From assembly GCA_963703125.1 (NCBI GenBank), contig OY969790.1, positions 2,575,832 through 2,639,831 of the forward strand: a stretch of 64,000 nt of DNA, read 5' to 3'. This stretch comes from an uncultured Flavobacteriaceae bacterium. GTDB taxonomy: Bacteria > Bacteroidota > Bacteroidia > Flavobacteriales > Flavobacteriaceae. The notes under the pieces were generated by a model. The model was given only the letters and a program-made list of their open reading frames with translations, ran no database searches and was not told where the DNA came from. A program made the position numbers and the translations under genes. This document shows positions 1-64,000 of this stretch, piece after piece. How positions within the stretch are numbered: position 1 is the first letter of the stretch; every line of letters starts with the position of its first letter.

Positions 1-678
1 TTTGGCCTTTTTTAATCGGATATCACGATCATGCACTATTCCCGTGACGGCCACCCGGGCACCTGCGGCGCGCGCTACCTCGGCGGACATTAATCCAATG
101 ATCCCACATCCCGTAACTACAACATCTTGGCCTGGTTTGATATTGCATTTGTTGTAAAGGGCATTCACAATGATCGACAAGGGTTCTACCAAGGCACCTT
201 GTGCAGGAGTCAATCCCTCCATTAGATGTACCACACGATCAGACTCCAGCACCACACGCTGACCAAAACCACCATTCCTATGAAAGCCAATAATCTGCTT
301 TTTCGGACAGAGGTTCCATTTGGCAATGCTGCATGCCGGACAATCTTCATCTTGGCAACCCAGCATGGCCAACGGAGTAAAAATATCACCCACTTTGACA
401 TCACCATGGTCACCGGGACCCAATTCCAGAACCTCGGCACTGAACTCATGGCCAATAACCCTGGGACGTTCTACCCAATCAAAGTTTGGTTTCCCGAGCG
501 TAGCACTATTGTCCGAACCGCAAATGCCGGTATATAAAGTCTTGGCCAAAATCTCGCCCTCCTTTAGCTTCGGTATCTCCATTTCTACAACGCTAGTGTT
601 CCTTGTTACCGAACCTTCCGAACCTGGATATATCTTTTCCCTGCCCTGAAGACAAAATCCCTTTATTGATTCACTCAT
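1..678 (-). CDS. Zn-dependent alcohol/polyol dehydrogenase (MDR family); 3' end runs off the window
   Basis: Absent from the ORF track because there is no stop in the window. Manual minus-strand translation from the ATG at 676-678 gives MSESIKGF..LYTGICGSD..VIGHEFSAEV..GCQDEDCPAC..VVVTGCGIIGL. This shows the GHE motif, a Cys-rich Zn motif and a GxGxxG Rossmann motif. Confidence 0.8.
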   Translation of the reverse strand, partial: MSESIKGFCLQGREKIYPGSEGSVTRNTSVVEMEIPKLKEGEILAKTLYTGICGSDNSATLGKPNFDWVERPRVIGHEFSAEVLELGPGDHGDVKVGDIFTPLAMLGCQDEDCPACSIAKWNLCPKKQIIGFHRNGGFGQRVVLESDRVVHLMEGLTPAQGALVEPLSIIVNALYNKCNIKPGQDVVVTGCGIIGLMSAEVARAAGARVAVTGIVHDRDIRLKKAK

Positions 679-757
679 TTTTGTTTATTGTTAACCGTTA
701 TTGGTTGATCGTTTTTTATGGTCTAAGGAAGTTACCACCCACTACATGCACCAACCA

Positions 758-1915
758 CTACTTCCAATGAACCCCTGTATTTTTCCAACTTTTGGATTTG
801 GCCGATTCAAGTACGGCCTCACAAACTTTCTGTGTTTCTTGTGCCTCTTTGAAAGTTGGAGAGCATTGTTTTCCTTCCTCCAAACACTTCAGAAAATCAG
901 CTATTTGATGTACAAAACTGTGTTCATATCCAATAGACAGACCAGGAACCCACCACTTATCCATATACGGATGGTCACCATCGGTAACATGGATAGATCG
1001 CCAGCCACGTTCCTTGGATTCATCTCTGTGATCAAAATATTCCAGACGTGTAAGATCATGCAAATCCCATTTAATGGAAGCATGTTCACCGTTTATTTCA
1101 AATGTATAAAGTGCCTTATGTCCTCGTGCGTATCTCGTTGATTCAAAAACGCCCAGCGAGCCATTATCAAAATGACAGTGGAAGATGCATGCATCGTCAA
1201 TCGTCACTTTCTGAACTTCGCCGGATGCCGTATGCGTTCTTTCTTTAATGAAGGTCTCGGTCATGGCCGAAACATCTTTTATGCCTCCGTTCAACCACAT
1301 GGCGGTATCAATGCAATGTGCCAAAAGATCTCCCGTAACTCCTGAACCGGCAGCATCATTGTCCAGACGCCAAAGCCCTTCGCCACCCTGCGGCAATTCG
1401 GGACTTATGGTCCAATCCTGGAGAAAATTGGCCCGATAATGGAAAATTCTTCCCAGTTTTCCGGCATCTATCAATTGCTTTGCCAAGGTTACGGCAGGCA
1501 GTCGCCTGTAATTGTAATACACCGTATTGGCCACACCTGCTTTTTCCACTGCGTCCACCATGGGCTGTGCTTCGGCAACCGTCCTTGCCAACGGTTTTTC
1601 ACAAAGAATCATTTTTCCTGCCTTAGCAGCCGCTATGGCAATCTCGGCGTGCATATTATTGGGCGTACAGATATCAATTGCATCAATGTCATCCCTTGCA
1701 ATCACCTTGCGCCAGTCCGTTTCCGTGTTTTCGTACCCCCATTGTTCGGCAAAAGCCTTTAGGCGTTCTTCATTGCGGGCACAGACCACCTTCAATACAG
1801 GTCGATAACTTAATTCGGGAAAAAAATCATTGACTCTTTTATATCCATTGGTATGGGTTCGCCCCATGAATCCGTACCCTATTAAACCTATTCTTAGTTC
1901 TTTTTTATTTGACAT
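758..1915 (-). CDS. Gfo/Idh/MocA family oxidoreductase
   Basis: 385-aa ORF. The N-terminal Rossmann motif is [14 protein letters not shown], and EKP is present in LCEKPLA, as is typical for the family. Confidence 0.9.
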
Positions 1916-2005
1916 TATTTCGATTACTAGTTGATCTTATTCGTTGCTGGTTTTTTGTGAATGTTTGACGCTGGCAGGTTGTTATAATCCTGGTCAATTC
2001 ACTAA

Positions 2006-2845
2006 TCACTTCGCTTCATACCACCCGTGCATTTCGCGCACCTTTATCATGGCACCCAAAATATCGTTCCATGTTTTGGGCTTCATCATTACATCATTGG
2101 GAAACATACACCCATCCCAGCAAATATGTTTGAACTTTTTGGTCAATATCCCTTTTTCATCCCGAAGCCAATGGCCCGAATCTACGGCAATATCCAATTT
2201 TCCATTGGGGTCCGAAGCTTGACAATGCCTACCGGTCTTATCATGTGATCCCGAACCGTAAACTGTGCCGTCGTTTTGAGCCACGTGGAAATCAATGGTC
2301 CAAGGGCGAAGCGCGGCACTAACGGTTTTAAGTCCTTCGGTCAAAGTAGCACGATCGTTCCAATCAAAATTTTCGGGTAGTATTCGCTCGTCCGGTTTGT
2401 TATAACCCAATAGGTACAGAAGAGTATGTGCCATATCAGCTTGAAATCCAATATTGGGACGATCAACGGCCTCAAGGGTATTGACCATGGTCTTCCAACC
2501 GTGCATTCCGCCCCAACAAATTTCACCCTCTGCCGCCAATGATTCGCCGTATCCGGCTGCGACATCACATGCTTCACGAAAAGTCTGGGCAATCAGTTTT
2601 GTGTTTCCAGCTGGATCTTTGGCCCAACTTTCTGGATCAACGGAAGAATCGATACGGACGACCCCGTGAGGACGTATTCCCAGTTCCCTTAATTTCTGTC
2701 CAATTTCACACGCCTTGCGAACTTGGGTCACAAACTGCTTTCGTTCCGCTGTGCTACCCATCGCGGAACCACCACCCGTGCCCGCCCAAATAGGGGCGAC
2801 CAGACTTCCAATTTCCAGATTCTTGGCCTGTGCCTTATCGGCCAT
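2006..2845 (-). CDS. Sugar phosphate isomerase/epimerase (xylose-isomerase-like TIM barrel); C-terminal roughly 80 percent of an apparently frameshifted gene
   Basis: 279-aa ORF. The upstream reading frame stays open to 2902, and a matching N-terminal fragment sits in another frame (see 2878-3054). Confidence 0.8.
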
Positions 2846-2877
2846 TTTTTTGATTCCGTCATCTGTGGAATCAATGT

Positions 2878-3054
2878 CTAAATGAGGGTCGCCACGAACA
2901 GGTCAAATCCATCGAATTTAACACCGTTTACTTCCGCATTGGCGGTAAGTTCTATCATAGTGTCGATTGAAATGGGAGGTTCGGAATCTGGTCCTTTTCC
3001 TACCACTCCAGGCCAGGACGCATTGTGGAGTTTGGGGTAATTGTTTGCAGGCAT
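2878..3054 (-). pseudogene. N-terminal fragment (58 aa) of the same TIM-barrel gene, separated from it by a 1-nt frameshift
   Basis: Manual translation from the ATG at 3052-3054 gives [58 protein letters not shown]. The downstream ORF frame reads ..[21 protein letters not shown].. through the same bases. The total span 2006-3054 is 1049 nt, which is not a multiple of 3. Confidence 0.6.
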
Positions 3055-3620
3055 ACTATTAAGATTTTTGATTAAACTTTAAGGTTCAATTGCTTGTTAA
3101 GATAAACAAAGAATATGTATATAACAATATGAAATTTTGGGCGAAGGATGCTGCTCAATCCGCAAAAAACTGCCTCAAAATTTGACAATTTGAACCCATT
3201 GCTACAAATTTAGAGTAGAGCAACCTTTGTACATACCTATATATTGATAAAAGATGATACTTTTTTGCCTCTATTTAGGATTAATTGGGTTTAATCGCTA
3301 TTTTAAGCCTACATATAAATGAAAACACATTCACATTTATAGAACGGACGGTTGTTGAAGCAAAGAAAGTATCAACTTTTAGTAAAAATGAGGAAATGTT
3401 TTGCTTCTTTTCCATCTAGATTTGTTTGTTTTCAGATATACTTAAAATAAAATAGATGCTAATTGTCTAATTAGGTGGTATTTTAAACGTTAATACCTTA
3501 ATACGTTATGAAAATAATTATGATTATCGCAAAAAATGTTTTAAACTTATAGATTCAAATTTGAACTTGTCCTTTGGGCAATTCACTAAACCAATTAACT
3601 TTTTTTAAACAATTTAACCA

Positions 3621-4865
3621 ATGGAAAATACAACCTCTACACTAGCTCCTAATGCCAATAGGCTTTTCTATGCGAGCTGTTTTGCTTTAATTACGACAGC
3701 ATTCTCTTTTAGTATTAGGGCCGGGATCCTCCCTCAATTAGGTGAAGAACTTAGCTTAACCGCCGAGCAATTGGGATATATCAATTCAATGTGGTTTTTA
3801 GGCTTCCCAATTTCAATGGTCATCGGGGGCTTGATTTATCATAAAGTAGGGGGTAAGGCAATCATGCAATTTGCTTTTTTCGCCCACGCCATCGGAATTA
3901 TTATGACTATTTATTCCGGAAGTTATATAGGCTTGTTAATTTCAACATTGTTCATAGGGCTCGGTAACGGTTGTACCGAAGCGGCTTGTAATCCGATGAT
4001 CGCCGATGCCTATGAAGGAACCCGGATGAGTAAAATGATGAATCGTTTTCATATGTGGTTTCCAGGGGGTATAGTTGTGGGTAGTCTTATTTCCAACTTC
4101 ATGACCAAAGGAGGTCTGAGCTGGGAAACCCAAATATGGATCATCATAATTCCGACGTTAATATATGCATATCTGTTTTTTGGCCAACCTTGGCCTAAGG
4201 CAAAAGTTAAAGAAGGCGCTACCCTAGGGGGCAATTTTAAGGCGATGCTTTCACCATTGTTTCTATTTATGGTCGTCTGTATGGCACTTACTGCTGCTAC
4301 GGAATTTATACCTCAGCAATGGTTCAGTTTAATTTTGGCCAAAAGCGGTGCCCAGCCCATGCTTATTTTGGCTTTGGTCACAGGTATAATGGCGGTCGCA
4401 CGTTATTTTGGTGGTGAAATGGTGCATAAGTTCGATCAGACCGGGGTGCTTTTAGGCTCGGCACTATTGGCCACCATAGGGATTTACCTATTCAGCACCC
4501 AAACGGGCATGATGGCCTATGTTGCGGCAATCTTTTTCGCCTTGGGTGTTGCCTATTTCTGGCCTAATATGATAGGATTCATTGCAGATAAAATACCAAA
4601 AAGTGGTGCATTGGGCATGTCCATTCTTGGGGCAGTGGGAATGTTTTCCCAAACCATATTTCAGCCGATAACAGGTCATTGGATCGACCAGGATTTAGAG
4701 GCGGCCGCCGCAAGAGGACTCACTGGTGACGAATTGGAATTGATAGCAGGTCAAGATACGATGCGTACCATTACCATATTTCCGATTATTTTAATAGTAC
4801 TATTTACAATTCTCTATTTCTGGGTTAAAAAGAGGAAAGCGGCTGCTGCAGTTGCTTCATCATAA
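3621..4865 (+). CDS. MFS transporter (sugar/H+ symporter-like)
   Basis: 414-aa hydrophobic ORF with a roughly 12-TM pattern. It is divergent from the oxidoreductase operon. Confidence 0.8.
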   Translation: MENTTSTLAPNANRLFYASCFALITTAFSFSIRAGILPQLGEELSLTAEQLGYINSMWFLGFPISMVIGGLIYHKVGGKAIMQFAFFAHAIGIIMTIYSGSYIGLLISTLFIGLGNGCTEAACNPMIADAYEGTRMSKMMNRFHMWFPGGIVVGSLISNFMTKGGLSWETQIWIIIIPTLIYAYLFFGQPWPKAKVKEGATLGGNFKAMLSPLFLFMVVCMALTAATEFIPQQWFSLILAKSGAQPMLILALVTGIMAVARYFGGEMVHKFDQTGVLLGSALLATIGIYLFSTQTGMMAYVAAIFFALGVAYFWPNMIGFIADKIPKSGALGMSILGAVGMFSQTIFQPITGHWIDQDLEAAAARGLTGDELELIAGQDTMRTITIFPIILIVLFTILYFWVKKRKAAAAVASS

Positions 4866-4924
4866 CCGATGTGTTATAGATGTAATATCAAAACTAAAAC
4901 CTGATAAAGAGCATAGTAATTAAC

Positions 4925-4960
4925 AACCCCTTCCAGGTTATTTGGAGGGGGTTCAATTTT
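4925..4960 (+). terminator. Candidate intrinsic terminator after the MFS gene
   Basis: AACCCCTTCCA (4925-4935) pairs with TGGAGGGGGTT (4943-4953) with one G-T wobble and a 7-nt loop. An A/T-rich tail follows. Confidence 0.5.
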
Positions 4961-4975
4961 AAATAAAGCTGTTCA

Positions 4976-5815
4976 ATGAAAATAGGAATGAACATGTTAC
5001 TCTGGACGAACCATGTCACAGAAGCCCATTTTAATATTGTTGATACCTTGAAAAAGACAGGATATGATGGCATAGAACTGTTTTTAGGCGAGGGCGATGT
5101 ATCCCATTATTCAAAGTTGGGGAACCATTTTTCAAGCATTGGAATGGGAGTCACGGCGGTCGCAAGCTTGGCCCTTGAAGAAAATATTGCGAGTCCGGAT
5201 AAGAAAATACGTGGGGCCGGATTGGATAAACTAAAATGGTCCATTGACGTTGCCAAGGCTGCCAATGTTGAAGTAATATGTGGCCCTTTTCATTCCAGTT
5301 TCGCCTATTTTACACGACAACCTCCGACCGATGTTGAATGTAATTGGAGTATTGAAATGCTACAAAAGGCCGCAGAATATGCGCAAAGCGCCAATATTAT
5401 CCTCGCCCCTGAGGCACTGAACCGTTTTGAGTGCTACCTTTACAATACAATGGCCGATTTACGTACACTGGTCCAGAAGGTCAATCACCCTAACTTAGGG
5501 GCGATGTACGACACACACCACAGTAATATTGAGGAAAAGAGCCAGGCAACAGCAATTAAGACCATCGCACCTTACTTACGTCATGTACATATTAGTGAGA
5601 ACGACCGAGGGACACCGGGAAGCGGTCAAGTAAATTGGATCGATGTATTCAAAACACTCAATGAAATAAGGTACGATGGCTGGTTGACCATTGAAGCCTT
5701 TAGCACTATTATACCTGAGTTTGCCAATGCCATCAATGTATGGCGCGATTATTCGCCTTCCGAGGAGATATATACAAGGGGTCTGGCTTTTATAAAAGAG
5801 GGAATGGGAGTGTAG
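4976..5815 (+). CDS. Ketose 3-epimerase-like sugar isomerase/epimerase (TIM barrel)
   Basis: 279 aa. A metal-binding tetrad pattern is recognisable in PEALNRFE, YDTHH, HVHISENDRG and TIEAF. Confidence 0.8.
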   Translation: MKIGMNMLLWTNHVTEAHFNIVDTLKKTGYDGIELFLGEGDVSHYSKLGNHFSSIGMGVTAVASLALEENIASPDKKIRGAGLDKLKWSIDVAKAANVEVICGPFHSSFAYFTRQPPTDVECNWSIEMLQKAAEYAQSANIILAPEALNRFECYLYNTMADLRTLVQKVNHPNLGAMYDTHHSNIEEKSQATAIKTIAPYLRHVHISENDRGTPGSGQVNWIDVFKTLNEIRYDGWLTIEAFSTIIPEFANAINVWRDYSPSEEIYTRGLAFIKEGMGV

Positions 5816-5885
5816 GTTGGCAGTTGGCGTTTTGGATTTAGGAGTTTTTAATTCTAATTTCGTCTTAACATTTTAACATATAGCG

Positions 5886-7001
5886 ATGATAAAAAAAATA
5901 GGCCTTTTGATACTTGCTTTACTTCTCTTTGCTTGTGGAGGTAAGAAGGAGGCAGAAAAGATTGTTATAAGCCAAGTTGAACCTCCAAAAGAGTGGTTGG
6001 TTTTTGATGGGTCTGATGCAAATGCCAAGCGAATTGTTTTCATTTCCGGGGATGAGGAGTACAGGTCCGAAGAGGGTTTACCGCAATTGGCCAAGATTCT
6101 TTCGAGGCATTACGGATTTAACTGTACCGTATTGTTTGCTCAAGATCCGGAAAATCCAGGAATCATAGACCCGAACTATACAAAAAATATTCCGGGACTG
6201 AATGAGCTTACCTCCGCCGATATGATGATTATTCAGACCCGTTTTAGAGCGCTCCCAGATTCACAAATGCAGTATATAGACGATTATTTAAAGGCGGGAA
6301 AACCGGTTTTGGGCATCCGTACTGCTACCCATGCGTTCAATTTTGATTCCGATTCCACCTCCAACTTTGTGCACTACGGCAATTATTACAAAGGAGACAA
6401 AGCAGAATGGAAAGATGGTTTTGGTCGATTCGTTCTAGGGGAAAATTGGGTCAATCATCATGGGCATCACAAACACCAAAGTACACGGGGAATTATTGTG
6501 GAAAGTGAGAAAACAAACCCAATAACCAACGGATTGCATGATAACGATATTTGGTGCGCCACCGATGTATATGGCGTGCGATTGCCATTGCCTGGAGACA
6601 GCAAACCAATTATTTTGGGACAAGTTGTAAATAGGGCGGGAAAGTATGATGAAAGGGATTTGTTTTACGGCATGAAACCTTCAGATATTGAAATTGCCGA
6701 CAAAAACAGTGAAGGAATGGCCTTGAATAATCCTATGATGCCGGTTGCATGGACCAAAACATATAAACTTCAAAACGGTAATGTGGGCAAGATATTTACT
6801 ACGACGATGGGCTCGGCCACCGATTTGCTTAATGAGGGCGTTCGTAGATTAATTGTCAATGGAGTTTTGTGGGCAATGGATTTGGAAGTGCCTGCAAAAG
6901 CCAATGTTGATTTGGTACAACCCTATAAACCTTCTTCCTTTGGTTTCAAAACCGATGAGTATTGGTCGGAAAAGAAGTTGCGAGTAACTGATTTGGAATA
7001 G
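5886..7001 (+). CDS. ThuA-like / class-I glutamine-amidotransferase-fold lipoprotein
   Basis: 371 aa with a lipobox in LLLFACGG. IVFISGDEEYRSEEGLPQLA resembles ThuA-like domains as I recall them. The family call is not verified by any search. Confidence 0.5.
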   Translation: MIKKIGLLILALLLFACGGKKEAEKIVISQVEPPKEWLVFDGSDANAKRIVFISGDEEYRSEEGLPQLAKILSRHYGFNCTVLFAQDPENPGIIDPNYTKNIPGLNELTSADMMIIQTRFRALPDSQMQYIDDYLKAGKPVLGIRTATHAFNFDSDSTSNFVHYGNYYKGDKAEWKDGFGRFVLGENWVNHHGHHKHQSTRGIIVESEKTNPITNGLHDNDIWCATDVYGVRLPLPGDSKPIILGQVVNRAGKYDERDLFYGMKPSDIEIADKNSEGMALNNPMMPVAWTKTYKLQNGNVGKIFTTTMGSATDLLNEGVRRLIVNGVLWAMDLEVPAKANVDLVQPYKPSSFGFKTDEYWSEKKLRVTDLE

Positions 7002-7672
7002 AATCAACCTCTTCTTATTATAAAAAATCCACCAATAAAGATTCTTTTAGTCTAAATTTCCTATAAAGCATGAATAATAGCTTGATATGATTTTCAAAAA
7101 AAATCAAATAGTTTTAGGTATTTAGGAAACTGAGGTCAAAAGCGTTAAGTTCATTTTTCATTTAAGTGCTTTAAAGAATATTTATGCTTCGGTGATTTTT
7201 CGATAATTTATTGAGAAATTTTGCATAAAGCCTTGAAACATAAAAAACGATTAAATTTTCAAGGTACAAGCTATGTTATTATAAGACTTGTGAAATATCC
7301 CCTTATCATATATGAATTTCTTACTCCTTTTGAAAGAAAATGTATTGAGTTTAACTTAGCTTGACAATTTATTTACCATTAATCAATATTTGACCATTTT
7401 TGGGACAAATGGAACGCCCGTTCATCGATTGGCTCCGCAATATCGGTAATTGACAGATAATCGATAAACGGTGCATAATAACGAAATAACTATATCTACC
7501 CTGAAAAACCAAGTACATTTATCGATGAAATGCTTTGATGGCAATTTCATTTTCTTCCCCCATTAAAATTAACTTGAATTATTTCGAAAAGGAAAATCCT
7601 ATATATAGAGAGCCTATTGAAATAATTTATTTTCACAATAAATCAAAAATCAGGTTAACAAATGCCAAACCA

Positions 7673-9043
7673 ATGACCAATGTGCTACTATTAACTTCCA
7701 ATATTTATTTCTTGGCAATTTTTTCGGCTGTAATGACATTTCTGGTGTCTACCAAGATACCTTTATATCCGGTAATTATCTATGTTGCCGAAAAAAAGAA
7801 ACTAATGGATGTGCCCTTGGAGCGTAGTGCCCATAGCACTCAGGTTCCGAATCTGGGAGGTTTGGGATTGTTCATAACGTTCTCCTTGACCCTGATAGTC
7901 CTAAGTCTTATGACAGATTTGTCTTCGGTGGATTTGATAAAGATCAATGCGCTCATGGCATCGACCATTATCCTTTTATTTTTGGGAATAAAGGATGATT
8001 TAGTCCTGATATCACCACTAAAAAAACTTATAGGTCAATTAGTTTCGGCCGCAATTGTTATTTTCTTATCCGATGTACGTATAGTTAGTCTTGAAGGTCT
8101 CCTGGGTATTGGTGAATTGCCCTATTTTTTATCCGTTGTGTTTTCTGCTTTTGTCTTTATTTTGGTCATCAACGCTATTAATCTCATTGATGGCATTGAT
8201 GGTTTGGCCGCTTCCATGGCAATAGTTGCAAGTTCTGTTTTTGGATTTTTCTTTATTGTCAATGGCCACTACCTGATGACGCTAGTGTCATTTATTTTAG
8301 TTGGTGCACTCGCTGGTTTTTTGAAATATAATTTATCGAAGTCGCATAAAATATTCATGGGCGATTGTGGCTCTATGCTAGTCGGATTCTTATTGGCATA
8401 CCAAGGAATGAATTTTTTAATATATAATTCCCTAGAAACATCTACGCACTCCCTAACAAATGCCCCAATAATCCTATTAGCGATTTTATCATTTCCCCTC
8501 TTGGATACTTTGAGAGTATTCGCAATACGGATAAGGCAAAAACGCAGTCCGTTTAGTGCCGATCGCAATCATATCCACCATCGACTTTTGAATTTGGGAT
8601 TTACCCATATTAATGCAACGCTGCTACTCTCCGTTTGTGCGATTTTCACTATTGGTATAGGGCTTTCCTTAGAAGGGTTGAATTTGCATCTTCAGCTACT
8701 GTTTATTGTTTGCTCAGGTATTTTACTCTATTTATTTCCATTTTTGAAGATATTTGATAGAAGGAAATACTTAAATCTTCAATCGCAAGTGCAGGCCAAA
8801 GTTTCCAAAACCATGGAAGGAATAAAAATCAGCGAAACTATAATGCAATCTCCAGAAAATATAAATAGCGGAAAGGGGTATACAGGTGACATTGTAGTCG
8901 AAGTATTTACCAAATCTGCGAACAACGGTAATAATGGTGAAGTAAAGGAAAAGGTTACAAGCAATCCCAAAATACTATCCAATAGACATACTGTGGTCAG
9001 TGAATTGACGAAATCCCCAAAAAAAGAGAATATTCAATTTTGA
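7673..9043 (+). CDS. Polyprenyl-phosphate HexNAc-1-phosphate transferase (MraY/WecA family, GT4 superfamily) with a roughly 100-aa hydrophilic C-terminal tail
   Basis: The ORF is open from 7535. Family-like sequence begins at MTNVLLL (ATG 7673). The protein is multi-TM, and INAINLIDGIDGLA and MGDCGS motifs are present. Confidence 0.8.
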   Translation: MTNVLLLTSNIYFLAIFSAVMTFLVSTKIPLYPVIIYVAEKKKLMDVPLERSAHSTQVPNLGGLGLFITFSLTLIVLSLMTDLSSVDLIKINALMASTIILLFLGIKDDLVLISPLKKLIGQLVSAAIVIFLSDVRIVSLEGLLGIGELPYFLSVVFSAFVFILVINAINLIDGIDGLAASMAIVASSVFGFFFIVNGHYLMTLVSFILVGALAGFLKYNLSKSHKIFMGDCGSMLVGFLLAYQGMNFLIYNSLETSTHSLTNAPIILLAILSFPLLDTLRVFAIRIRQKRSPFSADRNHIHHRLLNLGFTHINATLLLSVCAIFTIGIGLSLEGLNLHLQLLFIVCSGILLYLFPFLKIFDRRKYLNLQSQVQAKVSKTMEGIKISETIMQSPENINSGKGYTGDIVVEVFTKSANNGNNGEVKEKVTSNPKILSNRHTVVSELTKSPKKENIQF

Positions 9044-9145
9044 AATAAGAACGGTTCATTGGAATTGTACCGCTCATTTTCTGCGCGATGGTAAAAAAAT
9101 TTGGCTCACAGCTCAAATACAAAGAAAATAATTAAGTAGTATAAG

Positions 9146-10021
9146 ATGAAAGGAATAATACTGGCGGGAGGATCAGGCACAAGACTTTACCCTATAACCC
9201 TATCCGTAAGCAAGCAGTTATTGCCTGTTTATGATAAGCCAATGATATATTATCCTCTTTCAGTTTTGATGATAGCGGGGATTCGAGACATTCTAATAAT
9301 AACAACGCCCCATGATCAAAAATCCTTTATTAATTTGTTGGGCGACGGCTCTCAGGTTGGATGTAAATTTCAGTATGCCATACAGCCCGAACCCAATGGT
9401 TTGGCTGAAGCTTTTATTATTGGAGAGGATTTCATCGGTAAAGATAAAGTGGCCCTTATTTTAGGGGATAATATTTTTTATGGCAGTGGGTTGGGGAAAT
9501 TGCTTCGTAGTAAAACTGATATCGAGGGTGCTTCAATTTTCGCTTATCCCGTCAATGACCCTGAACGGTACGGCGTAATAGAATTTGATAAAAATGAAAA
9601 GGCTCTAAGTATAGAAGAAAAGCCAAAACACCCAAAATCTTCTTATGCAGTTCCCGGGCTGTATTTTTATGACAACAAAGTGATTGAATATGCCAAACAA
9701 GTCCAACCATCGGCAAGAGGAGAAAAAGAAATCACAACGCTCAATCAATTGTATCTTAAAACGGGGAAATTGGAAGTGGGTGTTATGACCAGGGGAATGG
9801 CCTGGCTGGATACTGGAACAGTAGATGCAATGGATGACGCTTCCGAATTTGTAAGGGTAATGGAGAAGCGAACCGGAACTAAAATTGCATGTATTGAGGA
9901 AATAGCGTATTTGTATGGCTATATAAACAAGGAACAGGCGATTGAAGCTTCTAAGAGGTATGAGAAGAGCGGATATGGCGAATACATTAGAAAGGTTATT
10001 TCAACAGAATGGAAAAAGTAA
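9146..10021 (+). CDS. rfbA: Glucose-1-phosphate thymidylyltransferase
   Basis: MKGIILAGGSGTRLYPIT at the N-terminus, and the 291-aa length is typical of RmlA. Confidence 0.95.
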   Translation: MKGIILAGGSGTRLYPITLSVSKQLLPVYDKPMIYYPLSVLMIAGIRDILIITTPHDQKSFINLLGDGSQVGCKFQYAIQPEPNGLAEAFIIGEDFIGKDKVALILGDNIFYGSGLGKLLRSKTDIEGASIFAYPVNDPERYGVIEFDKNEKALSIEEKPKHPKSSYAVPGLYFYDNKVIEYAKQVQPSARGEKEITTLNQLYLKTGKLEVGVMTRGMAWLDTGTVDAMDDASEFVRVMEKRTGTKIACIEEIAYLYGYINKEQAIEASKRYEKSGYGEYIRKVISTEWKK

Positions 10022-10425
10022 AGATCATTGATCTTCCAAAAATATTAGATCCAAGAGGAAACTTGAGCTTTCTTGAAAGTGGCAACCATATTCCGTTTGA
10101 GATTAAAAGAACGTATTGGATCTATGATGTTCCCGGTGGTGAGATTAGGGGCGGCCATGCCTTTAAAGAACAAAATGAGTTTATTATAGTGTTATCAGGA
10201 AGTTTAGACATCATTATTTTTGATGGTAAAAAGGAGAAAAAGTTTTCATTGAACAGATCATATTATGGACTTTATATCCCAAACGGACTTTGGCGTCATA
10301 TGGAAAATTTTGCAACCAATACACTTGCCTTAGTAGTCTCAAGTACGTCATTTAACGAAAATGACTATATAAGGGATAAAAATGAATTCCTAAAAGTGAA
10401 ACTAGATGAAAATTTCAGTATTTGA
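10009..10425 (+). CDS. FdtA/QdtA/WxcM-type dTDP-4-keto-6-deoxyhexose 3,4-ketoisomerase-like cupin (variant His motif)
   Basis: 138 aa with LPKILDPRGNLSFLE and RGGHAFKE. It overlaps rfbA by 13 nt. Confidence 0.75.
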   Translation: MEKVKIIDLPKILDPRGNLSFLESGNHIPFEIKRTYWIYDVPGGEIRGGHAFKEQNEFIIVLSGSLDIIIFDGKKEKKFSLNRSYYGLYIPNGLWRHMENFATNTLALVVSSTSFNENDYIRDKNEFLKVKLDENFSI

Positions 10426-10819
10426 TTGTTCACTGATTGAACTACCCCGAATTAAAAATAGGGCGGGCAATATTACGCCAATTGAGAATAACTTGGAAAT
10501 TCCTTTTGAAGCAAAGCGAATATTTTATTTGTACGATATTCCCGGGGGAGAAAGCAGGGGTGCACATGCCCATAAAGAATGTCATCAATTCTTAATAGCT
10601 GCTTCAGGCAGTTTTGAAGTGCAATTGGATGATGGGAAGGTTAAAAAGACAGCGATGCTAAATCAACCTTATCGAGGGTTGCATATACCCCCTGGCATAT
10701 GGGCATCTGAGGTGAACTTCTCCTCCGGGGCTATTTGCTTGGTGTTGGCCTCTCACAAATATTCAGAGAGTGATTATATAAGGAATTATGAATTGTACTT
10801 GACCCTTTTTAATAAATAA
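10406..10819 (+). CDS. FdtA/QdtA-type sugar 3,4-ketoisomerase (canonical HAH motif)
   Basis: 137 aa with RGAHAHKE. It is a paralog of the preceding ORF and overlaps it by 20 nt. Confidence 0.8.
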   Translation: MKISVFDCSLIELPRIKNRAGNITPIENNLEIPFEAKRIFYLYDIPGGESRGAHAHKECHQFLIAASGSFEVQLDDGKVKKTAMLNQPYRGLHIPPGIWASEVNFSSGAICLVLASHKYSESDYIRNYELYLTLFNK

Positions 10820-11107
10820 GTTGGTTGCTGATATGGTCATCATTAATACTAAAAACTGCATTTATTAAAAAGATAAGGTCTTAATGAACGAGTGGGTTAT
10901 GGGTAAGAAATAACTTTAGGCGAGTAATCTGAACAAACATGTTAGCTGCTTAATTGGAGATGTGGAAATTTTTGATGCTTAAATAGTGAAAAAACTTAAA
11001 ATGTAATCTACTGTTGAGCTAAGAATGAACGAAAAATGCTTCTATGACTGATTTGGTTACGCTTTTCGTTATTTTAAAACTCTAAAATAATATAAAACAA
11101 GGATGAA

Positions 11108-11665
11108 ATGAAATTTAGAAAGGAGATTATAGATGGTATTTTGCCTACAAATCATTACGGATATCATTTTAGGTTGGTTGAAATTGAGGATGCAGAATTT
11201 ATTCTGTCTTTAAGAAGTAATGAAAAGCTTTCCAGACATATCAACACAACGAGTGCGGAATTAGATGAGCAAATTAATTGGCTGAAGGAATATAAGGTTC
11301 GTGAAAAAAACGGTGAGGATTTTTACATATTATGTTTAAAAGAAGATAAAGAAACAAAGCAAGGGGTAGTCAGAATTTATAATATTAACGGAACAGAGTT
11401 TGAGATTGGGAGTTGGGTTTTTAAATCAGATGCAGACCCCAATGTAGCTATTTTGGCAGATTTGTTTACTTTTTCATTAGCTTATGAGCAACTGAACTTA
11501 AAAACATGTAACGCTTCTGTGAGAAAGGCCAATAAGCGTGTTTTGTGGTATACTAAATCATTTGATCCCATCTTAAAAATGGAAGATGAATTGAATTTTT
11601 ATTTTGAGATTGGCTATGATAATTATAAAATCCAACGAGATAAACTGCTTAAAATGCTATTATAG
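11108..11665 (+). CDS. GNAT-family N-acyltransferase (RimJ/RimL-like)
   Basis: 185 aa. The layout FRLVEIEDAEFILSLRSNEKLSRHI is typical of GNAT N-termini. Confidence 0.65.
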   Translation: MKFRKEIIDGILPTNHYGYHFRLVEIEDAEFILSLRSNEKLSRHINTTSAELDEQINWLKEYKVREKNGEDFYILCLKEDKETKQGVVRIYNINGTEFEIGSWVFKSDADPNVAILADLFTFSLAYEQLNLKTCNASVRKANKRVLWYTKSFDPILKMEDELNFYFEIGYDNYKIQRDKLLKMLL

Positions 11666-11682
11666 GGAATACAAATATTTTC

Positions 11683-13242
11683 ATGACTATTAAGCATTCG
11701 AAAAATATAGGAATTATGGATACCAAGATGAAAATTAATTTAATAGAATATTTTGAAAGGACTGTTGACTTATTGCCAAACAAATTAGCCGTACAGGACC
11801 AAAACTCTAGTTTGTTGTTTAAAGAACTTCAACAAAAAGCGAAAAATCTTGGTGCCCATATTTCGAATAGAACCTCCAAAATCAATAGGCCGATTGCTGT
11901 GTTTTTACCCAAATCCAATGAAGCCCTTATTGCTCTCATTGCTTCTTTATATAGTGGTAACTGCTATGCACCTCTTGATACGAAAAATCCAATGGCCAGA
12001 ATAAAAACAATATTAAAGGCCATGGAACCCTCATGTATTGTTACCAACAACAATTTTATAGGAACTATTAAAGAATGCGATCTTCATATAGAAGTGCTTA
12101 ACTTGGATGATATTGACCTTAATATTGATAAAAGGGGCAATTTTAATTATGAGGACTGTATTGATACCGATCCGGCTTATATTATGCACACATCTGGGTC
12201 AACAGGTGTTCCCAAAGGGGTTGTTATTTCCCATAGATCAATTATAGATTATACACATTGGTTAATACACACTTTTGACATCACAAAAGATGAAATTATT
12301 GGCAACCAAGCTTCGTTTATTTTCGATAATTCAACCTTGGATATTTATCTAATGATGTTCAAAGGCGCATCGCTCTACCTCATTCCGGACCATGTTTTTG
12401 CTTTTCCAATAAAATTGATTGAATACCTGCAAGTGCACCATATTAATTTTATTTTTTGGGTTCCTTCGGTTATGGTCGGGGTTGCCAATTCAAATGCTCT
12501 TAACAATCTAAAAGTTCCTTTATTAAAGAAAGTTCTGTTTTGTGGCGAAGTTATGCCGACAAAACACTTGAATTATTGGATTAGTATGTTGGATAAAGAT
12601 GTTTTATATGCCAATTTATATGGGCCAACGGAAATAACAGATGTCTGTTCTTATTACATAATAGACCGTGAGTTTCTCGATACAGATGTTTTGCCAATTG
12701 GAAAAGCCTGCCGAAATACGGATATAATAATTCTAAATGATGAAAATAAGGCATGTAAAGTTTTTGAACATGGTGAGTTATGTGTCCGAGGTTCCTCATT
12801 ATCTTCTGGATATTGGAACAATCCTGATAAGACAAATGCGGCTTTTGTACAAAATCCTTTAAATACGTCTTATCCTGAAAAAATCTATCGGACCGGGGAC
12901 ATTGTTTTCATGAATGACAAATCTGAAATTATATATGTTGGAAGGAAAGATTTTCAAATTAAACATTTAGGATATCGAATTGAATTAGGTGAAATAGAGC
13001 ATGCTGTTTTAAGAGTGTTCAAATCTATTGCCGCTTGCGTTCTTTATGATCAAGACAAGAATGAAATTGTTTTGGCATACGAATCCCCCGAAGAAATATC
13101 AGTTGCCGATTTTAGGATTAAGCTGAATAATGAATTGGCAAAATATATGATCCCTAATAGATACGTAAAATTGGAAAAATTGCCAAAATCCCCTAGCGGC
13201 AAGATTGATAGAAGCTTTATCAAAAAAACTTTGATTGCTTGA
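11683..13242 (+). CDS. Adenylate-forming enzyme (DltA-like / amino-acid adenylation domain)
   Basis: Core motifs HTSGSTGVPKGV, YRTGD and PKSPSGKIDR are present. Confidence 0.85.
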   Translation: MTIKHSKNIGIMDTKMKINLIEYFERTVDLLPNKLAVQDQNSSLLFKELQQKAKNLGAHISNRTSKINRPIAVFLPKSNEALIALIASLYSGNCYAPLDTKNPMARIKTILKAMEPSCIVTNNNFIGTIKECDLHIEVLNLDDIDLNIDKRGNFNYEDCIDTDPAYIMHTSGSTGVPKGVVISHRSIIDYTHWLIHTFDITKDEIIGNQASFIFDNSTLDIYLMMFKGASLYLIPDHVFAFPIKLIEYLQVHHINFIFWVPSVMVGVANSNALNNLKVPLLKKVLFCGEVMPTKHLNYWISMLDKDVLYANLYGPTEITDVCSYYIIDREFLDTDVLPIGKACRNTDIIILNDENKACKVFEHGELCVRGSSLSSGYWNNPDKTNAAFVQNPLNTSYPEKIYRTGDIVFMNDKSEIIYVGRKDFQIKHLGYRIELGEIEHAVLRVFKSIAACVLYDQDKNEIVLAYESPEEISVADFRIKLNNELAKYMIPNRYVKLEKLPKSPSGKIDRSFIKKTLIA

Positions 13243-13350
13243 GAAAAAGTTAAAGATGTATAATTATTGCCCCATTAAGTTCTAAAATGGCTAAAACCAT
13301 TTAGTAGCCAATTTGGGACGCATTGAAAAAGTTAAACTAATCGTAAAAAA

Positions 13351-13590
13351 ATGAAAGAAAAAATACTCCATTTATTATCGGAAATAAGACCGGAATGTGA
13401 TTTTGAATCGTCTAATAATTTTATTGAGGAAGGTTTGTTGGACTCTTTTGGCATCGTAAGCCTTGTAGTCTCACTTGATGAAGAATTTGGTATTTCTATT
13501 GATGGTACGGATATTTTACCAGAGAATTTCTTAAGTGTTGAGAGTATTAGCCAATTATTGATTAGAAATAGCGTCAAGAATGAACTTTAA
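13351..13590 (+). CDS. Acyl/peptidyl carrier protein
   Basis: 79 aa with a phosphopantetheine-Ser context in GLLDSFGIVSL. Confidence 0.7.
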   Translation: MKEKILHLLSEIRPECDFESSNNFIEEGLLDSFGIVSLVVSLDEEFGISIDGTDILPENFLSVESISQLLIRNSVKNEL

Positions 13591-14647
13591 GTTTCGCAAT
13601 AAGAAAATCACAGGGATTCTTACGATCTTACCTGAAAATGAGGTTGACTTTGAGGATGAAATTGAAAACTATGATTTTTCAAGAAGTCAATCTATGAAGT
13701 TAAAATTGATAATGGGCTATGGAAAGCGCAAGGTCGTTACAGAGGGTACTACTATCTCTGATTTGTGTGTTTATGGACTAAACTACCTTTTTGAAAGTGG
13801 CCAACTTGATAAAGACTCAATAGATGCAATAGTGTTGGTAACGCAATCTCCAGATTATTTCGTTCCCGCAACTAGTCACATTATTCATGGAAGGTTAGAT
13901 TTAAAAAAGGATATGATTTGTTTAGATATCAATCACGCCTGCTCTGGTTATCCTATAGGCCTTATGCAGGCATTTATGTTATTGGAACAAGATGATATAA
14001 ATAAAGTCTTAGTGCTGAATGCAGATATATTAAGTTCAAAGGTCTCCATTCATGACAGAGGTAGCAGGCCACTTACAGGTGATGGAGCGTCAATTACAAT
14101 TGTCGAAAAAGATTTGGAGAATAGTTTTATCTATGGTGCTGTAATGGCCGATGGAAAAGGATCAGAATCTTTGATGATTCCAGCTGGAGGTTTCAAAATG
14201 CCATCAACTGCCAAGACTGCCGAATTGATGACTGATATTCATGGTAATGTTAGGGCCTTAGATCACTTTGTAATGAAAGGTGATGATGTTTTTAATTTTG
14301 TACAAAGAGAGGTTCCGCCAATGATCGATAATTTACTTCAAAAAGCGGGAATTGATGAGGAGAAAATAGACTACTACTTGTTTCATCAGCCGAACAAGTT
14401 TATGTTAAAAAAACTAGCGGACAAAATGGTGATTCCATATGAAAAGATGCCGAATAATATAGTTGAAAATTTTGGCAATGCCGGAGGGGTCTCTGTACCT
14501 ACTAACATCACCTATAATCTAGGTGATAAACTTTTGAAGAATACTTTTTTGGTTTGTTTGGCCGGTTTTGGAGCTGGGTTAAGCTGGTCATCTTTGATAA
14601 TCAAATTAGGGAAATTGAATTTTTGTGAAACACTTTATTTTAAATAA
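13580..14647 (+). CDS. 3-oxoacyl-ACP synthase III (FabH-like) family protein
   Basis: A Cys-His-Asn triad context is present in NHACSGY, FHQPN and GNAGGVS. Confidence 0.85.
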   Translation: MNFKFRNKKITGILTILPENEVDFEDEIENYDFSRSQSMKLKLIMGYGKRKVVTEGTTISDLCVYGLNYLFESGQLDKDSIDAIVLVTQSPDYFVPATSHIIHGRLDLKKDMICLDINHACSGYPIGLMQAFMLLEQDDINKVLVLNADILSSKVSIHDRGSRPLTGDGASITIVEKDLENSFIYGAVMADGKGSESLMIPAGGFKMPSTAKTAELMTDIHGNVRALDHFVMKGDDVFNFVQREVPPMIDNLLQKAGIDEEKIDYYLFHQPNKFMLKKLADKMVIPYEKMPNNIVENFGNAGGVSVPTNITYNLGDKLLKNTFLVCLAGFGAGLSWSSLIIKLGKLNFCETLYFK

Positions 14648-14652
14648 AATAT

Positions 14653-14868
14653 ATGGAACAATTAATATCAAAAATGAGGGAAATTTTAGAAGTTGATACT
14701 ATTGAAATTAATGATTCACTTTCTTCATTTGATGGGTGGGATTCATTGACCATTTTGATGGTCATTGAATTTTGTTCTAGTGAATATGGAATATCTTTAA
14801 GTGCAGATGAAATTCAAAATTCGCAGACAATCAAAGGTTTGAAAGAACTGATCGATTCAAAATCATAA
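14653..14868 (+). CDS. Second acyl carrier protein
   Basis: 71 aa with GWDSLTILMV (DSL motif). Confidence 0.65.
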   Translation: MEQLISKMREILEVDTIEINDSLSSFDGWDSLTILMVIEFCSSEYGISLSADEIQNSQTIKGLKELIDSKS

Positions 14869-15012
14869 CGGGAAGTAAAATCTATTCGGCATACTTAAAG
14901 TTGGGTGAGATTTCTTTGAAATGATACCATTGCTGCAACCCACTATCGCAAATTTAATACACCTAGTCAAGCTGGAGTGTTCAATCATTGATAAGAGTGT
15001 TTTACAATAGAA

Positions 15013-16137
15013 ATGGACTTACTTAACAATAAAGAAAAGGTGATAAAATTTTTAGATCTTCAAAAAATTAATGCTCAATACGCCTCTGAATTAAAGCAAG
15101 CAGCATATAGAGTTATAGATTCTGGCTGGTATTTGATGGGTAATGAACTTAATTCATTCGAACAAAATTACGCTTCATTCTGTAATGTAAAGTATGCACT
15201 TGGAGTGGCCAATGGTTTAGATGCACTGCGTCTTATTTTCAAAGGCTATATTGAGTTGGGGGTAATGAAAAAGGGAGATGAGGTTATAGTGCCTGCAAAT
15301 ACATATATTGCCTCTGTTCTGGCCATAACAGATAATGGGCTCATACCTATTTTTGTAGAGCCAGATATTCAAACTTTAAATTTAGATTCCAAAAAAATTG
15401 AAGCCGCTATTTCAAAAAGAACCAAGGCTATTTTAACTGTACATCTATATGGACAGATTTCCACCGATCAGAGGATGCTAGACGTATGCCACAAATTTAA
15501 GTTGAAGTTAATAGAGGATGGTGCGCAGTCCCATGGTGCAAAATGGGAAGGTAAAATTTCAGGTGCAATCGGGGATGCAGCAGGGCATAGTTTTTACCCT
15601 GGAAAAAATTTAGGTGCGTTGGGCGATGCAGGAGCTGTTACCACCAATGACAAAGCTTTGGCAGATACCATTATGGCCCTTAGAAATTACGGGTCGCATA
15701 AAAAGTATGAGAATTTGTACCAAGGTTTGAATTCTCGTTTAGATGAAATACAAGCGGCATTTTTAAATGTCAAATTAAAATATATAAATGATGACATTTT
15801 AGGACGAAGAAAGGTAGCGAACTTCTATTTGAACAATATAAGAAATACCTCATTAATACTTCCGAAAGTTATTAATGATAATGGCCATGTTTGGCACCTA
15901 TTTGTGGTCCTTACAGAAAACAGGACCCAATTAAATTCCTATTTAGAGAAGAAAGGTATTCAATCCCTAATACATTACCCGATACCACCTCACAAGCAAG
16001 AGGCTTTTAAAGAGTTTAATAGTTTAAATTTTCCAATTACCGAAAAGATACATAAGGAAGTATTGAGCCTACCCATAAGTGCATGTATGACAACCACGGA
16101 AATTAATTACGTGGTTGAGGCACTAAATAATTATTAA
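15013..16137 (+). CDS. DegT/DnrJ/EryC1/StrS-family PLP aminotransferase (FdtB/QdtB-like nucleotide-sugar aminotransferase)
   Basis: 374 aa with [16 protein letters not shown] (PLP-Lys region). Confidence 0.9.
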
Positions 16138-17621
16138 TGGTCCAAAAAAGCGTTAATAAAGATAGTTATAGGCAAATAATGAAGGCTACTTCCATTTTTG
16201 GAGGTGTTCAGGTTTTTAATATTATAATATCAATAATTAGATCCAAAGTAATTGCCATTTTATTGGGCCCTTCTGGTATGGGTATCATGGGTCTTCTGAC
16301 CTCTACAACAAGTTTGATAAGTTCTTTGACCAATCTTGGTTTAGGTACAAGTGCGGTTAAAGACATTGCGGCAGAAGCGCAAAGTAATGATCCATTGCGG
16401 ATTGCCCAAATCGTTATAGTCGTGCGGCGTTTGGTTTGGGTAACGGGACTGGTTGGTGCGTTGGTCACTTTTTTTGCGGCACCTTGGCTGAGTGACCTTT
16501 CCTTCGGAAATTCCGATTATTCCATTGCCTTTAGATGGCTTTCCCTTACACTTTTGTTAAATCAATTGACCAGCGGTGAGTATGTTTTATTACAAGGCCT
16601 TAGAAAGTTAAAACTTCTTGCCAAAGCCAATTTGGCAGGGTCGGTTTTGGGTCTATTGTCTTCATTGCCCCTTTATTATTATATGGGTATTAAAGGTATT
16701 GTACCGGCTATGATATTAACGGCGTTGCTTACTTTATTTGTGGTGCAATATTATAGTCAAAAGGTAAAAATTAACAAAGTGAATGTCACTTTAAAACAAA
16801 CAAAAATTCAGGCCAGGGATATGATGGTCATGGGCATAATGCTGAGTTTAAGTGGCATTATGATTATGGGTGAATCCTATCTCATAAGGATTTTTATTAG
16901 CAATACAGGGGGTATTGATGAAGTTGGGTTGTATAATGCTGGTTTTGCAATTATTACCACCTATGTGGGGTTGGTTTTTACCGCCATGGGTACCGATTAT
17001 TACCCTCGACTGTCAGGAGTAGCTTCCGATAATCAAAAGGCAATTGTATTGATAAATCAGCAGGCGGAAATAGCGGTTTTAATTTTAGCACCTATTTTGA
17101 CGGTCTTCTTGATTTTTGTTGATTGGGTTGTAATACTTCTATATTCCGAACAGTTCATTGCGGTAAGTGCAATGATTTACTGGGCAGCTTTGGGAATGTT
17201 CTTTAAGGCCGCAAGCTGGTCAATTGCATTTATTTTTCTTGCTAAAAGTGCAGGAAAACTATTCATTTGGAGTGAACTGGCTTCGATTTTAACATTATTG
17301 ATATTGAATTTATTGGGATATTATTTTTGGGGCCTCACAGGATTGGGATTTTCATTTATGCTTTCTTATTTACTCTATCTCATTCAAGTTTATATATTGA
17401 CAAATTTAAAATACGGATTTAAGTTCAGTACAGGGTTTTTGAGAATATTTGGCATTCAATTTATGTTGGCACTTATCTGTTTTGCCACAGTAAAGTTGAT
17501 TCCTACGCCATATACGTTTGTTCTGGGAATCCCAGTAATTATTGGTTCTGCATGGTACTCCCTGAAAGAATTGGACAGAAGATTGGGTTTAAAGAAGATA
17601 TTCAAAAATTTCAAAAAATGA
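16137..17621 (+). CDS. wzx: Wzx-type polysaccharide flippase (MOP superfamily)
   Basis: 494-aa multi-TM protein in a polysaccharide-locus context. Confidence 0.75.
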   Translation: MVQKSVNKDSYRQIMKATSIFGGVQVFNIIISIIRSKVIAILLGPSGMGIMGLLTSTTSLISSLTNLGLGTSAVKDIAAEAQSNDPLRIAQIVIVVRRLVWVTGLVGALVTFFAAPWLSDLSFGNSDYSIAFRWLSLTLLLNQLTSGEYVLLQGLRKLKLLAKANLAGSVLGLLSSLPLYYYMGIKGIVPAMILTALLTLFVVQYYSQKVKINKVNVTLKQTKIQARDMMVMGIMLSLSGIMIMGESYLIRIFISNTGGIDEVGLYNAGFAIITTYVGLVFTAMGTDYYPRLSGVASDNQKAIVLINQQAEIAVLILAPILTVFLIFVDWVVILLYSEQFIAVSAMIYWAALGMFFKAASWSIAFIFLAKSAGKLFIWSELASILTLLILNLLGYYFWGLTGLGFSFMLSYLLYLIQVYILTNLKYGFKFSTGFLRIFGIQFMLALICFATVKLIPTPYTFVLGIPVIIGSAWYSLKELDRRLGLKKIFKNFKK

Positions 17622-17661
17622 AAATTCTTTTGATTGGGGACTATTCTGGGTCCATTCTGAG

Positions 17662-18774
17662 TTGCGAAATGCGTTAAGACAAAAAGGTCATGAGGCCAAA
17701 CTTATCTCTGATGGTGATGGGTATAAAGGTTTTCCCGCGGACCTTGTTTTTAAAAGGCGGCCCTTTCGAAACGATAGGATTGAGAGAGTCCTAATTATCG
17801 TGTCAGAACTTTTGGGGATTTCGGGGATTATGTCATTTGTAAAAAAATGGCCTTCAATAAAGAGTGAAATAATTAACTATGATATTGTACAATTGATTAA
17901 CCCTATAGCATTGACAAATTTCGGTTCAATTGTACATCTTTATTTGTGGTATTATTTAAAAAAACATAATAAGAAAATTTTTTTATGCGCTCTCGGAGAC
18001 GATTATTACTGGGTAAATAACATGCTTAAAAGCGAAACAAAATATAATGTGCTGTCACACTTGGGTGTTTTCAATTTTCATAAAGAGGTTTTTTCCATGA
18101 AATACGTTTACGGTTTTTTATATAAAACCTTGAACAGGTATGCTTTGAAAACCTCGGAATGTGTGATACCCGGTTTATATGATTATCTCAGGGTCTATAA
18201 AAATGACAAATGCAGCAATCTGGTTCCGTTACCGGTAGCTCCATCAAAATTGGGCAAGCCAATTCAACTAAATCCCGAGAATAAAATTGTTATTTTCCAT
18301 GGCTGGCAAAAAGGCAAAGAATTAAAAAAGGGAAACCTTATTTTTGATAGGGTTGCAAAAAAAATATGTGAAGATTACCCTGACCAAACTGAATATAAAG
18401 TTGTTCAAAATGTACCTTATTATCAGTATATTGAATTGTTAAATAGTGCGCATATTGCATTGGACCAATGTTATAGTTATGACAAAGGAATGAACGGGGT
18501 TTTGTTTATGGCGGCTGGAAAAGTAACTTTTACCGGTATGGAAGAATCTGCATTAAGGGAATATCAATATTACGACCCAAATAAGATTTACGGAATTAAT
18601 GCTTTAAATGACGACAAATACTTATATGATAAAATTGCCTCATTGATTGAAAACCCCCGATCAATAGAGGAAATATCAAAAAATGCCATTGAGTTTGTAA
18701 AAAATAACCATTCAAGTGATTATGTGGCCGGATTGTATTTGAATATTTGGAACGGCAATTATGTAACCACCTAA
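17662..18774 (+). CDS. Glycosyltransferase (GT-B fold); possibly frameshifted at its 5' end
   Basis: 370-aa ORF from a TTG start. An ATG at 17618 in another frame encodes MKILLIGDYSG, the expected GT N-terminus (see findings). Confidence 0.7.
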   Translation: MRNALRQKGHEAKLISDGDGYKGFPADLVFKRRPFRNDRIERVLIIVSELLGISGIMSFVKKWPSIKSEIINYDIVQLINPIALTNFGSIVHLYLWYYLKKHNKKIFLCALGDDYYWVNNMLKSETKYNVLSHLGVFNFHKEVFSMKYVYGFLYKTLNRYALKTSECVIPGLYDYLRVYKNDKCSNLVPLPVAPSKLGKPIQLNPENKIVIFHGWQKGKELKKGNLIFDRVAKKICEDYPDQTEYKVVQNVPYYQYIELLNSAHIALDQCYSYDKGMNGVLFMAAGKVTFTGMEESALREYQYYDPNKIYGINALNDDKYLYDKIASLIENPRSIEEISKNAIEFVKNNHSSDYVAGLYLNIWNGNYVTT

Positions 18775-18983
18775 AATTCAAAAATTCGCCATTGGTAAAA
18801 TGTTAAGAATGGAGTATTTGCGCTTTGAAAGGATGTTTTCCAAAAATCACAAGGAGTTTGGGTAGATTGACTAATTATTTAACAAGTTGTATCTGAGTTT
18901 TATGGCTTTGGCCACAAATTAAGCTTTGATTAGTATGTGACCTAAAAGCCAAAATTTCCATTTATGCTTCAAATTATCTAAAA

Positions 18984-20051
18984 ATGAGACCATCCTTATT
19001 ATTAATCAATACAGACCAGTTTGGTTATCATAGCGATAGTTATAAGTACTGTTATTATCTAAAGGAAAAATTTGATATCACCTACTTATGTTTTGACGCC
19101 GGTCAAGAAAAACAATATCAAGAGGGGGTGAGAGTAATTTATGTTAGTTGGAAAGGAAATTATTTTAAAAAAGGATATGACTTTATCCGATTTGCCCTAA
19201 AGTATATCAAAGAAAACGAATTTGATTTTGTTTTTATGCTCTATTTTCCACTTTGCTTTATGGTAAAGGTATTTACAGCTAAAAACATAGTATTGGATAT
19301 TAGAACGGGAAGTGTTAATAAATCGGCTATCAAAAGAACGTTTTTAGATACATTGTTAAGGCTTGAGGCCCTCTATTTTAAAGACATTACTATCATTTCC
19401 AAGAGTCTTTCAGAAAAGTTGGGAATAAACAAATCCAAAATAGAGATTATTCCCTTGGGGTCCGATATTATTTCAAAGAAAGACAAAAATTTTGATTTCC
19501 CAAGACTTTTTTACGTAGGGACCTTGTATAATAGAAATATCCATGAAACGATCATAGGACTTAAAAGATATATAGAATGTAACGCAGTTGAAAAGGTTAC
19601 CTATGACATTTTTGGTTTTGGAACTAAGTTCGAGGAAGATTTGTTGAATAAAACAATCACAGAAAATAGGCTAAATGACATTGTTAAATTTCATGGAAGA
19701 AAGACACATCGTGAAATACAATCATATTTTGATGATTGTAATATTGGTGTTTCCTATGTTCCAATAACCAAATACTTTGATTGTCAACCACCTACAAAAA
19801 CGTATGAATATGTGAATTCGGGTATGATTTGTATTGCGACGGACACTTTTGAGAACAGGAGGTTAATAAATGAAAATAATGGCATATTATGCAAAGATAC
19901 GGCAGAAAGTTTTAGTCTGGGTTTATCCAAAATATTTGGCAATATGGCAAATTATCATTCTGCCGATATTAGAAACACTTTAAAAGAATATAGTTGGGAA
20001 ACGACGGCACTTCGTTTAGATTTATATTTAAATCGCCTTAAGAGCATATAA
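18984..20051 (+). CDS. Glycosyltransferase family 4 (group 1)
   Basis: 355 aa with a C-terminal KTYEYVNSGMICIATD motif of the EX7E type. Confidence 0.75.
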   Translation: MRPSLLLINTDQFGYHSDSYKYCYYLKEKFDITYLCFDAGQEKQYQEGVRVIYVSWKGNYFKKGYDFIRFALKYIKENEFDFVFMLYFPLCFMVKVFTAKNIVLDIRTGSVNKSAIKRTFLDTLLRLEALYFKDITIISKSLSEKLGINKSKIEIIPLGSDIISKKDKNFDFPRLFYVGTLYNRNIHETIIGLKRYIECNAVEKVTYDIFGFGTKFEEDLLNKTITENRLNDIVKFHGRKTHREIQSYFDDCNIGVSYVPITKYFDCQPPTKTYEYVNSGMICIATDTFENRRLINENNGILCKDTAESFSLGLSKIFGNMANYHSADIRNTLKEYSWETTALRLDLYLNRLKSI

Positions 20052-20204
20052 ATCAATGGTTTGCCGCGTAATTTTTTCAGATGGTTTCTCGACCGGGTAA
20101 AATGATACAAAAGATGTTTCCTGTATCTGCCCATATTTAAAAGCCAGAAAGGCCGCTATGTCAAATAAAACAACAGATCATTGAACTACTAAAACCTTTA
20201 TTTG

Positions 20205-21497
20205 ATGCGACTTTTTATTTTTTTAGCCTTTATTATAATTCTTTACACGCAAGGCCTGGGAATGAGATATGGAATTCCTGAGGATTTCTTTAAAATTGTC
20301 TTTTTCGTTTTTCCCCTTACCTTCATTGTTATAAAGACGAAATGGATACGTATGGCACCCGGTTTACTATTTATTGGCCTTTTTGTTATTTGGTCAATAG
20401 TCGCTTCAATTTATAATTCGGAGGGCATTCCACAAGGTTTTATGTTTTCGAGGTACTTGTTGATAGGCTATCTCGTGTTCTTTGGATTATATAACTCTTA
20501 TTTTAGTTTTAATGCCATTAGACTAATTAATAGGGTTATACTCGTGCTATTCTTTTTGCAAGTTGCGGCAGCAATTTTTGAAACCCTTTTTTTGGAAAGG
20601 ATGGAATATAATGTTGGGACGATGGCTTCCGATGGCGGAGGTTTGGCGACCACTTTCCCAATGTATGCTTTTTGTTTTTTCTTTTCTGGGTTTCTGTTTT
20701 TCAAAAAAATCAAATATCTGGTACTTGGGGCCAGTTTATTTATAGTCGGATATGCCAGCGGTAAATTGGGAATTTATTTTCTTCTGCCCTTATTGGCGTT
20801 CATAGGCTATTTGTTTTATTTAAGGTTGGAAAGATTACCATTACTTAATAAGCAGTCACTGAAGCTTGTTATTGGTTTTTTGACATTGGCCATTTTATTT
20901 GCAATTATATTGCCGTCGGCCGATTCACGAACAGCCAAACTTAATTTGGAGAATTTATCACCTTTGGAAAGGGTCCAGGTATTCGTTTCCTTTGCCGAAG
21001 AAGATAATGAAATGGCCGTAGATGGCTATACAATCTCCAGACAGGCCACTTCGCTTAGAATCATAGAAGAAACATTTAAGCGAGAGTTTGATGTTTTTCT
21101 TTTTGGGCAGGGATTTAAGGCCTATCAATCAATAGGCCATATTTTGGGTGAATCTGCTTATGAAGAATATCGTATTGTCTATGGGATAACCGGATGGTCC
21201 TATGATGCCTTGGTAATGGGTTGGCCAGGCGTTTTTTTTCACGTATTGTTTTTTTTTACGATCTTCATGAAATCCCTAGGTGTTTATAAAAGTTACTCAT
21301 TAAATACGTTTGGAAAGATGCTGGTATTTGCATGCCTATTGAACTTTTTCACTTTTTTAATCAACTATTTCTTCTATAATTATAGTTTTACGATAGGAGG
21401 TTGGATAATTTGCACACACCTCTACTTTTCTGCTCTTATCCTAGCACCGCAATATAGATATCTAATCGTTCAAAACGATGAAAAAATGCCATTTTAG
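20205..21497 (+). CDS. wzy: O-antigen polymerase-like (Wzy/O-antigen ligase family) membrane protein
   Basis: About 430 aa with 10 or more hydrophobic segments and one large loop. It sits between GT genes. Confidence 0.55.
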   Translation: MRLFIFLAFIIILYTQGLGMRYGIPEDFFKIVFFVFPLTFIVIKTKWIRMAPGLLFIGLFVIWSIVASIYNSEGIPQGFMFSRYLLIGYLVFFGLYNSYFSFNAIRLINRVILVLFFLQVAAAIFETLFLERMEYNVGTMASDGGGLATTFPMYAFCFFFSGFLFFKKIKYLVLGASLFIVGYASGKLGIYFLLPLLAFIGYLFYLRLERLPLLNKQSLKLVIGFLTLAILFAIILPSADSRTAKLNLENLSPLERVQVFVSFAEEDNEMAVDGYTISRQATSLRIIEETFKREFDVFLFGQGFKAYQSIGHILGESAYEEYRIVYGITGWSYDALVMGWPGVFFHVLFFFTIFMKSLGVYKSYSLNTFGKMLVFACLLNFFTFLINYFFYNYSFTIGGWIICTHLYFSALILAPQYRYLIVQNDEKMPF

Positions 21498-21836
21498 CCT
21501 GGTCAGGACCGTCACTTGAAAGATATGGAAAAAGGATAATGAATGATGGTTTCATGTTAACCAGATCAGCCCAAAAATAAAGGTCATTCAAGATTTGGCA
21601 ATAAAACGATTTTGGTATTTTTCGGCCTATAACCTTGCTTTTTACGATCGTTTTTTAATCTAAATTCGACGTTGACAAAAGGGTGCGATCATTCTGAAAA
21701 TTCAAAAGCATCCATTCAACGAATAGAATACTACTTTGACCTTTTTTTGTTAAAATTTTTACTTATTAACCCTTACTTTGACATGCGTTTAATTTTCTAA
21801 TATGCAATATCAATAGCATAAACTAAACATTCAATA

Positions 21837-22847
21837 TTGAAAAGGTTATTGGAAATTGGACCATATTCCGAAACGGGTGGGGTAAGTGTGCATATTAGAA
21901 GATTGGTTGACCTATTGACACCCGATTTTAAAGTGCAAATTATAGACGAATCCAAACGTAAGTTCAGTGATGGGAAAATATTCAATATAAGAACAAAGAA
22001 TTTTGCAAAATATCTTGGGCTTATATTCTCATCTGACGTAGTTCATATACATACTGCAATTAATTGGTTAAGGTTCATACATGTATTTGTTGCCAAATTG
22101 TTTTTCAGGAAAGTGGTCATAACGATTCACTCCGTAATGCATGTAGAGCATAAGAAGAATAATTTTTTGTTCTTGTCGAGTCTTGCTCTTTCTGACAAAA
22201 TTATTTTGGTTAGCAATCAAATAAAAGAATGCATAGGCAGTTCAAATGGCATTGTGATGCCCGCCTTCATACCGCCAAACTTAAAATCAGAGAAAGATTT
22301 GCCATCAAAAGTTTATGGCTTGTTAGAGGACAACAAAGGCAAAAGAATTGTGATTAGTAATGCCTATCGGTTGGATATCCATAATGGGAATGATTTATAT
22401 GGGTTTGATTTATTGTTGGATGTAGCGAAAACAATCCAAAAAAATGGCGATAATATATTCATGATTTTGGTGATCAGTTCAATTGACAGTGCCGATATAT
22501 ATTTAAAAAAATATACGGATTACATTGTTAATGAATCTTTGGAAAAAACCTTGGCCATTGTTCCGCATTCAATTTCGTTCATAAAATTAATAATGAAAAG
22601 TGATTTGGTTGTGAGGGCTACCAATACAGATGGCGATTCGTTGACTATTCGCGAAGGGCTTTACTTTAATAAAAAGGTTGTTGCGTCGGATGTTGTTTTA
22701 CGGCCTATAGGCACCATAATTTTTCGAAACAGGGATAGTGAAGATTTGTACAATAAAATTGTTGAAAGCTTAAAGAGCCCACCGAATAAAACAGACTCTT
22801 CAAAAATTGACTATCAAAGGTTTTATACGGAAACCTTATCATTTTAG
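21837..22847 (+). CDS. Glycosyltransferase family 4
   Basis: 336 aa from a TTG start. IGPYSETGGVSVHIRRL is at the N-terminus and TIREGLYFNKKVVASD near the C-terminus. Confidence 0.7.
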   Translation: MKRLLEIGPYSETGGVSVHIRRLVDLLTPDFKVQIIDESKRKFSDGKIFNIRTKNFAKYLGLIFSSDVVHIHTAINWLRFIHVFVAKLFFRKVVITIHSVMHVEHKKNNFLFLSSLALSDKIILVSNQIKECIGSSNGIVMPAFIPPNLKSEKDLPSKVYGLLEDNKGKRIVISNAYRLDIHNGNDLYGFDLLLDVAKTIQKNGDNIFMILVISSIDSADIYLKKYTDYIVNESLEKTLAIVPHSISFIKLIMKSDLVVRATNTDGDSLTIREGLYFNKKVVASDVVLRPIGTIIFRNRDSEDLYNKIVESLKSPPNKTDSSKIDYQRFYTETLSF

Positions 22848-23017
22848 TTGAGAAGGAAATACAGATAATAGCTATCACAAATTGTTCCCCCATTTAAATT
22901 TTTACAGCTAAAGGAGGTTTCTAAATCTAAGGAAAGATTAAGTGCGATTTTAATTTTAGTAGATGGTCCAAAATAGGGTTTGAGATTTCAAAAAGGCTCG
23001 CAAGAACCGTAATCAAT

Positions 23018-24898
23018 ATGTGTGGAATAGCAGGATTTGCAAATTTTGAAGATAATATAGGGCTGGCACTTAAGGCCAATGAGATACAGAAACATCGAGG
23101 GCCTGATGCTCAAGAGACCTGGTCCGACGGGTTTATTGCGTTGGCCCACCAGCGATTGTCGATTATTGATTTGGATAAAAGATCAAATCAGCCATTTGGA
23201 AAAGGTGATTATGTAATTATCTACAATGGAGAACTTTATAATTTTAAAGAATTAAGAAAGGAGCATCTCGGGGCAATTGAGTTTAAGACCACTTCAGATA
23301 CTGAAGTTGTACTTGAAATGTATATTAAATTTAAGGAAGATTGCCTGGTCTATTTTAAAGGAATGTTTTCATTCTGCATTTACAATATCCTGGCAAATGA
23401 AGTTTTCTGTGCAAGAGATCATTTTGGTATAAAGCCATTCTATTATTATTACCAGGATAATCAATTCGCTTTTGCATCGGAATTAAAGACTTTGGTGAAT
23501 TTGCCAAATTTCAGCAGATCCATTAACAAGAAGTCTCTGATTGCCAGTCTGAATTATTTATGGATTCCCGGAAATGAAACAATTTTTGAGCAGATTTCCA
23601 AATTACCTCCCGCCCACTATATAAGATTTGATAAACAAGGGGTATTTGAAAAAAAACAGTACTGGAGCTTAGAGACAAAAACGGTACATAAAAACGAAGA
23701 AGCTACAATCGATGATTTGAATTCAGAGTTTGAAAAAACAATTTCAAGGCATATGATAGCCGATGTACCCGTTAGCTCCTTTCTGAGCGGCGGTTTAGAT
23801 TCCTCACTCATTTCGGTGGCGGCTAAAAAAATCAATCAAAACATTTCAACCTATACCATTGGTATGGAAACCAAGGACAAGAAGATCGAAAGCATGCCCG
23901 ATGATCAAAAATATGCCAAAATTTTAGCTGATTTAAATGAATTTGATCACCACGAAATAATTATCAATTCAAACATTACCAGTGAACTGCCGGCAATCGT
24001 ACGAACGTTGGACGAACCTATAGGAGATCCAGCGGCAATAAATACCTATTTGATTTGTAAAGCGGCAAGGGAGAAAGGGGTTAAAGTCCTATTGTCAGGT
24101 ATGGGTGCGGATGAAATATTTTGCGGATATAGAAGGCAGAAAGCACTGATAATGGCCGAAAAATATAAGGCGGTTCCATCAGTAATTAGAAAGCTGATAA
24201 AGCAAGCCACGGATTTCCTTCCCGTAAAAATTGGAAATAGGGGCTTGAGATTGGCAAGATGGTCTAAAAAATTCATATCATTTGCCGAAAAACCAACGGA
24301 AGAGGCCTATCGCATTAGCTATTCCTATTATGGCAAAGAAGAATTGCTCGCATTGTTAAAGAAAGATAGCGAGATACAAATTGAGGAAATATACAATGAG
24401 CATAGAACCATTTTTGGATCGGCTTATAAGGGTGACATTATAAATCAAATGTGCCATACCGACATAAACATGTTTATGGTAGGCCTTAATCTAACGTATA
24501 CCGATAGGGCATCCATGGCAGCATCCGTTGAGGTCAGGGTTCCGTTCATAGATAAAGATTTCATTGAGAATGCTATGAAAATAGATGGAAAGTATAAATA
24601 CCACAACGGGGAATCCAAGTATATTCTTAAAAAGATGGCCGAGAAATATTTACCAAAAAAAATAATCTACAGACCAAAAGCATCTTTTGGTGCCCCAATT
24701 AGATCTTGGATATCGGGGGATTTAAGGCATATGATCGATGAAAACCTTTCTAGGTCCGCCATTGAGAAGAGAGGTTTATTCAATTATGAATTCATAAGCG
24801 GATTAATTGAAAATGACCGGGCCGGTGTTGAGGATAATGCCTATAGAATATATCAATTATTGACCATTGAATTATGGTTTAAAGAATTTATAGATTAA
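23018..24898 (+). CDS. Asparagine synthase (glutamine-hydrolysing)-family amidotransferase
   Basis: MCGIAGF (Ntn Cys2) and the SGGLDSS PP-loop are present. Confidence 0.9.
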   Translation: MCGIAGFANFEDNIGLALKANEIQKHRGPDAQETWSDGFIALAHQRLSIIDLDKRSNQPFGKGDYVIIYNGELYNFKELRKEHLGAIEFKTTSDTEVVLEMYIKFKEDCLVYFKGMFSFCIYNILANEVFCARDHFGIKPFYYYYQDNQFAFASELKTLVNLPNFSRSINKKSLIASLNYLWIPGNETIFEQISKLPPAHYIRFDKQGVFEKKQYWSLETKTVHKNEEATIDDLNSEFEKTISRHMIADVPVSSFLSGGLDSSLISVAAKKINQNISTYTIGMETKDKKIESMPDDQKYAKILADLNEFDHHEIIINSNITSELPAIVRTLDEPIGDPAAINTYLICKAAREKGVKVLLSGMGADEIFCGYRRQKALIMAEKYKAVPSVIRKLIKQATDFLPVKIGNRGLRLARWSKKFISFAEKPTEEAYRISYSYYGKEELLALLKKDSEIQIEEIYNEHRTIFGSAYKGDIINQMCHTDINMFMVGLNLTYTDRASMAASVEVRVPFIDKDFIENAMKIDGKYKYHNGESKYILKKMAEKYLPKKIIYRPKASFGAPIRSWISGDLRHMIDENLSRSAIEKRGLFNYEFISGLIENDRAGVEDNAYRIYQLLTIELWFKEFID

Positions 24899-24899
24899 T

Positions 24900-27038
24900 A
24901 TGAAACAAATTACCCAAAAGCTAGGTTCCGGAGATATGATCATTCAAGAAATTCCTTATCCACAATTAGGCAGGAACATGGTTATGGTCAAAAATCATTT
25001 TTCTATTATAAGTGCCGGTACAGAGGGCTCAACGGTTCTAGCAGCTCGTAAAAGCTTATTGGGAAAGGCCAAGGAACGTCCACAACAGGTAAAACAAGTG
25101 TTGGATACCCTAAAAAAGCAAGGCCCTCTACAGACTTATAGGGCGGTAATGAAAAAGCTGGATGCATATTCACCTCTGGGATATAGCTGTTCGGGTGAGG
25201 TTGTGGAAGTGGGCGAAGGGGTAACCGAAATTCAAGTTGGTGATATGGTGGCATGTGCCGGTGCGGGATACGCAAATCATGCAGAAATGGTGACAATACC
25301 TCTTAATTTATGCGTGAAAATCGATTATAATGCGAATTTAAGGGATGCGGCCTATAATACCTTGGGAGCCATTTCCATGCAAGGTGTGCGCCAAGCCGAT
25401 TTAAGGGTAGCCGAATCCTGTGTGGTGATTGGGTTGGGGCTGCTGGGTCAATTGGCCTGTCTTATTCTAAAGGCCTCGGGGGTTAAGGTTATTGGTGTAG
25501 ATGTTTCAGAGGCAGCGGTAAAAATGGCAATAGACAATCATGCCGTGGATCTGGGGATCGTCCGGGACTCTTCAGGCATTGAGAATCGAATTATGGCGGC
25601 TACCAATGGGGTTGGTGCCGATGCGGTAATTATAGCCGCGGCAACATCCAGTATTGACCCAATCAATTTTGCTGGTGCCATTTCTAGAAAAAAGGGGAAG
25701 GTAATCGTACTGGGCGCAGTACCCACGGGATTTGATAGAGATCCTTATTGGTACCGAAAGGAATTGGAACTGAAAATGGCTTGTTCTTACGGTCCCGGTA
25801 GATATGATATCAATTATGAAGAAAAGGGGATTGATTACCCCATTGCGTATGTTCGATGGACTGAAAGGAGAAACATGGAGGCATTTCAGTACCTGTTGTC
25901 CACTCAAAAAATTGACATTGGTTACCTAACGACCCATACCTTTGACTTTGAAGATGCTCCCCTTGCTTTTGATATGATAGTGAAAAAGACCGAACCCTAC
26001 ATAGGCATCTCGCTAAAGTATGATGTGTCTAAAAAGCATAAAAGAGAATCCATAGTTGTTAATAAAGAAACTATTAATGGAAAGATAGGCCTCTCTTTTA
26101 TTGGTGCAGGAAGTTATGCCCAAGGAAATTTATTACCGAATATTCCAAATTCAAAGGATATTTCCAAAATAGGAATTCTTACAAACTCAGGAACAACTTC
26201 TAAAAGAGTTGCTGAAAGGTTTGGGTTTAGCTTTTGCGCATCTGATGAATTGGATGTATTGGATGATCGGACAAATACCTTGTTTATTGCCACACGGCAT
26301 GACTCGCACGGAGGTTATGTGCTCAAAGGTTTGAAGGCGAACAAAAATGTCTTTGTAGAGAAGCCGCTTTGCTTGCGCGAATCAGAACTGAATGAAATTA
26401 TAGCGGCAAAAAATCTTTCTGGAAAATCTGTCATGATAGGATTCAATCGTCGGTTTTCTCCTTACTCGCAGACAATCAAATTTGAATTGGGCAGCGGACC
26501 CAAATCAATGATATATAGAATAAATGCGGGTACCATACCACCGGATAATTGGATTCAGGATATGGAATTAGGAGGAGGAAGGATACTTGGCGAAGTTTGT
26601 CATTTTATTGATTACCTCACTTTTATTAACGGCAGTTTGCCCTCAATGGTAGGCGCCCATGCCTTACCAGACCCTAATGGTCTGAATGATACATTGAACA
26701 TTCTGTTAAAATTTGAGAATGGTTCTACCGGCGTAATTGCATATTATGCCAATGGCTCAAAATCGCTTTCAAAAGAGTACGTTGAAATTTATGGACAGGG
26801 CAAAACAGCCATACTAAACGATTTCAAGGAATTGAAGATTTATGGCAGCGGAAAACCTTCAAGCAAAAAATCATTGAATCAAAATAAAGGTCAGAAAGAA
26901 ATGGTAACAGCTTATTTTAATGGGTTGGTAAATGATGGAGAAATTCCTATTCCATTTGAGGAAATCGTTTCCGTTACCAATGCGACTTTCAAAGTAATAA
27001 AATCGATTAAGAATAATGGTCAACAGTTTAGTGTCTAA
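24900..27038 (+). CDS. Bi-domain oxidoreductase (N-terminal MDR/Zn-ADH-like plus C-terminal Gfo/Idh/MocA)
   Basis: 712 aa with two Rossmann motifs, VIGLGLLGQL and LSFIGAGSYAQGN. Confidence 0.8.
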   Translation: MKQITQKLGSGDMIIQEIPYPQLGRNMVMVKNHFSIISAGTEGSTVLAARKSLLGKAKERPQQVKQVLDTLKKQGPLQTYRAVMKKLDAYSPLGYSCSGEVVEVGEGVTEIQVGDMVACAGAGYANHAEMVTIPLNLCVKIDYNANLRDAAYNTLGAISMQGVRQADLRVAESCVVIGLGLLGQLACLILKASGVKVIGVDVSEAAVKMAIDNHAVDLGIVRDSSGIENRIMAATNGVGADAVIIAAATSSIDPINFAGAISRKKGKVIVLGAVPTGFDRDPYWYRKELELKMACSYGPGRYDINYEEKGIDYPIAYVRWTERRNMEAFQYLLSTQKIDIGYLTTHTFDFEDAPLAFDMIVKKTEPYIGISLKYDVSKKHKRESIVVNKETINGKIGLSFIGAGSYAQGNLLPNIPNSKDISKIGILTNSGTTSKRVAERFGFSFCASDELDVLDDRTNTLFIATRHDSHGGYVLKGLKANKNVFVEKPLCLRESELNEIIAAKNLSGKSVMIGFNRRFSPYSQTIKFELGSGPKSMIYRINAGTIPPDNWIQDMELGGGRILGEVCHFIDYLTFINGSLPSMVGAHALPDPNGLNDTLNILLKFENGSTGVIAYYANGSKSLSKEYVEIYGQGKTAILNDFKELKIYGSGKPSSKKSLNQNKGQKEMVTAYFNGLVNDGEIPIPFEEIVSVTNATFKVIKSIKNNGQQFSV

Positions 27039-28233
27039 CTCTGAAAAGGCAATACAAGCACTTAAAAACTATTGCGAATTAGAGCAGTTTAGAGGGTGGG
27101 ATCCCTATGACGGTTTAAATTCGAAAATTTTCAATGCCCTTCCTTTGAAGCATTGGGATTTTGCCCGATTGGCATGGATTCAAGGATTTAAAAGGTCTCC
27201 GATAAATTTTAGAAAATGGTTATTGGTGCCTAAGGAACATAATGCCAAAGGGATTGCACTTTTATTGTCGGGTTATTGTAATTTATATCGGTTGGCCGCA
27301 AATGGTTCAAATACTTTTGGGACTAAGGAAGACCTTGAGAGTCAGATAGTTTACTTGGCTGAACTGCTTTTAAAAATGATGAATACCGAATACAGCGGTG
27401 CATGCTGGGGGTATAATTTTGATTGGCAGGCAAGAAGACTTTTTCTATTCCCCAAAAACACCCCTACCGTTGTCGCAACATCCTTCTGTGTCGAAGCCTT
27501 GATTAAGGCCTATGAGATTACCAAACATAAAAAATATCTTGAAACCGCATTGTCTTCCTCAAATTTTGTACTGAAAGATCTTCAAAGAACCCATCATAAG
27601 TCAGGCTTTCTTTTTTCCTATTCCCCTCTGAATGGAAATAACACGGTATTCAATGCAAGTTTACTGGGTTCTAAAATTTTAAGCCAGGTTTACGCATATA
27701 CGCAAGATGAACTTTTATTAGAAACGGCAGCACTTACCATTAGAGCATGCTGCGATTCCCAAGGTGAAGATGGTTCTTGGGTTTATGGGATGTTACCTGT
27801 CCAAAGTTGGATTGATAGTTTTCATACGGGATATAATCTCGAGGCAATTACTGCCTATCAAAAAGTTACCGGTGATTTCCAGTTTAAGGAGAATATTGAT
27901 AAAGGACTCCATTTCTATTTGGGAAATTTTTTCGATTCCGATGGAATCCCCAATTATTATCATAACAAAAGATACCCGATCGATATTCATTGTCCTGGTC
28001 AATTGTTTGTCACTTTGCACAAAACAGACAGTTTCCCTGAAAATGGTGTTTTGGCACAAAAAGTATTGAAATGGACACTGGATCATATGCAGGATCCCAA
28101 GGGATTTTTTTACTATCAATTGAAAAAAGGGGTTAATTCAAAAATTCCCTACATGAGATGGAGCAATTCATTCATGTTTAATGCATTGACATATTATCAA
28201 TTAAATATGGGTTTTGGAAATGGAATCGAATAA
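27016..28233 (+). CDS. Conserved hypothetical protein, possibly (alpha/alpha)6-barrel
   Basis: 405 aa with GWDPYDGLNS, WGYNFDWQ and SFHTGYNLEAI. The fold assignment is from memory only. Confidence 0.3.
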   Translation: MVNSLVSNSEKAIQALKNYCELEQFRGWDPYDGLNSKIFNALPLKHWDFARLAWIQGFKRSPINFRKWLLVPKEHNAKGIALLLSGYCNLYRLAANGSNTFGTKEDLESQIVYLAELLLKMMNTEYSGACWGYNFDWQARRLFLFPKNTPTVVATSFCVEALIKAYEITKHKKYLETALSSSNFVLKDLQRTHHKSGFLFSYSPLNGNNTVFNASLLGSKILSQVYAYTQDELLLETAALTIRACCDSQGEDGSWVYGMLPVQSWIDSFHTGYNLEAITAYQKVTGDFQFKENIDKGLHFYLGNFFDSDGIPNYYHNKRYPIDIHCPGQLFVTLHKTDSFPENGVLAQKVLKWTLDHMQDPKGFFYYQLKKGVNSKIPYMRWSNSFMFNALTYYQLNMGFGNGIE

Positions 28234-28918
28234 ATTAAACGGTGTTGTTACCTACGCACCCCATTCTCGAAAGGCACTTATGGAGTATGCCTTTGAAAAT
28301 AAGAATATACTTGTTGCCGTGAACGCAGAAAAGATATTGCATGCCACGGATGAGATGCGTGCCATAATCAATAGAAATGTCGGATATCCTGACGGAACTG
28401 GTGCGGTATGGGCCTTGAAAAGGAAAGGCCACAAAAATGCCCAAAAAATACCCGGTTGCGAATTTTGGTTGGATATCGTAAACGAACATTACCTGGACAA
28501 AACATTCTATTTGGTTGGTGGCAAGGATGATGTTATTGCGAAAACGGTTTTTAAGCTAAATCATGAATTTCCTGGAATAAAAATATTAAATTATCGAAAT
28601 GGATTTCTACGTGATAACGAAGAACGCATGGCTCTTGTACATGATGTATACGAAAAAAAACCAGATGTTGTTTTTGTCGCCATGGGATCACCAAAGCAGG
28701 AAATCTTGATGGAAGAAATGCATCGGCAACATCCTGCGGTCTATCAGGGATTGGGAGGAAGTTTTGATGTTTTTACAGGCCAAGTAAAACGGGCGCCACG
28801 TTGGTGGGTAAATAACAATATGGAATGGACCTATAGGTTGTTAAGTCAACCGTCAAGGATAAAACGTCAAATTCATCTACTTCGATTTTTTTTTAACTTA
28901 AGACTCAACAAGCTATAA
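28214..28918 (+). CDS. WecB/TagA/CpsF-family (GT26) glycosyltransferase
   Basis: 234 aa with VAMGSPKQE, the family hallmark. Confidence 0.85.
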   Translation: MEMESNKLNGVVTYAPHSRKALMEYAFENKNILVAVNAEKILHATDEMRAIINRNVGYPDGTGAVWALKRKGHKNAQKIPGCEFWLDIVNEHYLDKTFYLVGGKDDVIAKTVFKLNHEFPGIKILNYRNGFLRDNEERMALVHDVYEKKPDVVFVAMGSPKQEILMEEMHRQHPAVYQGLGGSFDVFTGQVKRAPRWWVNNNMEWTYRLLSQPSRIKRQIHLLRFFFNLRLNKL

Positions 28919-28928
28919 ATTTTATCAA

Positions 28929-30026
28929 ATGATGAAAATTACAATTGTTGCCGGTGCCCGGCCAAACTTTGTGAAAATTGCTCCAATTATCCATGCTATT
29001 AAGGTAGCACAAATACAGGGCCATAATATAGCATACAGACTTGTTCATACTGGTCAGCATTATGATAAGAGAATGTCGGGAGATTTCTTTGAGGAATTAG
29101 AGATTCCATTACCTGATGCCAACTTGGAGGCTGGTGGGGGTTCACAAGCGGAACAGACGGCAAATATCATGGTTCGATTTGAACAGGATTTAGTTAAGAA
29201 CCCTGCGGATCTTGTATTGGTCGTAGGAGATGTTACTTCTACAATGGCATGCGCCATTGTGGCGCAAAAGGCACATATCAAGGTTGCACATGTTGAAGGA
29301 GGAATACGGTCAAACGATTGGACCATGCCTGAGGAAATCAATAGATTGGTCACCGATGCAATTACGAATTACTTTTTTACAACTTCTGAAGTGGCCAATA
29401 ATAATTTACTTAAAAGTGGTGTAAAAGAGGAAAGTATTTTCTATGTGGGAAACACCATGATAGATACTTTGATGAAGCAGCGACCTCGGTTTAGAAAACC
29501 AAAGATTTGGGATGATTTAAAATTACAGGAGAAAAACTATTTGATGATGACCCTACACCGTCCTGCAAATGTGGATCAAGAAACGCAATTAAAAGCATTG
29601 CTGGACGAAATTATATACCACAGCAAGGACCTACCACTAATTTTTCCGGTGCATCCTAGGACTGCTAAGATATTGCAAACCTTAGGAGTTAATCACCCTC
29701 GCTTACATATGATTGAACCCCTTGGATATTTGGAGTTTAATTATTTAGTCGAGCGTTCCAAGGCCGTTTTGACTGATTCTGGAGGAATAACTGAGGAAAC
29801 AACTGTAATGAGCATACCTTGTATGACGCTACGTGACAATACCGAACGTCCCGAAACAATTATAGAGGGTACGAATGAGCTTTTAGGAACGGATCCAAAG
29901 GCAATTAGGCCAGCAATGGAAAAGTTGTTCAAGGGTAATTGGAAATTGGGCAAAACCCCTTATTTATGGGACGGAAAAACGGCTGAACGCATTGTCGATA
30001 TTATATTAAGATTCAACGAGATATAA
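28929..30026 (+). CDS. wecB: UDP-N-acetylglucosamine 2-epimerase (non-hydrolysing)
   Basis: MKITIVAGARPNFVKIAPI at the N-terminus, plus HVEGGIRS and DSGGITEE. Confidence 0.9.
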   Translation: MMKITIVAGARPNFVKIAPIIHAIKVAQIQGHNIAYRLVHTGQHYDKRMSGDFFEELEIPLPDANLEAGGGSQAEQTANIMVRFEQDLVKNPADLVLVVGDVTSTMACAIVAQKAHIKVAHVEGGIRSNDWTMPEEINRLVTDAITNYFFTTSEVANNNLLKSGVKEESIFYVGNTMIDTLMKQRPRFRKPKIWDDLKLQEKNYLMMTLHRPANVDQETQLKALLDEIIYHSKDLPLIFPVHPRTAKILQTLGVNHPRLHMIEPLGYLEFNYLVERSKAVLTDSGGITEETTVMSIPCMTLRDNTERPETIIEGTNELLGTDPKAIRPAMEKLFKGNWKLGKTPYLWDGKTAERIVDIILRFNEI

Positions 30027-30205
30027 ATTTAAGCAAATTATAAATTCTTAATATTACCAAGTTATTATTGAATGGATTCTCCGCTCTCGGGAGACATATT
30101 TAAAAATAAAGACTAATAATTTAATGGCAAAGCACCATATGATTTTGTGGACAAGAGTTGCTAATTATCTTTTCTTAATGCAAAATAGTTTGGAAACATA
30201 GTAAA

Positions 30206-32599
30206 ATGAAAGAGACACCCAATATTTTGGATTTTAAGGAGGATGAGAAATTGCTCAACATAAAGGAGGTATTCCTAAAATATTTACACTATTGGCCCTG
30301 GATGCTTGGTGTATCCCTTATTAGCATCGCAATGGGTTTCGCATATACACAAATTGTTCCAAGAACCTATGAGACAACAGCTAAAATAAAAATACTTGAC
30401 GCAACCAAAGAATTAAGTGTAATGCCCGAAGGAATGGCAGTGGTTGGGGGTAATTCTAAAATTAACCTGGACAATCAGATTGAAGTATTAAGGTCATATA
30501 GGTTATTACATAATGTGGTTACCGATTTACATCTGGATATAGCATATTATAAAGTAGAAAATTTTATGACCACTGAAATTTGGAACCCGCCATTCATCAT
30601 AAATAAAATTGACTTTACGGAAAGTGACGGAAATTCTGAAATTTATGAAGTTGCATTGAGCACTGTTGGATTCAATATTACGAGCGTTGATGGTAAAAAG
30701 TTTGTGGTGCCGTTCAATAAATCAGATGCAAGTCATCCAGAGCTACCTTTTAGTATAAGACGGTTGGAGAATACAAACATTGAAAACTATAAGCCGGTAG
30801 TATTCAAGATAATATTGCAAACAACAAAAGATGTTTGTATGGAACTTGAAAAAAACTTACAAGTGCAAGCTGCAAGTCCTAAAAGCGATATTGTGATTTT
30901 GTCGCTAAAAGGACAAAGCAAAGAACGTTCCGAGGCAATTTTAAATGCCATAATCAAAAAATTTGATCAAGATGGTATCACCGATAGGCAATTAGTTTCA
31001 AAAAGGACCCTTGAGGTTATTGATAAGCGGTTTGTTTATTTATCCGGTGAATTGGATTCTATAGAAATGGGCAAACAAGGTTTTAAGCAAGCAAATAATC
31101 TTTCATATATTGAGGCCGATGCAGGCCTTAGTCTTCAACAAAAGGCAAATACCGAAAGTGAGGTGTACAAATTGGAGACACAAATTTCATTATCTAAACT
31201 TCTCCAAGAGACGGTTACAAATGAGGCTGAATACAGTCTATTACCGGCGGAAATAGGTTTGTCTAACAGCAGCTTAAATGGGTTAGTCGCTGAGTACAAT
31301 CAATTGGCGCAGGAAAGAGAGAAACTGGAGCCTACCGTAGGAGTTAATCATCCAACGTTGCAAGCTTTGTCTAATCAATTGGAGCTAGCCAAATTAAATA
31401 TACTTAATACGGTCAATGTTTATAAATCTCAATTGGGAATCTCTCTGGACCAGTTGAACCAGCAAAAGAATTTGGCGGGCGCAAGATTTAATAGAATTCC
31501 TGAAAAAGAAAAAATATTGCGCTCAATAGAAAGACAGCAGGGAATAAAGGAAAACTTATTTTTATTGCTACTTCAAAAACGTGAAGAGGCTGCCATTAAT
31601 TATGCAGTGACCGAACCTTCAATAAAGGTTATTGACTATGGAATAACCAGTAAATACCCTATATGGCCAAAGAAAAGTATAGTTTTGCCTGTTGCCCTGG
31701 CTTTGGGTATGCTACCGCTTTTTTCAATACTGTTTGTACGTTTTTCCCTCGATACTAAAATACATGATCGCTCCGCAATAGAAAGAATGAATCCGGAAAT
31801 TCCTTTTCTTGGGGAAATACCGTTTTTAAGGGATAATAAAAAATTTATTGATACAAATGATAGGTCAGTTTTGGCAGAATCGTTTAGAATATTAAGTACT
31901 AATGCGAATTTTTTATTAACAGATAAAAATGGCGATCAAGGAAAAGTGATTTTCGTTACCTCATCAATTAAAGGGGAAGGTAAAACTCTTTTGGCCATAA
32001 ATTTATCCTTAGCTTTTGCAAGCATGGAAAAGCGCGTATTATTGGTTGGGGCAGATTTAAGGAATCCTCAGTTGCATTCATATTTTGATATAGATAAAAA
32101 TACTCCAGGTCTAACTGATTATTTATCTGAAAGAAAAGTAGAATTTACTGATTATTTGCATAAAGGTTTTGGACAAAACTCTCATCATAAAGTTTATTTT
32201 AGTGGGACAGTTCCATCTAATGCCCCTGTATTATTGTCAGGTCAAAGATTCCGAAATTTTATGGAAACCTCAAAAAAGGAATTTGACTATATAATTGTTG
32301 ATACGGCTCCGACCATGTTGGTCACTGACACCTTATTAATATCGAAATTTGCCGACTTAACACTTTATACACTTAGAGCGGATTTCTCAGATAAACGATT
32401 ATTGGAATTTTCCAAAAATCTAAAAAAGACGGGAAAGTTAAATAATGTAGCATATGTCTTTAATGCCGTTGGGAATGGTCGATCAAAAGATTATAATTAT
32501 GGTTATGGTTATGGGTATAGTGATCAAAAAATTGAGAAGCCCTGGTATATGAGAAAAAAAAAGAAAAATGATGTGGCCCGAAAAACTTCTAAAACCTAA
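30206..32599 (+). CDS. wzc: Polysaccharide co-polymerase / BY-tyrosine kinase (Wzc-like)
   Basis: 797 aa. It has two TM segments flanking a coiled-coil periplasmic domain, Walker A SSIKGEGKT, Walker B IIVDTAP, and a C-terminal Tyr cluster DYNYGYGYGYSD. Confidence 0.85.
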   Translation: MKETPNILDFKEDEKLLNIKEVFLKYLHYWPWMLGVSLISIAMGFAYTQIVPRTYETTAKIKILDATKELSVMPEGMAVVGGNSKINLDNQIEVLRSYRLLHNVVTDLHLDIAYYKVENFMTTEIWNPPFIINKIDFTESDGNSEIYEVALSTVGFNITSVDGKKFVVPFNKSDASHPELPFSIRRLENTNIENYKPVVFKIILQTTKDVCMELEKNLQVQAASPKSDIVILSLKGQSKERSEAILNAIIKKFDQDGITDRQLVSKRTLEVIDKRFVYLSGELDSIEMGKQGFKQANNLSYIEADAGLSLQQKANTESEVYKLETQISLSKLLQETVTNEAEYSLLPAEIGLSNSSLNGLVAEYNQLAQEREKLEPTVGVNHPTLQALSNQLELAKLNILNTVNVYKSQLGISLDQLNQQKNLAGARFNRIPEKEKILRSIERQQGIKENLFLLLLQKREEAAINYAVTEPSIKVIDYGITSKYPIWPKKSIVLPVALALGMLPLFSILFVRFSLDTKIHDRSAIERMNPEIPFLGEIPFLRDNKKFIDTNDRSVLAESFRILSTNANFLLTDKNGDQGKVIFVTSSIKGEGKTLLAINLSLAFASMEKRVLLVGADLRNPQLHSYFDIDKNTPGLTDYLSERKVEFTDYLHKGFGQNSHHKVYFSGTVPSNAPVLLSGQRFRNFMETSKKEFDYIIVDTAPTMLVTDTLLISKFADLTLYTLRADFSDKRLLEFSKNLKKTGKLNNVAYVFNAVGNGRSKDYNYGYGYGYSDQKIEKPWYMRKKKKNDVARKTSKT

Positions 32600-32907
32600 T
32601 AAAAGGAAACGCCCTAATCTCTTTTATGCTAGGAAACATAGTTCATTGAGTAAATTATCATAGGATATTTTCAGCGAAAATAAAGGTATTAATATTAAGA
32701 TGTTGAGGGCCACAAAGTTAAAATTGACAATATGGTTCCGGTAATTCCTATTCTATATTTAATCTATCGCTACGCACTTAATTCTCTGTCATTTCATCCT
32801 ATGTTTGGAAAATACTATAAGGTCTTTATGGCTTTGTTTTAAGGAAAGGCGATTGGATTAGGAATTTGGAAGATGTAAATTCTTTATTTGTAATGAAACG
32901 TTATGTT

Positions 32908-34566
32908 ATGAGAATAGGGATTTTGATTAAGGATTTTGAGCAATTGGCTAATTGGGAGTTGAGAATAATACAAGAGATTATAAATGATAAAGGCTTAGAA
33001 TTGGTTTTGCTGGTTCAGGATGGAAGAAAGGGGGATAGTAGCAAAAATGCCTTTTCGCGCAGATTTCCTTATTTGTTTTCAACAAAAAGCATTCTTATTA
33101 AAATTATTTTCAAACTACAAATCGGCATAGAGGAGAGGTTTTTTCATGAAGATTCTATGTCAAGTTGCAGAAATCAAATAACTCGTTATTTAAAAACAAT
33201 CCCAATCATAAAGACAAGGCCTCAGCGAAAAAATTTCGTGGACCTTTTTTCTTTGGAAGATTCGAATTTAATAAAAGGATATAACCTAGATATCATACTT
33301 AGGCATGAGTTTGGAATAATAAGAGGGGAAATTCTAAATGCCGCCAAATATGGTGTTTGGTCGTTTCATCATGGTGATAATTCAATCAATCGCGGTGGGC
33401 CACCTGGCTTTTGGGAAATAATGTTAAAAGAACAATATGTCGGCGTAACATTGCAGAAATTAACACCTGAATTGGACGGGGGTCTTGTTATAGATAAGGC
33501 TTATTTTAATTTACATTGGTCTTTTGTAAAAACAAGAAACCTGGCCTTTGAGGCATCTGTTTCCTTGTTGCTAAAAAGTATCAATCAATTGAAAAATAAT
33601 AATCTTAATTTAAAAAGATCACCGATTTATTTTAACCCTTTGTACAAGTCCCCCAATATGTACTTTGGACTAAAATACTTAGGACATTTTTATTATCGCT
33701 TATTTCGAAAGATACTTGAAAAAACGTCAAGTTTTTTGTTTGGTACTAGATTCGAGTGTTGGACACTTTTTCTTGGGAAGGGCGAGTTTTTAAATTCAAC
33801 ACTCTTCAGACTGAAGCCTATTAAGTCGCCAAGAAATGAATTTTGGGCCGATCCATTCCTATTTAGAAAAAATGGTGCTGAGTATGTTTTCTTTGAAAAC
33901 TATTCATACAAAAAGAAGATTGGTAAAATTTCTTGTGGTAAGATAATAGAAGGAAAAGTTACAGAAGTGATAGATGTGTTGAACTTAAATTATCATCTAT
34001 CATTTCCTTTTGTAATTGAGGAAGAGGGAGAAATATTTCTAATTCCGGAAACTAGCGAAAATGCCAGATTGGAGGTTTACAAATGTGTTCAATTTCCATC
34101 GCAATGGCAGTTGTATTCAACGGCTTTTGAGGGTGAATTAGTGGCTGATACTGTTTACTACAAGGATAAACAGGGCGGTAGGTGGTTGTTCATGAATAAG
34201 AAAGTAGCGCCAGGAACAACTTTGGAAAACGAACTTTTTATCTATAAAATTGATTCTTTGGAACTCAAAAAAATACAACCCCATTCGCAAAACCCGGTAA
34301 TCATAGATTCTCGAGTAGCCAGAAATGCCGGAGCGATATTTGAGTTTAACAACGAAATATATAGGCCTTCTCAAAGAAATATTGAAGGGGTATATGGCAG
34401 GGCACTAAGCATTAACAAGATTCAGAAATTAACAGTTGATGAATATAAAGAAACCAATGAACTGGTTGTTGAACCAAATTTTCATAAGGGTCTTTCCGCA
34501 ATGCACCACATGCATCAAATTAGTGGAATGTTTGTATTTGATGCGGCTTATAGGCGAAAATTTTAA
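32908..34566 (+). CDS. Formyltransferase-like N-domain fused to a beta-rich C-domain of unknown function
   Basis: The ORF is open from 32866 and the likely start is MRIGILIKDF at 32908. WSFHHGDNSINRGGPPGFWEI resembles the formyltransferase core. The C-terminal half (EFWADPFLF..) is unassigned. Confidence 0.45.
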   Translation: MRIGILIKDFEQLANWELRIIQEIINDKGLELVLLVQDGRKGDSSKNAFSRRFPYLFSTKSILIKIIFKLQIGIEERFFHEDSMSSCRNQITRYLKTIPIIKTRPQRKNFVDLFSLEDSNLIKGYNLDIILRHEFGIIRGEILNAAKYGVWSFHHGDNSINRGGPPGFWEIMLKEQYVGVTLQKLTPELDGGLVIDKAYFNLHWSFVKTRNLAFEASVSLLLKSINQLKNNNLNLKRSPIYFNPLYKSPNMYFGLKYLGHFYYRLFRKILEKTSSFLFGTRFECWTLFLGKGEFLNSTLFRLKPIKSPRNEFWADPFLFRKNGAEYVFFENYSYKKKIGKISCGKIIEGKVTEVIDVLNLNYHLSFPFVIEEEGEIFLIPETSENARLEVYKCVQFPSQWQLYSTAFEGELVADTVYYKDKQGGRWLFMNKKVAPGTTLENELFIYKIDSLELKKIQPHSQNPVIIDSRVARNAGAIFEFNNEIYRPSQRNIEGVYGRALSINKIQKLTVDEYKETNELVVEPNFHKGLSAMHHMHQISGMFVFDAAYRRKF

Positions 34567-34635
34567 AAGATAAAATTGCTGGTAAATTTTATTATATCAA
34601 AACGTTGCTGATAAGATTTTTTAGTTTTTGTTAAT

Positions 34636-35538
34636 TTATTTAAAAGGCTCATCATCCCAAATTTCGATGTCATCTACCCATTGAAACATAGGGGTAGAGC
34701 TACCGTAAATCTGATGGATGAAAATCCCACCTAAATTATCATCATTATAGGTGGTCGGGCCATAGTTCTCGGCAATGATTTCCCCATTTATTTTCATTGA
34801 AGCATATCCATCATCTCCAGTACTCCACTTAAAGAATATTTCAACTTTGAACCATTCCTCTCTTGGAACGGGAACCAAGTAGTTACTTACTGACCAATAG
34901 TATGGATTGGGGTTGGAATCACCTTGAAAGCGCCATCTTTCAACACCAAATTCATCTCGCTCAATATAAGCGATCATTCTGAAACCATTTCCGGCATCCC
35001 AGTTAGCTGTCTTATATTCCCAAATTGCTCGCCAATCATATTTCTTCGAAACGCTAGACGCATCTATTTTCATCCAGAAACTCATATAAAGTTTATCAGG
35101 ATTCCTTTGAATGCTATTAATTTGATAAGGTGCTTGGGTAACACCAGAGTTATAATTTATCCTTTGGAACAAGACTTTGGAAGATTCTCCAGTATGACCA
35201 ACAATACTCTGTATTTCATTATTTATTCCAGCACCATTGTCATCATCGATTATATGGATTCCCCCAAATGTAGAGCCTAATATATCCGGTGGCCAAGCAA
35301 ATCCGGAAATAGAATCGGTACCCTTAATCAATTTATAGCCTGGCCAATTATTGATTTCATAATCGCTCACCGGATCGGTCAGAAAGGTACCCTCTTCAAA
35401 TCCAGAACTAAATAAAAGGTGGGCTTCTGGATTTGGCTTGGGAACATTTTCCTCATCTTTTTTATCGCATGACAAGGTGATAACAACCAAGGCCACTAAA
35501 AGAAATAGCTTCTTCAATTCTTGTTTTTTAGGGTGCAA
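34636..35538 (-). CDS. Secreted lipoprotein, ConA-like jelly-roll / polysaccharide-lyase-like (tentative)
   Basis: 300 aa with a lipobox in ITLSCD. It aligns along its whole length to the C-terminal domain of the 35909-37333 product. Confidence 0.4.
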   Translation of the reverse strand: MHPKKQELKKLFLLVALVVITLSCDKKDEENVPKPNPEAHLLFSSGFEEGTFLTDPVSDYEINNWPGYKLIKGTDSISGFAWPPDILGSTFGGIHIIDDDNGAGINNEIQSIVGHTGESSKVLFQRINYNSGVTQAPYQINSIQRNPDKLYMSFWMKIDASSVSKKYDWRAIWEYKTANWDAGNGFRMIAYIERDEFGVERWRFQGDSNPNPYYWSVSNYLVPVPREEWFKVEIFFKWSTGDDGYASMKINGEIIAENYGPTTYNDDNLGGIFIHQIYGSSTPMFQWVDDIEIWDDEPFK

Positions 35539-35908
35539 ATTTTATAATTGGTCAATCTATGGTTTTCTAGTAATAATCGACTCATCATAAACGTCTTAAA
35601 TAGTATGAATAAATTATTTGGGGAGAATTGATGGGATAGTTCCGAGAAAATTCATAAATACTATGTTTCATTGAATCCCACAATAAATATATAAAATATT
35701 TAAACCATTAGTAGGGAAATACTTGAAAAACAGAAAGATTTAATAGACTACATGACCGTTATGATAAATATCAATAATTGATTCCCGGATGGCTATTAAT
35801 ACCCAGAACTAATTTGAAATAATCAAATGCGTATAAATATAGGCTAGAATATGATTGCAAAAAGAGGGGTTTGTATTTCAAATATATGAAACGTGATCAA
35901 TATTCAAA

Positions 35909-37333
35909 CTAGTATGGAACATTGTCCCAAATTTCTAAATCATCGACCAAACTGGAAATGGGGTACGAATTACCACCATATTGCTGCGTTACAAAAAGAT
36001 AGCCTAAATCGTCATTATTATAAGTCATTCTACCTGTGTGATCAGCAACCATTTCACCGTTTATTTTCCACCAAGCCCTTCCAGTATTGACGCCATCTCC
36101 CCAAGCTATAAAATATTCAATTTTAAACCATTCGTTAAATGGAGGGACTATGGTTTCATTACTTATTGACCAATTGTGACCATTTGGTCCAGCATCACCT
36201 GCCAATCTTGCACGAAGCTTTCCTGTATTACCATCCCTTTCAAAGTAGGCGATAACCCTATAGCCATTGCCGTCGTCCCAGTTATATGTTTTATATTCCC
36301 ATGGTACGGCCCAATCATAGTTCTTATCTAGGCCGGATCCGTCTATCTTCATCCAATAACTTACATATAAGGATTCTGGATTTTCTTTAATATTATTTAT
36401 TTGATAAGGTAATTGCGTCACGGTGGCATCGTAATTAATAACACGATACAAAGCCGTGGTTGATGCCCCCGTATGACCGACTACTGTTTGCAAAACACTA
36501 TTCGACGCAGATCCCCCACCATCATTGACCAGATGGATGCCTCCATAATTCGAGCCCAAAATTAAAGGTGGCCAAGAGAATCCAGTTCCGGAATCCGTTC
36601 CATTGATTGCTTGATAACCTCGGTCTGGCGTGCTTTTTAATCCTAAATTGACCCCTTCGAAACCACTTGCGAAAAGTAAGTTTGCGTTCGGGGAAATCGG
36701 AATGGGAGAAACCGGATCTGGAATAGTCGGTTCTGAGGTTGAATTATCCGTGGGTATAATTACAACTTCAACTGTTCCTACTTCAGTACTTACGGTCTCA
36801 TCCTCATTCACAACTTCAGTTGTGTAAGTAAAGGTATCCGTGACATTTTCATTTGAACCTGGTTCTTCTTCTGACGAAGAAGATGTTGCAGGGGGAGCTT
36901 CAACTGGAGGATTTTGGTCGGAAGGAGTTTCCTCAGATGAAGGAGTCTCTTCTTCTGGCGTTGGTTCTGCCGGACTTTCGTTTGTAGGGGTTTCCGTAAA
37001 ACCTTCTTCCTCTAATATTTCGGTTGGAGGTGTATATGTTATTGTATTATTCTCATTGACTTTTACAGCTCCTAATTTAGGGTTCGAGATTTCTATAATT
37101 TTCACTTCCTCATTCTCAGAAAACCGGTCGTTGGAAAGTACATCCAGAATAATACTGTTCTTGGAATTTGTTTCAAAATAGTCATTGACCACCAGCATCC
37201 CAAACTGCCCATTTTCATCTCTTGAAATAACATAGTCGGTAAGTAAATCAGAATCATTGTTACATGAGATAGTGCAAAAACTTACTAAAAAAAGCAAGTA
37301 AAGCTTGTTTGTGGGGAACTGGATTCTTTTCAT
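35909..37333 (-). CDS. Lipoprotein with a cadherin/Ig-like VLSND domain, a P/E/S/T-rich linker and a lyase-like jelly-roll domain
   Basis: The likely start is MKRIQF.. (37333) with lipobox FCTISCNND. The N-terminal domain reads ILDVLSNDRF..ITYTPP. The acidic P/E/S/T linker is followed by a C-terminal domain paralogous to 34636-35538. Confidence 0.45.
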   Translation of the reverse strand: MKRIQFPTNKLYLLFLVSFCTISCNNDSDLLTDYVISRDENGQFGMLVVNDYFETNSKNSIILDVLSNDRFSENEEVKIIEISNPKLGAVKVNENNTITYTPPTEILEEEGFTETPTNESPAEPTPEEETPSSEETPSDQNPPVEAPPATSSSSEEEPGSNENVTDTFTYTTEVVNEDETVSTEVGTVEVVIIPTDNSTSEPTIPDPVSPIPISPNANLLFASGFEGVNLGLKSTPDRGYQAINGTDSGTGFSWPPLILGSNYGGIHLVNDGGGSASNSVLQTVVGHTGASTTALYRVINYDATVTQLPYQINNIKENPESLYVSYWMKIDGSGLDKNYDWAVPWEYKTYNWDDGNGYRVIAYFERDGNTGKLRARLAGDAGPNGHNWSISNETIVPPFNEWFKIEYFIAWGDGVNTGRAWWKINGEMVADHTGRMTYNNDDLGYLFVTQQYGGNSYPISSLVDDLEIWDNVPY

Positions 37334-37398
37334 AAGTAGCCTTATTTTTGAAAATAGGAAACAATTTGGGTATTGCAATACTATTTAAAAATTTACTA

Positions 37399-37439
37399 TT
37401 TTTCGATTAAGTAAATGTTATTTTCGATGAACTGCACAA
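37399..37439 (-). promoter_or_regulatory. Conserved upstream element with two TTTTCGAT[TG]A repeats 21 nt apart
   Basis: TCGAT occurs at 37403-37407 and 37424-37428, followed by TGCACAA. The block is shared with 38254-38293. Confidence 0.4.
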
Positions 37440-37942
37440 AATGACAACTTTTGATGTACGTTTAGTAAGAACTGTTTAGATTTTTTCAATTTCGTTTTTC
37501 GATTATCTACTTCTTTTTTTAACAAAATACTCTAAACCAACATGTTAAATGGCTTTTTTCACAAACTCAAAACAGAAATGCCAATAAAAGTGGTACTTAA
37601 TATCTCGATGGTCAATATCAGTTCAATTATTTTCACATCCGTAAAATTTTGAATACTACCATTTTGAAGGACGAATATTTAAGATTCAATTTTTGAACTG
37701 TTGATGTGGCAAGTTGGTTACCAAAAGGATTTTCTACTTTTGTAAAGTATAATTTGAGGCAGGTATCCAATTGAATAGGACTAGAACTGATTTGAAGAAG
37801 TATAGTAATATTTAGTTAACTTGAATGCTTTCTAAGAATTTTGAACACAAATAAGCACCTAAGTTGCGGTTATTGATTTTTAAAATCACAAAAGTTTATA
37901 AAGAATGGAGATGCGTGCTTAATTCAATTTATTTTTTGGGAG

Positions 37943-38188
37943 CTATTTTGCTAGAACATTTTCCTCCACTGTATCTACACCTTTGCTACCTTCGAGTGCT
38001 TTGGTATGTACAAGAGTATTTGATGTATGGTCAATTTCCACCTTGTCAAAAGTTTGGGAAGCACTATTAACATCGGTTAGTAGTACATATTCCGCAATCA
38101 AATCATGATCATTGTTGCAAGAAAAAATGCCACTAAGGACCATAAAGAGTGCTCTCAACTTAATGATTTTTAGTGTGGTTCTTCTCAT
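37943..38188 (-). CDS. Small lipoprotein; N-terminal paralog or remnant of the 35909-37333 family
   Basis: 81 aa. GIFSCNNDHDLIAEYV parallels CTISCNNDSDLLTDYV, and the two genes share an upstream element. Confidence 0.35.
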   Translation of the reverse strand: MRRTTLKIIKLRALFMVLSGIFSCNNDHDLIAEYVLLTDVNSASQTFDKVEIDHTSNTLVHTKALEGSKGVDTVEENVLAK

Positions 38189-38253
38189 GTTCGGTATGGG
38201 GTAGAAATGGATGATTTATTAAGGGTTTGGCAAAACTATTTAATTCAATTGGA

Positions 38254-38293
38254 ACATCGATGAAACAAATCATATTTTCGATGAAATGCACAA
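38254..38293 (-). promoter_or_regulatory. Second copy of the conserved upstream element (TCGATGAA repeats 21 nt apart)
   Basis: TCGAT occurs at 38257-38261 and 38278-38282, followed by TGCACAA. Confidence 0.4.
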
Positions 38294-38591
38294 TTATTTT
38301 TTGTTAAAGGACAAGTTTTTTTTGACAACTAAGCTAAATAATCAATTCTTGGATATTGTTCCGTGGATTGTTAGCCAATTCTTGGTAAGAAATTGTGCAA
38401 TAAATGGGATGAAAATAAAACAGGCAATGGTTAGCTGGGAAGGGTAATTATATGCGATTCCTTGTTTTTTGGTAATACCTTATTGATAATCCAGAAACAT
38501 CATAAAAATGGAATTTGGTATATGTCTAAACGGGTTAGTACAAAAAAGATGTTGTAATAGCTGTACTTTGAAAAAATAGACCTGTCCTTAC

Positions 38592-38879
38592 TTAAGGGTT
38601 TTTTCGCAATTCGTTTAGGCTGTCCATTTCTTTCCGAAACCTAAGAATGACCAAGGTATCCATTTCGTGAAAGATACTATCGCGCATTTTAGTCCAGTTC
38701 CCTGAGTTCATTTTCAACGTGAAATTTTGGATGTTTTTAAACCGTTCCACGTTATGCCTATTCGCCTTCCAATAAGCTGCGGTACTTTCACGATGTTTTA
38801 AATCTTGCAAATAAATGCCAATGCAGAAACCGGCTATTATTAAAGTGACAATGATTAAAAGCGTGCTTTTTTTTATCAT
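38592..38879 (-). CDS. Hypothetical membrane-anchored protein
   Basis: 95 aa with a single N-terminal TM segment. No family was recognised. Confidence 0.35.
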   Translation of the reverse strand: MIKKSTLLIIVTLIIAGFCIGIYLQDLKHRESTAAYWKANRHNVERFKNIQNFTLKMNSGNWTKMRDSIFHEMDTLVILRFRKEMDSLNELRKNP

Positions 38880-39088
38880 ACTATTTGGGTCAAGTTCAGG
38901 AGAATGTGTTTTGGGTTCACGTCGTACTCTATTTAAGTACCCTTTACATTGGAATACATTCCCTGCGAAGTTATTAAACTTTTAAGTACGGATTGCGAAA
39001 ATGCTTCCGCAATCAATGCAAAGAACACCTATACCTAGCTTGATTAAAATTAAAATCGATGTTCGGATCGTTTTAAGTGCTCAAATAG

Positions 39089-40699
39089 TTACAATGACAA
39101 TCCCCGTCGCCAAGGAATAAAGTCATTTTGATCTAACAGTCTGGCTTTTGTTTTAATTTTGCCACTGGCCACATCAATAATGAAGTCAAGCATTTCGTCG
39201 GCCATTTCTTCTATGCTTTTTTCCCCTCTAAGAACTGCACCCGTCTCAATATCTATAATATCTGGCATTCTTTCCGCAAGCTCCGTATTGGAAGATACTT
39301 TGATAATCGGGGCGATAGGGTTGCCCGTTGGGGTTCCTAGACCCGTTGTGAAAAGTACGACGTTTGCTCCGGAACCCACCATGGCAGTGGTACTTTCAAC
39401 ATCATTTCCGGGGGTGCAAAGCAAATTCAAGCCCGGTTGTGTGATATATTCACCATAATCCAGGACGTCCTGGATCGGAGAAGTGCCTCCCTTTTTGGCG
39501 GCACCGGCAGATTTCATGGCATCTGTAATTAGTCCATCTTTTATATTTCCAGGGGAGGGATTCATATCAAAGCCGGAACCTGCCTCCACGGCCGATTTTT
39601 CATAGGCTTTCATTAATTTTAAGAACTTTTTACCCTTTTCTTCGTCAACACATCTATTGACCAATTCCTGTTCCACACCGCAAAGCTCGGGAAATTCGGA
39701 TAAGATGGCCGTTCCCCCCAACGCAGCCAATAGATCTGAAACACCGCCCAAGGTTGGATTGGCCGATATTCCTGAAAATCCGTCCGATCCCCCACATTCC
39801 AATCCCACCCGCAACTTGGATAAGGGTGCCGGTTTTCTTTCTGCATTGTTGGCCTTTTTGATAGCTTCAAAGGATTGCTTTATGATAGCCGAAAGCATGT
39901 CATCAACAGTCCCTAACTGCTGTTGCTCAAAGATCAAAACAGGTTTATTGGAAGTAGGATTGATAGCCTTAAGGGCATCTTCAAATACACTTACCTGTAA
40001 GTTCTGACAACCGAGACTCAGAACCGTAGCACCCGCAACGTTTGGATTGTTAACATAACCGGCCAATAATTTGGCCAAACTTTCTGAATCTTGTCGCATG
40101 CCTCCACAACCCCAAGGATGGGTAATGAATTTCACTTCTATATTTTCAAAAACATTACTCGATTTAGAATCAACCTCAATTTCTTCTGCGCCATTATTGA
40201 TTAACGATCTAAGCAATCGCTGGTGCGAACTTGTCTTTTGAATCAAGAGTTCCTTCTCAAAGACTTCTTTTAAAATTTCTATGTTTCTATTCTCGCAAAA
40301 TACCAATGGAAAAAAGAGCCATACATTTTCGGTACCTACTTGCCCGTCTTCCCTATGATATCCTAAAAAGGTCTTGTCCTGCCATTTATCAACATTGGGA
40401 GCCGTCCAGCCAATCGTTTCTGTTTTACCCAAAACTTTTTCGCTTTGGTGTTTTACATTTTCAGTGGTCAAAATGTCCCCTTTCGCTATAAGACTATTTG
40501 CAGACCCAACAAGAACCCCGTACATGATAATTCGATCTCCCGGTTCAAACCTCCTTAGGGCGATCTTATGTTTTGATTTGGTATAGGAAAGAATACGTAT
40601 TTCTTGTCCTTCAAAAGAAACTACATCCCCGGCATTAAGGTTTACCAATGCTACCGCCACATTATCCGAAGGATGGACTTTTAAAATTTTTTTTTGCAT
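39089..40699 (-). CDS. uxaA: Altronate dehydratase
   Basis: 536 aa. The N-terminal SAF-like region reads KVHPSDNVAVAL, and the rest is a UxaA-family body. It is adjacent to uxaB. Confidence 0.9.
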   Translation of the reverse strand: MQKKILKVHPSDNVAVALVNLNAGDVVSFEGQEIRILSYTKSKHKIALRRFEPGDRIIMYGVLVGSANSLIAKGDILTTENVKHQSEKVLGKTETIGWTAPNVDKWQDKTFLGYHREDGQVGTENVWLFFPLVFCENRNIEILKEVFEKELLIQKTSSHQRLLRSLINNGAEEIEVDSKSSNVFENIEVKFITHPWGCGGMRQDSESLAKLLAGYVNNPNVAGATVLSLGCQNLQVSVFEDALKAINPTSNKPVLIFEQQQLGTVDDMLSAIIKQSFEAIKKANNAERKPAPLSKLRVGLECGGSDGFSGISANPTLGGVSDLLAALGGTAILSEFPELCGVEQELVNRCVDEEKGKKFLKLMKAYEKSAVEAGSGFDMNPSPGNIKDGLITDAMKSAGAAKKGGTSPIQDVLDYGEYITQPGLNLLCTPGNDVESTTAMVGSGANVVLFTTGLGTPTGNPIAPIIKVSSNTELAERMPDIIDIETGAVLRGEKSIEEMADEMLDFIIDVASGKIKTKARLLDQNDFIPWRRGLSL

Positions 40700-40722
40700 T
40701 CTGTATATGGCTAATATAAAAC

Positions 40723-42168
40723 TTAGAATCTTTGGCTATAATTTGCGAATCCCGCTTCAATGCCATTGGCATCAATTTCGGATAAAGCCAAAGCTACCGC
40801 TTCCGCTAAATTATCAATTATAGATAAATCTTCTCCCCAATATTCGACTATTCCAAGTACTTTTTTTGCAATGAGAAGATAATCGTTCAACTTCCAAATT
40901 TCCGTAAAGTTCGTTACAATTTCCTCGCTATCGTTCACAGGCAGCGTTTGCTCCTTCCATGTTCCTTTATAAAATCGGATCAATGCCGCAAAGGCAAAAG
41001 TTAGGTTGGTTGGCACTTTTTTATGAAGTTTCATATATTCCAGCAAACTAGGTAATACCCTTACCTTAAACTTTGAGATTGAGTTTAATGCAATACTGGC
41101 TAGGTTATGAATTATAAACGGATTTCTGAAACGGTCGAAGACTTCATCAGCGAAACTATTTAACTCGGTCTTGTCCATATCCAATGTATCAATAATCTCA
41201 TGGAATACTGCGTCTTGTATAAAAGAACCTGTGAACGGATCGTCAACGGATTCCTTGACCGTCTTATTTCCAAAGAGAAGGGAAAAAGGAACCATGGCCG
41301 TATGGGCCCCATTCAAAATCTGCACTTTTCGCATCCGATAGGGTTGCATATCGGATACGATTTTCACATCTAGATTTGTTTTGCCGAACGGTAGTTTTGC
41401 CTTTAATTTTTCATCTCCTTCAATTACCCAAAGAAAGAAGGCTTCGGCGGCAACTATTAAATCATCGTGATATGCCAACTGACTGTTGTACAATTCAATT
41501 TCGTCCTTTGGATAACCCGGAACAATCCTATCAACAAGCGTATTGTGAAAAGAATTATGCTCCAAGACCCAATTTGTAAATGCATCACCCAAGTTCCAAT
41601 TCGATATGTATTTAAGGATGATATCCTTTAAAGCATCTGAATTGTAATTGATAAGTTCACAAGGAATAATTGTCAGACCCTTGCTTGGATCACCCTTAAA
41701 ATATTTGAATCGCTCATAAAGAAGCACCGTCAACTTCGCCGGAAATGAACTGGGAGGGCACATTTCAAGGGAATCGGCTTGTACATATGCTATCCCCGCC
41801 TCCGTAGTATTGGAAATTATGAATTGTAAGGTCTCTACTTTTGCCAAGTCTAGATATTCATCGAAATTGGTGTATGGATCAACTCCTTTGACAATGTTCG
41901 TAATAAGCTCAATCTCTTGAATTGCTTCTCCTTTTTTGACGCCTTTCATAAACAAAGTGTAGAGTCCGTCCTGATCATTGAGCATTTTGACCAGACCTTT
42001 ATCTATCGGTTGAACAACTGCGATACCTCCTTTGAAATCAGCTTTTTTGTTCAATTCTTGAAAAGCATACCCTACAAAGGCCCTTAAAAAATTACCTTCG
42101 CCAAACTGCACTATTTTTATTGGAAGTTTATCTTCCGAACCCGTATTTTTCCTGTTTAATTTTTTCAT
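40723..42168 (-). CDS. uxaB: Tagaturonate reductase (altronate oxidoreductase), mannitol dehydrogenase family
   Basis: 481 aa with VQFGEGNFLRAF at the N-terminus. Confidence 0.85.
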   Translation of the reverse strand: MKKLNRKNTGSEDKLPIKIVQFGEGNFLRAFVGYAFQELNKKADFKGGIAVVQPIDKGLVKMLNDQDGLYTLFMKGVKKGEAIQEIELITNIVKGVDPYTNFDEYLDLAKVETLQFIISNTTEAGIAYVQADSLEMCPPSSFPAKLTVLLYERFKYFKGDPSKGLTIIPCELINYNSDALKDIILKYISNWNLGDAFTNWVLEHNSFHNTLVDRIVPGYPKDEIELYNSQLAYHDDLIVAAEAFFLWVIEGDEKLKAKLPFGKTNLDVKIVSDMQPYRMRKVQILNGAHTAMVPFSLLFGNKTVKESVDDPFTGSFIQDAVFHEIIDTLDMDKTELNSFADEVFDRFRNPFIIHNLASIALNSISKFKVRVLPSLLEYMKLHKKVPTNLTFAFAALIRFYKGTWKEQTLPVNDSEEIVTNFTEIWKLNDYLLIAKKVLGIVEYWGEDLSIIDNLAEAVALALSEIDANGIEAGFANYSQRF

Positions 42169-42186
42169 TGGTTCAAAAACTAATTC

Positions 42187-43482
42187 TTACAAATCGAAGA
42201 GACTTGGCAACCATAAACTCAATTGTGGAAAATAAGTCACCAAGAAAAGGGCAACTATCATGGCAACGAACAATGGCAGTAGGGGTTTAATTACTTTTTC
42301 AATAGTGGTTTTGGCAATACCCACACCAACAAAAAGTACAGAGCCCACCGGTGGGGTGCAAAGGCCTATGCATAAATTTAGAACCATTATAATCCCAAAT
42401 TGAACAGGGTCCATTCCCAATTTTGTTACTACCGGTAAAAATATAGGTGTGAATATTAGGACTGCCGGCGTCATATCCATAAAAATCCCAACAAATAACA
42501 ACAACAAATTAATGATCAACAAAATGATGATGGGATTATCACTTAGGGCCAACAATCCAGAACTGATATCCTGCGGAATATTTTCAAATGACAATGCCCA
42601 GGACATGCTCATTGAAGCAGCGATAAGAAGCATTACGATTGCTGTGGTCGCAGAGGAATCCAAGATTATTTGCGGTAATTTTCTAAGTGTTACCTCCTTG
42701 TAAATAAAACCGAGGACGAGGCTATATAACACCGCAATGGCAGATGCCTCCGTGGCGGTAAAAATCCCTCCCACGATGCCACCTATAACCACTACCAGCA
42801 TAAACAAACTTGGAATGGCATCTACAAAGGTCCGGAAGACATTTTTAAGGCTACTTCGCTTCCCAACCTTATAGCCTTTTTTCTTGGCCCAAACGGATGC
42901 CACGATCATCAAAAGAAGTCCTGTCAGAATTCCGGGTATGTATCCTGCCAAGAACAATGCAGCAATGGAAGCTCCACCACTGGCAAGGGAATAAACAATA
43001 AGCACATTGCTTGGTGGAATAACGAGGCCGGTAGTAGCCGCCGTAATATTCACTGCAGCACCAAACTCCCTTGAATACCCATCCTTTTCCATTTCAGGAC
43101 CTAAAATGCTTCCCATAGCGGATGCCGATGCCATTGCCGATCCAGCGATGGCACCCATGAGCATGGCCGATACAATATTTATTAAGGCGAGGCCGCCAGG
43201 GAAAGAACCAACTAGGGTTTTGGCAAAGGCAATTAAACGATGTGCTATGCCGCCTTTGTTCATTAATTCGCCCGAGAGCACAAAAAAAGGTATTGCCAAT
43301 AGCGCGAAACTGTCCAACCCTGTTCCTATGCGTTGCGATACCGTTGTAAAGGCAGGCATTGCTGGAATACTTACCATCATGGTGAGAAGGGCAGAAATTG
43401 CGATACTCCATGCTACGGGAGTTCCGATAGCCAATAAACCAATGAAACTTAGTACCAAAACTAGGATAGGAATATATTCCAT
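42187..43482 (-). CDS. dctM: TRAP transporter large permease
   Basis: 431 aa, polytopic, in the order P-Q-M. Confidence 0.9.
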   Translation of the reverse strand: MEYIPILVLVLSFIGLLAIGTPVAWSIAISALLTMMVSIPAMPAFTTVSQRIGTGLDSFALLAIPFFVLSGELMNKGGIAHRLIAFAKTLVGSFPGGLALINIVSAMLMGAIAGSAMASASAMGSILGPEMEKDGYSREFGAAVNITAATTGLVIPPSNVLIVYSLASGGASIAALFLAGYIPGILTGLLLMIVASVWAKKKGYKVGKRSSLKNVFRTFVDAIPSLFMLVVVIGGIVGGIFTATEASAIAVLYSLVLGFIYKEVTLRKLPQIILDSSATTAIVMLLIAASMSMSWALSFENIPQDISSGLLALSDNPIIILLIINLLLLFVGIFMDMTPAVLIFTPIFLPVVTKLGMDPVQFGIIMVLNLCIGLCTPPVGSVLFVGVGIAKTTIEKVIKPLLPLFVAMIVALFLVTYFPQLSLWLPSLFDL

Positions 43483-43487
43483 AGCGT

Positions 43488-43949
43488 TTATTTGTTTTTT
43501 ATGATATCCGAAACCTTGTAATAAATAATCAATACGCCACTAATAGGGATAACCAAATATACCAATGCCATCGGAACTTGAAGGGCAGGGGAGTACTGAT
43601 CAAGTGCATAGGTTATATAAACCAATCTTGACCCACCAATAACCATGGCGAACAGGCAAAAAAGTAAAATTAGAACGCTAACGATCAGTTTGAGCTTAAC
43701 TTGTGTCTTGGTGCTTAATCGAGATGGTAGCACATCAATTGCCACATGTAAATTTTGACCAGATACATAGGCCGCTCCAAGAATTCCGAGCCAAATCATG
43801 AGATATCGGGCAAGCTCATCGGTAAAGGAACTGGGCGTGCCTAAAAAATACCGACTAATTACTTGCCATAAAACATTTATGACCATAACGCTCATGATTA
43901 CGATCAATATTTTGGAAAGAACGTTATCTATTTTTCTTCTTAGGTTCAT
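43488..43949 (-). CDS. dctQ: TRAP transporter small permease
   Basis: 153 aa with 4 TM segments, lying between DctP and DctM. Confidence 0.85.
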   Translation of the reverse strand: MNLRRKIDNVLSKILIVIMSVMVINVLWQVISRYFLGTPSSFTDELARYLMIWLGILGAAYVSGQNLHVAIDVLPSRLSTKTQVKLKLIVSVLILLFCLFAMVIGGSRLVYITYALDQYSPALQVPMALVYLVIPISGVLIIYYKVSDIIKNK

Positions 43950-43950
43950 T

Positions 43951-44931
43951 TTAATTGGTTTCCTGTATTTCTTGAATCAATTTATAAAATTCAGTTTCTT
44001 TTTGATATTGACCATATAAACCTTTTACTTTATTTACAAATAACGATTTGTCAGGATGAATAATTTCCACTCCGGCCCCACGTACTGCTTCTAAGGCTTC
44101 CTCTTCTGATTTCATCCATAGTTTTCGTTGATATTTGATAGAATTTTTCACGGCTTTCCTAACCCATTCTTTTTCCTGATCAGAAAGTTCTTCCCATAAG
44201 TGGGTTCCAATTAATAGAACATCCGGTAGTACGGTGTGCTCATCCAATGAATAGAATTTGCAGACTTCATAATGTCGGGAAAGATAAAAACTGGGCGGGT
44301 TGTTTTCGGCCCCATCAACCACTCCTTGCTGTAATGCGGTATACAGCTCGCCCCATGAAATAGGCGTTGCCGAACCACCTAATGTATTCACCATTTCTAC
44401 TGCGGTGACACTTTCCAAAACACGAATCTTTAAGCCCGATAAGTCATCAGGGGTATTGATGGGTCTTTCTTTTGTGTAAAAACTTCTGCTGCCCGCATCA
44501 TAATAACCAAGGCCTTTTAGCCAATATTTTTCACTGTCATCCAGAAGTTTTTCACCTATGGGACCATCCAAAACCTTGAATGAATGTTCCCGGTTCCTAA
44601 ATAAAAAGGGCAGACTAAAAATTCTCATTCTGGGCGCAAAATTTTCCATGGCACCGGCAGAAACCTTGGTCATGTCCAAGCTGCCAATTTGTAGTAGTTC
44701 AATACATTCTCTCTCGGTTCCCAATTGTTGGCTAGGGTAAATTTCCAATGTGAGTTTGCCTCCGGATAATTCTTTAAGGTCTTCACCCATTTTGACCATG
44801 GCCATATGCACCGAATGGCCAACGTCAAGGCCATGGGCCAACTTTATGGTTCTTTTACCGCTTAACTCACTACAACTATTAAAACAAAATAGGACTATTA
44901 GGGAAGCAATCGGAAACAGGAATCTCGACAT
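43951..44931 (-). CDS. dctP: TRAP transporter substrate-binding protein
   Basis: 326 aa with a signal/lipobox in FNSCSE and a DctP-family body. Confidence 0.9.
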   Translation of the reverse strand: MSRFLFPIASLIVLFCFNSCSELSGKRTIKLAHGLDVGHSVHMAMVKMGEDLKELSGGKLTLEIYPSQQLGTERECIELLQIGSLDMTKVSAGAMENFAPRMRIFSLPFLFRNREHSFKVLDGPIGEKLLDDSEKYWLKGLGYYDAGSRSFYTKERPINTPDDLSGLKIRVLESVTAVEMVNTLGGSATPISWGELYTALQQGVVDGAENNPPSFYLSRHYEVCKFYSLDEHTVLPDVLLIGTHLWEELSDQEKEWVRKAVKNSIKYQRKLWMKSEEEALEAVRGAGVEIIHPDKSLFVNKVKGLYGQYQKETEFYKLIQEIQETN

Positions 44932-45239
44932 TACTTATTTATTTTGAATTTTGGAATGCTGCACCAAGAGTTTTTTAAATTTTTAGAGTCCAGTATTTTC
45001 ACCTGAAAACAGGTACAACTATGAAAGTTGTTCCTAAAGATACTAATTATGCGATAGCCTCAACAGTGCTATGTGTTATCTATAGATAAGGACATAAATT
45101 TTGTAGTGGCCAAAAGAACCGATTTTTTAAAATAAAATTCAAATACTGTTTTGAGCAGCTGCATTTTAACCGCTTTAAAAAGTTTTCTTCCAATTTAGTC
45201 CGGAGATCAACTAAAATCCAATTGAATTAAATCAAATTC

Positions 45240-46283
45240 TTATAGGGCAATTACTTTTCTCATATTATTGCTTTCCATGGCGGCCTCTATCACTTTAATG
45301 ACATTCATTCCATCAGTTCCGGTAACTGGAACGGGTTTTCCATTTCTTAGTGCATCATAAATTCCATCGTAATATTCCATATAATTTCCTGGCAAAGAAG
45401 GAATGAGCTCTCTGCTAATTTTTCCATTTTTCACCGTATGTAAAAGTCCTTTTGCGGACTCAGGTTCTACTCCCCAATCGGATGTTCCCGGTATTTTTCC
45501 GGCTTGAAGTGCCTTTTCCTGTACATCGGATTTTGATTTTATAAAAGAACCTTTGGTGCCGTGTAAAATATTTCCCGGCAATGCTTCACGCACAAAGTAA
45601 CTAGACTTTAAGATGACCCGATGGGTATCATAGAACAATTTCAAATCAAAATAGTCCACGACTTTTGAGTTTGGGCGATTTGTGGCCAAGTCGGCAAATA
45701 CGGCCTTGGGCATTCCAAAGAATACCAGTGCTTGGTCAATAAGATGGGAACCAAGGTCGTACAGACTTCCGACTCCTTCGGTTGAAGTTTCTTTGTGAAC
45801 CTTATAGCTTAAATTGGGTTCAAATCGATCGTAATGTAGTTCGGCTTCAATGATTTTTCCGATCCAACCCTCATCCAATATTTTTTTAACGGTCCTAAAG
45901 TCGCTGTCATATCTTCGATTATGATATACGGAGAGCATTACATTTTTTTCTTTGGCCAGATCAATTAATTCTTTTGCCTGGACCGTGGTTGCTGTGAAAG
46001 GCTTTTCGACAATTACATTTTTACCTGAATCAATGACTTGCTTTGTAAATTCATAATGGGTAACACTGGGTGTGTTTACCACGACCAATTCTATAGTGTC
46101 GTCCGCCAACATTTCCTCCAAGGAACGAAACGTTCTTATTTTAGGGTATTTTGACCTTGCGTTATGTTTGGTTCTTTCCCATACACCGTATAAATTAAAT
46201 TCGGGATGCAATTCAATAAAAGGGGCATGAAAAATATTTCCGCTCATCCCAAAAGAGCAAAGGGCCGTATTTATAGGTTGCAT
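45240..46283 (-). CDS. Gfo/Idh/MocA family oxidoreductase
   Basis: 347 aa with EKPF in VIVEKPFT and an N-terminal Rossmann fold. Confidence 0.9.
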   Translation of the reverse strand: MQPINTALCSFGMSGNIFHAPFIELHPEFNLYGVWERTKHNARSKYPKIRTFRSLEEMLADDTIELVVVNTPSVTHYEFTKQVIDSGKNVIVEKPFTATTVQAKELIDLAKEKNVMLSVYHNRRYDSDFRTVKKILDEGWIGKIIEAELHYDRFEPNLSYKVHKETSTEGVGSLYDLGSHLIDQALVFFGMPKAVFADLATNRPNSKVVDYFDLKLFYDTHRVILKSSYFVREALPGNILHGTKGSFIKSKSDVQEKALQAGKIPGTSDWGVEPESAKGLLHTVKNGKISRELIPSLPGNYMEYYDGIYDALRNGKPVPVTGTDGMNVIKVIEAAMESNNMRKVIAL

Positions 46284-46391
46284 AGGTTTGGTTTAAAAAA
46301 ACGATATGGAAAGTTAACCATAAAAGAGGAATTTGAATTTACTATTGCGGCATCATAAGATTTAGGGGCATTGAATTCTCCAAGACATAAC

Positions 46392-46416
46392 AAAAAACCA
46401 CCCGAAGGTGGTTTTT
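46392..46416. terminator. Bidirectional terminator-like hairpin (A6-CCACC-CGAA-GGTGG-T5)
   Basis: Perfect stem with a CGAA tetraloop. It is flanked by A and T runs. Confidence 0.5.
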
Positions 46417-46685
46417 GAAATAGAGCCGGAAGGATTACCCTGCGGTGCTCCTAAATGGCTGCCAATGCTGCAAATAAAAATACCCATCGCTATCACGATG
46501 GGCATTTAAAATCATTCAAAAACGTTCAAACAAGCTTGGCCTTTTTGAATGCCTTTAGCCGCACGGTATTTTTGAGTGTCGTGGAGCTGGAGACGGCCGA
46601 GCGTATAGAAAATGCCCGGTGGGCATTTTCAGCGAAGGAGCGAGCCGGCGCACTGGCGTTCGACTCCCGCTGGCGTAATGAACAA

Positions 46686-46707
46686 AGCCACCCGAAGGTG
46701 GCTTTTT
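46686..46707 (+). terminator. Intrinsic terminator hairpin (AGCCACC-CGAA-GGTGGCT followed by a T-run)
   Basis: Perfect 7-bp stem with the same tetraloop as 46392-46416. A T run reaches 46707. Confidence 0.55.
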
Positions 46708-46928
46708 GAGTGGAGCCGGAGGGTCTAGAACCTAGTTCTTAAAACCGTTATATATAAGGCGTTTTAAGAGTTTTAATTTTTATGCTCACCGAATAGGTGA
46801 CTTTGTCTGAATAAGAGTTATATCTACAAAGACAAATAATTGCAATACATGGTTTTTGAAAACTGTAGTAATCTAAATACCATTTAATTAAATCTATTAG
46901 CCATACTGTTGCACTACATTAAATATTG

Positions 46929-46961
46929 ATTCGTCTATACAAATCTTCCATTCGACTATAC
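46929..46961 (+). promoter_or_regulatory. Phased direct repeats ATTCGTCTATAC / ATTCGACTATAC (21-nt period); candidate LytTR-type operator
   Basis: The two repeats are 11/12 identical and lie 58-90 nt upstream of the ATG at 47019. Confidence 0.45.
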
Positions 46962-47018
46962 TTGTCTATTTTTTGAATCGAATAATTAGTAATTTGTGTT
47001 ATAGATTAATACTCAAAG

Positions 47019-47420
47019 ATGAATATACTATTAATAGAAGACGATCAAATAGAAGTAATGAAGTTGCAAAGAACAGTTTCAAAACTTGGCTTAAAGCATA
47101 CAATTGTTGAAGCTAAAAATGGTGAAGATGCCTTAGAAATTCTTCAATCTGGTCAAAAATTACCTGATATTATTCTTTTGGATTTAAATATGCCGAGAAT
47201 GAACGGAATAGAATTTTTGGATATTTTAAAAAATGACAATCAATTAAAATATTTGCCCACAATAATATTGACAACATCTGAAAATAGGGCAGACTTGCTA
47301 AAATGTTATGAGGCAGGAATTGCTGGATACGTTGTAAAGCCTTTAAAATACGAAGATTACGAATCTAAAATGAGGAAATTAATGGACTACTGGGAAGTAA
47401 ATCAACTGGTTAAAGGCTAA
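47019..47420 (+). CDS. Single-domain response regulator (CheY-like receiver)
   Basis: 133 aa with EDD at the N-terminus, the phospho-acceptor context IILLDLNMP, and VVKP. Confidence 0.9.
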   Translation: MNILLIEDDQIEVMKLQRTVSKLGLKHTIVEAKNGEDALEILQSGQKLPDIILLDLNMPRMNGIEFLDILKNDNQLKYLPTIILTTSENRADLLKCYEAGIAGYVVKPLKYEDYESKMRKLMDYWEVNQLVKG

Positions 47421-47496
47421 TAAAAAACTTCATTTCACAACATAAATTTTACAATTGTCATAATATTCCTACGTTTGTTGAATTAAAATTTAACAG

Positions 47497-48039
47497 ATGA
47501 AAGGTATTGTATTTACTGAATTTTTAGAAATGGTTGAGGGAACTTTTGGTCTTGAAACTGTTGATACCATTATTGAAAACTCAAATTTACCCTCCGAAGG
47601 TATTTATACTTCTGTAGGAACGTATGATTTCAATGAAATGGTAGCCTTAATCACTGCGCTTCATAATAAGACAAAAGTACCGGTAGATGATCTTATTTAC
47701 ACGTTCGGTCATTTTCTTTTCACCAGTCTTGCTAAGGCACATCCAGAAGTGATATCCAATTACTTATCTCCAATGAATCTCTTGTATTCTATAGAAGATC
47801 ATATTCATGTACATGTTAAAAAGTTATATCCAGATGCAGAGCTTCCAAGTTTTACCATTCTAGATAAAACGGATACATCCATATCCATGATCTATAAATC
47901 ATCCAGAGGACTTTATCGGCTGGCGCATGGTCTTATGGAGAAATGTTTTGAACAGTTCAACAAAACGGCCAAAGTTAGTTATGAACTCATAAAGCAAGAC
48001 GGCACTGAAGTTAAATTTGATATTGTCCAAAATGGATAG
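47497..48039 (+). CDS. H-NOX (heme-NO/O2-binding, HNOB) domain protein
   Basis: 180 aa with MKGIVFTEF at the N-terminus. DHIHVHVKKLYPDAELPSF aligns to the sGC-type proximal-His region. The YxSxR motif is present as YKSSR. Confidence 0.85.
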   Translation: MKGIVFTEFLEMVEGTFGLETVDTIIENSNLPSEGIYTSVGTYDFNEMVALITALHNKTKVPVDDLIYTFGHFLFTSLAKAHPEVISNYLSPMNLLYSIEDHIHVHVKKLYPDAELPSFTILDKTDTSISMIYKSSRGLYRLAHGLMEKCFEQFNKTAKVSYELIKQDGTEVKFDIVQNG

Positions 48040-50404
48040 TCAAGAGAAAGAAATTGAGTTATTAAAACGTGCCCTAACTCGCCAAAAAAAAGCAAGGATT
48101 GCGGCAGAGCAGATTCTAGAGAAAAAATCGAAGGAACTCTACGATGTTACACACCATTTAAAAGAGGCGAATGCCAAGCTAGAGAATCTATTGACCGAGA
48201 AGACTTCTGAACTAGATGGAGTGTTTATCAACATTATTGACCCTTATGTGGTGATGGACATGAGTTTTAATGTGGTTAACATGAACACTTCGGCAAAACA
48301 ATTTTTAGGCTATGACCATACGAAAGAGTGTGTTAACTTAACCAAAATGGTTCATGAGGATTTTGTGGAATATACCGCAGAATCAATGAAATCACTTTTA
48401 AAAGTCGGCGTACTTAATAATTACAGGGCCAAAATCAGGACTAAGGATCAAACCGTTAAATGGGTCGAAATAAATAGTAGTCTAATATATAATCAAGAAA
48501 GAAAGCCTATTGCCGCTCAAGGTATAATAAGGGATATAACGAAGGAAATGGAGATAAAGCAGTTGCTGTCTGAGCAAAAGCGACAACTGGATATTATCTT
48601 GGAGAATTCCCCCTTGGGAGTTGTTCTAATAGCTGAAGGTAAATTCATCAAGGTGAATACGGCTTTTATAGATCTAATAGGTTATGGTGAACCTGAATTA
48701 AAAAACCTTACTGTACATGAAATAACCTACCCCGAAGATAAGAATGTGACTAAAGACTTCTTAGCTAAGATGAAAGATGAGGAGATTGACAATTTCACCG
48801 TTACAAAAAGATACTTGCGTAGAGATGGCAGTATTCTATATGCAAGATTATTGGTCAGTGCCGTAAGAAATATTGATGGTGTTGATGATTATCAAGTTGC
48901 CATTATAGAGGATATTCGCAAGGAAATGGAGGCTGAAGAACGATTAAAGGCTTCTGAGAATAGACTTTCTACGCTTATCTTAAATCTACAAATGGGCGTG
49001 TTGTTAGAAGATGAAAACAGAAAAATACAATTGACCAATCAGATGTTCTGTGATCTCTTTCAAATACCTGCCACTCCAGCGCAAATGGTTGGGGCGGATT
49101 GCACTTCGTCTGCCGAGCAGTCAAAATCACAATTTAAAGACCCAGAGGGTTTTGTAAAGAGAATCGACACCATATTAACTAACAAAAAGACTGTCTTATC
49201 CGATGAGTTGGAAATGATAGATGGTAGGGTTTTAGAAAGGGATTATATCCCCATTTTTAACGAAGATATTTATAAAGGTCATCTTTGGTCCTATCAAGAT
49301 ATAACGCTTAAAAAAAATTATGAGGCTACATTAAGTGCCGAAAGAGAGAAGTATAGTAGTATCATCGCCAACATGAACCTTGGGTTATTAGAAGTCGATA
49401 ATAATGATACTATTCAATTAGTGAATCAAAGTTTCTGTGCCATGAGCGGTTTTTCTGAAATTGAACTTTTGGGAAAAAAGGCAGCGGATGTTCTTAGGGT
49501 TAAAGAGAAAGAGGTCATTAAATCAAATGAGGACAAACGATTAAAAGGTGAATCTGATTCTTATGAAGTGCAAATTTTGGATAAATCGGGTGAAATAAAA
49601 CATTGGCTTATAAGTGGCGCCCCCCGTGTGGATAAAAATAATAATGTTATTGGTTCCATTGGTATTCATTTGGATATTACCAAACAAAAGGTATTAGAAT
49701 TGCAAAAGGAACAATTGGTGCAAGAATTGGAAAACAGTAACAAAGGGCTGCAAGAATACGCACATATTGTTTCGCATGACCTTAAATCACCTTTAAGGAG
49801 TATTAGTGCATTATCTACTTGGTTGCAGGAAGACTATAAAGATATTTTAGATGAGACCGGAAACCAACATTTGCAAATGATGCAAGAAAAGGTAGCTTCA
49901 ATGGATAAATTGATCAGTGGTATTTTGGAATATTCCACAGCCAATAGTTCTAATTTGGATAATACAACGGTAGACTTAAATACGGTTATCGATACTATAA
50001 AAGAAACGATTTATATACCGGATCATGTTGAATTATCGGTTCCTCAAAAGTTACCTAATATTATTGCCGACAAAACCAAAATGCATCAGTTGTTTCAAAA
50101 TATACTTTCAAATGCCGTGGTACATATTGAAAATGAAAAAGGGCTGGTAGAAGTTTTGTTTTTGGATAATGCGGACCAATGGCAATTTACCATTGCCGAT
50201 AATGGGGTAGGAATTCCTGAAAAACATCATAAAAAAATATTCGAAATATTTCAATCTGTAGGTAATAATGAACGGTCAACGGGGATCGGATTATCAATAG
50301 TTAAAAAAATAGTGGATCGGTACAATGGTGAAGTTTGGGTTGAAAGTGAGGTGGGCAATGGTACGAAATTCCATTTTACCCTAAAGAAACAAGACCTAGC
50401 CTAA
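48017..50404 (+). CDS. Multi-PAS sensor histidine kinase (HisKA plus HATPase_c, no receiver domain)
   Basis: 795 aa. It has an N-terminal coiled coil, several PAS-like repeats, the H-box IVSHDLKSPLR and the G-box GIGLSIVKK. It overlaps the H-NOX gene by 23 nt. Confidence 0.9.
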   Translation: MILSKMDSQEKEIELLKRALTRQKKARIAAEQILEKKSKELYDVTHHLKEANAKLENLLTEKTSELDGVFINIIDPYVVMDMSFNVVNMNTSAKQFLGYDHTKECVNLTKMVHEDFVEYTAESMKSLLKVGVLNNYRAKIRTKDQTVKWVEINSSLIYNQERKPIAAQGIIRDITKEMEIKQLLSEQKRQLDIILENSPLGVVLIAEGKFIKVNTAFIDLIGYGEPELKNLTVHEITYPEDKNVTKDFLAKMKDEEIDNFTVTKRYLRRDGSILYARLLVSAVRNIDGVDDYQVAIIEDIRKEMEAEERLKASENRLSTLILNLQMGVLLEDENRKIQLTNQMFCDLFQIPATPAQMVGADCTSSAEQSKSQFKDPEGFVKRIDTILTNKKTVLSDELEMIDGRVLERDYIPIFNEDIYKGHLWSYQDITLKKNYEATLSAEREKYSSIIANMNLGLLEVDNNDTIQLVNQSFCAMSGFSEIELLGKKAADVLRVKEKEVIKSNEDKRLKGESDSYEVQILDKSGEIKHWLISGAPRVDKNNNVIGSIGIHLDITKQKVLELQKEQLVQELENSNKGLQEYAHIVSHDLKSPLRSISALSTWLQEDYKDILDETGNQHLQMMQEKVASMDKLISGILEYSTANSSNLDNTTVDLNTVIDTIKETIYIPDHVELSVPQKLPNIIADKTKMHQLFQNILSNAVVHIENEKGLVEVLFLDNADQWQFTIADNGVGIPEKHHKKIFEIFQSVGNNERSTGIGLSIVKKIVDRYNGEVWVESEVGNGTKFHFTLKKQDLA

Positions 50405-50411
50405 AAGTAAC

Positions 50412-51539
50412 ATGAAAATAGAGCAATCAATAAAAATAGTAAACGGGCCATTTGTATATGAAAATGAAAGAATACAACTTAATAATCCTTTGGTTCTAGT
50501 TTTTGGCGATCGTTTCATGTTGGAACAGGAAGAACTGCTTGCTGAGGTGAAATCCATATATCCTACCGGGCATCTGGTTTTCGGTAGCACTTCTGGTGAA
50601 ATCATTGGAGCTACTGTTTTAGATAATTCGTTGACCATGACTGCGATAGAGTTTGAAAAATCTCAATTTTTGGTCAAGAAAAAGAATGTTTCTGATTTTC
50701 AAAATAACGATTTTGAATTGGGGAAATCACTTTTAAGTGAATTTCCTAAAGAAAATCTGAAGAATATATTTTTAGTGTCAGAGGGTAGTTTTGTGAACGG
50801 TAGTTCTTTAATTTCAGGATTTAAGAACGGAAATCAAGAGGTTAATATTTCTGGTGGACTTTGTGGTGATGGGAATCGGTTTCAAAAGACCCTTTGTTCT
50901 TATAATGAACGACCAAAGGAAGGTGAAGTGGTAGCCATTGGTTTTTATGGTGATACCTTAGAAATCAGTAGTGCAAGTTATGGTGGTTGGTCAACCTTTG
51001 GCCCTGAACGTAGCGTTACTAAATCAAAAGGAAATATATTATTTGAATTGGATGGTAAGCCTGCGTTAGATCTCTACAAGGAGTATTTGGGAGAAAAGTC
51101 GAAAGAATTGCCAAAATCAGCATTACTGTATCCACTTAATGTCTGTGTTGATGACCAACAACCCATTGTACGTACCATATTGAATATTAGTGAAACACAG
51201 AATACAATGGTACTTGCTGGGGATATACCAGAAGGTTCCACAGTGCAATTGATGATGTCTACTGTCGATGATATTGCTGAAGGTGCCTCTATAGCTGCTA
51301 AATTGGCCATGGAAAATCGGGTTCATAAACCCGAATTAGCTATCTTAATTAGTTGCGTAGGAAGAAAACTGGTTATGGGGCAACGTACCGAAGAGGAGAT
51401 TGAAGAAGTAGTTTCCATTATTGGAGAAGATACTGTTGTTACCGGTTTCTATTCTTATGGGGAAATGGCACCATTTTCTGGTCAAGAATCTTGTAGATTG
51501 CATAACCAGACCATGACCTTAACCTTAATTAGCGAATAA
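50412..51539 (+). CDS. FIST-domain sensory protein
   Basis: 375 aa. The C-terminal GFYSYGEMAPF..LHNQTMTLTLISE is characteristic of FIST_C. Confidence 0.8.
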   Translation: MKIEQSIKIVNGPFVYENERIQLNNPLVLVFGDRFMLEQEELLAEVKSIYPTGHLVFGSTSGEIIGATVLDNSLTMTAIEFEKSQFLVKKKNVSDFQNNDFELGKSLLSEFPKENLKNIFLVSEGSFVNGSSLISGFKNGNQEVNISGGLCGDGNRFQKTLCSYNERPKEGEVVAIGFYGDTLEISSASYGGWSTFGPERSVTKSKGNILFELDGKPALDLYKEYLGEKSKELPKSALLYPLNVCVDDQQPIVRTILNISETQNTMVLAGDIPEGSTVQLMMSTVDDIAEGASIAAKLAMENRVHKPELAILISCVGRKLVMGQRTEEEIEEVVSIIGEDTVVTGFYSYGEMAPFSGQESCRLHNQTMTLTLISE

Positions 51540-52597
51540 TGCATTCTTTACTGAGCAGACAATTAAGGAAAAAATTACCGGAGCGTTTTAGGGACGACCC
51601 CGGGCTTCAGGATTTTTTGAAATCCGTAGATCAGTCCTATGAGGATTTTGATGATAAGCTTACCATGCTGCAAAGAGCCACTACCATAAGTTCTAAAGAA
51701 CTGTCTGAAGCTAATAAAGAATTGTCCAATGAAGCCGAAAGGCAAAAATTGGTTTTGCAATCATTAAGCGAAGCAATGGTCAGTCTTAATTTAAACTTGG
51801 GTATTGATCAAGAAAAAGATATTGAAATACTACAAAATATTAAGGTGGAGAAATTGGCGGTCCACATTAAAAACTTGGCCATTAAAATTTCAAAGATCAA
51901 TCAAGAAAAGACTGATTTACTTAATGATTTAGAAGCAAGAAACGAATCTTTAAGTAATTATATACAGATTGTTTCGCATGATTTAAAGTCTCCCTTAAGA
52001 AATATCAACACATTAATGAGTTGGATTCTTGAAGAGGAAAAGGACGGTTTTTCGTTCGAGAGTAAAAAGAACTGTGTGCTGGTAACTCAAAATCTTTCTA
52101 AAATGGAGCAGCTCATTAGTGGTATATTAGATCACGCCACCATTGGGGCGGCGCCTGAACATAGAAGTGAGGTTTCCATTGATGAACTGATGATCGAAGT
52201 TAAAAATAATCTTGATGTTCCTGAGAATGTCACCTTAAAATGGACAGAGCATATGCCGACCATAACTATCGAGAAAATTTGGTTGGAGAAGGTATTTTAC
52301 CATCTTATAAACAATGCCTTAACTGCGGTGAAAAATAGGAGTGAGGGTAAAGTTTATGTAGGTTATGAAGAGGATAATAGCTATTGGAAATTTTCAGTTT
52401 CCGATAATGGTATCGGTATAGCAAATCGTTACCATAAAAGTATATTTGAAATTTTTAAAAAGTTAGAAAATGATACTGCCTCTGCAGGGGTAGGTCTTGC
52501 TATTTCGAAGAAAATAGTAAATCTATACCAAGGAGACATTAGTCTTTCATCAAAGGAAGGTGAGGGTAGTACGTTCTTTTTTTCTCTAAAAAAATAA
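51539..52597 (+). CDS. Cytoplasmic histidine kinase (coiled coil plus HisKA plus HATPase_c)
   Basis: 352 aa with H-box IVSHDLKSPLR and G-box GVGLAISKK. Its start overlaps the FIST stop (TAATG). Confidence 0.85.
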   Translation: MHSLLSRQLRKKLPERFRDDPGLQDFLKSVDQSYEDFDDKLTMLQRATTISSKELSEANKELSNEAERQKLVLQSLSEAMVSLNLNLGIDQEKDIEILQNIKVEKLAVHIKNLAIKISKINQEKTDLLNDLEARNESLSNYIQIVSHDLKSPLRNINTLMSWILEEEKDGFSFESKKNCVLVTQNLSKMEQLISGILDHATIGAAPEHRSEVSIDELMIEVKNNLDVPENVTLKWTEHMPTITIEKIWLEKVFYHLINNALTAVKNRSEGKVYVGYEEDNSYWKFSVSDNGIGIANRYHKSIFEIFKKLENDTASAGVGLAISKKIVNLYQGDISLSSKEGEGSTFFFSLKK

Positions 52598-52599
52598 TT

Positions 52600-52920
52600 A
52601 TGAAGCACGAACCAAACATTTCATATATTATTGAACTTTCAGGAGATGACTCAGACTTTCAAGAAAAGTTCATCAACATTTTAAAGGAAGAATTCCCAGA
52701 AGAAAAAGCCGTTTACCTAAACGCTGTTCAGCAAAAGGATTTTACAAACGCGGTGGAAATAGTACATAAACTCAAACATAAATTCAATATTTTAAGCATG
52801 TATGATGCATACGCTTTAGCGGTCACATATGAATTGGAATTGAAAAATAAAGATCTTGGTAACGATAAGGAATTCATTATAGCTTTAAATGTGGTGGATT
52901 CATACTTAAAAACTATTTAG
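52600..52920 (+). CDS. HPt-like histidine phosphotransfer protein (tentative)
   Basis: 106 aa, predicted helical. VHKLKHKFNIL resembles the HPt HxLKG motif. Confidence 0.45.
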   Translation: MKHEPNISYIIELSGDDSDFQEKFINILKEEFPEEKAVYLNAVQQKDFTNAVEIVHKLKHKFNILSMYDAYALAVTYELELKNKDLGNDKEFIIALNVVDSYLKTI

Positions 52921-52922
52921 CA

Positions 52923-53630
52923 ATGAATTGTATAATTATAGACGATGAGACCGCAGCTAGAGCGGTTGTTAGTCATCTTTGTTCCCAAATCACGGAATTA
53001 GATGTAATCGAAGAATTTGACAATGCGATAGACGCCATTAAATTTCTGAACCAACAAGTGATTGATGTGGTGTTCCTGGACATTCATATGCCAGGATTTT
53101 CGGGAATCGATTTTGTTCAAACACTTAAAAACCCGCCCCATATTGTATTGACTACCTCGGATACGGAATTTGCTATCGAGGCATACGAATATGAATCCAT
53201 AGTTGATTATTTGGTAAAGCCAATTACTCTAAACCGTTTTGAGAAGGCAATTAAAAAAATAAGGAACGTAAACGAGAACAGTAAACACAAAGAAAATGTG
53301 GTTCATAAAACACCTTTGAACCAAGAGCTTTATATCAATATAGATCGTAGACTTATCAAATTGAAGTTTGACGAAATTCAATTGATTATGGCACAAGGTG
53401 ACTATATCGATATAACTACCGAGAGTAAAAAATATAGGGTTCATACAACATTGAAGAAAATCAAGGAAAAATTACCGGAAACTATTTTTCTTCAAATTCA
53501 TCGTTCATACATCATTAACTTCACAAAAATCATTGATATCGAGGATAATAGTGTTTTAATTGAAAAAAACGTTGTTCCCATAAGTCGTTCTAGTAGACCA
53601 GAATTAATGAGAAGACTTAATTTGGTATAA
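52923..53630 (+). CDS. LytTR-family response regulator (receiver plus LytTR DNA-binding domain)
   Basis: 235 aa with VVFLDIHMP and YLVKP in the receiver. The C-terminal LytTR pattern is IHRSYIIN..PISRS. Confidence 0.9.
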   Translation: MNCIIIDDETAARAVVSHLCSQITELDVIEEFDNAIDAIKFLNQQVIDVVFLDIHMPGFSGIDFVQTLKNPPHIVLTTSDTEFAIEAYEYESIVDYLVKPITLNRFEKAIKKIRNVNENSKHKENVVHKTPLNQELYINIDRRLIKLKFDEIQLIMAQGDYIDITTESKKYRVHTTLKKIKEKLPETIFLQIHRSYIINFTKIIDIEDNSVLIEKNVVPISRSSRPELMRRLNLV

Positions 53631-53826
53631 TTTTTTCTAAGAGAAATATCTGTCAAAAAATTCAATAGTATTCTCCCTTTGATCTTAGGCCTAGATTCAA
53701 TGAACATGATACACTGAATACTGTAATATTAAAAGGTTTAAGTAATTAAGGCTGATTTTGATTTTGCCCTCTTAGAGGTAAAATTAATTACATTAAAAAT
53801 CAATTGGACTGTTGCAATTATCCAAT

Positions 53827-55899
53827 TTATTGATTTTCAATTCTTGTTTTCATCTTAGTATAGTAAATAGGCTTGTCTAGAAATAGCCATTTCAGTTTGC
53901 ACCCAACTTCAGTAAATTCAAAACCTGCTGCGGTAGCCGATGCAATGTTGCTATACTTTCCATATAGATTGGCACTAAATCTTTTTGAGAATTGATGCTG
54001 TACTGCTGCTTCAGCCCTGAAAATTGTTGTGTTGGGATCTTCTTCGACCTTTTGGAATCCGGTTGCCGCGCTGATCATATAAGTTGTCTTTTCAGAAAAA
54101 TTTCCACGTAGATCAGTAAAGATTTCAACGGCCTGATACTGTTCAGGACTAAAGTAAATAGTGGGTACTTGATTTTTAAACGTAATATATTGATAGTTTA
54201 CGCCCATTTTTAAAGCAGGTTTTTGCAATAGGGTGTAGTATAAAGAAGTAAATAGTAGGTTTCGGGTATTCGAATCACTTTGTTGGGTATGCATTAACTG
54301 TGTGTACCAACCTAAATTAATGTTAGTGCCCAAATTGTAATTTAATCCGTAATGGTGTTGTATAATTTCACGTTCAATAAGTTCCGCATTAAAGTTTTGA
54401 ACTTCTCGCTGATAGCCTAAAGTTAGATTCTGCAATTTTAAGGGCTCTAGCATTAATCTGGCCTCTAAGACCGGTTGGGTATAGGCATCGTCCATAAATC
54501 TGGAATTGTTAAAACCAATAACTGTTTTTAAAATGGTTTTGGGAAAAAGTTTGTACCGTAGACCGGCCAAGACTACATGAGAATTGGCTTTGTTATTGGT
54601 AACCGAATTCTCGGTTGTCCTATAAAAATAGGATACAGTTGTTCTGAATTTAGTGGAAAAGGGTACTTCAACTGTAGTATTGGTGTAAAATGCCACATTA
54701 TTGCCGTTATCAAAAGTATAGGCCGCATGTTCCTCAATACTAGGGGTATGCATTAGATTTAGTTTTTCTATAAAACCTAAAGCGTCCTTTTGATTTTCGT
54801 AAAAGGCGAGGGTTTTGTAAGCCATCTCGTAGGCTGGCAGTATTCTATCAGCTGCAAAAAGAGCGTTTGCCTTACCCAAATTCCCGTCAAAAGACGTACT
54901 ATCCTTTTTTAAAATAGCATCATAACTTTCTAAACTGCTTTTTACATCTCCGGTATATAGTCCCAAGGTTGCTTTTAATCCAAAAACCCAACTGGGAATT
55001 GGTTTATGATTTTCTAAACTATCAATTTGTTGCTTAGCTTGTTTAAATTTTCTGTTCCATATCATCGCTTGTATGTACCTGTCATAAGTACGTTCCTTGA
55101 GTTCCGTATCTGTTATTTTTGAAACTTTGATTTTAGCACGTTCAGCTATTTTAAGCGCTTCTTTGTCCTGTTCTCCAATATGTTCTGCTAATGCTATGCC
55201 GTTTAAGGCTGTAATTGAATCCTTTGGTGAGGTAGCATATCTTTGATACATCACCTTTGCACTATCAACCTGTTTTGTTATTAGATATAGGTTGGCTAGA
55301 TTGAGCAATGCATCTTTGTCTTCAGGAAAATCGATAAAGATTTTATTCAATAGTTCTTCTCCTTGGGTATAGTTCTGTTTATTTACAAACGTATTTGCGT
55401 AGCCCAAATTCATATATTTTCTAGAGGTAAGGGCACTAGTATTTCCAGGTTTGAGCAACAAAGCATTTTCGACCATTTCAAGCGCTGCTCTATACTCCTT
55501 TAAATTACTAAGTGTATTCGCATAGCCAAGAACGGCACCAAATTGATTTGGATTTTCCTTTACCAGTTCTGCATAAAGTGGTCTGGCCTTTTCATATTCC
55601 TCTGCCCACAAAAAAGACTCATTATAATTTATTAGTATTTCGAAGTCGTTGGGGTATTCTTTTAGCAACTGAGCAAATAAGTCAGTTGCCTTTTTTGGTT
55701 CTCCACTTAATCCTACTGCGCGCGCATAGCATAATTGGGCTGTTTTATTGTTAGGGTCGGATTTTAGATATGCTTCAAAAAATTCTTCGGCTTCTGGAAA
55801 ATTTCCCTTCTCCAATAAACCAAAGCCTTTGGTCATATCGGTTTGGGCCCAAATGATAGTAGTTGAAAATAGCAGGATTTGTAAGAGAAGTGTACGCAT
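53827..55899 (-). CDS. Outer-membrane TPR-repeat plus C-terminal beta-barrel protein (PgaA/BcsC/PelB-like export scaffold, tentative)
   Basis: 690 aa with a signal peptide. The N-terminal roughly 380 aa are TPR-like helical repeats. The C-terminal roughly 300 aa show an alternating beta-strand pattern ending in an aromatic-rich terminus. Confidence 0.55.
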   Translation of the reverse strand: MRTLLLQILLFSTTIIWAQTDMTKGFGLLEKGNFPEAEEFFEAYLKSDPNNKTAQLCYARAVGLSGEPKKATDLFAQLLKEYPNDFEILINYNESFLWAEEYEKARPLYAELVKENPNQFGAVLGYANTLSNLKEYRAALEMVENALLLKPGNTSALTSRKYMNLGYANTFVNKQNYTQGEELLNKIFIDFPEDKDALLNLANLYLITKQVDSAKVMYQRYATSPKDSITALNGIALAEHIGEQDKEALKIAERAKIKVSKITDTELKERTYDRYIQAMIWNRKFKQAKQQIDSLENHKPIPSWVFGLKATLGLYTGDVKSSLESYDAILKKDSTSFDGNLGKANALFAADRILPAYEMAYKTLAFYENQKDALGFIEKLNLMHTPSIEEHAAYTFDNGNNVAFYTNTTVEVPFSTKFRTTVSYFYRTTENSVTNNKANSHVVLAGLRYKLFPKTILKTVIGFNNSRFMDDAYTQPVLEARLMLEPLKLQNLTLGYQREVQNFNAELIEREIIQHHYGLNYNLGTNINLGWYTQLMHTQQSDSNTRNLLFTSLYYTLLQKPALKMGVNYQYITFKNQVPTIYFSPEQYQAVEIFTDLRGNFSEKTTYMISAATGFQKVEEDPNTTIFRAEAAVQHQFSKRFSANLYGKYSNIASATAAGFEFTEVGCKLKWLFLDKPIYYTKMKTRIENQ

Positions 55900-56015
55900 T
55901 ATTTCAGGTAAGATTAATACTACAAAACTTAACGTTCGTATTTGTTTTTTATTTCTAATTTCTTGAAGTATAAAGGTAGATAGTCTTCTTTCTAGCCGGA
56001 AGTAGGTTAATTGTT

Positions 56016-56048
56016 ATTCAACTATGCATAATTGCCATCGAACTATTT
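56016..56048 (+). promoter_or_regulatory. Phased repeats ATTCAACTATGC / ATCGAACTATTT (21-nt period) related to the 46929 repeats
   Basis: The first repeat matches ATTCGACTATAC at 10/12 positions. The AACTAT cores at 56020 and 56041 are 21 nt apart. The pair lies 79-111 nt upstream of the ATG at 56127. Confidence 0.35.
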
Positions 56049-56126
56049 TGTGTTGTTATGGTTGGCTAAGTGAGAGATATTTGCTTCATCAATAAAAGAA
56101 AACTTAACCTATTTAAAACATTTATT

Positions 56127-56429
56127 ATGGCATTACAAATTTCAGAAGCAAGAGGAGTATTTTCAGTATTTGGAGAATTGAACAGTTATACTGTAGCAAT
56201 TCTTACAAGACACATGAGTAATTATATTAAAAAGGACCAACGTGTCATTTTAAATTTAGAAAGGGTAAAAAAAATAGATGTTTGCGCGGCCTATACCATT
56301 AAGAAATTATTTATGGATGCAGTAGGTAAGAGCAGTATTTTTTCAATAGTGGCCATGGAAAATAAACAAGTGATGGATGTTTTTAATGAAACACAAATTA
56401 CATATATCGTAAGTAATGATCGGTACTAG
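56127..56429 (+). CDS. STAS-domain protein (anti-sigma-factor-antagonist-like)
   Basis: The likely start is MALQISEARGVFSVFGEL, and the layout LNLERVKKIDVCAAYTIKKL is STAS-like. No partner kinase or phosphatase is present in the window. Confidence 0.5.
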   Translation: MALQISEARGVFSVFGELNSYTVAILTRHMSNYIKKDQRVILNLERVKKIDVCAAYTIKKLFMDAVGKSSIFSIVAMENKQVMDVFNETQITYIVSNDRY

Positions 56430-56748
56430 ATATGTTTAGATCATAGTTTTCCCCCAGCACGTTGTTTTGGGTTGTCTACTTTATTGATTAGGTAGCTATT
56501 CATACAAAGTGCTTTTTTTATGGGATAGCAGATACTACAGTGGTATCTACTTTCCATTTTAATAGTAAAGTAGCACTTCCAGATTTATCGATAGTATTAT
56601 TTAAGATTTTTTAGGTAGGTAAAAGGCTTATCGTCAAAGGAATACCATTCGTCTACAGTAAATATCTATCCATCCTAAACTTCTCATTTTAAAGTATAGA
56701 TCATCGCAAATTTGCTTCAGAAATAAACTTAACCTAAAGTAAAAAAAG

Positions 56749-57987
56749 ATGAAACTAGCAATTGTTACAGCATTCCCACCGAGTAAAGTTACCTTGACCG
56801 AATACGGATATTATTTGGTAAAACATTTTCGATTACAGAAAGAAGTGACCGAAATTATTTTGATTACCGATAAAACACCAGAAGAAAAAGATCTTAATTT
56901 TAATGAGGAAGGGTGTAAGATTACCGTGAAAGAATGCTGGAATTTTAATGACTATTCAAATATTTTTAAAATCAGCAAGGTTTTAACGGACTCAAAACCA
57001 GATGCCGTATTGTTCAATCTTCAATTTTTAAAATTCGGAGATAAAAAAATACCTGCAGCGTTAGGTTTGCTACTGCCTTTTGTTTGCAAATTCAAGGGAA
57101 TTCCAACGATCTCTTTACTGCACAATATTTTAGAGCAAGTAGATTTGGATAATGCTGGTTTTACCTCGAACAAGGTATTACAGAAAGTATATAATTTTAT
57201 CGGTACCACGTTAACAAAATTTGTATTGGCATCAGATGTATTGGCGGTGACCATGAGCCAATATAAAAATATACTTGACAAAAAATACAAAGCAAAGAAT
57301 GTTGCCATAATTCCTCATGGCGCTTTTGACACGCCACCGGAGCCCGATTATACATTAAAACAAGGACCCAAACAAATCATGGCATTTGGCAAGTTTGGAA
57401 CTTATAAAAGAGTAGAAGTTTTAATCGAAGCTGTAGAATTGATTAGAAAAAAAACGAATGAAAATCTTGAAATTGTTATTGCGGGTACAGATAGCCCTAA
57501 TACACCGGGTTATTTACAGAACATAAAAGAAAAGTATGCACACGTAGAACAGTTACGTTTTACGGGGTATGTGGCAGAAGAAGATGTACCCGTTATTTTT
57601 AATGAAAGTGCAATGGTCATTTTCCCCTATACTTCCACAACAGGCAGTTCTGGAGTTTTACACCAAGCGGGTAGTTACGGTAAAGCAGTGGTATTGCCAG
57701 ATTTAGGAGATTTGAGTGTCTTGTTAAAAGAAGAAGGCTATAGAGGTGAATTTTTTGAACCTGAAAGACCGGAATCTTTGGCAAAAGCTATCGAAAAGAT
57801 ATTACAGAATGACTCATATAGGGTCAACCTGGGTAAGGTTAATTATAGTGCGGCTTGTTCGCTACCCATGTCAAAAATTACCCAAATGTATATCGATTAT
57901 TTTGAAGTTATTAAAATGGTCAAGTCCAAAGGATTTAGTTTGGATGTGAATAAAATTGATAAGAAACTACTAAGTCAAAGAGTTTAG
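56749..57987 (+). CDS. Glycosyltransferase family 4 (copy 1 of a paralog pair)
   Basis: 412 aa with FPYTSTTGSSGVLHQAGSYGKAVVLPD. By eye it is about 70 percent identical to the 60671-61900 product. Confidence 0.8.
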   Translation: MKLAIVTAFPPSKVTLTEYGYYLVKHFRLQKEVTEIILITDKTPEEKDLNFNEEGCKITVKECWNFNDYSNIFKISKVLTDSKPDAVLFNLQFLKFGDKKIPAALGLLLPFVCKFKGIPTISLLHNILEQVDLDNAGFTSNKVLQKVYNFIGTTLTKFVLASDVLAVTMSQYKNILDKKYKAKNVAIIPHGAFDTPPEPDYTLKQGPKQIMAFGKFGTYKRVEVLIEAVELIRKKTNENLEIVIAGTDSPNTPGYLQNIKEKYAHVEQLRFTGYVAEEDVPVIFNESAMVIFPYTSTTGSSGVLHQAGSYGKAVVLPDLGDLSVLLKEEGYRGEFFEPERPESLAKAIEKILQNDSYRVNLGKVNYSAACSLPMSKITQMYIDYFEVIKMVKSKGFSLDVNKIDKKLLSQRV

Positions 57988-58004
57988 GTTAGGTGAAGTG
58001 GAAA

Positions 58005-58037
58005 GGGAAGCGACCTGGTTAGTCGCTCCCTTTTTTT
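58005..58037 (+). terminator. Intrinsic terminator
   Basis: GGGAAGCGAC pairs with GTCGCTCCC (one bulge), followed by T7 at 58031-58037. Confidence 0.7.
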
Positions 58038-58190
58038 ACATCTGAACTATTAGCAATAATGATTTTGAATCATTGAATTCAAACCCGATTTTAAAATCGG
58101 AAATCTTTTTCACAATTAAACACCTTAATTATAATATATATAAAATGCTTACGTTTTACGTAAGTTATATCCTACTATAATTTTTTTACT

Positions 58191-59330
58191 ATGAAAATAC
58201 TAACTATAGACGATCAGCAATTAATTCTCTTATCCGTAGAGAAACGTTTAATAGAACTAGGTTACACCGTCAAGACCGCGAATAGTGGTCAAAAAGGGAT
58301 AGAATTGTTCAAGTCATTTGAACCTGACCTTGTTCTTGTAGATATCAATATGCCAGATATGTCTGGTTTGGATGTGGTAAAGCATATTAAAAAAGAGAGT
58401 CAGAGAAATACTCCTGTTCTCATAATGTCCGGTAATACAGAGGAAAATATTATCATGAACGGTTTTACGCTGGGTATCGATGATTACATGAAAAAACCGG
58501 TGAGTTTAGATGAAATGGCCGCTCGTATCAAAAGGCTTATCGGTGCTCCTGAAGTTTCGAACAGCTCTAAGGGTTCATTAGATGCCAGAATGTTGCAGAA
58601 GAATTGTGTAGGTGTAGTTATACCTTGCTATAATGAAGAAGAACGGTTATTGGGAAAAGAATTTAAGGATTTCGCCCACAAAAACCTAGGCTACCATTTA
58701 TGTTTTGTAAACGATGGTAGTACCGATAGAACTCTTGAAATTTTGAGGGAATTAGAAAAAGGAAGCGAGAGTAATATTAGCATTTATAATTGCGAAAAAA
58801 ATGGCGGGAAGGCAGAAGCTGTTCGACAAGGTATGTTGCATTTAGCGCAGGATCCACAACTTGACTACATTGGTTTCTTGGATGCCGATTTGTCGACCGA
58901 TTTTAGGGATTTTGATGATTTAGTGGAAACCTTGGATACCTCCAATTTTAAGATTGTTAGTGGTTCTAGAATGAGCCGCATGGGTGCTGATATTACCAAG
59001 GAATCTGCACGTAAATTGATTAGTATGTCCATCAATCTTATTATCAGGACCATCTTAAAAATGCCTTTTAACGATACGCAATGTGGTGCCAAAGTGATGG
59101 ATAAATCATTGATTCCGCTACTTTTTAATAAACCGTTTATCACCAAATGGTTGTTCGATGTTGAAATGTTCATGAGAATGCGCAAATATTATGGTAAAAC
59201 GAAAGCCAAAGAATTGATTTGCGAACAGCCACTTAAAAGATGGATACATGCAGATGGTTCCAAGTTGTCCATGAAAGACTCCGTGAAAATTGTTGGCCAA
59301 TTGGCCAAGATAGCAATTTCATATCGCTAG
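58191..59330 (+). CDS. Response-regulator receiver fused to a GT2 glycosyltransferase (polyprenyl-phosphate hexosyltransferase-like)
   Basis: 379 aa. The receiver shows IDDQ, LVLVDINMPDMSG and YMKKP. The GT2 part shows VVIPCYNEE, FVNDGSTD, FLDADL and NDTQCGAK. Confidence 0.85.
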   Translation: MKILTIDDQQLILLSVEKRLIELGYTVKTANSGQKGIELFKSFEPDLVLVDINMPDMSGLDVVKHIKKESQRNTPVLIMSGNTEENIIMNGFTLGIDDYMKKPVSLDEMAARIKRLIGAPEVSNSSKGSLDARMLQKNCVGVVIPCYNEEERLLGKEFKDFAHKNLGYHLCFVNDGSTDRTLEILRELEKGSESNISIYNCEKNGGKAEAVRQGMLHLAQDPQLDYIGFLDADLSTDFRDFDDLVETLDTSNFKIVSGSRMSRMGADITKESARKLISMSINLIIRTILKMPFNDTQCGAKVMDKSLIPLLFNKPFITKWLFDVEMFMRMRKYYGKTKAKELICEQPLKRWIHADGSKLSMKDSVKIVGQLAKIAISYR

Positions 59331-59364
59331 AACTATTTAAATAATCCCCTAAGTAAACTTTAAG

Positions 59365-60645
59365 ATGACTGCAATACAATTAGCCGTTAAAAGAATTTCG
59401 CCTCAACAATTATTCATGGGGAGTGCCTTTTTGGTAAATGGCGGCAATTATCTTTACAATTTGTTGTTGGGTAGAATGTTAGGCCCTGAAGCCTTTGCAG
59501 ATGCTGCCCTTCTGGTGACTTTATTGCTCGTATTATCCTTTATTGGGATGACCTTTCAATTGGCGACCACAAAATTTGCCGTTCTTTTTGACGAAGAACG
59601 ATGGACCAATTTTAAGAATACGATGTATCGTTATGCGTTAGTTTTTGGATTGGTTACCGGTACTTTAATCTTGTTTGGCGCTAATTACTTACAGGTCCTT
59701 TTTCGTACGGAGAATCACTGGATGTTCGTGGTATTTGCCATTTTCATGCCACTTTACTTTGTAATGAGTGTAAACCGAGGCAGGTTTCAAGGAAGGCAGG
59801 AGTTCGGAAAATTGGCCACTACCTACCAAACCGAAATGTGGAGCAGATTGTTGCTCACCTTTATATTCCTTTGGATATTACCTTTTCAATCTGCCATTTT
59901 AATCGCATTGGGCATTGGCGTTTCCTTTGTCTTTGGACTCATTCCTTCTGATCTGAAAGAAGTGAATATTCTATCGAAGGCAAAAATGGATAAGGTCGAT
60001 TTTAAGCAAGTATGGATATTTATAGGACTTACCGCTGGTTATGAATTAACCCAAATTATCATAAACAATAGTGATATTCTTCTGGTAAAACATTATTTCA
60101 ATGATACCGATGCCGGACTTTATTCTTCCCTAGCACTTATTGGTAGGGTAGTCTACTTTGTGGCTTGGATGTTCGTTATGCTGTTAATGCCTACCGTAAT
60201 TCAAAAACGAAAGGATGGCGAGGCCACTGCGCCCGTACTTTTTAAATATGTTTTGTTTATTGGAATATTGTCTGCATGTATCGTAGGTGTTTGTTTTTTA
60301 ATGCCAGAATTCATCATTCAGGTAATGTTCGGTGATGCATATTTATCTGTTGCCGGTTTACTTTGGCAGTATGCTTTGGCAACTTCCTTGTTCGCCATAT
60401 CCAACATATTCGCCTATTATTTTTTATCACTTGACCATTACGCTCCGGTTATTCTATCAGGTATTTTGGGATTGTCCCAGGTGCTTTTAATTGTGTTCTT
60501 CCACGATAGTCTTGCCGCTGTAGTACAGGTTCAAATTTTGGCAATGATTCTATTATTGGTAGCCCAACTGGTTTTCTTTTTTATCAAGAATAAAAAAGTT
60601 AGAATAGAGAAAAATACCAACCAATTAACCACCAGTTTGGATTAA
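59365..60645 (+). CDS. MOP-superfamily oligosaccharide flippase-like membrane protein
   Basis: 426 aa with about 12 TM segments. The N-terminal NGGNYLYNLLLGRMLGP is typical of Wzx/polysaccharide biosynthesis proteins. Confidence 0.65.
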   Translation: MTAIQLAVKRISPQQLFMGSAFLVNGGNYLYNLLLGRMLGPEAFADAALLVTLLLVLSFIGMTFQLATTKFAVLFDEERWTNFKNTMYRYALVFGLVTGTLILFGANYLQVLFRTENHWMFVVFAIFMPLYFVMSVNRGRFQGRQEFGKLATTYQTEMWSRLLLTFIFLWILPFQSAILIALGIGVSFVFGLIPSDLKEVNILSKAKMDKVDFKQVWIFIGLTAGYELTQIIINNSDILLVKHYFNDTDAGLYSSLALIGRVVYFVAWMFVMLLMPTVIQKRKDGEATAPVLFKYVLFIGILSACIVGVCFLMPEFIIQVMFGDAYLSVAGLLWQYALATSLFAISNIFAYYFLSLDHYAPVILSGILGLSQVLLIVFFHDSLAAVVQVQILAMILLLVAQLVFFFIKNKKVRIEKNTNQLTTSLD

Positions 60646-60670
60646 AAGCTAAACTAAAATTATAAACATT

Positions 60671-61900
60671 ATGAGATTAGCAATTGTTACCGCCTACCCG
60701 CCAAGTAAAGTTACTTTAGTAGAGTACGGTTATTATTTAGTGAAACATTTTAGATTGCAGGAGCGCGTAACGGAATTGATCTTGATTACCGACCGTACCG
60801 AAGCTTCCAAAGATCTTGATTTTGAAGAAGAAGGGTGTAAGATTACCATAGAAGAATGTTGGAGTTTCAATAGTTACAACAATATATTGAGTATAAACAA
60901 AGCGCTATCTAAAACCAAACCGGATGCCGTGCTGTTCAATCTCCAATTTTTAAAATTTGGGGATAAAAAAGTACCCGCTGCTTTAGGGTTGTTGCTGCCT
61001 TATGTTTGCAAACTGAAAGGTATACCAACAATTTCCCTGCTACACAATATTCTAGAGAAAGTAGATTTGGACAATGCCGGTTTTACCAAAAATCCTATCC
61101 TACAAAAAATATACAATCTCATCGGAACCACGTTGACACGTTTTGTTTTGGCTTCTGATGTACTTGCGGTTACCATTAGTAAATATGTCACCATATTAGA
61201 AGATAAGTACAAAGTAAGAAACGTTGCCCTTGTTCCCCATGGTTCTTTTGAAACGCCACCAGAGCCTTCTTATATTTTACCTAAAGGACCAAAACAAGTG
61301 ATGGCCTTTGGAAAATTTGGAACGTATAAAAAAATAGAGATCCTTATTGAGGCGGTAGAATTGATTCGCGCTAGAAGTACTGAGGATATTGAAATTGTCA
61401 TTGCAGGAACAGATAGTCCCAATACACCTGGATATTTAGATTCCATAAAAGAAAAATACAGTCATGTTCAACAAATTAGGTTTACAGGTTATGTGGCCGA
61501 ACAAGATGTGCCCAAGCTTTTTGGTGAAAGTGCTGTTACTGTTTTTCCTTATACCTCTACAACAGGAAGTTCTGGGGTGCTACACCAAGCGGGTAGTTAT
61601 GGTAACGCTGTTGTATTACCAGATTTAGGTGATTTGAGCACACTGGTAAAGGAAGAAGGATATGTAGGCGAATTTTTTGATGCCTATGATGCATCCTCCT
61701 TGGCCAATGCCATAGAAAGAATATTGGTGAACGATGCGCATAGGATAGAAATAGGTAAAACTAATTTCAAAGCCGCCTGTTCATTGCCGATGTCTGAAAT
61801 AACGAAGATGTATCTTGATTACTTTGAGGCCATAAAGAAGTCAAAGGAACAAGGGTTCAATTTAGATGTTTCCAATAAAAGTTCAGAATTGGTACACTAA
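60671..61900 (+). CDS. Glycosyltransferase family 4 (copy 2 of the paralog pair)
   Basis: 409 aa, collinear with the 56749-57987 product. Confidence 0.8.
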   Translation: MRLAIVTAYPPSKVTLVEYGYYLVKHFRLQERVTELILITDRTEASKDLDFEEEGCKITIEECWSFNSYNNILSINKALSKTKPDAVLFNLQFLKFGDKKVPAALGLLLPYVCKLKGIPTISLLHNILEKVDLDNAGFTKNPILQKIYNLIGTTLTRFVLASDVLAVTISKYVTILEDKYKVRNVALVPHGSFETPPEPSYILPKGPKQVMAFGKFGTYKKIEILIEAVELIRARSTEDIEIVIAGTDSPNTPGYLDSIKEKYSHVQQIRFTGYVAEQDVPKLFGESAVTVFPYTSTTGSSGVLHQAGSYGNAVVLPDLGDLSTLVKEEGYVGEFFDAYDASSLANAIERILVNDAHRIEIGKTNFKAACSLPMSEITKMYLDYFEAIKKSKEQGFNLDVSNKSSELVH

Positions 61901-61923
61901 AAATTATTTTATAAATGTTTAAA

Positions 61924-61954
61924 AAGGAGTCTGCTTAATAGGGACTTCTTTTTT
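61924..61954. terminator. Candidate bidirectional terminator between convergent genes
   Basis: AAGGAGTC (61924-61931) pairs with GACTTCTT (61943-61950) with one G-T pair. A T run follows. Confidence 0.4.
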
Positions 61955-63479
61955 ATTCTACGATAATTTCAAAAACTGGTTTCTTTTTGCCTTCTGTGTT
62001 AATCAAGCCGAAGTAACGCTGAGGATTTTTACGCCACGGTAATCTACCCACTACACTGTTGGGTACTTCATCAAAATCATAAAGTGTCCATAAAACAAAG
62101 GGAATACGTTCCGCATTTAATGTAGCCTGCATTTCAGTATAATATTGAGTCTGGTCTTCAAGTGAACCTAAATATCCATTCCACAGACCATCATAAGAGG
62201 AATAGCCATACTCCTGTAAGACGATGGGTTTGTTGACCACTTTATTTTTTAGTTTTTTATAGGCCGTTAAAAAATCAACTGGTTTCCGATAATAATGGAA
62301 AGAAACAAAATCAATTTCATCAGATAAATTCTCTGCAGCTTCAGGAGTAGACCAACCAATGGTTATGGGAGTTTCAGCATCCCATTTTTGTATTTCAGTA
62401 ATCATTTGAGACAGCCAAGCCAGAACATTTTCTTTTCCCCTTGTTTCAAAATCAAGGTCGGGCTCATTTTTAATATCCCAGGCGATTAGCGCTTGGTGGT
62501 CTTTAAATTCATCAACTATAAATTGGGCATGTCTATGGGTCAAGGTCCAATCTGGTATGGAATAATCACCGTAAAAATCGAACAAGGTTAGAATCACATC
62601 CAAATTAGCGGCCGAGGCAATGTCCATTACTTTCTGCAGTTTTTCTATTTTTTCATTTTCAATATCCGCTTGACCGAAATCTTCATACGGTACAAAAATC
62701 CGTACGGTATTAAGTCCCATTTCATTGATTATTTTAAAGTCGGATGAAATAATGCTGTCATTGAATTTTTTGCCATACATGTCCCAAGGGGAATCCTTAG
62801 GGTAATAGTTGATGCCCTTTATATTTGAAATTTTACGGTTTAGTTCTGAAATTAGGGTTTGATTGTTCGCAATTGGTATGGAATCATTTTCTATCTCCAC
62901 CATATGACGGATGCGCCAAAAACCATCCTCCAATAGCATCATTACTTTATAGCTACGTTCAAATGCCTTTCTTAGAATAGCTTTCTCTCCATAAAAAAAT
63001 TCTTCATATCCTTTTACGTTTTTATCGGTGAACGTGATGATTTTTCCATCCGCACTATAAAAATCCAATTGGGGGTGATGCTCTAGGGTAGTGGTTTTTA
63101 TGGAGTTGTTGTTTTCTTTATTAAAATCGAGAATCCGAAATAACTTCACCCTTGCACTATCGGTATAATAATCGGCTACACCATAATGATTATTGGTGCT
63201 TAGGGCATCGTTTTTAACGAACCAAGATTTTAAATAATCCCGCTCTATTTCTCCCAAGGTTTGTTTTTCCATAGGTCGTCCTTCATTTTCAAAAGGATAC
63301 CATGTGACTTCAGGTCTGTAGCTTGAAGAAAGTTTGGCGGGCAAATGAAGCATAGTACTGCGATCTGCACCGGTATTTAAATAGGAGAAGATTGAACTTA
63401 TGCCATAGATGACCAGAGCGTTGAGTACGACAAAGGTGATGATTAAGAAAATTCGATAAAGCGTTCTATTCGTTTTCAT
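61953..63479 (-). CDS. Membrane-anchored GH5-like (clan GH-A) glycoside hydrolase
   Basis: 508 aa with an N-terminal TM segment. WDIKNEPD (NEP acid/base) and VLQEYGYSS (nucleophile Glu) fit a cellulase-family (beta/alpha)8 fold. Confidence 0.6.
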   Translation of the reverse strand: MKTNRTLYRIFLIITFVVLNALVIYGISSIFSYLNTGADRSTMLHLPAKLSSSYRPEVTWYPFENEGRPMEKQTLGEIERDYLKSWFVKNDALSTNNHYGVADYYTDSARVKLFRILDFNKENNNSIKTTTLEHHPQLDFYSADGKIITFTDKNVKGYEEFFYGEKAILRKAFERSYKVMMLLEDGFWRIRHMVEIENDSIPIANNQTLISELNRKISNIKGINYYPKDSPWDMYGKKFNDSIISSDFKIINEMGLNTVRIFVPYEDFGQADIENEKIEKLQKVMDIASAANLDVILTLFDFYGDYSIPDWTLTHRHAQFIVDEFKDHQALIAWDIKNEPDLDFETRGKENVLAWLSQMITEIQKWDAETPITIGWSTPEAAENLSDEIDFVSFHYYRKPVDFLTAYKKLKNKVVNKPIVLQEYGYSSYDGLWNGYLGSLEDQTQYYTEMQATLNAERIPFVLWTLYDFDEVPNSVVGRLPWRKNPQRYFGLINTEGKKKPVFEIIVE

Positions 63480-64000
63480 GGTATGGTTATGATCATTTTT
63501 TTTGATAAACCTGCAACATTAATTTCTATGCTATAATTTCCAGGTTCAAAATACTCCCGAGTCAGCTTAAAATTACCTTGTCCTAATCTTGATGTTGTAC
63601 GGTCTTCAAGAATCAAAGAATTTTTTGCATCAAAAACCTTTATTTCGATAGGAATACCATCTGGTGCGGTTTGTTCCATAAAGCTTTTAATTTCTTGCAC
63701 TTCTACAGTACTGGACTCTTTATTGAAATTGGTATGATAATCTTTGATCGCAACCCTAAAGGACAAATGTATGATAGAGCTTTCTGCCGTACCGGTGACA
63801 TAGGCTTTTACCTCCCAATCATCTGGTTTGTACGGATGTAAAAATCTGGCTTTTGCGATTCCGTTCAATGTTGTTCCCACTGCTGTGAGTTGTATTCCTT
63901 CGGAATTTGTGGCGACAAACGAAACTAGTGTACCGTCACTGACAATGTTCCCGAATTCATCTTTTATGCTATCGGTGGAAAACAAAATAACCTGATTACC
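63476..64000 (-). CDS. Beta-rich (Ig-like fold?) protein; C-terminal part only, with the N-terminus outside the window
   Basis: The frame stays open to the window edge (..GNQVILFSTDS..). Its stop overlaps the downstream start (ATGA), so it is likely co-transcribed with the GH5-like gene. Confidence 0.35.
   Translation of the reverse strand, partial: GNQVILFSTDSIKDEFGNIVSDGTLVSFVATNSEGIQLTAVGTTLNGIAKARFLHPYKPDDWEVKAYVTGTAESSIIHLSFRVAIKDYHTNFNKESSTVEVQEIKSFMEQTAPDGIPIEIKVFDAKNSLILEDRTTSRLGQGNFKLTREYFEPGNYSIEINVAGLSKKMIITIP

Follow-up and report, generated by a model that had tools for sequence, protein, structure and literature searches.

A widely conserved, uncharacterised polysaccharide-type gene cassette of Flavobacteriaceae with a receiver-fused glycosyltransferase and a BcsC/PgaA/PelB-like exporter

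The window analysed here is a stretch of 64,000 nucleotides from an uncultured Flavobacteriaceae bacterium, and its last part carries the genes listed in Table 1. All eight genes of a polysaccharide-type locus named in the original prediction were found in place. The locus had been regarded as compact; however, it is truncated by the window edge at base 64000, and the hydrolase operon continues past it with the remainder of an Ig-like lipoprotein gene and with a gene for a 1028-aa multi-pass membrane protein. The window holds the larger part, about three quarters, of a cassette that is conserved and spans roughly 14 kb. This cassette, consisting of the 1028-aa protein (assigned below to the GT-C clan), the lipoprotein, a glycoside hydrolase, GT4, a MOP protein, REC-GT2 and a TPR-barrel protein, is uncharacterised though widely conserved. 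That a membrane polymerase or transferase seemed to be missing is partly an edge effect, since the 1028-aa protein is encoded just outside. An initiating phosphoglycosyltransferase, Wzy, Wza/Wzc and a processive multi-TM GT2 synthase had also been described as missing, and none of them is part of the cassette when the complete locus is considered (71 + 27 loci, inspected with 10 kb flanks). A classical Wzx/Wzy-type locus sits elsewhere in the same window.

Table 1. Genes of the cassette in the window and the neighbouring phosphorelay operon.
Feature	Position	Strand	Basis or remark
Phosphorelay operon: REC, H-NOX, PAS histidine kinase, FIST, histidine kinase, Hpt, LytTR response regulator	47019..53630	+	Pfam
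TPR + BCSC_C/PgaA-like exporter, signal peptide	53827..55899	-	Pfam, AF2, Foldseek
Single-domain STAS, 100 aa from ATG	56127..56429 (ORF opens GTG 56070)	+	Pfam STAS, E 7e-8
GT4 copy a, cytoplasmic, no TM helix	56749..57987	+	Pfam Glycos_transf_1, Glyco_trans_1_4
REC-GT2: response-regulator receiver fused to soluble GT-A/GT2	58191..59330	+	Pfam Response_reg + Glycos_transf_2
MOP/PST-superfamily multi-pass membrane protein, Wzx-like flippase candidate	59365..60645	+	Pfam Polysacc_synt_3
GT4 copy b, pairs with MOP	60671..61900	+	Pfam
Clan GH-A (GH5/GH2-TIM-like) hydrolase, membrane-anchored, periplasmic, extra N-terminal domain	61953..63479	-	Pfam Glyco_hydro_2_C
Ig-like (Big_1) lipoprotein, C-terminal 174 of ~410 aa	63476..64000	-	Frame open to window end

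The 690-aa exporter matched BCSC_C at 24.1 bits (cut-off 23.5) as well as TPR families in Pfam, and a partial match to TIGR03939 (PgaA) was observed. Its AF2 model (pLDDT 88.4) showed about 18 TPR-type helices at residues 20-383, followed by a 16-stranded beta-barrel with strands at 387-671, confirming the barrel that had been proposed. The top structural match in Foldseek was BcsC (9b8a, E 2e-13); PelB (9h80_M, TM 0.67) and the PgaA barrel (4y25, TM 0.79) were also matched. The hydrolase has a single N-terminal TM helix at residues 10-28, and its catalytic glutamates (NEP and QEYG motifs; N338-E339-P340 and E423) were invariant. Homologues also matched Cellulase GH5 in Pfam, and in the PDB the hydrolase matched GH2 and GH5 mannanases weakly.

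The closest PDB entries to the GT2 domain of REC-GT2 were GtrB (sll0501), ArnC and DPMS. NCBIfam matches were to ArnC, PpgS, PgfS and AglJ, and BLASTP against E. coli ArnC gave an E value of 7e-12. The NDG, LDAD and TQCGAK motifs, together with D7, D8, D51, S80 and K102 of the receiver, were invariant or nearly so among 92 sequences. The GT2 is soluble and lacks the TM helices found at the C terminus of GtrB and ArnC. The domain is of the polyprenyl-phosphate sugar synthase type, which makes REC-GT2 a plausible candidate for the initiating or donor-making enzyme of the cassette. The PDB and NCBIfam matches are all polyprenyl-phosphate sugar synthases, which usually supply GT-C enzymes with their donors. 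The earlier view was upheld in that the locus is coherent, conserved and of polysaccharide type, its exporter BcsC/PgaA/PelB-like and its hydrolase accessory; the type of the GT2 had been overlooked.

The 1028-aa protein is the best-conserved product of the cassette, with 73-97% identity across genera. PTPS_related matched 32 of 42 orthologues (best E 8e-5) and 9 of 27 stand-alone N-module relatives (best E 8e-10), and PMT_2 matched one sequence (P0440) at 34 bits, over the cut-off. Both families fall within the Pfam clan CL0111, GT-C (PMC7801869). Just after TM1, Asp32 is nearly invariant and His36 is invariant, and the C-terminal part consists of NTF2-like and beta-sandwich domains. Sequence and profile searches of the PDB and an hhalign comparison with E. 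coli ArnT found nothing. The PTPS_related and PMT_2 matches, the conserved residues after TM1 and the STT3 fold matches of the TM part, which come from a poor AF2 model (see below), provide moderate, indirect evidence that the protein belongs to the GT-C glycosyltransferase clan. A full-length homologue of the adjoining lipoprotein (locus L002) contains a lipobox and a Big_1 domain.

The GT-C protein, lipoprotein, hydrolase, GT4, MOP protein, REC-GT2 and porin occurred together in 70-71 of 71 full Flavobacteriaceae loci from many genera (lipoprotein and exporter each in 70), a co-occurrence far beyond chance. Divergent metagenomic loci carry the set without the porin (lipoprotein and hydrolase 27/27, GT2 24/27, GT4 23/27, MOP 22/27). 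A barrel-less version, at 24-45% identity, was present in high-GC contigs, which are probably Chloroflexota, and minimal operons of MOP, GT4 and the GT-C N-module occurred in Dehalococcoidia-type contigs. The high-GC relatives have no porin, and their product may therefore be a glycan bound to the wall. In four loci ManC stands immediately after MOP, and five loci have a PIG-V-type GT-C; these features, all from non-Bacteroidota subclades, hint weakly that the sugar of the cassette may be mannose. Gene order and strand varied among the loci, not every locus has STAS and the sensory operon does not adjoin all of them, as would be expected if unrelated envelope genes merely lay beside a sensory operon and shared no function. 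Such an accidental grouping is, however, highly improbable: it is contradicted by the synteny of seven genes in the Flavobacteriaceae and again in the probable Chloroflexota-type loci, and by flanks in which no further gene family was conserved.

The STAS protein was found in approximately 34 of the 71 loci, about half; the remainder leave too little space for such a gene. The phospho-serine motif of the protein in the window is degenerate, reading IDVCA as against DS[SA]G in relatives that have an RsbW-like kinase and a SpoIIE phosphatase. Such STAS/kinase/PP2C (SpoIIE) partner-switching sets lie inside the high-GC cassettes in place of the fused receiver. STAS control of a polysaccharide glycosyltransferase has a precedent (PMC13555669). 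The neighbouring phosphorelay operon, whose H-NOX shows, as read by eye, a YxSxR motif and candidate proximal His residues, is a candidate controller of the cassette. The link to this relay proposed in the original prediction recurs elsewhere, and H-NOX or FIST phosphorelays adjoin the cassette in several unrelated lineages: LytTR/Hpt comes next after the porin gene in 42 of 65 Flavobacteriaceae loci, H-NOX or FIST with kinases also flank distant versions, and high-GC versions are among those flanked by H-NOX and kinase genes. The adjacency itself is not fixed, and in a 96%-identical genome (L001) homology ends exactly at base 53824, the sensory operon being absent from the corresponding position.

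The MOP protein has about 10 hydrophobic segments and matched Polysacc_synt_3 (E 1.7e-10) as its only family; no match to the PelG family was obtained at E 0.01. Most genera carrying the cassette have a single GT4, and the GT4 adjoins MOP in all 71 loci. The two copies in the window share 73% identity. Copy b is the ancestral GT4 (42% identity over the full length to that of the high-GC locus L085), and the pair of copy a and REC-GT2 is a lineage-specific duplication; a terminator-like hairpin lies 3' of copy a at 58009-58027. The GT4 could itself be the polymerase, because GT4, MOP, TPR-barrel and hydrolase are also the layout of Pel. The soluble GT4 and MOP would then jointly polymerise the chain at the inner membrane in the manner of PelF and PelG, the hydrolase and TPR-barrel would act as the PelA hydrolase domain and PelB, and REC-GT2 and the GT-C protein would only add a periplasmic side sugar to the finished chain, as in Gtr, Arn and CsbB/YfhO. 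The constant adjacency of GT4 and MOP, duplicated jointly as a unit, the periplasmic hydrolase and the resemblance of the TPR + 16-strand barrel to PelB, BcsC and PgaA agree with this, and modification is the classical role of GT2 + GT-C pairs (PMC13390465). However, PelD, PelE, PelC and a deacetylase are absent in and near the loci, the MOP protein is not recognised as PelG, and no member is more conserved or more constant than the GT-C protein, retained even in the minimal operons, which is unusual for an optional decorator. We consider such Pel-like synthesis possible but rather unlikely.

The best Foldseek matches to the TM part of the 1028-aa protein were chains of the oligosaccharyltransferase STT3, and its gene is always directly followed by the lipoprotein gene. 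Together with a GT2 like AglJ and PgfS and the porin-free high-GC relatives, this would fit a glycoconjugate system paralleling archaeal AglJ/AglB and bacterial PgfS/PgfM, in which a short lipid-linked glycan (started by GT2, extended by GT4 and flipped by MOP) is put by the GT-C protein on a protein, lipid or wall polymer, the lipoprotein being acceptor or partner. The STT3 matches, however, come from a low-confidence AF2 model of the 1028-aa protein (pLDDT 58.5, TM-scores 0.2-0.33), and a BcsC/PgaA/PelB-class porin in 70 of 71 Bacteroidota loci and a constant endo-type GH-A hydrolase, as polymer-secreting systems have, argue against such a system. This reading is accordingly improbable.

Taken together, these findings are best read, with about even confidence, as a lipid-carrier, GT-C-dependent envelope polysaccharide pathway with BcsC-type porin export and phospho-control. 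At the cytoplasmic face, REC-GT2 would use a nucleotide sugar to load polyprenyl phosphate with a sugar; its family type is established by the matches above, and the substrate is presumed. GT4 would extend the lipid-linked sugar or make a primer, and MOP would flip the lipid-linked intermediate. In the periplasm, the GT-C-clan protein would transfer or polymerise sugars, its C-terminal domains and the Ig-like lipoprotein may handle the chain, and the anchored hydrolase may trim or release the polymer, which the TPR-barrel, whose fold the model confirms, would take across the outer membrane. Control of output probably acts on the enzyme itself, through phosphorylation of the GT2's receiver, whose D-D-D-S-K set is intact; in relatives the partner-switching set would do this job. 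The input is probably the H-NOX/FIST phosphorelay. To our knowledge, no secreted exopolysaccharide is both GT-C-polymerised and exported via a BcsC-type porin.

Among known systems, Pel (PelA-G of Pseudomonas aeruginosa) shares with the cassette a soluble GT4 with a MOP/PST-type 12-TM protein, no processive GT2 synthase, a periplasmic hydrolase, a TPR + 16-strand barrel exporter and post-translational control by a signalling domain. Beyond the missing Pel components, the cassette differs in its polyprenyl-P-type GT2, GT-C protein and Ig-like lipoprotein, and in control by REC or STAS, not c-di-GMP. Three-component transmembrane glycosylation systems (GtrB/GtrA/GtrC, ArnC/ArnEF/ArnT, CsbB/GtcA/YfhO and PpgS/Rv3779) modify pre-existing polymers. 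They likewise place a GtrB/ArnC/DPMS-type GT2 beside a GT-C-clan protein, whereas the cassette has MOP instead of a small GtrA-/ArnEF-type flippase, a soluble GT2 with a receiver, and additionally GT4, the hydrolase and a dedicated outer-membrane porin.

Mycobacterial lipomannan/arabinan assembly uses the GT4 enzymes PimA/PimB, the GT2 Ppm1 and the GT-C enzymes MptA/MptB and Emb/Aft, and its product is lipid-anchored, not porin-exported. The proposed pathway resembles it in a cytoplasmic GT4, a polyprenyl-P-sugar synthase GT2 and periplasmic chain growth by GT-C; the Emb proteins, like the 1028-aa protein, combine a multi-TM core with large periplasmic beta-rich domains, and mannose may be shared, as the weak hints suggest. 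Taxonomy and regulation differ, and no sequence-level family match links these enzymes to the cassette. The Wzx/Wzy pathway also has a MOP flippase and, as the favoured model proposes for the cassette, polymerises lipid-linked units in the periplasm, whereas the cassette has no Wzz/Wzc or Wza, no Wzy_C polymerase in Flavobacteriaceae loci and no phosphoglycosyltransferase; the lipid link is therefore probably a monophosphate rather than a diphosphate. BcsABZC and PgaABCD, for cellulose and PNAG, share the TPR + 16-strand barrel exporter, and BcsZ is a counterpart of the accessory hydrolase, but the cassette has neither their membrane-embedded processive GT2 synthase nor a PilZ/c-di-GMP module.

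In Vibrio fischeri, SypA/SypE provide STAS-based control of polysaccharide synthesis. All4160/HenR of Anabaena is a further case (PMC13555669). As in both, a STAS protein lies in the polysaccharide locus, and distant relatives of the cassette have STAS, RsbW-like kinase, SpoIIE phosphatase and REC together. In the window, unlike in the Anabaena and Syp systems, the STAS protein has lost its phospho-serine and has no kinase or phosphatase beside it, and a receiver is instead fused to the GT2.

The genes were called by ORF listing together with Pfam and NCBIfam scans, and every gene that the original prediction had named for the exopolysaccharide-type locus was found at the position where it had been placed (Table). 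As it stands in the window, however, the locus is neither complete nor compact as had been described. In the source contig, which matches the window exactly, and in L001, a MAG contig 96% identical to it, the hydrolase gene was the last gene of an operon that begins outside the window and runs past base 64000, in the order of a gene for a 1028-aa multi-pass membrane protein, the Ig-like protein gene and the hydrolase gene. In other genomes, the Ig-like protein was a lipoprotein of about 410 aa. On the source contig, the lipoprotein gene appeared as two calls of 134 and 267 aa in different frames; it was a single ORF of 413 aa in L001 (8763-10004) and of 404-430 aa in other genomes, and a frameshift or faulty assembly may account for the split.

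Table. Features of the cassette and of the classical Wzx/Wzy-type locus in the window.
Feature	Position	Strand	Remark
WecA/MraY-type phosphoglycosyltransferase	7535-9043		classical locus; only phosphoglycosyltransferase (PGT) in the window
DegT aminotransferase	15013-16137		classical locus
Wzx flippase	16137-17621		classical locus
Asparagine-synthase-like gene	23018-24898		classical locus
Wzc-like GNVR + ATPase protein	30206-32599		classical locus
TPR-rich porin, 690 aa	53827-55899	minus	BCSC_C just above curated cut-off; partial PgaA match
STAS protein	56070/56127-56429		Pfam/NCBIfam and ORF
GT4, copy a (GT4a)	56749-57987		Pfam/NCBIfam and ORF
Receiver-GT2 fusion (REC-GT2)	58191-59330		Pfam/NCBIfam and ORF
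MOP-superfamily membrane protein	59365-60645		Polysacc_synt_3
GT4, copy b (GT4b)	60671-61900		73% identical to copy a
Hydrolase, 508 aa	61953-63479	minus	one N-terminal TM helix, clan GH-A TIM barrel
Ig-like (Big_1) reading frame			reaches the final base of the window, still open

A second REC-GT2 gene was found outside the window, beyond the 1028-aa gene and on the opposite strand. This copy, usually present in divergent orientation upstream of the 1028-aa gene, has decayed in the lineage of the window, with 206 aa left in the source contig; in L001 (4663-5589) it is a 308-aa ORF with 35% identity over 250 residues. The REC-GT2 inside the window was 83% identical to the internal Maribacter copy. 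The GT4a and REC-GT2 pair of the window is a lineage-specific duplication, related to the GT4-MOP-RECGT2-GT4-MOP order of several Maribacter species. A terminator-like hairpin followed by a T-run was observed 3' of GT4a (58009-58027), which suggests that GT4a is transcribed apart from REC-GT2, MOP and GT4b. An Rfam scan of 53000-64000 gave no regulatory RNA, and a scan with a sigma-70 promoter model, which is ill-suited to Bacteroidota, gave no signal above shuffled sequences.

Subsequently, the conservation of the gene neighbourhood was examined. Species-representative genomes contained hydrolase relatives in at least 544 places; with the hydrolase profile, 80 loci were fetched from such genomes, and 71 of these loci had full 10-kb flanks. 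These 71 loci span Maribacter, Zobellia, Cellulophaga, Ulvibacterium, Tenacibaculum, Zunongwangia, Arenibacter, Algibacter and others, together with one Sunxiuqinia. REC-GT2, the hydrolase, GT4 and MOP were each present in all of them, and the 1028-aa protein, the lipoprotein and the TPR-barrel porin in 70 each, so that the predicted conservation of the neighbourhood holds for seven genes and a chance neighbourhood is ruled out by the synteny counts. The commonest order was REC-GT2 (-), then 1028-aa protein, lipoprotein and hydrolase (+), then GT4, MOP and optionally STAS (-), and then the TPR-barrel (+), often followed by LytTR, Hpt and the remaining sensory operon. No further gene family was conserved in the flanks; accordingly, the cassette of seven genes truly lacks a PGT, Wzy, Wzc/Wza, a GtrA-type flippase and nucleotide-sugar genes. 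The reported absence of a PGT, Wzy, Wza/Wzc and a processive multi-TM synthase was thus borne out for the locus in the window and for conserved genes in the flanks of the 71 loci.

The 690-aa protein had been proposed to be a beta-barrel exporter. An AlphaFold2 model built on 40 homologues (mean pLDDT 88.4, pTM 0.75) placed helical repeats at residues 20-383 and 16 beta strands at 387-671, so a barrel is indeed predicted. In a Foldseek search against the PDB, E. coli BcsC ranked first (E 2e-13); PelB of the PelBC exporter (TM-score 0.67 on the target) and the PgaA barrel 4y25 (TM-score 0.79, rmsd 3.9 Å over 303 columns) were also matched. The Pfam BCSC_C match was 24.1 bits against a cut-off of 23.5. 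The modelled periplasmic TPR array with a C-terminal 16-stranded barrel is the defining trait of BcsC/PgaA/PelB-type porins. No cognate inner-membrane synthase (BcsA, PgaC or PelDEFG) was found in the window or in the 10-kb flanks of the 71 loci.

With the receiver removed, the best PDB matches of the GT2 domain were GtrB (sll0501; 7e-9), ArnC (1e-8) and dolichol-phosphate mannose synthase (DPMS; 9e-7), and BLASTP against E. coli ArnC gave an E value of 7e-12. The nearest NCBIfam models were ArnC, PpgS, PgfS and AglJ, all under their cut-offs, and likeness to PgaC was confined to the generic N-terminal GT-A part. The GT-A domain and the DxD-type motifs place the enzyme with the GtrB/ArnC/DPMS polyprenyl-phosphate sugar synthases; NDG, LDAD and TQCGAK motifs were invariant or nearly so among REC-GT2 sequences. 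Enzymes of these families put a sugar on polyprenyl phosphate for a GT-C enzyme across the membrane. GtrB and ArnC are anchored by C-terminal TM helices, whereas no hydrophobic or TM segment was found in the 379-aa REC-GT2. In the receiver, the acidic pair D7 and D8, the phospho-acceptor D51, S80 (Ser/Thr position) and K102 were invariant in 92 of 92 REC-GT2 sequences; thus, the receiver should be phosphorylatable. In many low-GC loci (L047, L048, L060, L070, L125, L137, L140, L143, L149, L153, L154 and L163), REC-GT2 was closely preceded on its upstream side by an ORF of 160-178 aa that resembles the GT2 part.

The 1028-aa protein was the best conserved gene product of the cassette, with 73-97% identity between genera, and is annotated solely as a hypothetical or membrane protein. 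It consists of a multi-TM N-terminal half (N-module), a highly conserved loop domain (400-545), two further TM helices and a beta-rich C-terminal half. PTPS_related (PF10131) matched 32 of 42 orthologues below its cut-off (best E 8e-5). A profile search among 1.84 billion representatives found about 1000 clusters of the family, many of them stand-alone N-modules of 550-600 aa; among 27 N-module relatives, nine matched PTPS_related (best E 8e-10) and two matched PMT_2, one of them at 34.4 bits, where the cut-off is 26.1. PTPS_related and PMT_2 are both assigned to GT-C, clan CL0111 of Pfam (PMC7801869). The AlphaFold2 model was of low confidence (pLDDT 58.5; shallow alignment of 73-97% identity), and the best Foldseek matches to its TM part were STT3 chains of oligosaccharyltransferase complexes (E 5e-4 to 1e-2, TM-scores 0.2-0.33); the C-terminal part of this low-confidence model matched NTF2-like and beta-sandwich domains. 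GT-C enzymes carry a catalytic acidic residue just after TM1, in the first extracytoplasmic loop, and Asp32 (at least 90% conserved) and the invariant His36 lie directly after TM1 of the 1028-aa protein. Sequence, family-profile and broader N-module-profile searches of the PDB gave no meaningful match, and neither did hhalign of the N-module profile with E. coli ArnT, a comparison that is insensitive since the template is a single sequence. On the basis of the weak and consistent Pfam matches, the STT3 likeness and Asp32/His36, set against the negative PDB and ArnT searches, membership of the GT-C clan is considered moderately supported.

The hydrolase keeps the invariant Asn-Glu-Pro and Glu423 of clan GH-A and is faintly similar to GH5 mannanases. 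The MOP protein (about 10 hydrophobic segments) matched Polysacc_synt_3 (E 1.7e-10) as its sole family, with no NCBIfam match and no PDB match by sequence, and the cassette GT4 proteins matched generic GT4 models only. The layout of GT4, MOP, TPR-barrel and hydrolase is that of Pel, and GT4 and MOP might accordingly polymerise the chain while GT2 and the GT-C-like protein merely decorate it. However, the c-di-GMP receptor PelD, PelE, PelC and the PelA deacetylase were not found in the locus or flanks, and the MOP protein had no match to the PelG family. We regard a Pel-like mechanism as possible, though less likely than the pathway proposed below.

STAS was found in only about half of the Flavobacteriaceae loci, the intergenic gap being too short for it elsewhere, and was therefore rejected as a core part in this family. 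The DS[SA]G phospho-serine motif is no longer present in the STAS proteins of Flavobacteriaceae, the one in the window reading DVCA at this site, and no RsbW-type kinase or PP2C/SpoIIE phosphatase was found in the Flavobacteriaceae loci. Thus, the locus in the window does not contain a STAS partner-switching module, all three parts of which are present in the high-GC relatives described below. STAS-based phospho-control of a polysaccharide glycosyltransferase has been described for Anabaena All4160/HenR (PMC13555669).

Furthermore, 86 distant loci with a G+C content of 0.29 to 0.75 were collected, partly by looking up gene contexts and partly by scanning metagenomes with a divergent profile, and were annotated with HMMs from the Flavobacteriaceae genes and from homologues in one high-GC locus, L085. 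Lipoprotein and hydrolase homologues were present in all 27 distant loci with wide flanks; a receiver was found in 25 of these, GT2 in 24, GT4 in 23 and MOP in 22. Of the 11 low-GC loci, 10 had the barrel; none of the 16 loci with a G+C content of 0.40 or more did. The named members of the high-GC group were Caldilineaceae, Anaerolineae and Dehalococcoidia, so these contigs are probably from Chloroflexota. An outer membrane is reportedly missing from most members of this phylum. In the high-GC loci GT2 had no receiver, and the cassettes instead carried STAS with the DS[SA]G motif retained, a SpoIIE-type phosphatase, an RsbW-like kinase, a second STAS and a free receiver (e.g., L085, L095, L119 and L123). 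A minimal operon, MOP-GT4-(N-module)-Wzy_C with Wzy_C adjoining the N-module, was found on a Dehalococcoidia contig (L083).

The porin-less relatives and the STT3 matches would also fit an oligosaccharyltransferase-like system that makes a glycoconjugate. The Bacteroidota porin and the constant hydrolase fit poorly with such a system, which we consider improbable. In L095, L097, L103, L105, L114-L117, L121 and L133, all of higher GC, the hydrolase homologue was only about 190-230 aa and the HMM match was confined to the N-terminal part of the protein; L114-L117, L121 and L123 also carried a 605-aa protein without a Pfam family and a PIG-V-type GT-C. A bifunctional mannose-1-phosphate guanylyltransferase/mannose-6-phosphate isomerase gene lay directly 3' of MOP in L124, L129, L132 and L134, and an extra PIG-V-type GT-C gene was present in five loci. 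This GDP-mannose gene, the PIG-V-type GT-C and the GH5 mannanase likeness of the hydrolase are weak hints that the sugar may be mannose.

The position of the locus beside an H-NOX/FIST relay had suggested signal control. LytTR/Hpt genes followed the porin gene in 42 of 65 Flavobacteriaceae loci, H-NOX and kinase genes adjoined the cassette in six loci with a G+C content of 0.59-0.73 (L084, L089, L097, L105, L133 and L144), and FIST was found at L094, L102 and L166. The window H-NOX, read by eye, has the YxSxR motif and candidate proximal histidines. L001 and the window were colinear over 64000-53824 and parted at 53824 (L001 19656), directly after the stop codon of the porin gene; hence, the sensory operon is not adjacent there and the link is not obligatory. 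The association therefore recurs and is not fixed. Upstream of the sensory operon, the minus strand encodes DctP, a TRAP-transporter solute-binding protein, and a GFO/IDH/MocA oxidoreductase (43951-46283). An 84-aa ORF without a family was observed at 46455-46709.

We propose the following pathway. REC-GT2, by family type a polyprenyl-phosphate sugar synthase, would form a polyprenyl-phosphate sugar from a presumed substrate; GT4 may lengthen the lipid-linked sugar or build a primer; and the MOP protein, by family a flippase, would flip the putative lipid-linked species. In the periplasm, the GT-C-like protein would transfer or polymerise the sugars, as its family, conservation and gene pairing suggest. 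The hydrolase, with its invariant clan GH-A residues, would trim or free the chain, and the polymer would leave through the porin, whose modelled fold is suited to export. Receiver phosphorylation may gate the first step, with input from the H-NOX/FIST relay via Hpt, and the LytTR regulator may act on transcription. Whether this represents a general route for secreted polysaccharides, in which a signal-gated GT2 on polyprenyl monophosphate, GT4, MOP, an Emb-like periplasmic GT-C polymerase and a BcsC-type porin act together and NO/H-NOX phosphorelays directly phosphorylate the first committed enzyme, is a tentative idea that we hold to be possible rather than probable.

The members of the cassette are annotated merely as hypothetical or generic proteins, and literature searches gave no account of the cassette, of REC-GT2 enzymes or of a link between H-NOX and glycosyltransferases in Flavobacteriia. 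Periplasmic GT-C polymerisation is familiar from mycobacterial walls; if the GT-C-like protein is the polymerase, polymers secreted by marine Bacteroidota and probable Chloroflexota would be made in this way as well. Phospho-control of matrix production at the enzyme level could be studied simply with the receiver-fused, donor-making GT2 and the STAS sets of the relatives, which may also be a direct output of H-NOX signalling in flavobacteria associated with algae.

Four routes are commonly distinguished for bacterial exopolysaccharides, namely Wzx/Wzy, ABC transporter, synthase and extracellular sucrase. With the Wzx/Wzy pathway the cassette shares a MOP-superfamily flippase, but no initiating PGT was found by Pfam among the locus genes or as a conserved family in the flanks, and Wzy and Wzc/Wza were absent from the locus in the window and the related Flavobacteriaceae loci. 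A separate classical Wzx/Wzy-type locus lies at 7535-34566 (Table); it was rejected as a supplier of the missing parts because conservation of the cassette does not depend on such a context. The cassette also differs from the synthase-dependent pathway, since its sole GT2 has no TM segment and a membrane-embedded processive GT2 is absent. All of its parts are from known superfamilies; the arrangement, which mixes parts of three of the four routes, is fixed and widely conserved, but it fits none of the four and matches no established pathway, and there is a real chance that the cassette is a distinct pathway class.

Follow-up and report, generated by a model that had tools for sequence, protein, structure and literature searches.

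Tandem copies of a conserved 16-nt box stand upstream of a seven-gene H-NOX/FIST signalling operon and upstream of a STAS-domain gene and a GT4 glycosyltransferase gene in the adjacent polysaccharide locus of an uncultured Flavobacteriaceae bacterium. The conservation of these boxes, their spacing, their geometry relative to the core promoter, and the fact that some relatives are missing both the boxes and the regulator gene are directly seen in the sequences compared. We propose, with a probability of roughly 0.75, that the boxes are the operator of the receiver-LytTR response regulator encoded in the operon, which would bind them in tandem at the operon promoter, the STAS promoter (P1) and the GT4 promoter (P2) and switch on the operon together with the exopolysaccharide genes. 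That a small regulon ties the phosphorelay to the polysaccharide genes beside it had been suggested by a first-pass annotation of this DNA, and the comparative evidence supports this suggestion, the regulation itself being predicted from sequence.

The signalling operon and the polysaccharide locus

The window, which here means the whole stretch of 64,000 nt that was analysed, carries the signalling operon on the forward strand. Its features are as follows:

47019..53630, + strand: seven-gene signalling operon (Pfam; gene order kept in 80 loci)
47019-47420, + strand: receiver-only response regulator (Pfam)
47497-48039, + strand: H-NOX protein (HNOB PF07700, E = 4.8e-39)
48017-50404, + strand: PAS histidine kinase, PAS-HisKA-HATPase (Pfam), overlapping the 3' end of the H-NOX gene
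50412-51539, + strand: FIST protein (Pfam)
51539-52597, + strand: second kinase (Pfam)
52600-52920, + strand: 106-aa Hpt-like protein (sub-threshold Hpt matches)
52923-53630, + strand: receiver-LytTR regulator (Response_reg E = 1.4e-18, LytTR PF04397 E = 2.5e-18; both above cut-off)

Judged by its FIST protein, the window belongs to the Flavobacteriaceae, close to Maribacter, and identity to the closest relative is 97%. Related loci were collected by a genome scan centred on the FIST gene, which yielded 80 loci with 10-kb flanks. The operon is conserved in essentially all of them; four are without the LytTR gene, and a few are without an H-NOX or PAS-kinase match. The heme-pocket residues of H-NOX (Y133-x-S135-x-R137 and His102/104/106) are present in the predicted protein. 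The 106-aa protein has a VHK[LI]KHK motif that is invariant in the orthologues shown, and its match to Pfam Hpt (E = 0.006, 17.2 bits) lies below the cut-off of 24.6. Its only PDB profile match was the RcsD/YojN Hpt domain 1sr2, which was weak (E = 0.79), and a single-sequence AF2 model reached a pLDDT of 52.8. For the LytTR regulator, receiver domains were the only matches in the PDB sequence search.

The polysaccharide locus lies downstream of the operon and consists of the following features:

53827-55899, - strand: TPR/BcsC-like outer-membrane protein (several TPR families; BCSC_C E = 2.5e-5)
56127..56429, + strand: STAS-domain gene (Pfam PF01740, E = 4.9e-8, above cut-off)
56749..57987, + strand: GT4 glycosyltransferase gene (Pfam)
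58009-58036: terminator-like hairpin after the GT4 gene (terminator scan)
58191-59330, + strand: receiver-GT2 fusion (Pfam)
59365-60645, + strand: flippase-like protein (Pfam)
60671-61900, + strand: second GT4 (Pfam)
61953-63479, - strand: GH2-like hydrolase (Pfam)

The TPR, STAS, flippase, GT4 and GH2 polysaccharide genes come after the operon in most of the 80 loci. The BCSC_C match of the TPR protein (24.1 bits) just exceeds its cut-off of 23.5, and the same protein matches PgaA TIGR03939 with E = 7.6e-14, yet far below the cut-off of that family. The STAS protein scored below the cut-off of TIGR00377, and no partner kinase or phosphatase for it was identified in the window. Scans of the window for tRNA and Rfam families found nothing.

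A 16-nt box in direct repeats

The first-pass annotation had drawn attention to a TTCG[AT]CTA-type motif recurring upstream of the STAS and GT4 genes and had named four 12-mers, all of which are found in the window sequence where it placed them. The first pair, ATTCAACTATGC and ATCGAACTATTT, does lie 21 nt apart, and the reference pair upstream of the operon, ATTCGTCTATAC and ATTCGACTATAC (46929 and 46950), is a direct repeat with 11/12 identical positions and the same 21-nt spacing. The nonamer TTCGWCTAY is present in six copies in the window against 1.15 expected. The copies at 46930, 46951 and 56648 are promoter-proximal, as had been listed; the remaining three (8894-, 21942- and 40843+) are attributed to chance, because they lie within ORFs and score only -2.4 to 4.7 bits with the full matrix described below. 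The motif TTCG[AT]CTA[TC] was accordingly rejected as the unit of the recurrence, being too short.

The element that is conserved is a 16-nt box, CCATTC[GA]TCTACAGTA, arranged as direct repeats whose period is 21 nt. In nearly every locus, direct repeats of the consensus CCATTC[GA][TC]C[TG]ACA[GC]T precede the first operon gene, and a 16-column matrix was trained solely on these regions 5' of the first operon gene in other genomes, with the window excluded (142 sites from 74 loci; maximum score 24.8 bits). A box pair precedes the first operon gene in 74/76 related loci, and adjacent box pairs in the relatives are exactly 21 nt apart in 66 of 68 cases. Over 1.58 Mb of related loci, 176 sites scored at least 16 bits against 5.5 expected, and 171 of them fell in the non-coding 9.4% of the sequence, i.e., the part not covered by long ORFs. 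The variant CCGTTC makes up about 10% of the family boxes.

A matrix count over the whole window, which the first-pass annotation had proposed as a check, gave the site at 56645 as the top match and recovered the operon boxes. By chance, 2.8 sites of at least 11.3 bits and about 31 sites of at least 5.65 bits are expected per window. Two further matches, 10912(-) with 11.9 bits and 58202(-) with 11.5 bits, were rejected; they have no partner box and no TTTG geometry, and their number is at chance level.

Promoter architecture

The boxes and the core elements of the three window promoters are located as follows:

46927..46942, + strand: operon promoter box 1, TGATTCGTCTATACAA (11.3 bits in the matrix scan; orthologous boxes in 74/76 loci)
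46948..46963, + strand: operon promoter box 2, CCATTCGACTATACTT (18.5 bits; 21 nt after box 1)
46989..46996, + strand: predicted sigma-A -7 element of the operon promoter, GTAATTTG (from sequence and geometry; TTTG starts at 46993)
56014..56029, + strand: P1 box 1, degenerate, TTATTCAACTATGCAT (5.65 bits; 113 nt before the STAS ATG at 56127)
56035..56050, + strand: P1 box 2, degenerate, CCATCGAACTATTTTG (-2.6 bits with the operon-trained matrix, 6.5 bits with a box-2 matrix; 92 nt before the ATG)
56076..56083, + strand: predicted -7 element of P1, GATATTTG (same sequence as the consensus derived from 63 unique related promoters; TTTG starts at 56080)
56645-56660, + strand: P2 box 1, CCATTCGTCTACAGTA (24.5 of 24.8 bits; 104 nt before the GT4 ATG)
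56666..56681, + strand: P2 box 2, weak variant, CTATCCATCCTAAACT (9.0 bits with the box-2 matrix)
56707..56714, + strand: predicted -7 element of P2, CAAATTTG (TTTG, starting at 56711, 66 nt after the box 1 start)

All three promoters have a downstream TTTG at a distance of 66 nt from the start of box 1 and 45 nt from the start of box 2. The same geometry prevails in the relatives, where TTTG stands exactly 66 nt after the box start in 68 of 84 strong boxes outside the operon promoter, and where the operon promoter itself shows an offset of 66 nt at 44 sites and of 45 nt at 26 sites. Among the 28 window sites of at least 5 bits, only four have the 66/45 geometry, and all four belong to the operon, P1 and P2 promoters; the background rate of this geometry is 5.9%. 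The flavobacterial sigma-A -7 element, TAnnTTTG, was reported to occupy positions -12 to -5 (PMC9723704), and the TTTG-bearing consensus over the 63 related promoters fits this element. If TAnnTTTG is taken as -12 to -5, the distance of 45 nt to TTTG places the end of box 2 near -38, so that, relative to the start sites predicted in this way, the two boxes would occupy roughly -74 to -59 and -53 to -38, immediately 5' of the -33 region.

The whole promoter was also described by a single model of 74 columns, comprising box 1, a spacer, box 2, a second spacer and the -7 element, which was trained on 61 unique non-operon promoters of other genomes with the window and its three closest relatives, L001-L003, excluded. 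Each column holds 1-2.3 bits of information within the boxes and the -7 element and 0.1-0.4 bits within the spacers. In the window, this model ranked 56645 first (52.1 bits), followed by 46927 (27.9 bits) and 56014 (14.3 bits), and the next site scored 0.5 bits. A conventional sigma-70 promoter scan returned 35 promoters against 30.9 expected and is uninformative for Bacteroidetes.

The GT4 promoter

The box at 56645-56660 is the best match of the whole window on either strand, with E = 1.5e-4 per window from the exact score distribution, which puts the GT4 site beyond chance. It resembles the family consensus far more closely than it resembles the operon boxes of this genome, which score 18.5 and 11.3 bits, and a comparison among the copies within the window consequently understates the GT4 site. 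Conservation across relatives is likewise high: among the loci that bear the LytTR gene and have an upstream gap of more than 150 nt, 23 of 25 GT4 promoters carry a box of at least 16 bits.

The partner that had been assigned to this box, TTATCGTCAAAG at 56628-56639, 18 nt upstream, proved spurious. It scores -6.9 bits, has the wrong spacing and is unconserved: the region is altered in the 97%-identical relative L001 (TTATCACCAAAG) and unrelated in L003, and it was rejected as a partner on account of this variation upstream of the P2 box. The conserved second box of P2 lies instead 21 nt downstream of box 1. In the relatives, it has the conserved variant sequence TCATCCACCTAAA, and the window sequence at 56666-56681 is the orthologue of TCATCCACCTAAA with a 1-nt insertion. 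P2 has one strong box only. Because of the terminator-like hairpin at 58009-58036, the genes beyond it, for the receiver-GT2 fusion, the flippase and the second GT4, may fall outside the control of P2.

The STAS promoter

The pair upstream of the STAS gene had been taken for further copies of the same motif. Its position and geometry bear this out, but in strength the two sites are weak versions of the box in this genome. Strong boxes occupy the P1-equivalent position in L016, L023, L024, L049, L053 and L056, and in loci where STAS comes first (Flagellimonas, Cellulophaga and Zobellia) the box starts fall at -110 to -113 and at -90 to -92, compared with -113 and -92 in the window. In LytTR-bearing loci, a box of at least 16 bits occurs in no fewer than 31 of the 47 promoters that diverge from the TPR gene. 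In spite of its weak boxes, P1 is recognizable as the same promoter type, since the 74-column model gives it 14.3 bits against 0.5 for the next site. The alternative TATTTTG within 56045-56051 was considered as the -7 element of P1 and discarded; the alignment of the relatives shows the conserved GATATTTG at 56076-56083.

It may be asked whether P1 is still bound. One explanation, which deserves serious attention although we think it unlikely, is that only P2 and the operon promoter are live in this genome and that the pair at 56014/56035 is a decayed relic of an ancestral P1 operator. The scores of 5.65 and -2.6 bits, compared with 18-24.5 bits for P1 in most relatives, agree with such a decay; the whole clade of the window is weak at P1 (12.0 bits in L001 and 8.4 bits in L003, the closest relatives); and the score of the pair ranks sixth in the window, no better than random background pairs. 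Against it, the spacing, the -7 element and the 66/45 geometry have all been retained, the whole-promoter model sets P1 apart from the next site in the window, and low-affinity second-tier sites are normal for LytTR regulators, as illustrated by the AlgR site algD-RB3, which is weaker through one base change (PMC4064291). The orthology that supports P1 speaks for descent rather than for present function, and in the operator reading P1 would be activated more weakly than P2 and the operon promoter.

The probable regulator and its proposed mode of action

Outside the operon promoter, the boxes of the relatives lie 104-114 nt before the start codons of GT4 genes, of flippase or STAS genes divergent from the TPR gene, and occasionally of receiver-GT2 genes; orthologous boxes were seen in Maribacter, Cellulophaga, Flagellimonas, Croceitalea, Arenibacter and Zobellia. 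Further boxes stand directly 3' of the LytTR stop codon in about 20 loci. The four loci without the LytTR gene (L033, L036, L046 and L054) have no box of at least 16 bits at any of the three promoters. In these LytTR-less loci, which belong to Euzebyella, Pseudozobellia and "Cytophaga" FL35, no box of at least 16 bits was found in 21 kb, with the polysaccharide genes present. The four cases probably represent one or two evolutionary events rather than four.

These observations also bear on the possibility that the boxes are real but are bound by another protein, either a paralogous LytTR regulator or some other factor encoded elsewhere. Bacteroidetes genomes encode many LytTR regulators, and the present analysis spans 64 kb of this genome, so that room for such a factor exists. 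We nevertheless consider it improbable. The box pair precedes the very operon that encodes the regulator in nearly all relatives, boxes and LytTR gene are missing jointly in four loci, the extra boxes follow the LytTR stop codon directly, and phased 21-nt repeats suit LytTR dimers. The operon-encoded LytTR regulator is the favoured candidate for the binding protein, and the presence of boxes before its own operon implies that it may be autoregulated.

Activation is suggested by the position of the boxes. That they repress, or that they are part of a promoter read by an alternative sigma factor and do not serve to activate a sigma-A promoter, seems quite improbable: AlgR does repress some of its targets (PMC4064291), but the boxes lie 5' of the core promoter, ending at about -38 as counted from the canonical -7 TTTG, and do not overlap it. 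Moreover, the -7 element is itself conserved, the position is that of activating LytTR repeats, and tandem 16-nt repeats are unlike a -35/-10 pair. Chance similarity in AT-rich intergenic DNA can be dismissed, for although the short TTCGWCTA is expected in 2.3 chance copies per window and 3/6 copies of TTCGWCTAY are of this kind, the score of the 56645 box already refutes it there, and more than 20 genomes keep the box at a constant distance between diverging flanks.

Comparison with known LytTR and H-NOX systems

The classical LytTR 9-mer is [TA][AC][CA]GTTN[AG][TG], and a comparison by eye showed no fit between it and the box. Known LytTR operators consist of repeats 12 bp apart that end a few bp short of -35, and many of them serve autoregulation (PMC6193735, PMC4227749). 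The AgrA sites at P2/P3 and the operon repeats of the LytTR Regulatory System (HdrR/BrsR) share with the system described here direct repeats with a 12-bp separation (21-nt period), a position just 5' of -35 and positive autoregulation (PMC6193735, PMC4227749), the last two being predicted in our case. They differ from it in the repeats themselves, which are of the ACCACTTAN or ACAGTTAAG types compared with CCATTCGTCTACAG here, in the promoter, which is of the Bacteroidetes -33/-7 sigma-A type here, and in the targets, which are peptides and bacteriocins in those systems and polysaccharide genes in the window.

A second parallel is offered by AlgZ/AlgR of Pseudomonas aeruginosa, in which a LytTR response regulator controls an exopolysaccharide, alginate, through algD and algC (PMC4064291), as is predicted here. 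The AlgR core site is CCGTTCGTC, with the variant CCGTTCATC at rhlI (PMC4064291), and the core matches the 5' half of the box, CCATTC[GA]TC, at 8/9 bases; the variant, too, departs from it at one base. In both systems, weaker variant sites are encountered, and in AlgR they act as lower-affinity positions (PMC4064291). AlgR sites are, however, single 9-mers in both orientations and at very variable distances (-470 to +391), whereas the boxes studied here are 16-nt tandem elements in 21-nt phase, with fixed orientation and fixed distance to the -7 element. The predicted input also differs, with H-NOX and FIST kinases in place of AlgZ, as do phylum and promoter type.

H-NOX sensors are well studied in Proteobacteria, where their outputs are c-di-GMP enzymes or a quorum-sensing relay. 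In the flavobacterial operon, by comparison, the output is predicted to run through a LytTR transcription factor straight to the promoters of polysaccharide genes, and the operon adds a second sensor module composed of FIST and its kinase. What it has in common with the H-NOX/HnoK-type nitric-oxide networks of Shewanella, Vibrio, Legionella and Silicibacter is that the H-NOX gene adjoins a histidine kinase gene and that the output is tied, in our case by prediction, to biofilm or matrix behaviour (PMC8738867, PMC4436077).

Proposed mechanism and implications

In the proposed mechanism, signals would enter through two modules, H-NOX paired with the PAS kinase and FIST paired with the second kinase, and would alter the phosphorylation of the LytTR regulator, the phosphate possibly travelling via the receiver-only response regulator and the Hpt-like 106-aa protein. 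A dimer of the phosphorylated regulator would then bind the tandem boxes and activate transcription of the operon and the exopolysaccharide genes, with little regulator expected to suffice at P2 and more to be needed at P1. Which protein binds, whether it activates and where transcription starts are inferred in this scheme from the comparative evidence given above.

A broader and doubtful extension, which we offer as speculation, is that in marine Flavobacteriaceae the dual-sensor (H-NOX and FIST) phosphorelay controls a synthase-type exopolysaccharide at two levels and without c-di-GMP, namely at the level of transcription through the LytTR boxes at P1 and P2 and post-translationally through phosphorylation of the receiver fused to GT2 (58191-59330), which the same locus encodes. 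To our knowledge, c-di-GMP enzymes are scarce in Bacteroidetes, and if the extension were true, two-level control would be the functional replacement of this phylum for c-di-GMP-gated matrix synthesis.

A search of a limited library for the box sequence, or for H-NOX, FIST or LytTR in Flavobacteriaceae, Zobellia, Cellulophaga and Maribacter, found no paper on this regulon, and neither a described H-NOX output pathway in Bacteroidetes nor a flavobacterial H-NOX regulon was found in the literature searched. A connection of this kind, in which a LytTR regulator links an H-NOX/FIST operon to exopolysaccharide promoters, appears to be undescribed in Bacteroidetes, and we place the box in the LytTR operator class as a new member. 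What is gained is an operator consensus, a fixed promoter architecture and a set of defined targets (the operon, the STAS/flippase promoter and the GT4 promoter). Architecture and targets are conserved across Maribacter, Cellulophaga, Zobellia, Flagellimonas and their relatives, many of which were isolated from seaweeds, and this conservation of consensus, architecture and targets makes the route from an NO or redox signal via LytTR to matrix polysaccharide directly testable. The matrix can also be used for whole-genome prediction of the regulon in Flavobacteriaceae.

Lineage-specific targets of the predicted box regulon

The box, a 16-nt direct-repeat element with a 21-nt period and the putative operator of the LytTR regulator, occurs in two to four near-consensus copies upstream of the signalling operon in two Flavobacterium loci, L069 (at 5648-6859) and L078 (at 6606-6844), where it lies on the - strand, opposite to the operon, and where an H-NOX match is missing from both loci. 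The boxes of L069 adjoin a different polysaccharide cluster, including a PgaC-like GT2, a TPR porin and extra response regulators, which argues that the targets of the predicted regulon vary by lineage.

Roughly a dozen relatives carry paired boxes directly 3' of the LytTR stop codon, upstream of a conserved small hydrophobic ORF (37-39 aa, MK..L..LK....GLIGVL.SVI...; e.g., 13241-13460 in the related locus L001). This ORF is absent from the LytTR-TPR interval of the window (53631-53826), and about 2.9 kb present between these genes in L001 (FIST protein 97% identical) is missing there. At the corresponding site, 3' of the LytTR stop codon, loci from Flagellimonas and Croceitalea have a box that lies ahead of a secreted protein of about 830 aa.

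Elements and proteins of the polysaccharide locus and operon

56103-56110, CTTAACCT, predicted 5' leader of the STAS gene
56728-56735, CTTAACCT, predicted 5' leader of the GT4 gene
58009-58036, terminator-like hairpin with a T-run, downstream of GT4
58148-58164, second hairpin, CTTACGTTTTACGTAAG, shortly upstream of the receiver-GT2 gene
58191-59330, + strand, receiver domain-GT2 glycosyltransferase fusion
52600-52920, + strand, 106-aa protein, encoded 3' of the second kinase gene and 5' of the LytTR regulator gene

The two leaders hold two of just three copies of CTTAACCT in the window, and in relatives the STAS and GT4 start codons are directly adjoined by aaaCTTAACCTATG; these motifs may constitute a conserved leader or translation-initiation element. 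The CTTACGTTTTACGTAAG hairpin, at which the box is absent in the window, could serve as an attenuator or leader structure; relatives keep ACGTTATATGTAAGTTAAATCTTAC at its position. The receiver-GT2 fusion lies within the polysaccharide locus and is kept in several relatives, which suggests that the polymerising enzyme itself may be under phosphorylation control.

The 106-aa protein, in which a VHK[LI]KHK motif is invariant across the examined orthologues, is probably a histidine phosphotransfer protein; it has no Pfam match at the default threshold, and its Hpt matches are weak (Pfam Hpt, E = 0.006; PDB RcsD/YojN Hpt, E = 0.79).

Stretch upstream of the operon promoter

45240-46283, - strand, GFO/IDH/MocA-family oxidoreductase gene
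46393-46416 and about 46679-46702, pair of terminator-like hairpins, almost identical to each other (CCACCCGAAGGTGG)

Both hairpins are followed by GAGCCGGA[AG]GG and enclose about 290 nt, apparently GC-richer by eye, with an 84-aa ORF (46455-46709) lacking a Pfam match. This stretch, between the oxidoreductase gene and the operon promoter, resembles a small inserted or duplicated segment.

Follow-up and report, generated by a model that had tools for sequence, protein, structure and literature searches.

Response regulators with enzymatic outputs, such as PleD, CheB, RpfG, and PorX, are known, as are polyprenyl-phosphate glycosyltransferases. The latter include the undecaprenyl-phosphate (Und-P)-glucose synthase GtrB, the Und-P-Ara4FN transferase ArnC, and the dolichyl-P-mannose and dolichyl-P-glucose synthases DPMS and Alg5. 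GtrB and ArnC work as oligomers, and the C-terminal transmembrane (TM) helices of GtrB, ArnC, and DPMS shape the lipid-phosphate site. In mycobacteria, the polyprenyl-phospho-GalNAc synthase PpgS (Rv3631) has a small membrane protein and a GT-C enzyme as partners, and in archaea AglJ begins N-glycosylation on a polyprenyl monophosphate. Synthases gated by c-di-GMP include BcsA-PilZ, PgaCD, PelD, and Alg44; the Bacteroidota are reported to lack c-di-GMP cyclases. The H-NOX/HnoK networks of Shewanella and Vibrio pass nitric oxide (NO) signals via a kinase to several response regulators that control biofilm. We know of no regulatory domain on the synthase of any described three-component extracytoplasmic glycosylation system (a lipid-linked sugar synthase, a flippase, and a GT-C transferase). 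In the Citrobacter pentofuranose system, a MATE-family flippase can take the flippase role (PMC11127046). The MTH_548-type archaeal response regulators, uncharacterized and confined to Methanobacteriaceae, join one or two receiver domains to a BcsA-like glycosyltransferase (PMC5847659), and, as a precedent for such control, phosphorylating the STAS domain of a sugar-transferase fusion regulates polysaccharide synthesis in Anabaena (PMC13555669).

We analyzed a 64,000-nucleotide stretch of DNA from a marine member of the Flavobacteriaceae (the window) containing a gene, here termed REC-GT2, that encodes a receiver joined to a family 2 glycosyltransferase. We think it likely that REC-GT2 is a response regulator with an enzymatic output: a polyprenyl-phosphate glycosyltransferase of the GtrB/ArnC/DPMS/Alg5 type without a TM anchor, at the core of a conserved Bacteroidota polysaccharide locus, switched at Asp51 and fed by a phosphorelay. 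The gene, its domains, and its flanking signals are:

58191..59330, + strand, REC-GT2 gene; ATG-to-TAG open reading frame (ORF), 379 aa, stop included, with Pfam domains Response_reg and Glycos_transf_2
58191..58550, + strand, receiver (REC) domain, residues 1-120, with D7/D8, D51, S80, Y99, K102, and P103
58551..58601, + strand, inter-domain linker, residues 121-137, with low pLDDT and weak conservation
58602..59327, + strand, GT2 (GT-A) domain without a TM helix, residues 138-379, from Pfam, fold, and motifs
58002..58034, + strand, terminator-like hairpin and T-run 3′ of the GT1a gene (inverted repeat I3)
58107..58164, + strand, putative promoter/operator region, from consensus matches only

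The ORF occupies exactly 58191..59330, and its product is 100% identical to a database protein (P0001). In Pfam, Response_reg covers residues 3-114 with 92.9 bits (E 1.8e-26; cut-off 30.2) and Glycos_transf_2 covers residues 142-283 with 82.9 bits (E 3.2e-23; cut-off 23.3), so a chance match is excluded for both domains. An earlier note on this DNA had placed a receiver joined to a GT2 at these positions and proposed a check of the domain architecture; the ORF and both above-cut-off domains bear it out, and every receiver and GT2 motif that it quoted is found in the translated product. The same two Pfam domains at ~380 aa occur in all of the best 120 database matches (76–100% identity) and in all of the best 120 matches to a 56%-identical outgroup; because this layout is kept in both sets, the gene is, judging by its conservation, real and under selection. 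An AlphaFold (AF2) model of the protein has a pLDDT of 83.5 and a pTM of 0.79, falling below pLDDT 50 at linker residues 123-131, and the linker region is poorly conserved in two alignments (A1 and A4). Upstream, the hairpin (13-nt arms, 85% complementary, followed by TTTTTTT) separates REC-GT2 from the GT1a gene. A sigma-70-like match, putative because it rests on consensus, lies at 58107-58135, and a perfect palindrome, CTTACGT-N3-ACGTAAG, at 58148-58164 is a putative operator with the ATG 27 nt further on.

The receiver contains the motifs IDDQQ (residues 6-10; D7 and D8), VDINMP (50-55; D51), IMSGN (S80), and DYMKKP (98-103; Y99, K102, and P103), with the codons of the phospho-acceptor D51 and of K102 at nt 58341-58343 and 58494-58496. 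The phospho-site set of CheY is D12, D13, D57, T87, Y106, and K109. The receiver hallmarks previously assigned to residues 1 to ~120 (D7, D8, D51, and K102) are thus present, as are S80 and Y99. Across 84 orthologs (52–91% identity), D51, Y99, K102, and P103 never vary, and conservation of D7, D8, and S80 is 90% or higher; orthologs without the acceptor Asp, which the earlier note had named as an outcome that would count against its idea, are not seen. Residues 2-117 of the AF2 model alternate between β and α elements in a (βα)5 fold, and in Foldseek comparisons the REC half matches the YycF, MicA, and Spo0F receivers with TM scores of 0.92-0.95. Profile score, fold, and the full set of phospho-site residues all place the domain among the CheY-like receivers (PF00072). 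It most resembles OmpR/PhoB-type receivers, and PleD and PorX are among the structure matches.

The GT2 domain carries VVIPCYNEE (142-150), NDGSTD (174-179), LDADL (230-234), SGSRMSR (257-263), and NDTQCGAK (294-301), with D175 encoded at nt 58713-58715, DAD 231-233 at nt 58881-58889, and D295 at nt 59073-59075. Residues D175, D231, A232, D233, R260, R263, and D295-K301 are invariant in the same 84 orthologs (52–91% identity), a set that spans several orders of Bacteroidota with both catalytic centers fixed. The domain belongs to GT2 (GT-A, PF00535) by its profile score, its invariant D231-A-D233 DxD motif, and its GT-A fold in the AF2 model and Foldseek matches. We rejected assignment to the cellulose-synthase-like glycosyltransferases (PF13641): the score is 20.5 bits against a cut-off of 27, the PF00535 match is strong, and the fold neighbors are lipid-phosphate glycosyltransferases, not BcsA.

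The best solved relatives in a phmmer search of the PDB are ArnC (6.7e-9), GtrB (6.9e-9), and DPMS (8e-7), and identity with enzymes of the ArnC/GtrB/DPMS/Alg5 type is 21-25%. Foldseek ranks 1-12 for the AF2 model are exclusively ArnC, GtrB, or DPMS (E 3e-12 to 8e-10; target-normalized TM 0.47-0.59), in alignments of 240-258 columns that cover the whole GT2 half, C-terminal helical part included. Escherichia coli ArnC is matched by hhalign at 97.9% probability, with an acceptor-side Asp motif, D295-T-Q-C-G, that is invariant in the 84 orthologs and aligned with D-Y-G-C of ArnC; the equivalent motif of Alg5 is, we believe, also DTQCG. Weak NCBIfam matches are all to polyprenyl-phosphate enzymes, namely ArnC (43.5 bits against an equivalog cut-off of 529), PpgS (38.2 against 370), PgfS (36.2 against 500), and AglJ (32.1 against 325), and because each score falls below its cut-off, REC-GT2 is not an ortholog of any of these named enzymes. 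Sequence, profile, and predicted fold together support grouping the GT2 half with ArnC, GtrB, and DPMS, in line with an earlier guess that it is a polyprenyl-phosphate hexosyltransferase.

REC-GT2 has no TM helix by Kyte-Doolittle hydropathy: no 19-residue window scores above 1.12, so the earlier description of the GT2 as soluble is fair in that sense, but a peripheral association with the membrane is more probable than true solubility. The C-terminal TM helices of the GtrB/ArnC/archaeal DPMS kind are likewise absent by hydropathy, the protein stopping ~60–100 residues short of the TM region of GtrB, ArnC, and DPMS (target lengths 301-355). Since these helices shape the lipid-phosphate site, a lipid acceptor for REC-GT2 is an extrapolation; they are not universal in the class, as human DPM1 and mycobacterial PpgS presumably lack them. 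An amphipathic helix is found at residues 273-291 (nt 59007-59063), followed by a C-terminal helix at 361-378; in the AF2 model the helices (272-289 and 361-378) are flanked by low-confidence loops, and their hydropathy is moderate (maximum 1.1). The maximal 19-residue hydropathy of this putative interface helix is 1.05 ± 0.24 in 162 fused proteins versus 1.75 ± 0.47 in 15 receiver-less ones, a contrast confounded by phylogeny, the receiver-less set being small and mostly from Aquimarina.

More than 25 Flavobacteriaceae genera, and other Bacteroidota as well, keep the fusion at 52–100% identity with no change at either active site; to judge from these sequences, it is not rare. The family has very many database entries, mostly called “response regulator” where named, and the REC+GT2 architecture is already catalogued in response-regulator censuses (PMC5847659); it is less exotic than had been implied. 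Our literature searches found no REC-GT2 fusion that is characterized, by biochemical or genetic data for any member, in keeping with the earlier statement that no characterized example was known. In Aquimarina, Dokdonia, Gilvibacter, and others, the GT2 in the same locus lacks a receiver, and because several genera carry such a genuine receiver-less GT2 there, gene content indicates that the GT2 is an ancestral core part of the locus and the receiver a regulatory add-on.

The surroundings of REC-GT2 in the window comprise:

59365..60645, + strand, MOP-family (Polysacc_synt_3) polytopic membrane protein, candidate flippase/exporter (Pfam 41.1 bits against a cut-off of 23)
60671..61900, + strand, GT1b, a GT4-type glycosyltransferase (Pfam Glycos_transf_1 and Glyco_trans_1_4)
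56749..57987, + strand, GT1a, a paralog of GT1b at 73% identity by sequence comparison
56070..56429, + strand, STAS-domain protein (Pfam STAS, 32.6 bits); gene callers place the start at 56127, for a length of 100 aa
53827..55899, − strand, TPR and β-barrel outer-membrane protein, candidate PgaA/BcsC-like export porin (TPR families and BCSC_C)
61953..63479, − strand, membrane-anchored glycoside hydrolase, TIM barrel, GH2_C/GH5-like (Pfam Glyco_hydro_2_C, 34 bits)
63476..64000, − strand, 3′ part of a gene for an Ig-like (Big_1/invasin-like) protein, running off the window, from context and sequence

By gene neighborhood, REC-GT2 nearly always belongs to one envelope-polysaccharide locus. At the core of this locus are genes for a porin of the TPR/β-barrel kind, a STAS protein, a MOP-family transporter, and a GT4, along with those for a hydrolase, an Ig-like lipoprotein, and a polytopic membrane protein of 1028 aa. 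Among 59 related loci, the family of this last protein (unk1029) is present in 53, the Ig-like family (unk410) in 52, the glycoside hydrolase in 51, GT1 in 50, and the MOP gene in 46; in 44 of them, unk1029 and the GT2 gene are divergent neighbors (median gap 197 bp). The earlier note had missed both this conserved locus and its receiver-less version, which form the most informative context. The MOP gene, starting 34 nt 3′ of REC-GT2 and encoding ~10 hydrophobic segments, would be the flippase-type component of a three-component system, with flipping itself putative; GT1b follows 25 nt downstream and is single-copy in other genera, where the window has GT1a and GT1b. The STAS gene comes first in a MOP-GT1 operon at many loci. 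The porin candidate matches BCSC_C at 24.1 bits (cut-off 23.5) and, over residues 201-595, the NCBIfam PgaA model at E 7.6e-14, far under its cut-off; its orthologs flank the locus in five cases (L001, L008, L012, L038, and L042). The hydrolase has an N-terminal hydrophobic anchor at residues 5-35, and the Cellulophaga ortholog of the Ig-like protein has a signal peptide and a lipobox Cys.

Beyond the window edge, the Ig-like gene is followed by a 134-aa ORF and then the gene for the 1028-aa protein (P0427), which has ~11 TM segments, an invariant Y-D right after TM1, and a large periplasmic part. Its Pfam matches stay below threshold (PTPS_related in 4 of 17 orthologs, 6.7e-4 at best; PMT_2 in 1 of 17), and its AF2 model (pLDDT 64.7) gives marginal Foldseek matches to chains taken as STT3A (E 2e-3, TM 0.30). 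A PDB profile search with this protein returned no match, and hhalign against ArnT gave a probability of 0.3%. We recognized no other initiating transferase in the conserved locus and found no c-di-GMP receptor (PilZ, GGDEF, or GAF) among its proteins. The locus departs from synthase-dependent exopolysaccharide systems (Pga/Bcs/Pel/alginate), which have a membrane-embedded processive GT2 and a c-di-GMP receptor, in that its sole GT2 lacks TM helices and no such receptor was found among its proteins.

A signaling operon lies further upstream:

47019..47420, + strand, single-domain receiver, 133 aa, first gene of the operon (Pfam Response_reg, 83 bits)
47497..48039, + strand, H-NOX (heme-NO/O2-binding) sensor protein (Pfam HNOB, E 4.8e-39)
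48017..50404, + strand, histidine kinase with three PAS domains, HisKA, and HATPase (H-box HDLKSP, His587)
50412..51539, + strand, FIST_N/FIST_C sensor protein, from domain search
51539..52597, + strand, second, cytoplasmic histidine kinase with HATPase_c (H-box SHDLKSP, His147)
52600..52920, + strand, HPt-like phosphotransfer protein, 106 aa (VH56KLKHK motif; weak Pfam Hpt)
52923..53630, + strand, REC-LytTR DNA-binding response regulator, last gene of the operon, from domain search

The two kinases and the HPt protein noted earlier as upstream neighbors are thus present, and the same signaling cluster occurs beside the gene family in five other genera, at no fewer than six further loci. Besides the window, Flaviramulus, Algibacter, F. 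hydatis, and Lacihabitans have the H-NOX/FIST/kinase/HPt cluster adjoining REC-GT2, and in Aquimarina algicola a relay of this type neighbors the receiver-less locus. In one Flavobacterium locus (L085), a REC-GT2 paralog is itself the last gene of the H-NOX/FIST relay operon. The HPt-like protein matches Pfam Hpt at E 0.006, under the cut-off; its VH56KLKHK motif is invariant in 6 orthologs, and the L085 ortholog has a precomputed weak Hpt match.

In the mechanism we favor, the GT2 domain, working at the cytoplasmic membrane face, would load undecaprenyl phosphate with a sugar drawn from a nucleotide-sugar donor, and the lipid-linked sugar would then be extended, flipped, and used outside the cytoplasm by the rest of the locus. 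Because no other initiating transferase is recognized there, this step is plausibly the committed one; alternatively, its product may be a donor for periplasmic decoration. Phosphorylation of Asp51 would switch the step, most likely by gating lipid-linked sugar synthesis, and REC-GT2 would probably let the cell switch sugar-polymer production directly at the enzyme. Switching could proceed through receiver dimerization, given an OmpR/PhoB-like receiver and the oligomeric state of GtrB and ArnC, or through the weakly amphipathic interface helix, which might engage the membrane or partner proteins differently. In the window, the phosphoryl group would most likely pass from the H-NOX- and FIST-associated kinases to the 133-aa receiver, then to HPt, and then to REC-GT2; the relay would feed the LytTR transcription factor too, so that a single signal could control transcription and, at the same time, the enzyme itself. 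Which lipid and which sugar are used, how and in which direction activity is regulated, and where the phosphoryl group comes from are all parts of this scheme that we infer. A bolder version, which we regard as speculative and rather unlikely in full, makes REC-GT2 the phosphorylation-gated committed initiating enzyme of an undescribed, Bacteroidota-wide envelope-polysaccharide pathway that starts on polyprenyl monophosphate and replaces c-di-GMP gating, with the H-NOX/FIST relay (NO/O2 being the likely signals) as its input. There, the GT4 would extend the glycan, the MOP protein would flip it, the 1028-aa family, as new large polytopic transferases, would polymerize or transfer it, the hydrolase would trim the polymer, and the PgaA-like porin would export it.

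The assignment to the polyprenyl-phosphate class must be weighed against an ordinary GT-A enzyme that adds sugar to an Und-PP-linked oligosaccharide, a polymer, or a soluble or protein acceptor, still under receiver control. The missing TM helices, unlike GtrB, ArnC, and DPMS, fit such an enzyme, as do the unreached NCBIfam equivalog cut-offs, the additional matches of the N-terminal half of the GT2 to PgaC/IcaA and TagF-type GT-A domains, and the fact that a GT-C partner for a lipid-linked donor pathway is only a candidate (the 1028-aa protein). Against this, the top 12 Foldseek matches are all polyprenyl-phosphate glycosyltransferases over the whole domain, C-terminal helices included, the D295-x-x-C/G motif aligns with that of ArnC, the locus has no second initiating transferase, and members of the class that we take to be TM-less exist (PpgS and DPM1), with which the weak PpgS match agrees; we consider the ordinary enzyme unlikely. 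REC-GT2 could instead be mainly a signaling adaptor or phosphate sink whose GT2 fold binds a nucleotide sugar, the STAS protein, or the transporter, with catalysis not the regulated output. In the wider fusion family, 11 of 17 representative clusters have lost at least two catalytic GT2 residues yet keep D7, D8, D51, S80, Y99, and K102, and because many distant paralogs show this pattern, the fold can have a non-catalytic role in the family. One paralog of this kind ends an H-NOX/FIST relay operon that has no polysaccharide genes around it, and the existence of a REC+GT2+STAS triple fusion (P0320) suggests protein-protein coupling. The invariance of D175, D231, D233, R260, R263, and D295-K301 over 84 sequences down to 52% identity would, however, be unexpected of a non-catalytic scaffold, and the receiver-less orthologs show that the enzyme is needed in the locus in its own right; for REC-GT2 itself, the adaptor role seems very improbable to us.

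As to the receiver, a phosphorylation-independent structural or dimerization module has precedent in pseudo-receivers of other families and in one fusion family member (P0126) that has N51, T80, H99, and R102 with an intact GT2. The canonical phospho-chemistry residues are nonetheless all present in the window protein and fixed across orthologs, and kinase and HPt genes are recurrent neighbors, leaving this explanation with only the slightest chance. A real receiver might also be an orphan fed by an unlinked kinase or acetyl-phosphate, with the H-NOX/FIST relay serving LytTR only and the adjacency resulting from a Maribacter-specific rearrangement, which we judge possible though doubtful. Roughly 50 of the 59 related loci showed no kinase gene within 10 kb, and because most genomes share this pattern, the identity of the phosphodonor is uncertain and could vary from lineage to lineage. 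The gene order of the window is derived, with GT1 duplicated and REC-GT2 relocated; a Saprospiraceae ortholog lies 412 bp downstream of another kinase type, a Reg_prop/Y_Y_Y histidine kinase; and the relay occurs alone at one locus (L074) and beside a receiver-less locus at another (L058). Juxtapositions that are independent and vary in arrangement, in Flaviramulus, Algibacter, F. hydatis, Lacihabitans, and Flavobacterium L085, point the other way. Moreover, the LytTR gene is absent beside the relay in F. hydatis and Lacihabitans, so that no other output-domain regulator is seen alongside it there.

If the favored, phosphorylation-gated synthase is correct, it would be a receiver wired straight onto the lipid-sugar synthase of a polysaccharide pathway, for which we found no characterized case. 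Gating of this step would let Flavobacteriaceae and other Bacteroidota, whose members include pathogens of fish (Flavobacterium, Tenacibaculum) and major marine degraders of polysaccharides, turn matrix or capsule production on and off independently of transcription. It would suggest a way in which equivalent post-translational control is obtained in a phylum where c-di-GMP cyclases are reported to be lacking, and would give bacteroidotal H-NOX and FIST sensors a concrete, assayable target. The hypothesis is unusually easy to test because natural controls exist: receiver-less orthologs in the same locus, paralogs whose GT2 is dead but whose receiver is live, and one opposite case.

Compared with known enzymes, REC-GT2 shares with GtrB, ArnC, DPMS, and Alg5 the GT-A domain, the PxYNE, NDGS, and DxD motifs, the acceptor-side Asp in D-x-x-C/G, and helices after the core; it differs in lacking C-terminal TM helices, in having an N-terminal receiver, and in its low identity. 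Like PpgS (NCBIfam E 9.7e-10), it is a short TM-less GT2, by assignment of the polyprenyl-phosphate type, encoded beside genes for membrane partners; PpgS, however, lacks a receiver and belongs to another phylum and glycan pathway, and REC-GT2 scores 38 bits against the PpgS equivalog cut-off of 370. As in GtrABC and the Citrobacter pentofuranose system, a candidate synthase lies by a MOP/MATE-superfamily protein and a large polytopic protein with a periplasmic domain. Here, however, the module lies in a locus that supplies a porin, hydrolase, and GT4 of its own, does not serve to modify an O-antigen locus, and has a GT-C partner in candidate form only. The MTH_548 type likewise has a receiver N-terminal to a GT2-superfamily glycosyltransferase, which is a predicted processive synthase (PF13641), whereas REC-GT2 is predicted to transfer sugar to a lipid phosphate and has another genomic context.

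The cyanobacterial All4160/XssP proteins (PMC13555669; bioRxiv 10.64898/2026.04.08.717354) also place a phosphorylatable signaling domain on an envelope-polysaccharide sugar transferase, and a STAS domain is common to them, to the STAS protein of our locus, and to the REC+GT2+STAS fusion; they use Ser phosphorylation, partner-switching kinases, and a Bac_transf phosphoglycosyl transferase, in contrast to Asp phosphorylation by a His-Asp relay and a GT2. With c-di-GMP-gated synthases and enzyme-output regulators, REC-GT2 would share a signal that acts on the enzyme and not on transcription, and its locus has a candidate PgaA/BcsC-like TPR porin; unlike c-di-GMP-gated synthases, it has neither second messenger nor receptor domain, and its input would be direct Asp phosphorylation. 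Finally, as in the H-NOX/HnoK networks, an H-NOX gene is co-transcribed with a histidine kinase, with several receiver outputs and a link to matrix. Those networks act on c-di-GMP enzymes and a transcription factor; the outputs here would be a glycosyltransferase and a LytTR factor, reached through a relay that adds a FIST protein, a second kinase, and an HPt protein.

The gene at 58191-59330 (+) begins with ATG, ends with TAG, and specifies a protein of 379 aa, REC-GT2, in which a receiver domain (residues 3-114, E = 1.8e-26) precedes a GT2 glycosyltransferase domain (residues 142-283, E = 3.2e-23). Each domain scores well above its curated Pfam cut-off. All motifs from which the earlier note had recognized the two halves are present: D7-D8, D51 within VDINMP, S80, Y99, and K102-P103 in the receiver, and VVIPCYNEE, NDGSTD, D231-A-D233, and N-D295-TQCGAK in the glycosyltransferase. 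REC-GT2 has no transmembrane segment, with a 19-residue hydropathy maximum of 1.12. One database entry is 100% identical to it, and the nearest named relatives are Maribacter species; the window has a G+C content of 37%. Rfam scans gave no match in the window at gathering thresholds and none in 55800-58300 at E ≤ 1, and on that ground a riboswitch or other RNA element upstream of the gene was rejected. A perfect 7-bp palindrome (CTTACGT-N3-ACGTAAG, 58148-58164), a candidate operator, lies 27 nt before the start codon.

The REC+GT2 fusion is common in Bacteroidota. The best 120 matches to REC-GT2 (76-100% identity), from Maribacter, Zobellia, Aurantibacter, Kriegella, and Cellulophaga, all share this architecture at about 380 aa. 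The same holds for the best 120 matches to a Lacihabitans ortholog 56% identical to REC-GT2, which include Emticicia, Arcticibacterium, Algoriphagus, Foetidibacter, and a Melioribacteraceae MAG. When one genome per species was scanned, orthologs of full length were recovered from over 25 genera of Flavobacteriaceae (e.g., Flavobacterium, Tenacibaculum, and Polaribacter), and also from Spirosomataceae and Saprospiraceae. The locus scan used alignment A2 and the patterns V[VI]IPCYNE and Y[HT][LV]CFVND, which skews the recovered loci toward catalytically intact members. Among 84 orthologs of 52-91% identity, Y99, K102, and P103 of the receiver are invariant, as are D175, D231-A-D233, R260, R263, and D295-K301 of the GT2 domain. 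Loss of the acceptor aspartate, which the earlier note had named as evidence against its reading, does not occur in this set: D51 is likewise invariant in all 84. In the fish-pathogen strain Flavobacterium covae AL-02-36, the ortholog (L040:9995-11205) is split into ORFs of 105 aa and 193 aa, and is probably a pseudogene or the product of a sequencing frameshift.

Sequence, model fold, and profile-sequence comparisons agree in placing the GT2 half in the ArnC/GtrB/DPMS family. The nearest solved structures by sequence are ArnC (6.7e-9), GtrB/sll0501 (6.9e-9), and archaeal dolichyl-phosphate mannose synthase (DPMS; 8e-7). The top twelve PDB matches of an AlphaFold2 model built from 84 orthologs (pLDDT 83.5, pTM 0.79) are exclusively ArnC, GtrB, and DPMS, over 240-258 aligned columns that span essentially the entire GT2 half. 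Comparison of E. coli ArnC with the REC-GT2 profile by hhalign gave a probability of 97.9%, with D295-TQCG falling on the D-Y-G-C loop of ArnC. Some orthologs are named “dolichyl-phosphate beta-glucosyltransferase” in UniRef. The three concurring comparisons therefore support, at the family level, the initial suggestion of a dolichyl-phosphate-glucose-type transferase. They do not extend to full membership: REC-GT2 reaches none of the NCBIfam equivalog thresholds and, unlike GtrB, ArnC, and DPMS, lacks C-terminal transmembrane helices. Members of the polyprenyl-phosphate glycosyltransferase class without transmembrane segments include human DPM1 and mycobacterial PpgS, both of which depend on membrane partners.

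REC-GT2 belongs to a conserved polysaccharide locus. Its surroundings are as follows:

53827-55899, - strand: TPR/β-barrel protein, PgaA/BcsC-like
56070-56429: STAS protein
56749-57987: GT1a, a GT4-type glycosyltransferase, with a terminator-like hairpin after the gene
58191-59330, + strand: REC-GT2
after a 34-nt gap: MOP-family membrane protein (Polysacc_synt_3)
60671-61900, after a 25-nt gap: GT1b, a GT4-type glycosyltransferase
opposite strand: membrane-anchored glycoside hydrolase (GH) and Ig-like protein, the latter gene running off the window
just past the window: 1028-aa protein (about 11 TM segments; large periplasmic portion)

Comparison of these neighbors with 82 fetched loci gave the canonical order STAS→ MOP→ GT1→ ←GH ←Ig-lipoprotein ←1029-aa protein, then REC-GT2→. 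Of the 59 loci whose GT2 is of the locus type, 53 have the gene for the 1029-aa protein (1028 aa here), 52 that for the lipoprotein, 51 GH, 50 GT1, and 46 MOP; in 44/59, the 1029-aa gene and the GT2 gene are divergent neighbors, separated by a median of 197 bp. GT1a and GT1b, on either side of REC-GT2 and the MOP gene, are GT4-type paralogs with 73% amino acid identity. Other genera carry a single GT1 copy, and the Maribacter gene order is therefore derived, with GT1 duplicated and the locus rearranged. A Pel-like locus (GT4, MOP-like protein, TPR porin, and hydrolase) was considered and rejected, as Pfam and NCBIfam scans gave no PelD, PelE, PelF, or PelG family matches.

A receiver-less GT2 of 264-276 aa is encoded in the same locus of Aquimarina, Dokdonia, Gilvibacter, and some Saprospiraceae and Spirosomataceae. 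No separate receiver gene lies within 3 kb of these GT2 genes, and we rejected a split receiver gene as the explanation. At the core of the locus is thus the GT2 enzyme, to which the receiver was added as a regulatory module.

Natural variants bear on a different reading of the fusion, namely that REC-GT2 acts as a signaling adaptor. Clustering at 50% gave about 20 representative clusters with the fusion, and 11 of the 17 aligned (alignment A1) have lost at least two of the catalytic GT2 residues D175, D231, D233, R260, D295, and Q297. These 11 keep D7, D8, D51, S80, Y99/F99, and K102, and by their residues appear to be pseudo-glycosyltransferases that retain a live receiver. The converse is found in P0126 (377 aa, from a metagenome contig), where the GT2 catalytic residues are all intact and the receiver, with N51, T80, H99, and R102, probably cannot be phosphorylated. 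Taken together, the variants argue that each half of the fusion may become non-functional; we therefore retain the adaptor reading for the window protein, at low probability, given that its own catalytic residues are all fixed. The A1 proteins to which the catalytic-residue comparison refers are P0123, P0125, P0128-P0130, P0134-P0138, P0141, P0145, and P0176. Two of the degenerate paralogs, one from Neptunitalea chrysea (L083) and one on a contig with a Pustulibacterium marinum protein (L084; gene at 10001-11140/11143 in the two loci), share the context ketoacyl-ACP synthase, REC-GT2 paralog, and DUF5606, def, and ruvX, without the polysaccharide locus and with a LytS-type kinase and LytTR regulator 5-8 kb upstream.

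The kinases or HPt protein encoded upstream had been proposed as phosphodonors. They belong to a seven-gene operon upstream of the locus:

receiver protein, 133 aa
H-NOX (haem-NO/O2-binding) sensor
48017-50404, + strand: PAS-HisKA-HATPase kinase
FIST sensor protein
51539-52597, + strand: second kinase, H-box SHDLKSP
52600-52920, + strand: HPt-like protein
REC-LytTR regulator

The HPt-like protein (106 aa) matches Pfam Hpt below threshold, and its VHKLKHK motif is invariant in six orthologs. With neither kinase a hybrid, the natural reading of these sequences would be a four-step relay from kinase to single receiver to HPt to terminal receiver. Directly upstream of the operon is an unrelated hexuronate-utilization block (39089-46283) comprising altronate/galactarate dehydratase, a mannitol-dehydrogenase-family oxidoreductase, the TRAP transporter DctPQM, and a Gfo/Idh/MocA oxidoreductase.

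The relay cluster adjoins the REC-GT2 family repeatedly and in differing arrangements, with Flaviramulus and Algibacter among the cases. In F. hydatis, the HPt gene ends the relay operon 210 bp from a convergent REC-GT2, and in Lacihabitans, H-NOX, FIST, both kinases, and a porin gene form one same-strand run; neither arrangement includes the LytTR gene. In a Flavobacterium sp. (GCA_052113625.1; L085:2893-11170), the order is REC, H-NOX, HNOBA/PAS kinase, FIST, kinase, Hpt, and REC-LytTR, directly followed by the degenerate REC-GT2 paralog P0123, which closes the operon; the surrounding 10 kb contain no polysaccharide genes. In a Saprospiraceae MAG (L039:6284-11140), REC-GT2 lies 412 bp downstream of a Reg_prop/Y_Y_Y-HisKA-HATPase kinase of 1101 aa; the two genes form a textbook kinase/regulator pair whose sensor differs in type from that of the window. 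Within the 10-kb flanks compared, most REC-GT2 orthologs lack a neighboring kinase gene, so that the juxtapositions give a lower bound on linkage. Recurrent juxtaposition of the same relay cluster supports the proposed phosphodonors for this genome. With the Saprospiraceae pair included, the pattern also suggests that the sensor connected to this one switch varies between lineages.

The receiver half is closest to OmpR/PhoB-type receivers, on which its model superposes at TM of at least 0.9. Receivers of this type dimerize when phosphorylated, GtrB is a tetramer according to its PDB entry title, and ArnC is also oligomeric, making it one option that phosphorylation would drive assembly of an active oligomer. 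Another is that phosphorylation would control membrane or partner engagement. The maximum 19-residue hydropathy of helix 273-291 is 1.05 ± 0.24 in fused proteins (n = 162) versus 1.75 ± 0.47 in receiver-less ones (n = 15), reaching 2.46 in Aquimarina; the receiver-less set is small and clustered, so that this contrast is confounded by phylogeny and may serve only as a lead to membrane or partner regulation. Receiver-less orthologs are also extended at the C terminus, by about 25-30 aa. P0320, a metagenomic protein of 476 aa, is a natural REC+GT2+STAS triple fusion (STAS 23.5 bits, above cut-off) that would connect REC-GT2 functionally with the separately encoded STAS protein of the locus. STAS-transferase fusions are phospho-regulated in Anabaena (PMC13555669), and the STAS protein of the locus probably shares the control of REC-GT2.

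Neither a phosphoglycosyl transferase nor any other initiating enzyme was recognized in the conserved locus. In the simplest model, GT2 would make a polyprenyl-phosphate-linked sugar required by the pathway. This sugar could be a primer extended by GT4, much as the product of AglJ is a primer in archaeal N-glycosylation. Alternatively, it could be a donor for extracytoplasmic transfer, as in three-component systems, whose accepted components include a MATE/MOP-type flippase (PMC11127046).

The 1028-aa membrane protein would be the obvious candidate user of the lipid-linked sugar, a role that we infer. We make no claim that it is a GT-C enzyme. Its Pfam matches were below threshold (PTPS_related in 4/17 orthologs, best 6.7e-4; PMT_2 in 1/17), a profile search of PDB sequences returned nothing relevant, and comparison with E. 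coli ArnT by hhalign was negative. Foldseek on its low-confidence AlphaFold model (pLDDT 64.7, poor in conserved loops) gave mostly β-sandwich/NTF2-like, unrelated matches to periplasmic domains, plus marginal matches to chains that we take to be STT3A (E ~2e-3, TM 0.30). Pfam and NCBIfam scans found a below-threshold FxLYD match in the periplasmic part. This polytopic protein, P0427 (L001:6607-9696), is very highly conserved, with 81% mean column identity over 43 orthologs. A Y-D pair that follows TM1 is invariant, as is a long stretch of the periplasmic part (…LGFGDQ.AWLS.QT…DGNYHSARRLPELTTR…), and the C terminus forms an FxLYD/β-sandwich region.

Database pipelines label the REC-GT2 family mostly “response regulator.” If c-di-GMP cyclases are lacking in the phylum, as reported, aspartate phosphorylation of a pathway enzyme could replace the c-di-GMP gating of exopolysaccharide machines, an attractive if putative substitution. 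We found no experimental study of a receiver-glycosyltransferase fusion in the searchable literature; in keeping with the view that this architecture has no characterized example, the searches gave just a census mention of the protein MTH_548 and the work on STAS-transferases. Response regulators with enzyme output are a known kind. A REC + BcsA-like glycosyltransferase architecture, that of MTH_548, has appeared in censuses since 2006 (PMC5847659). MTH_548 belongs to another GT2 subfamily, and PF13641 is below threshold in REC-GT2. The REC-GT2 architecture is well supported and part of an interpretable conserved system, and it is neither rare nor conceptually unprecedented.
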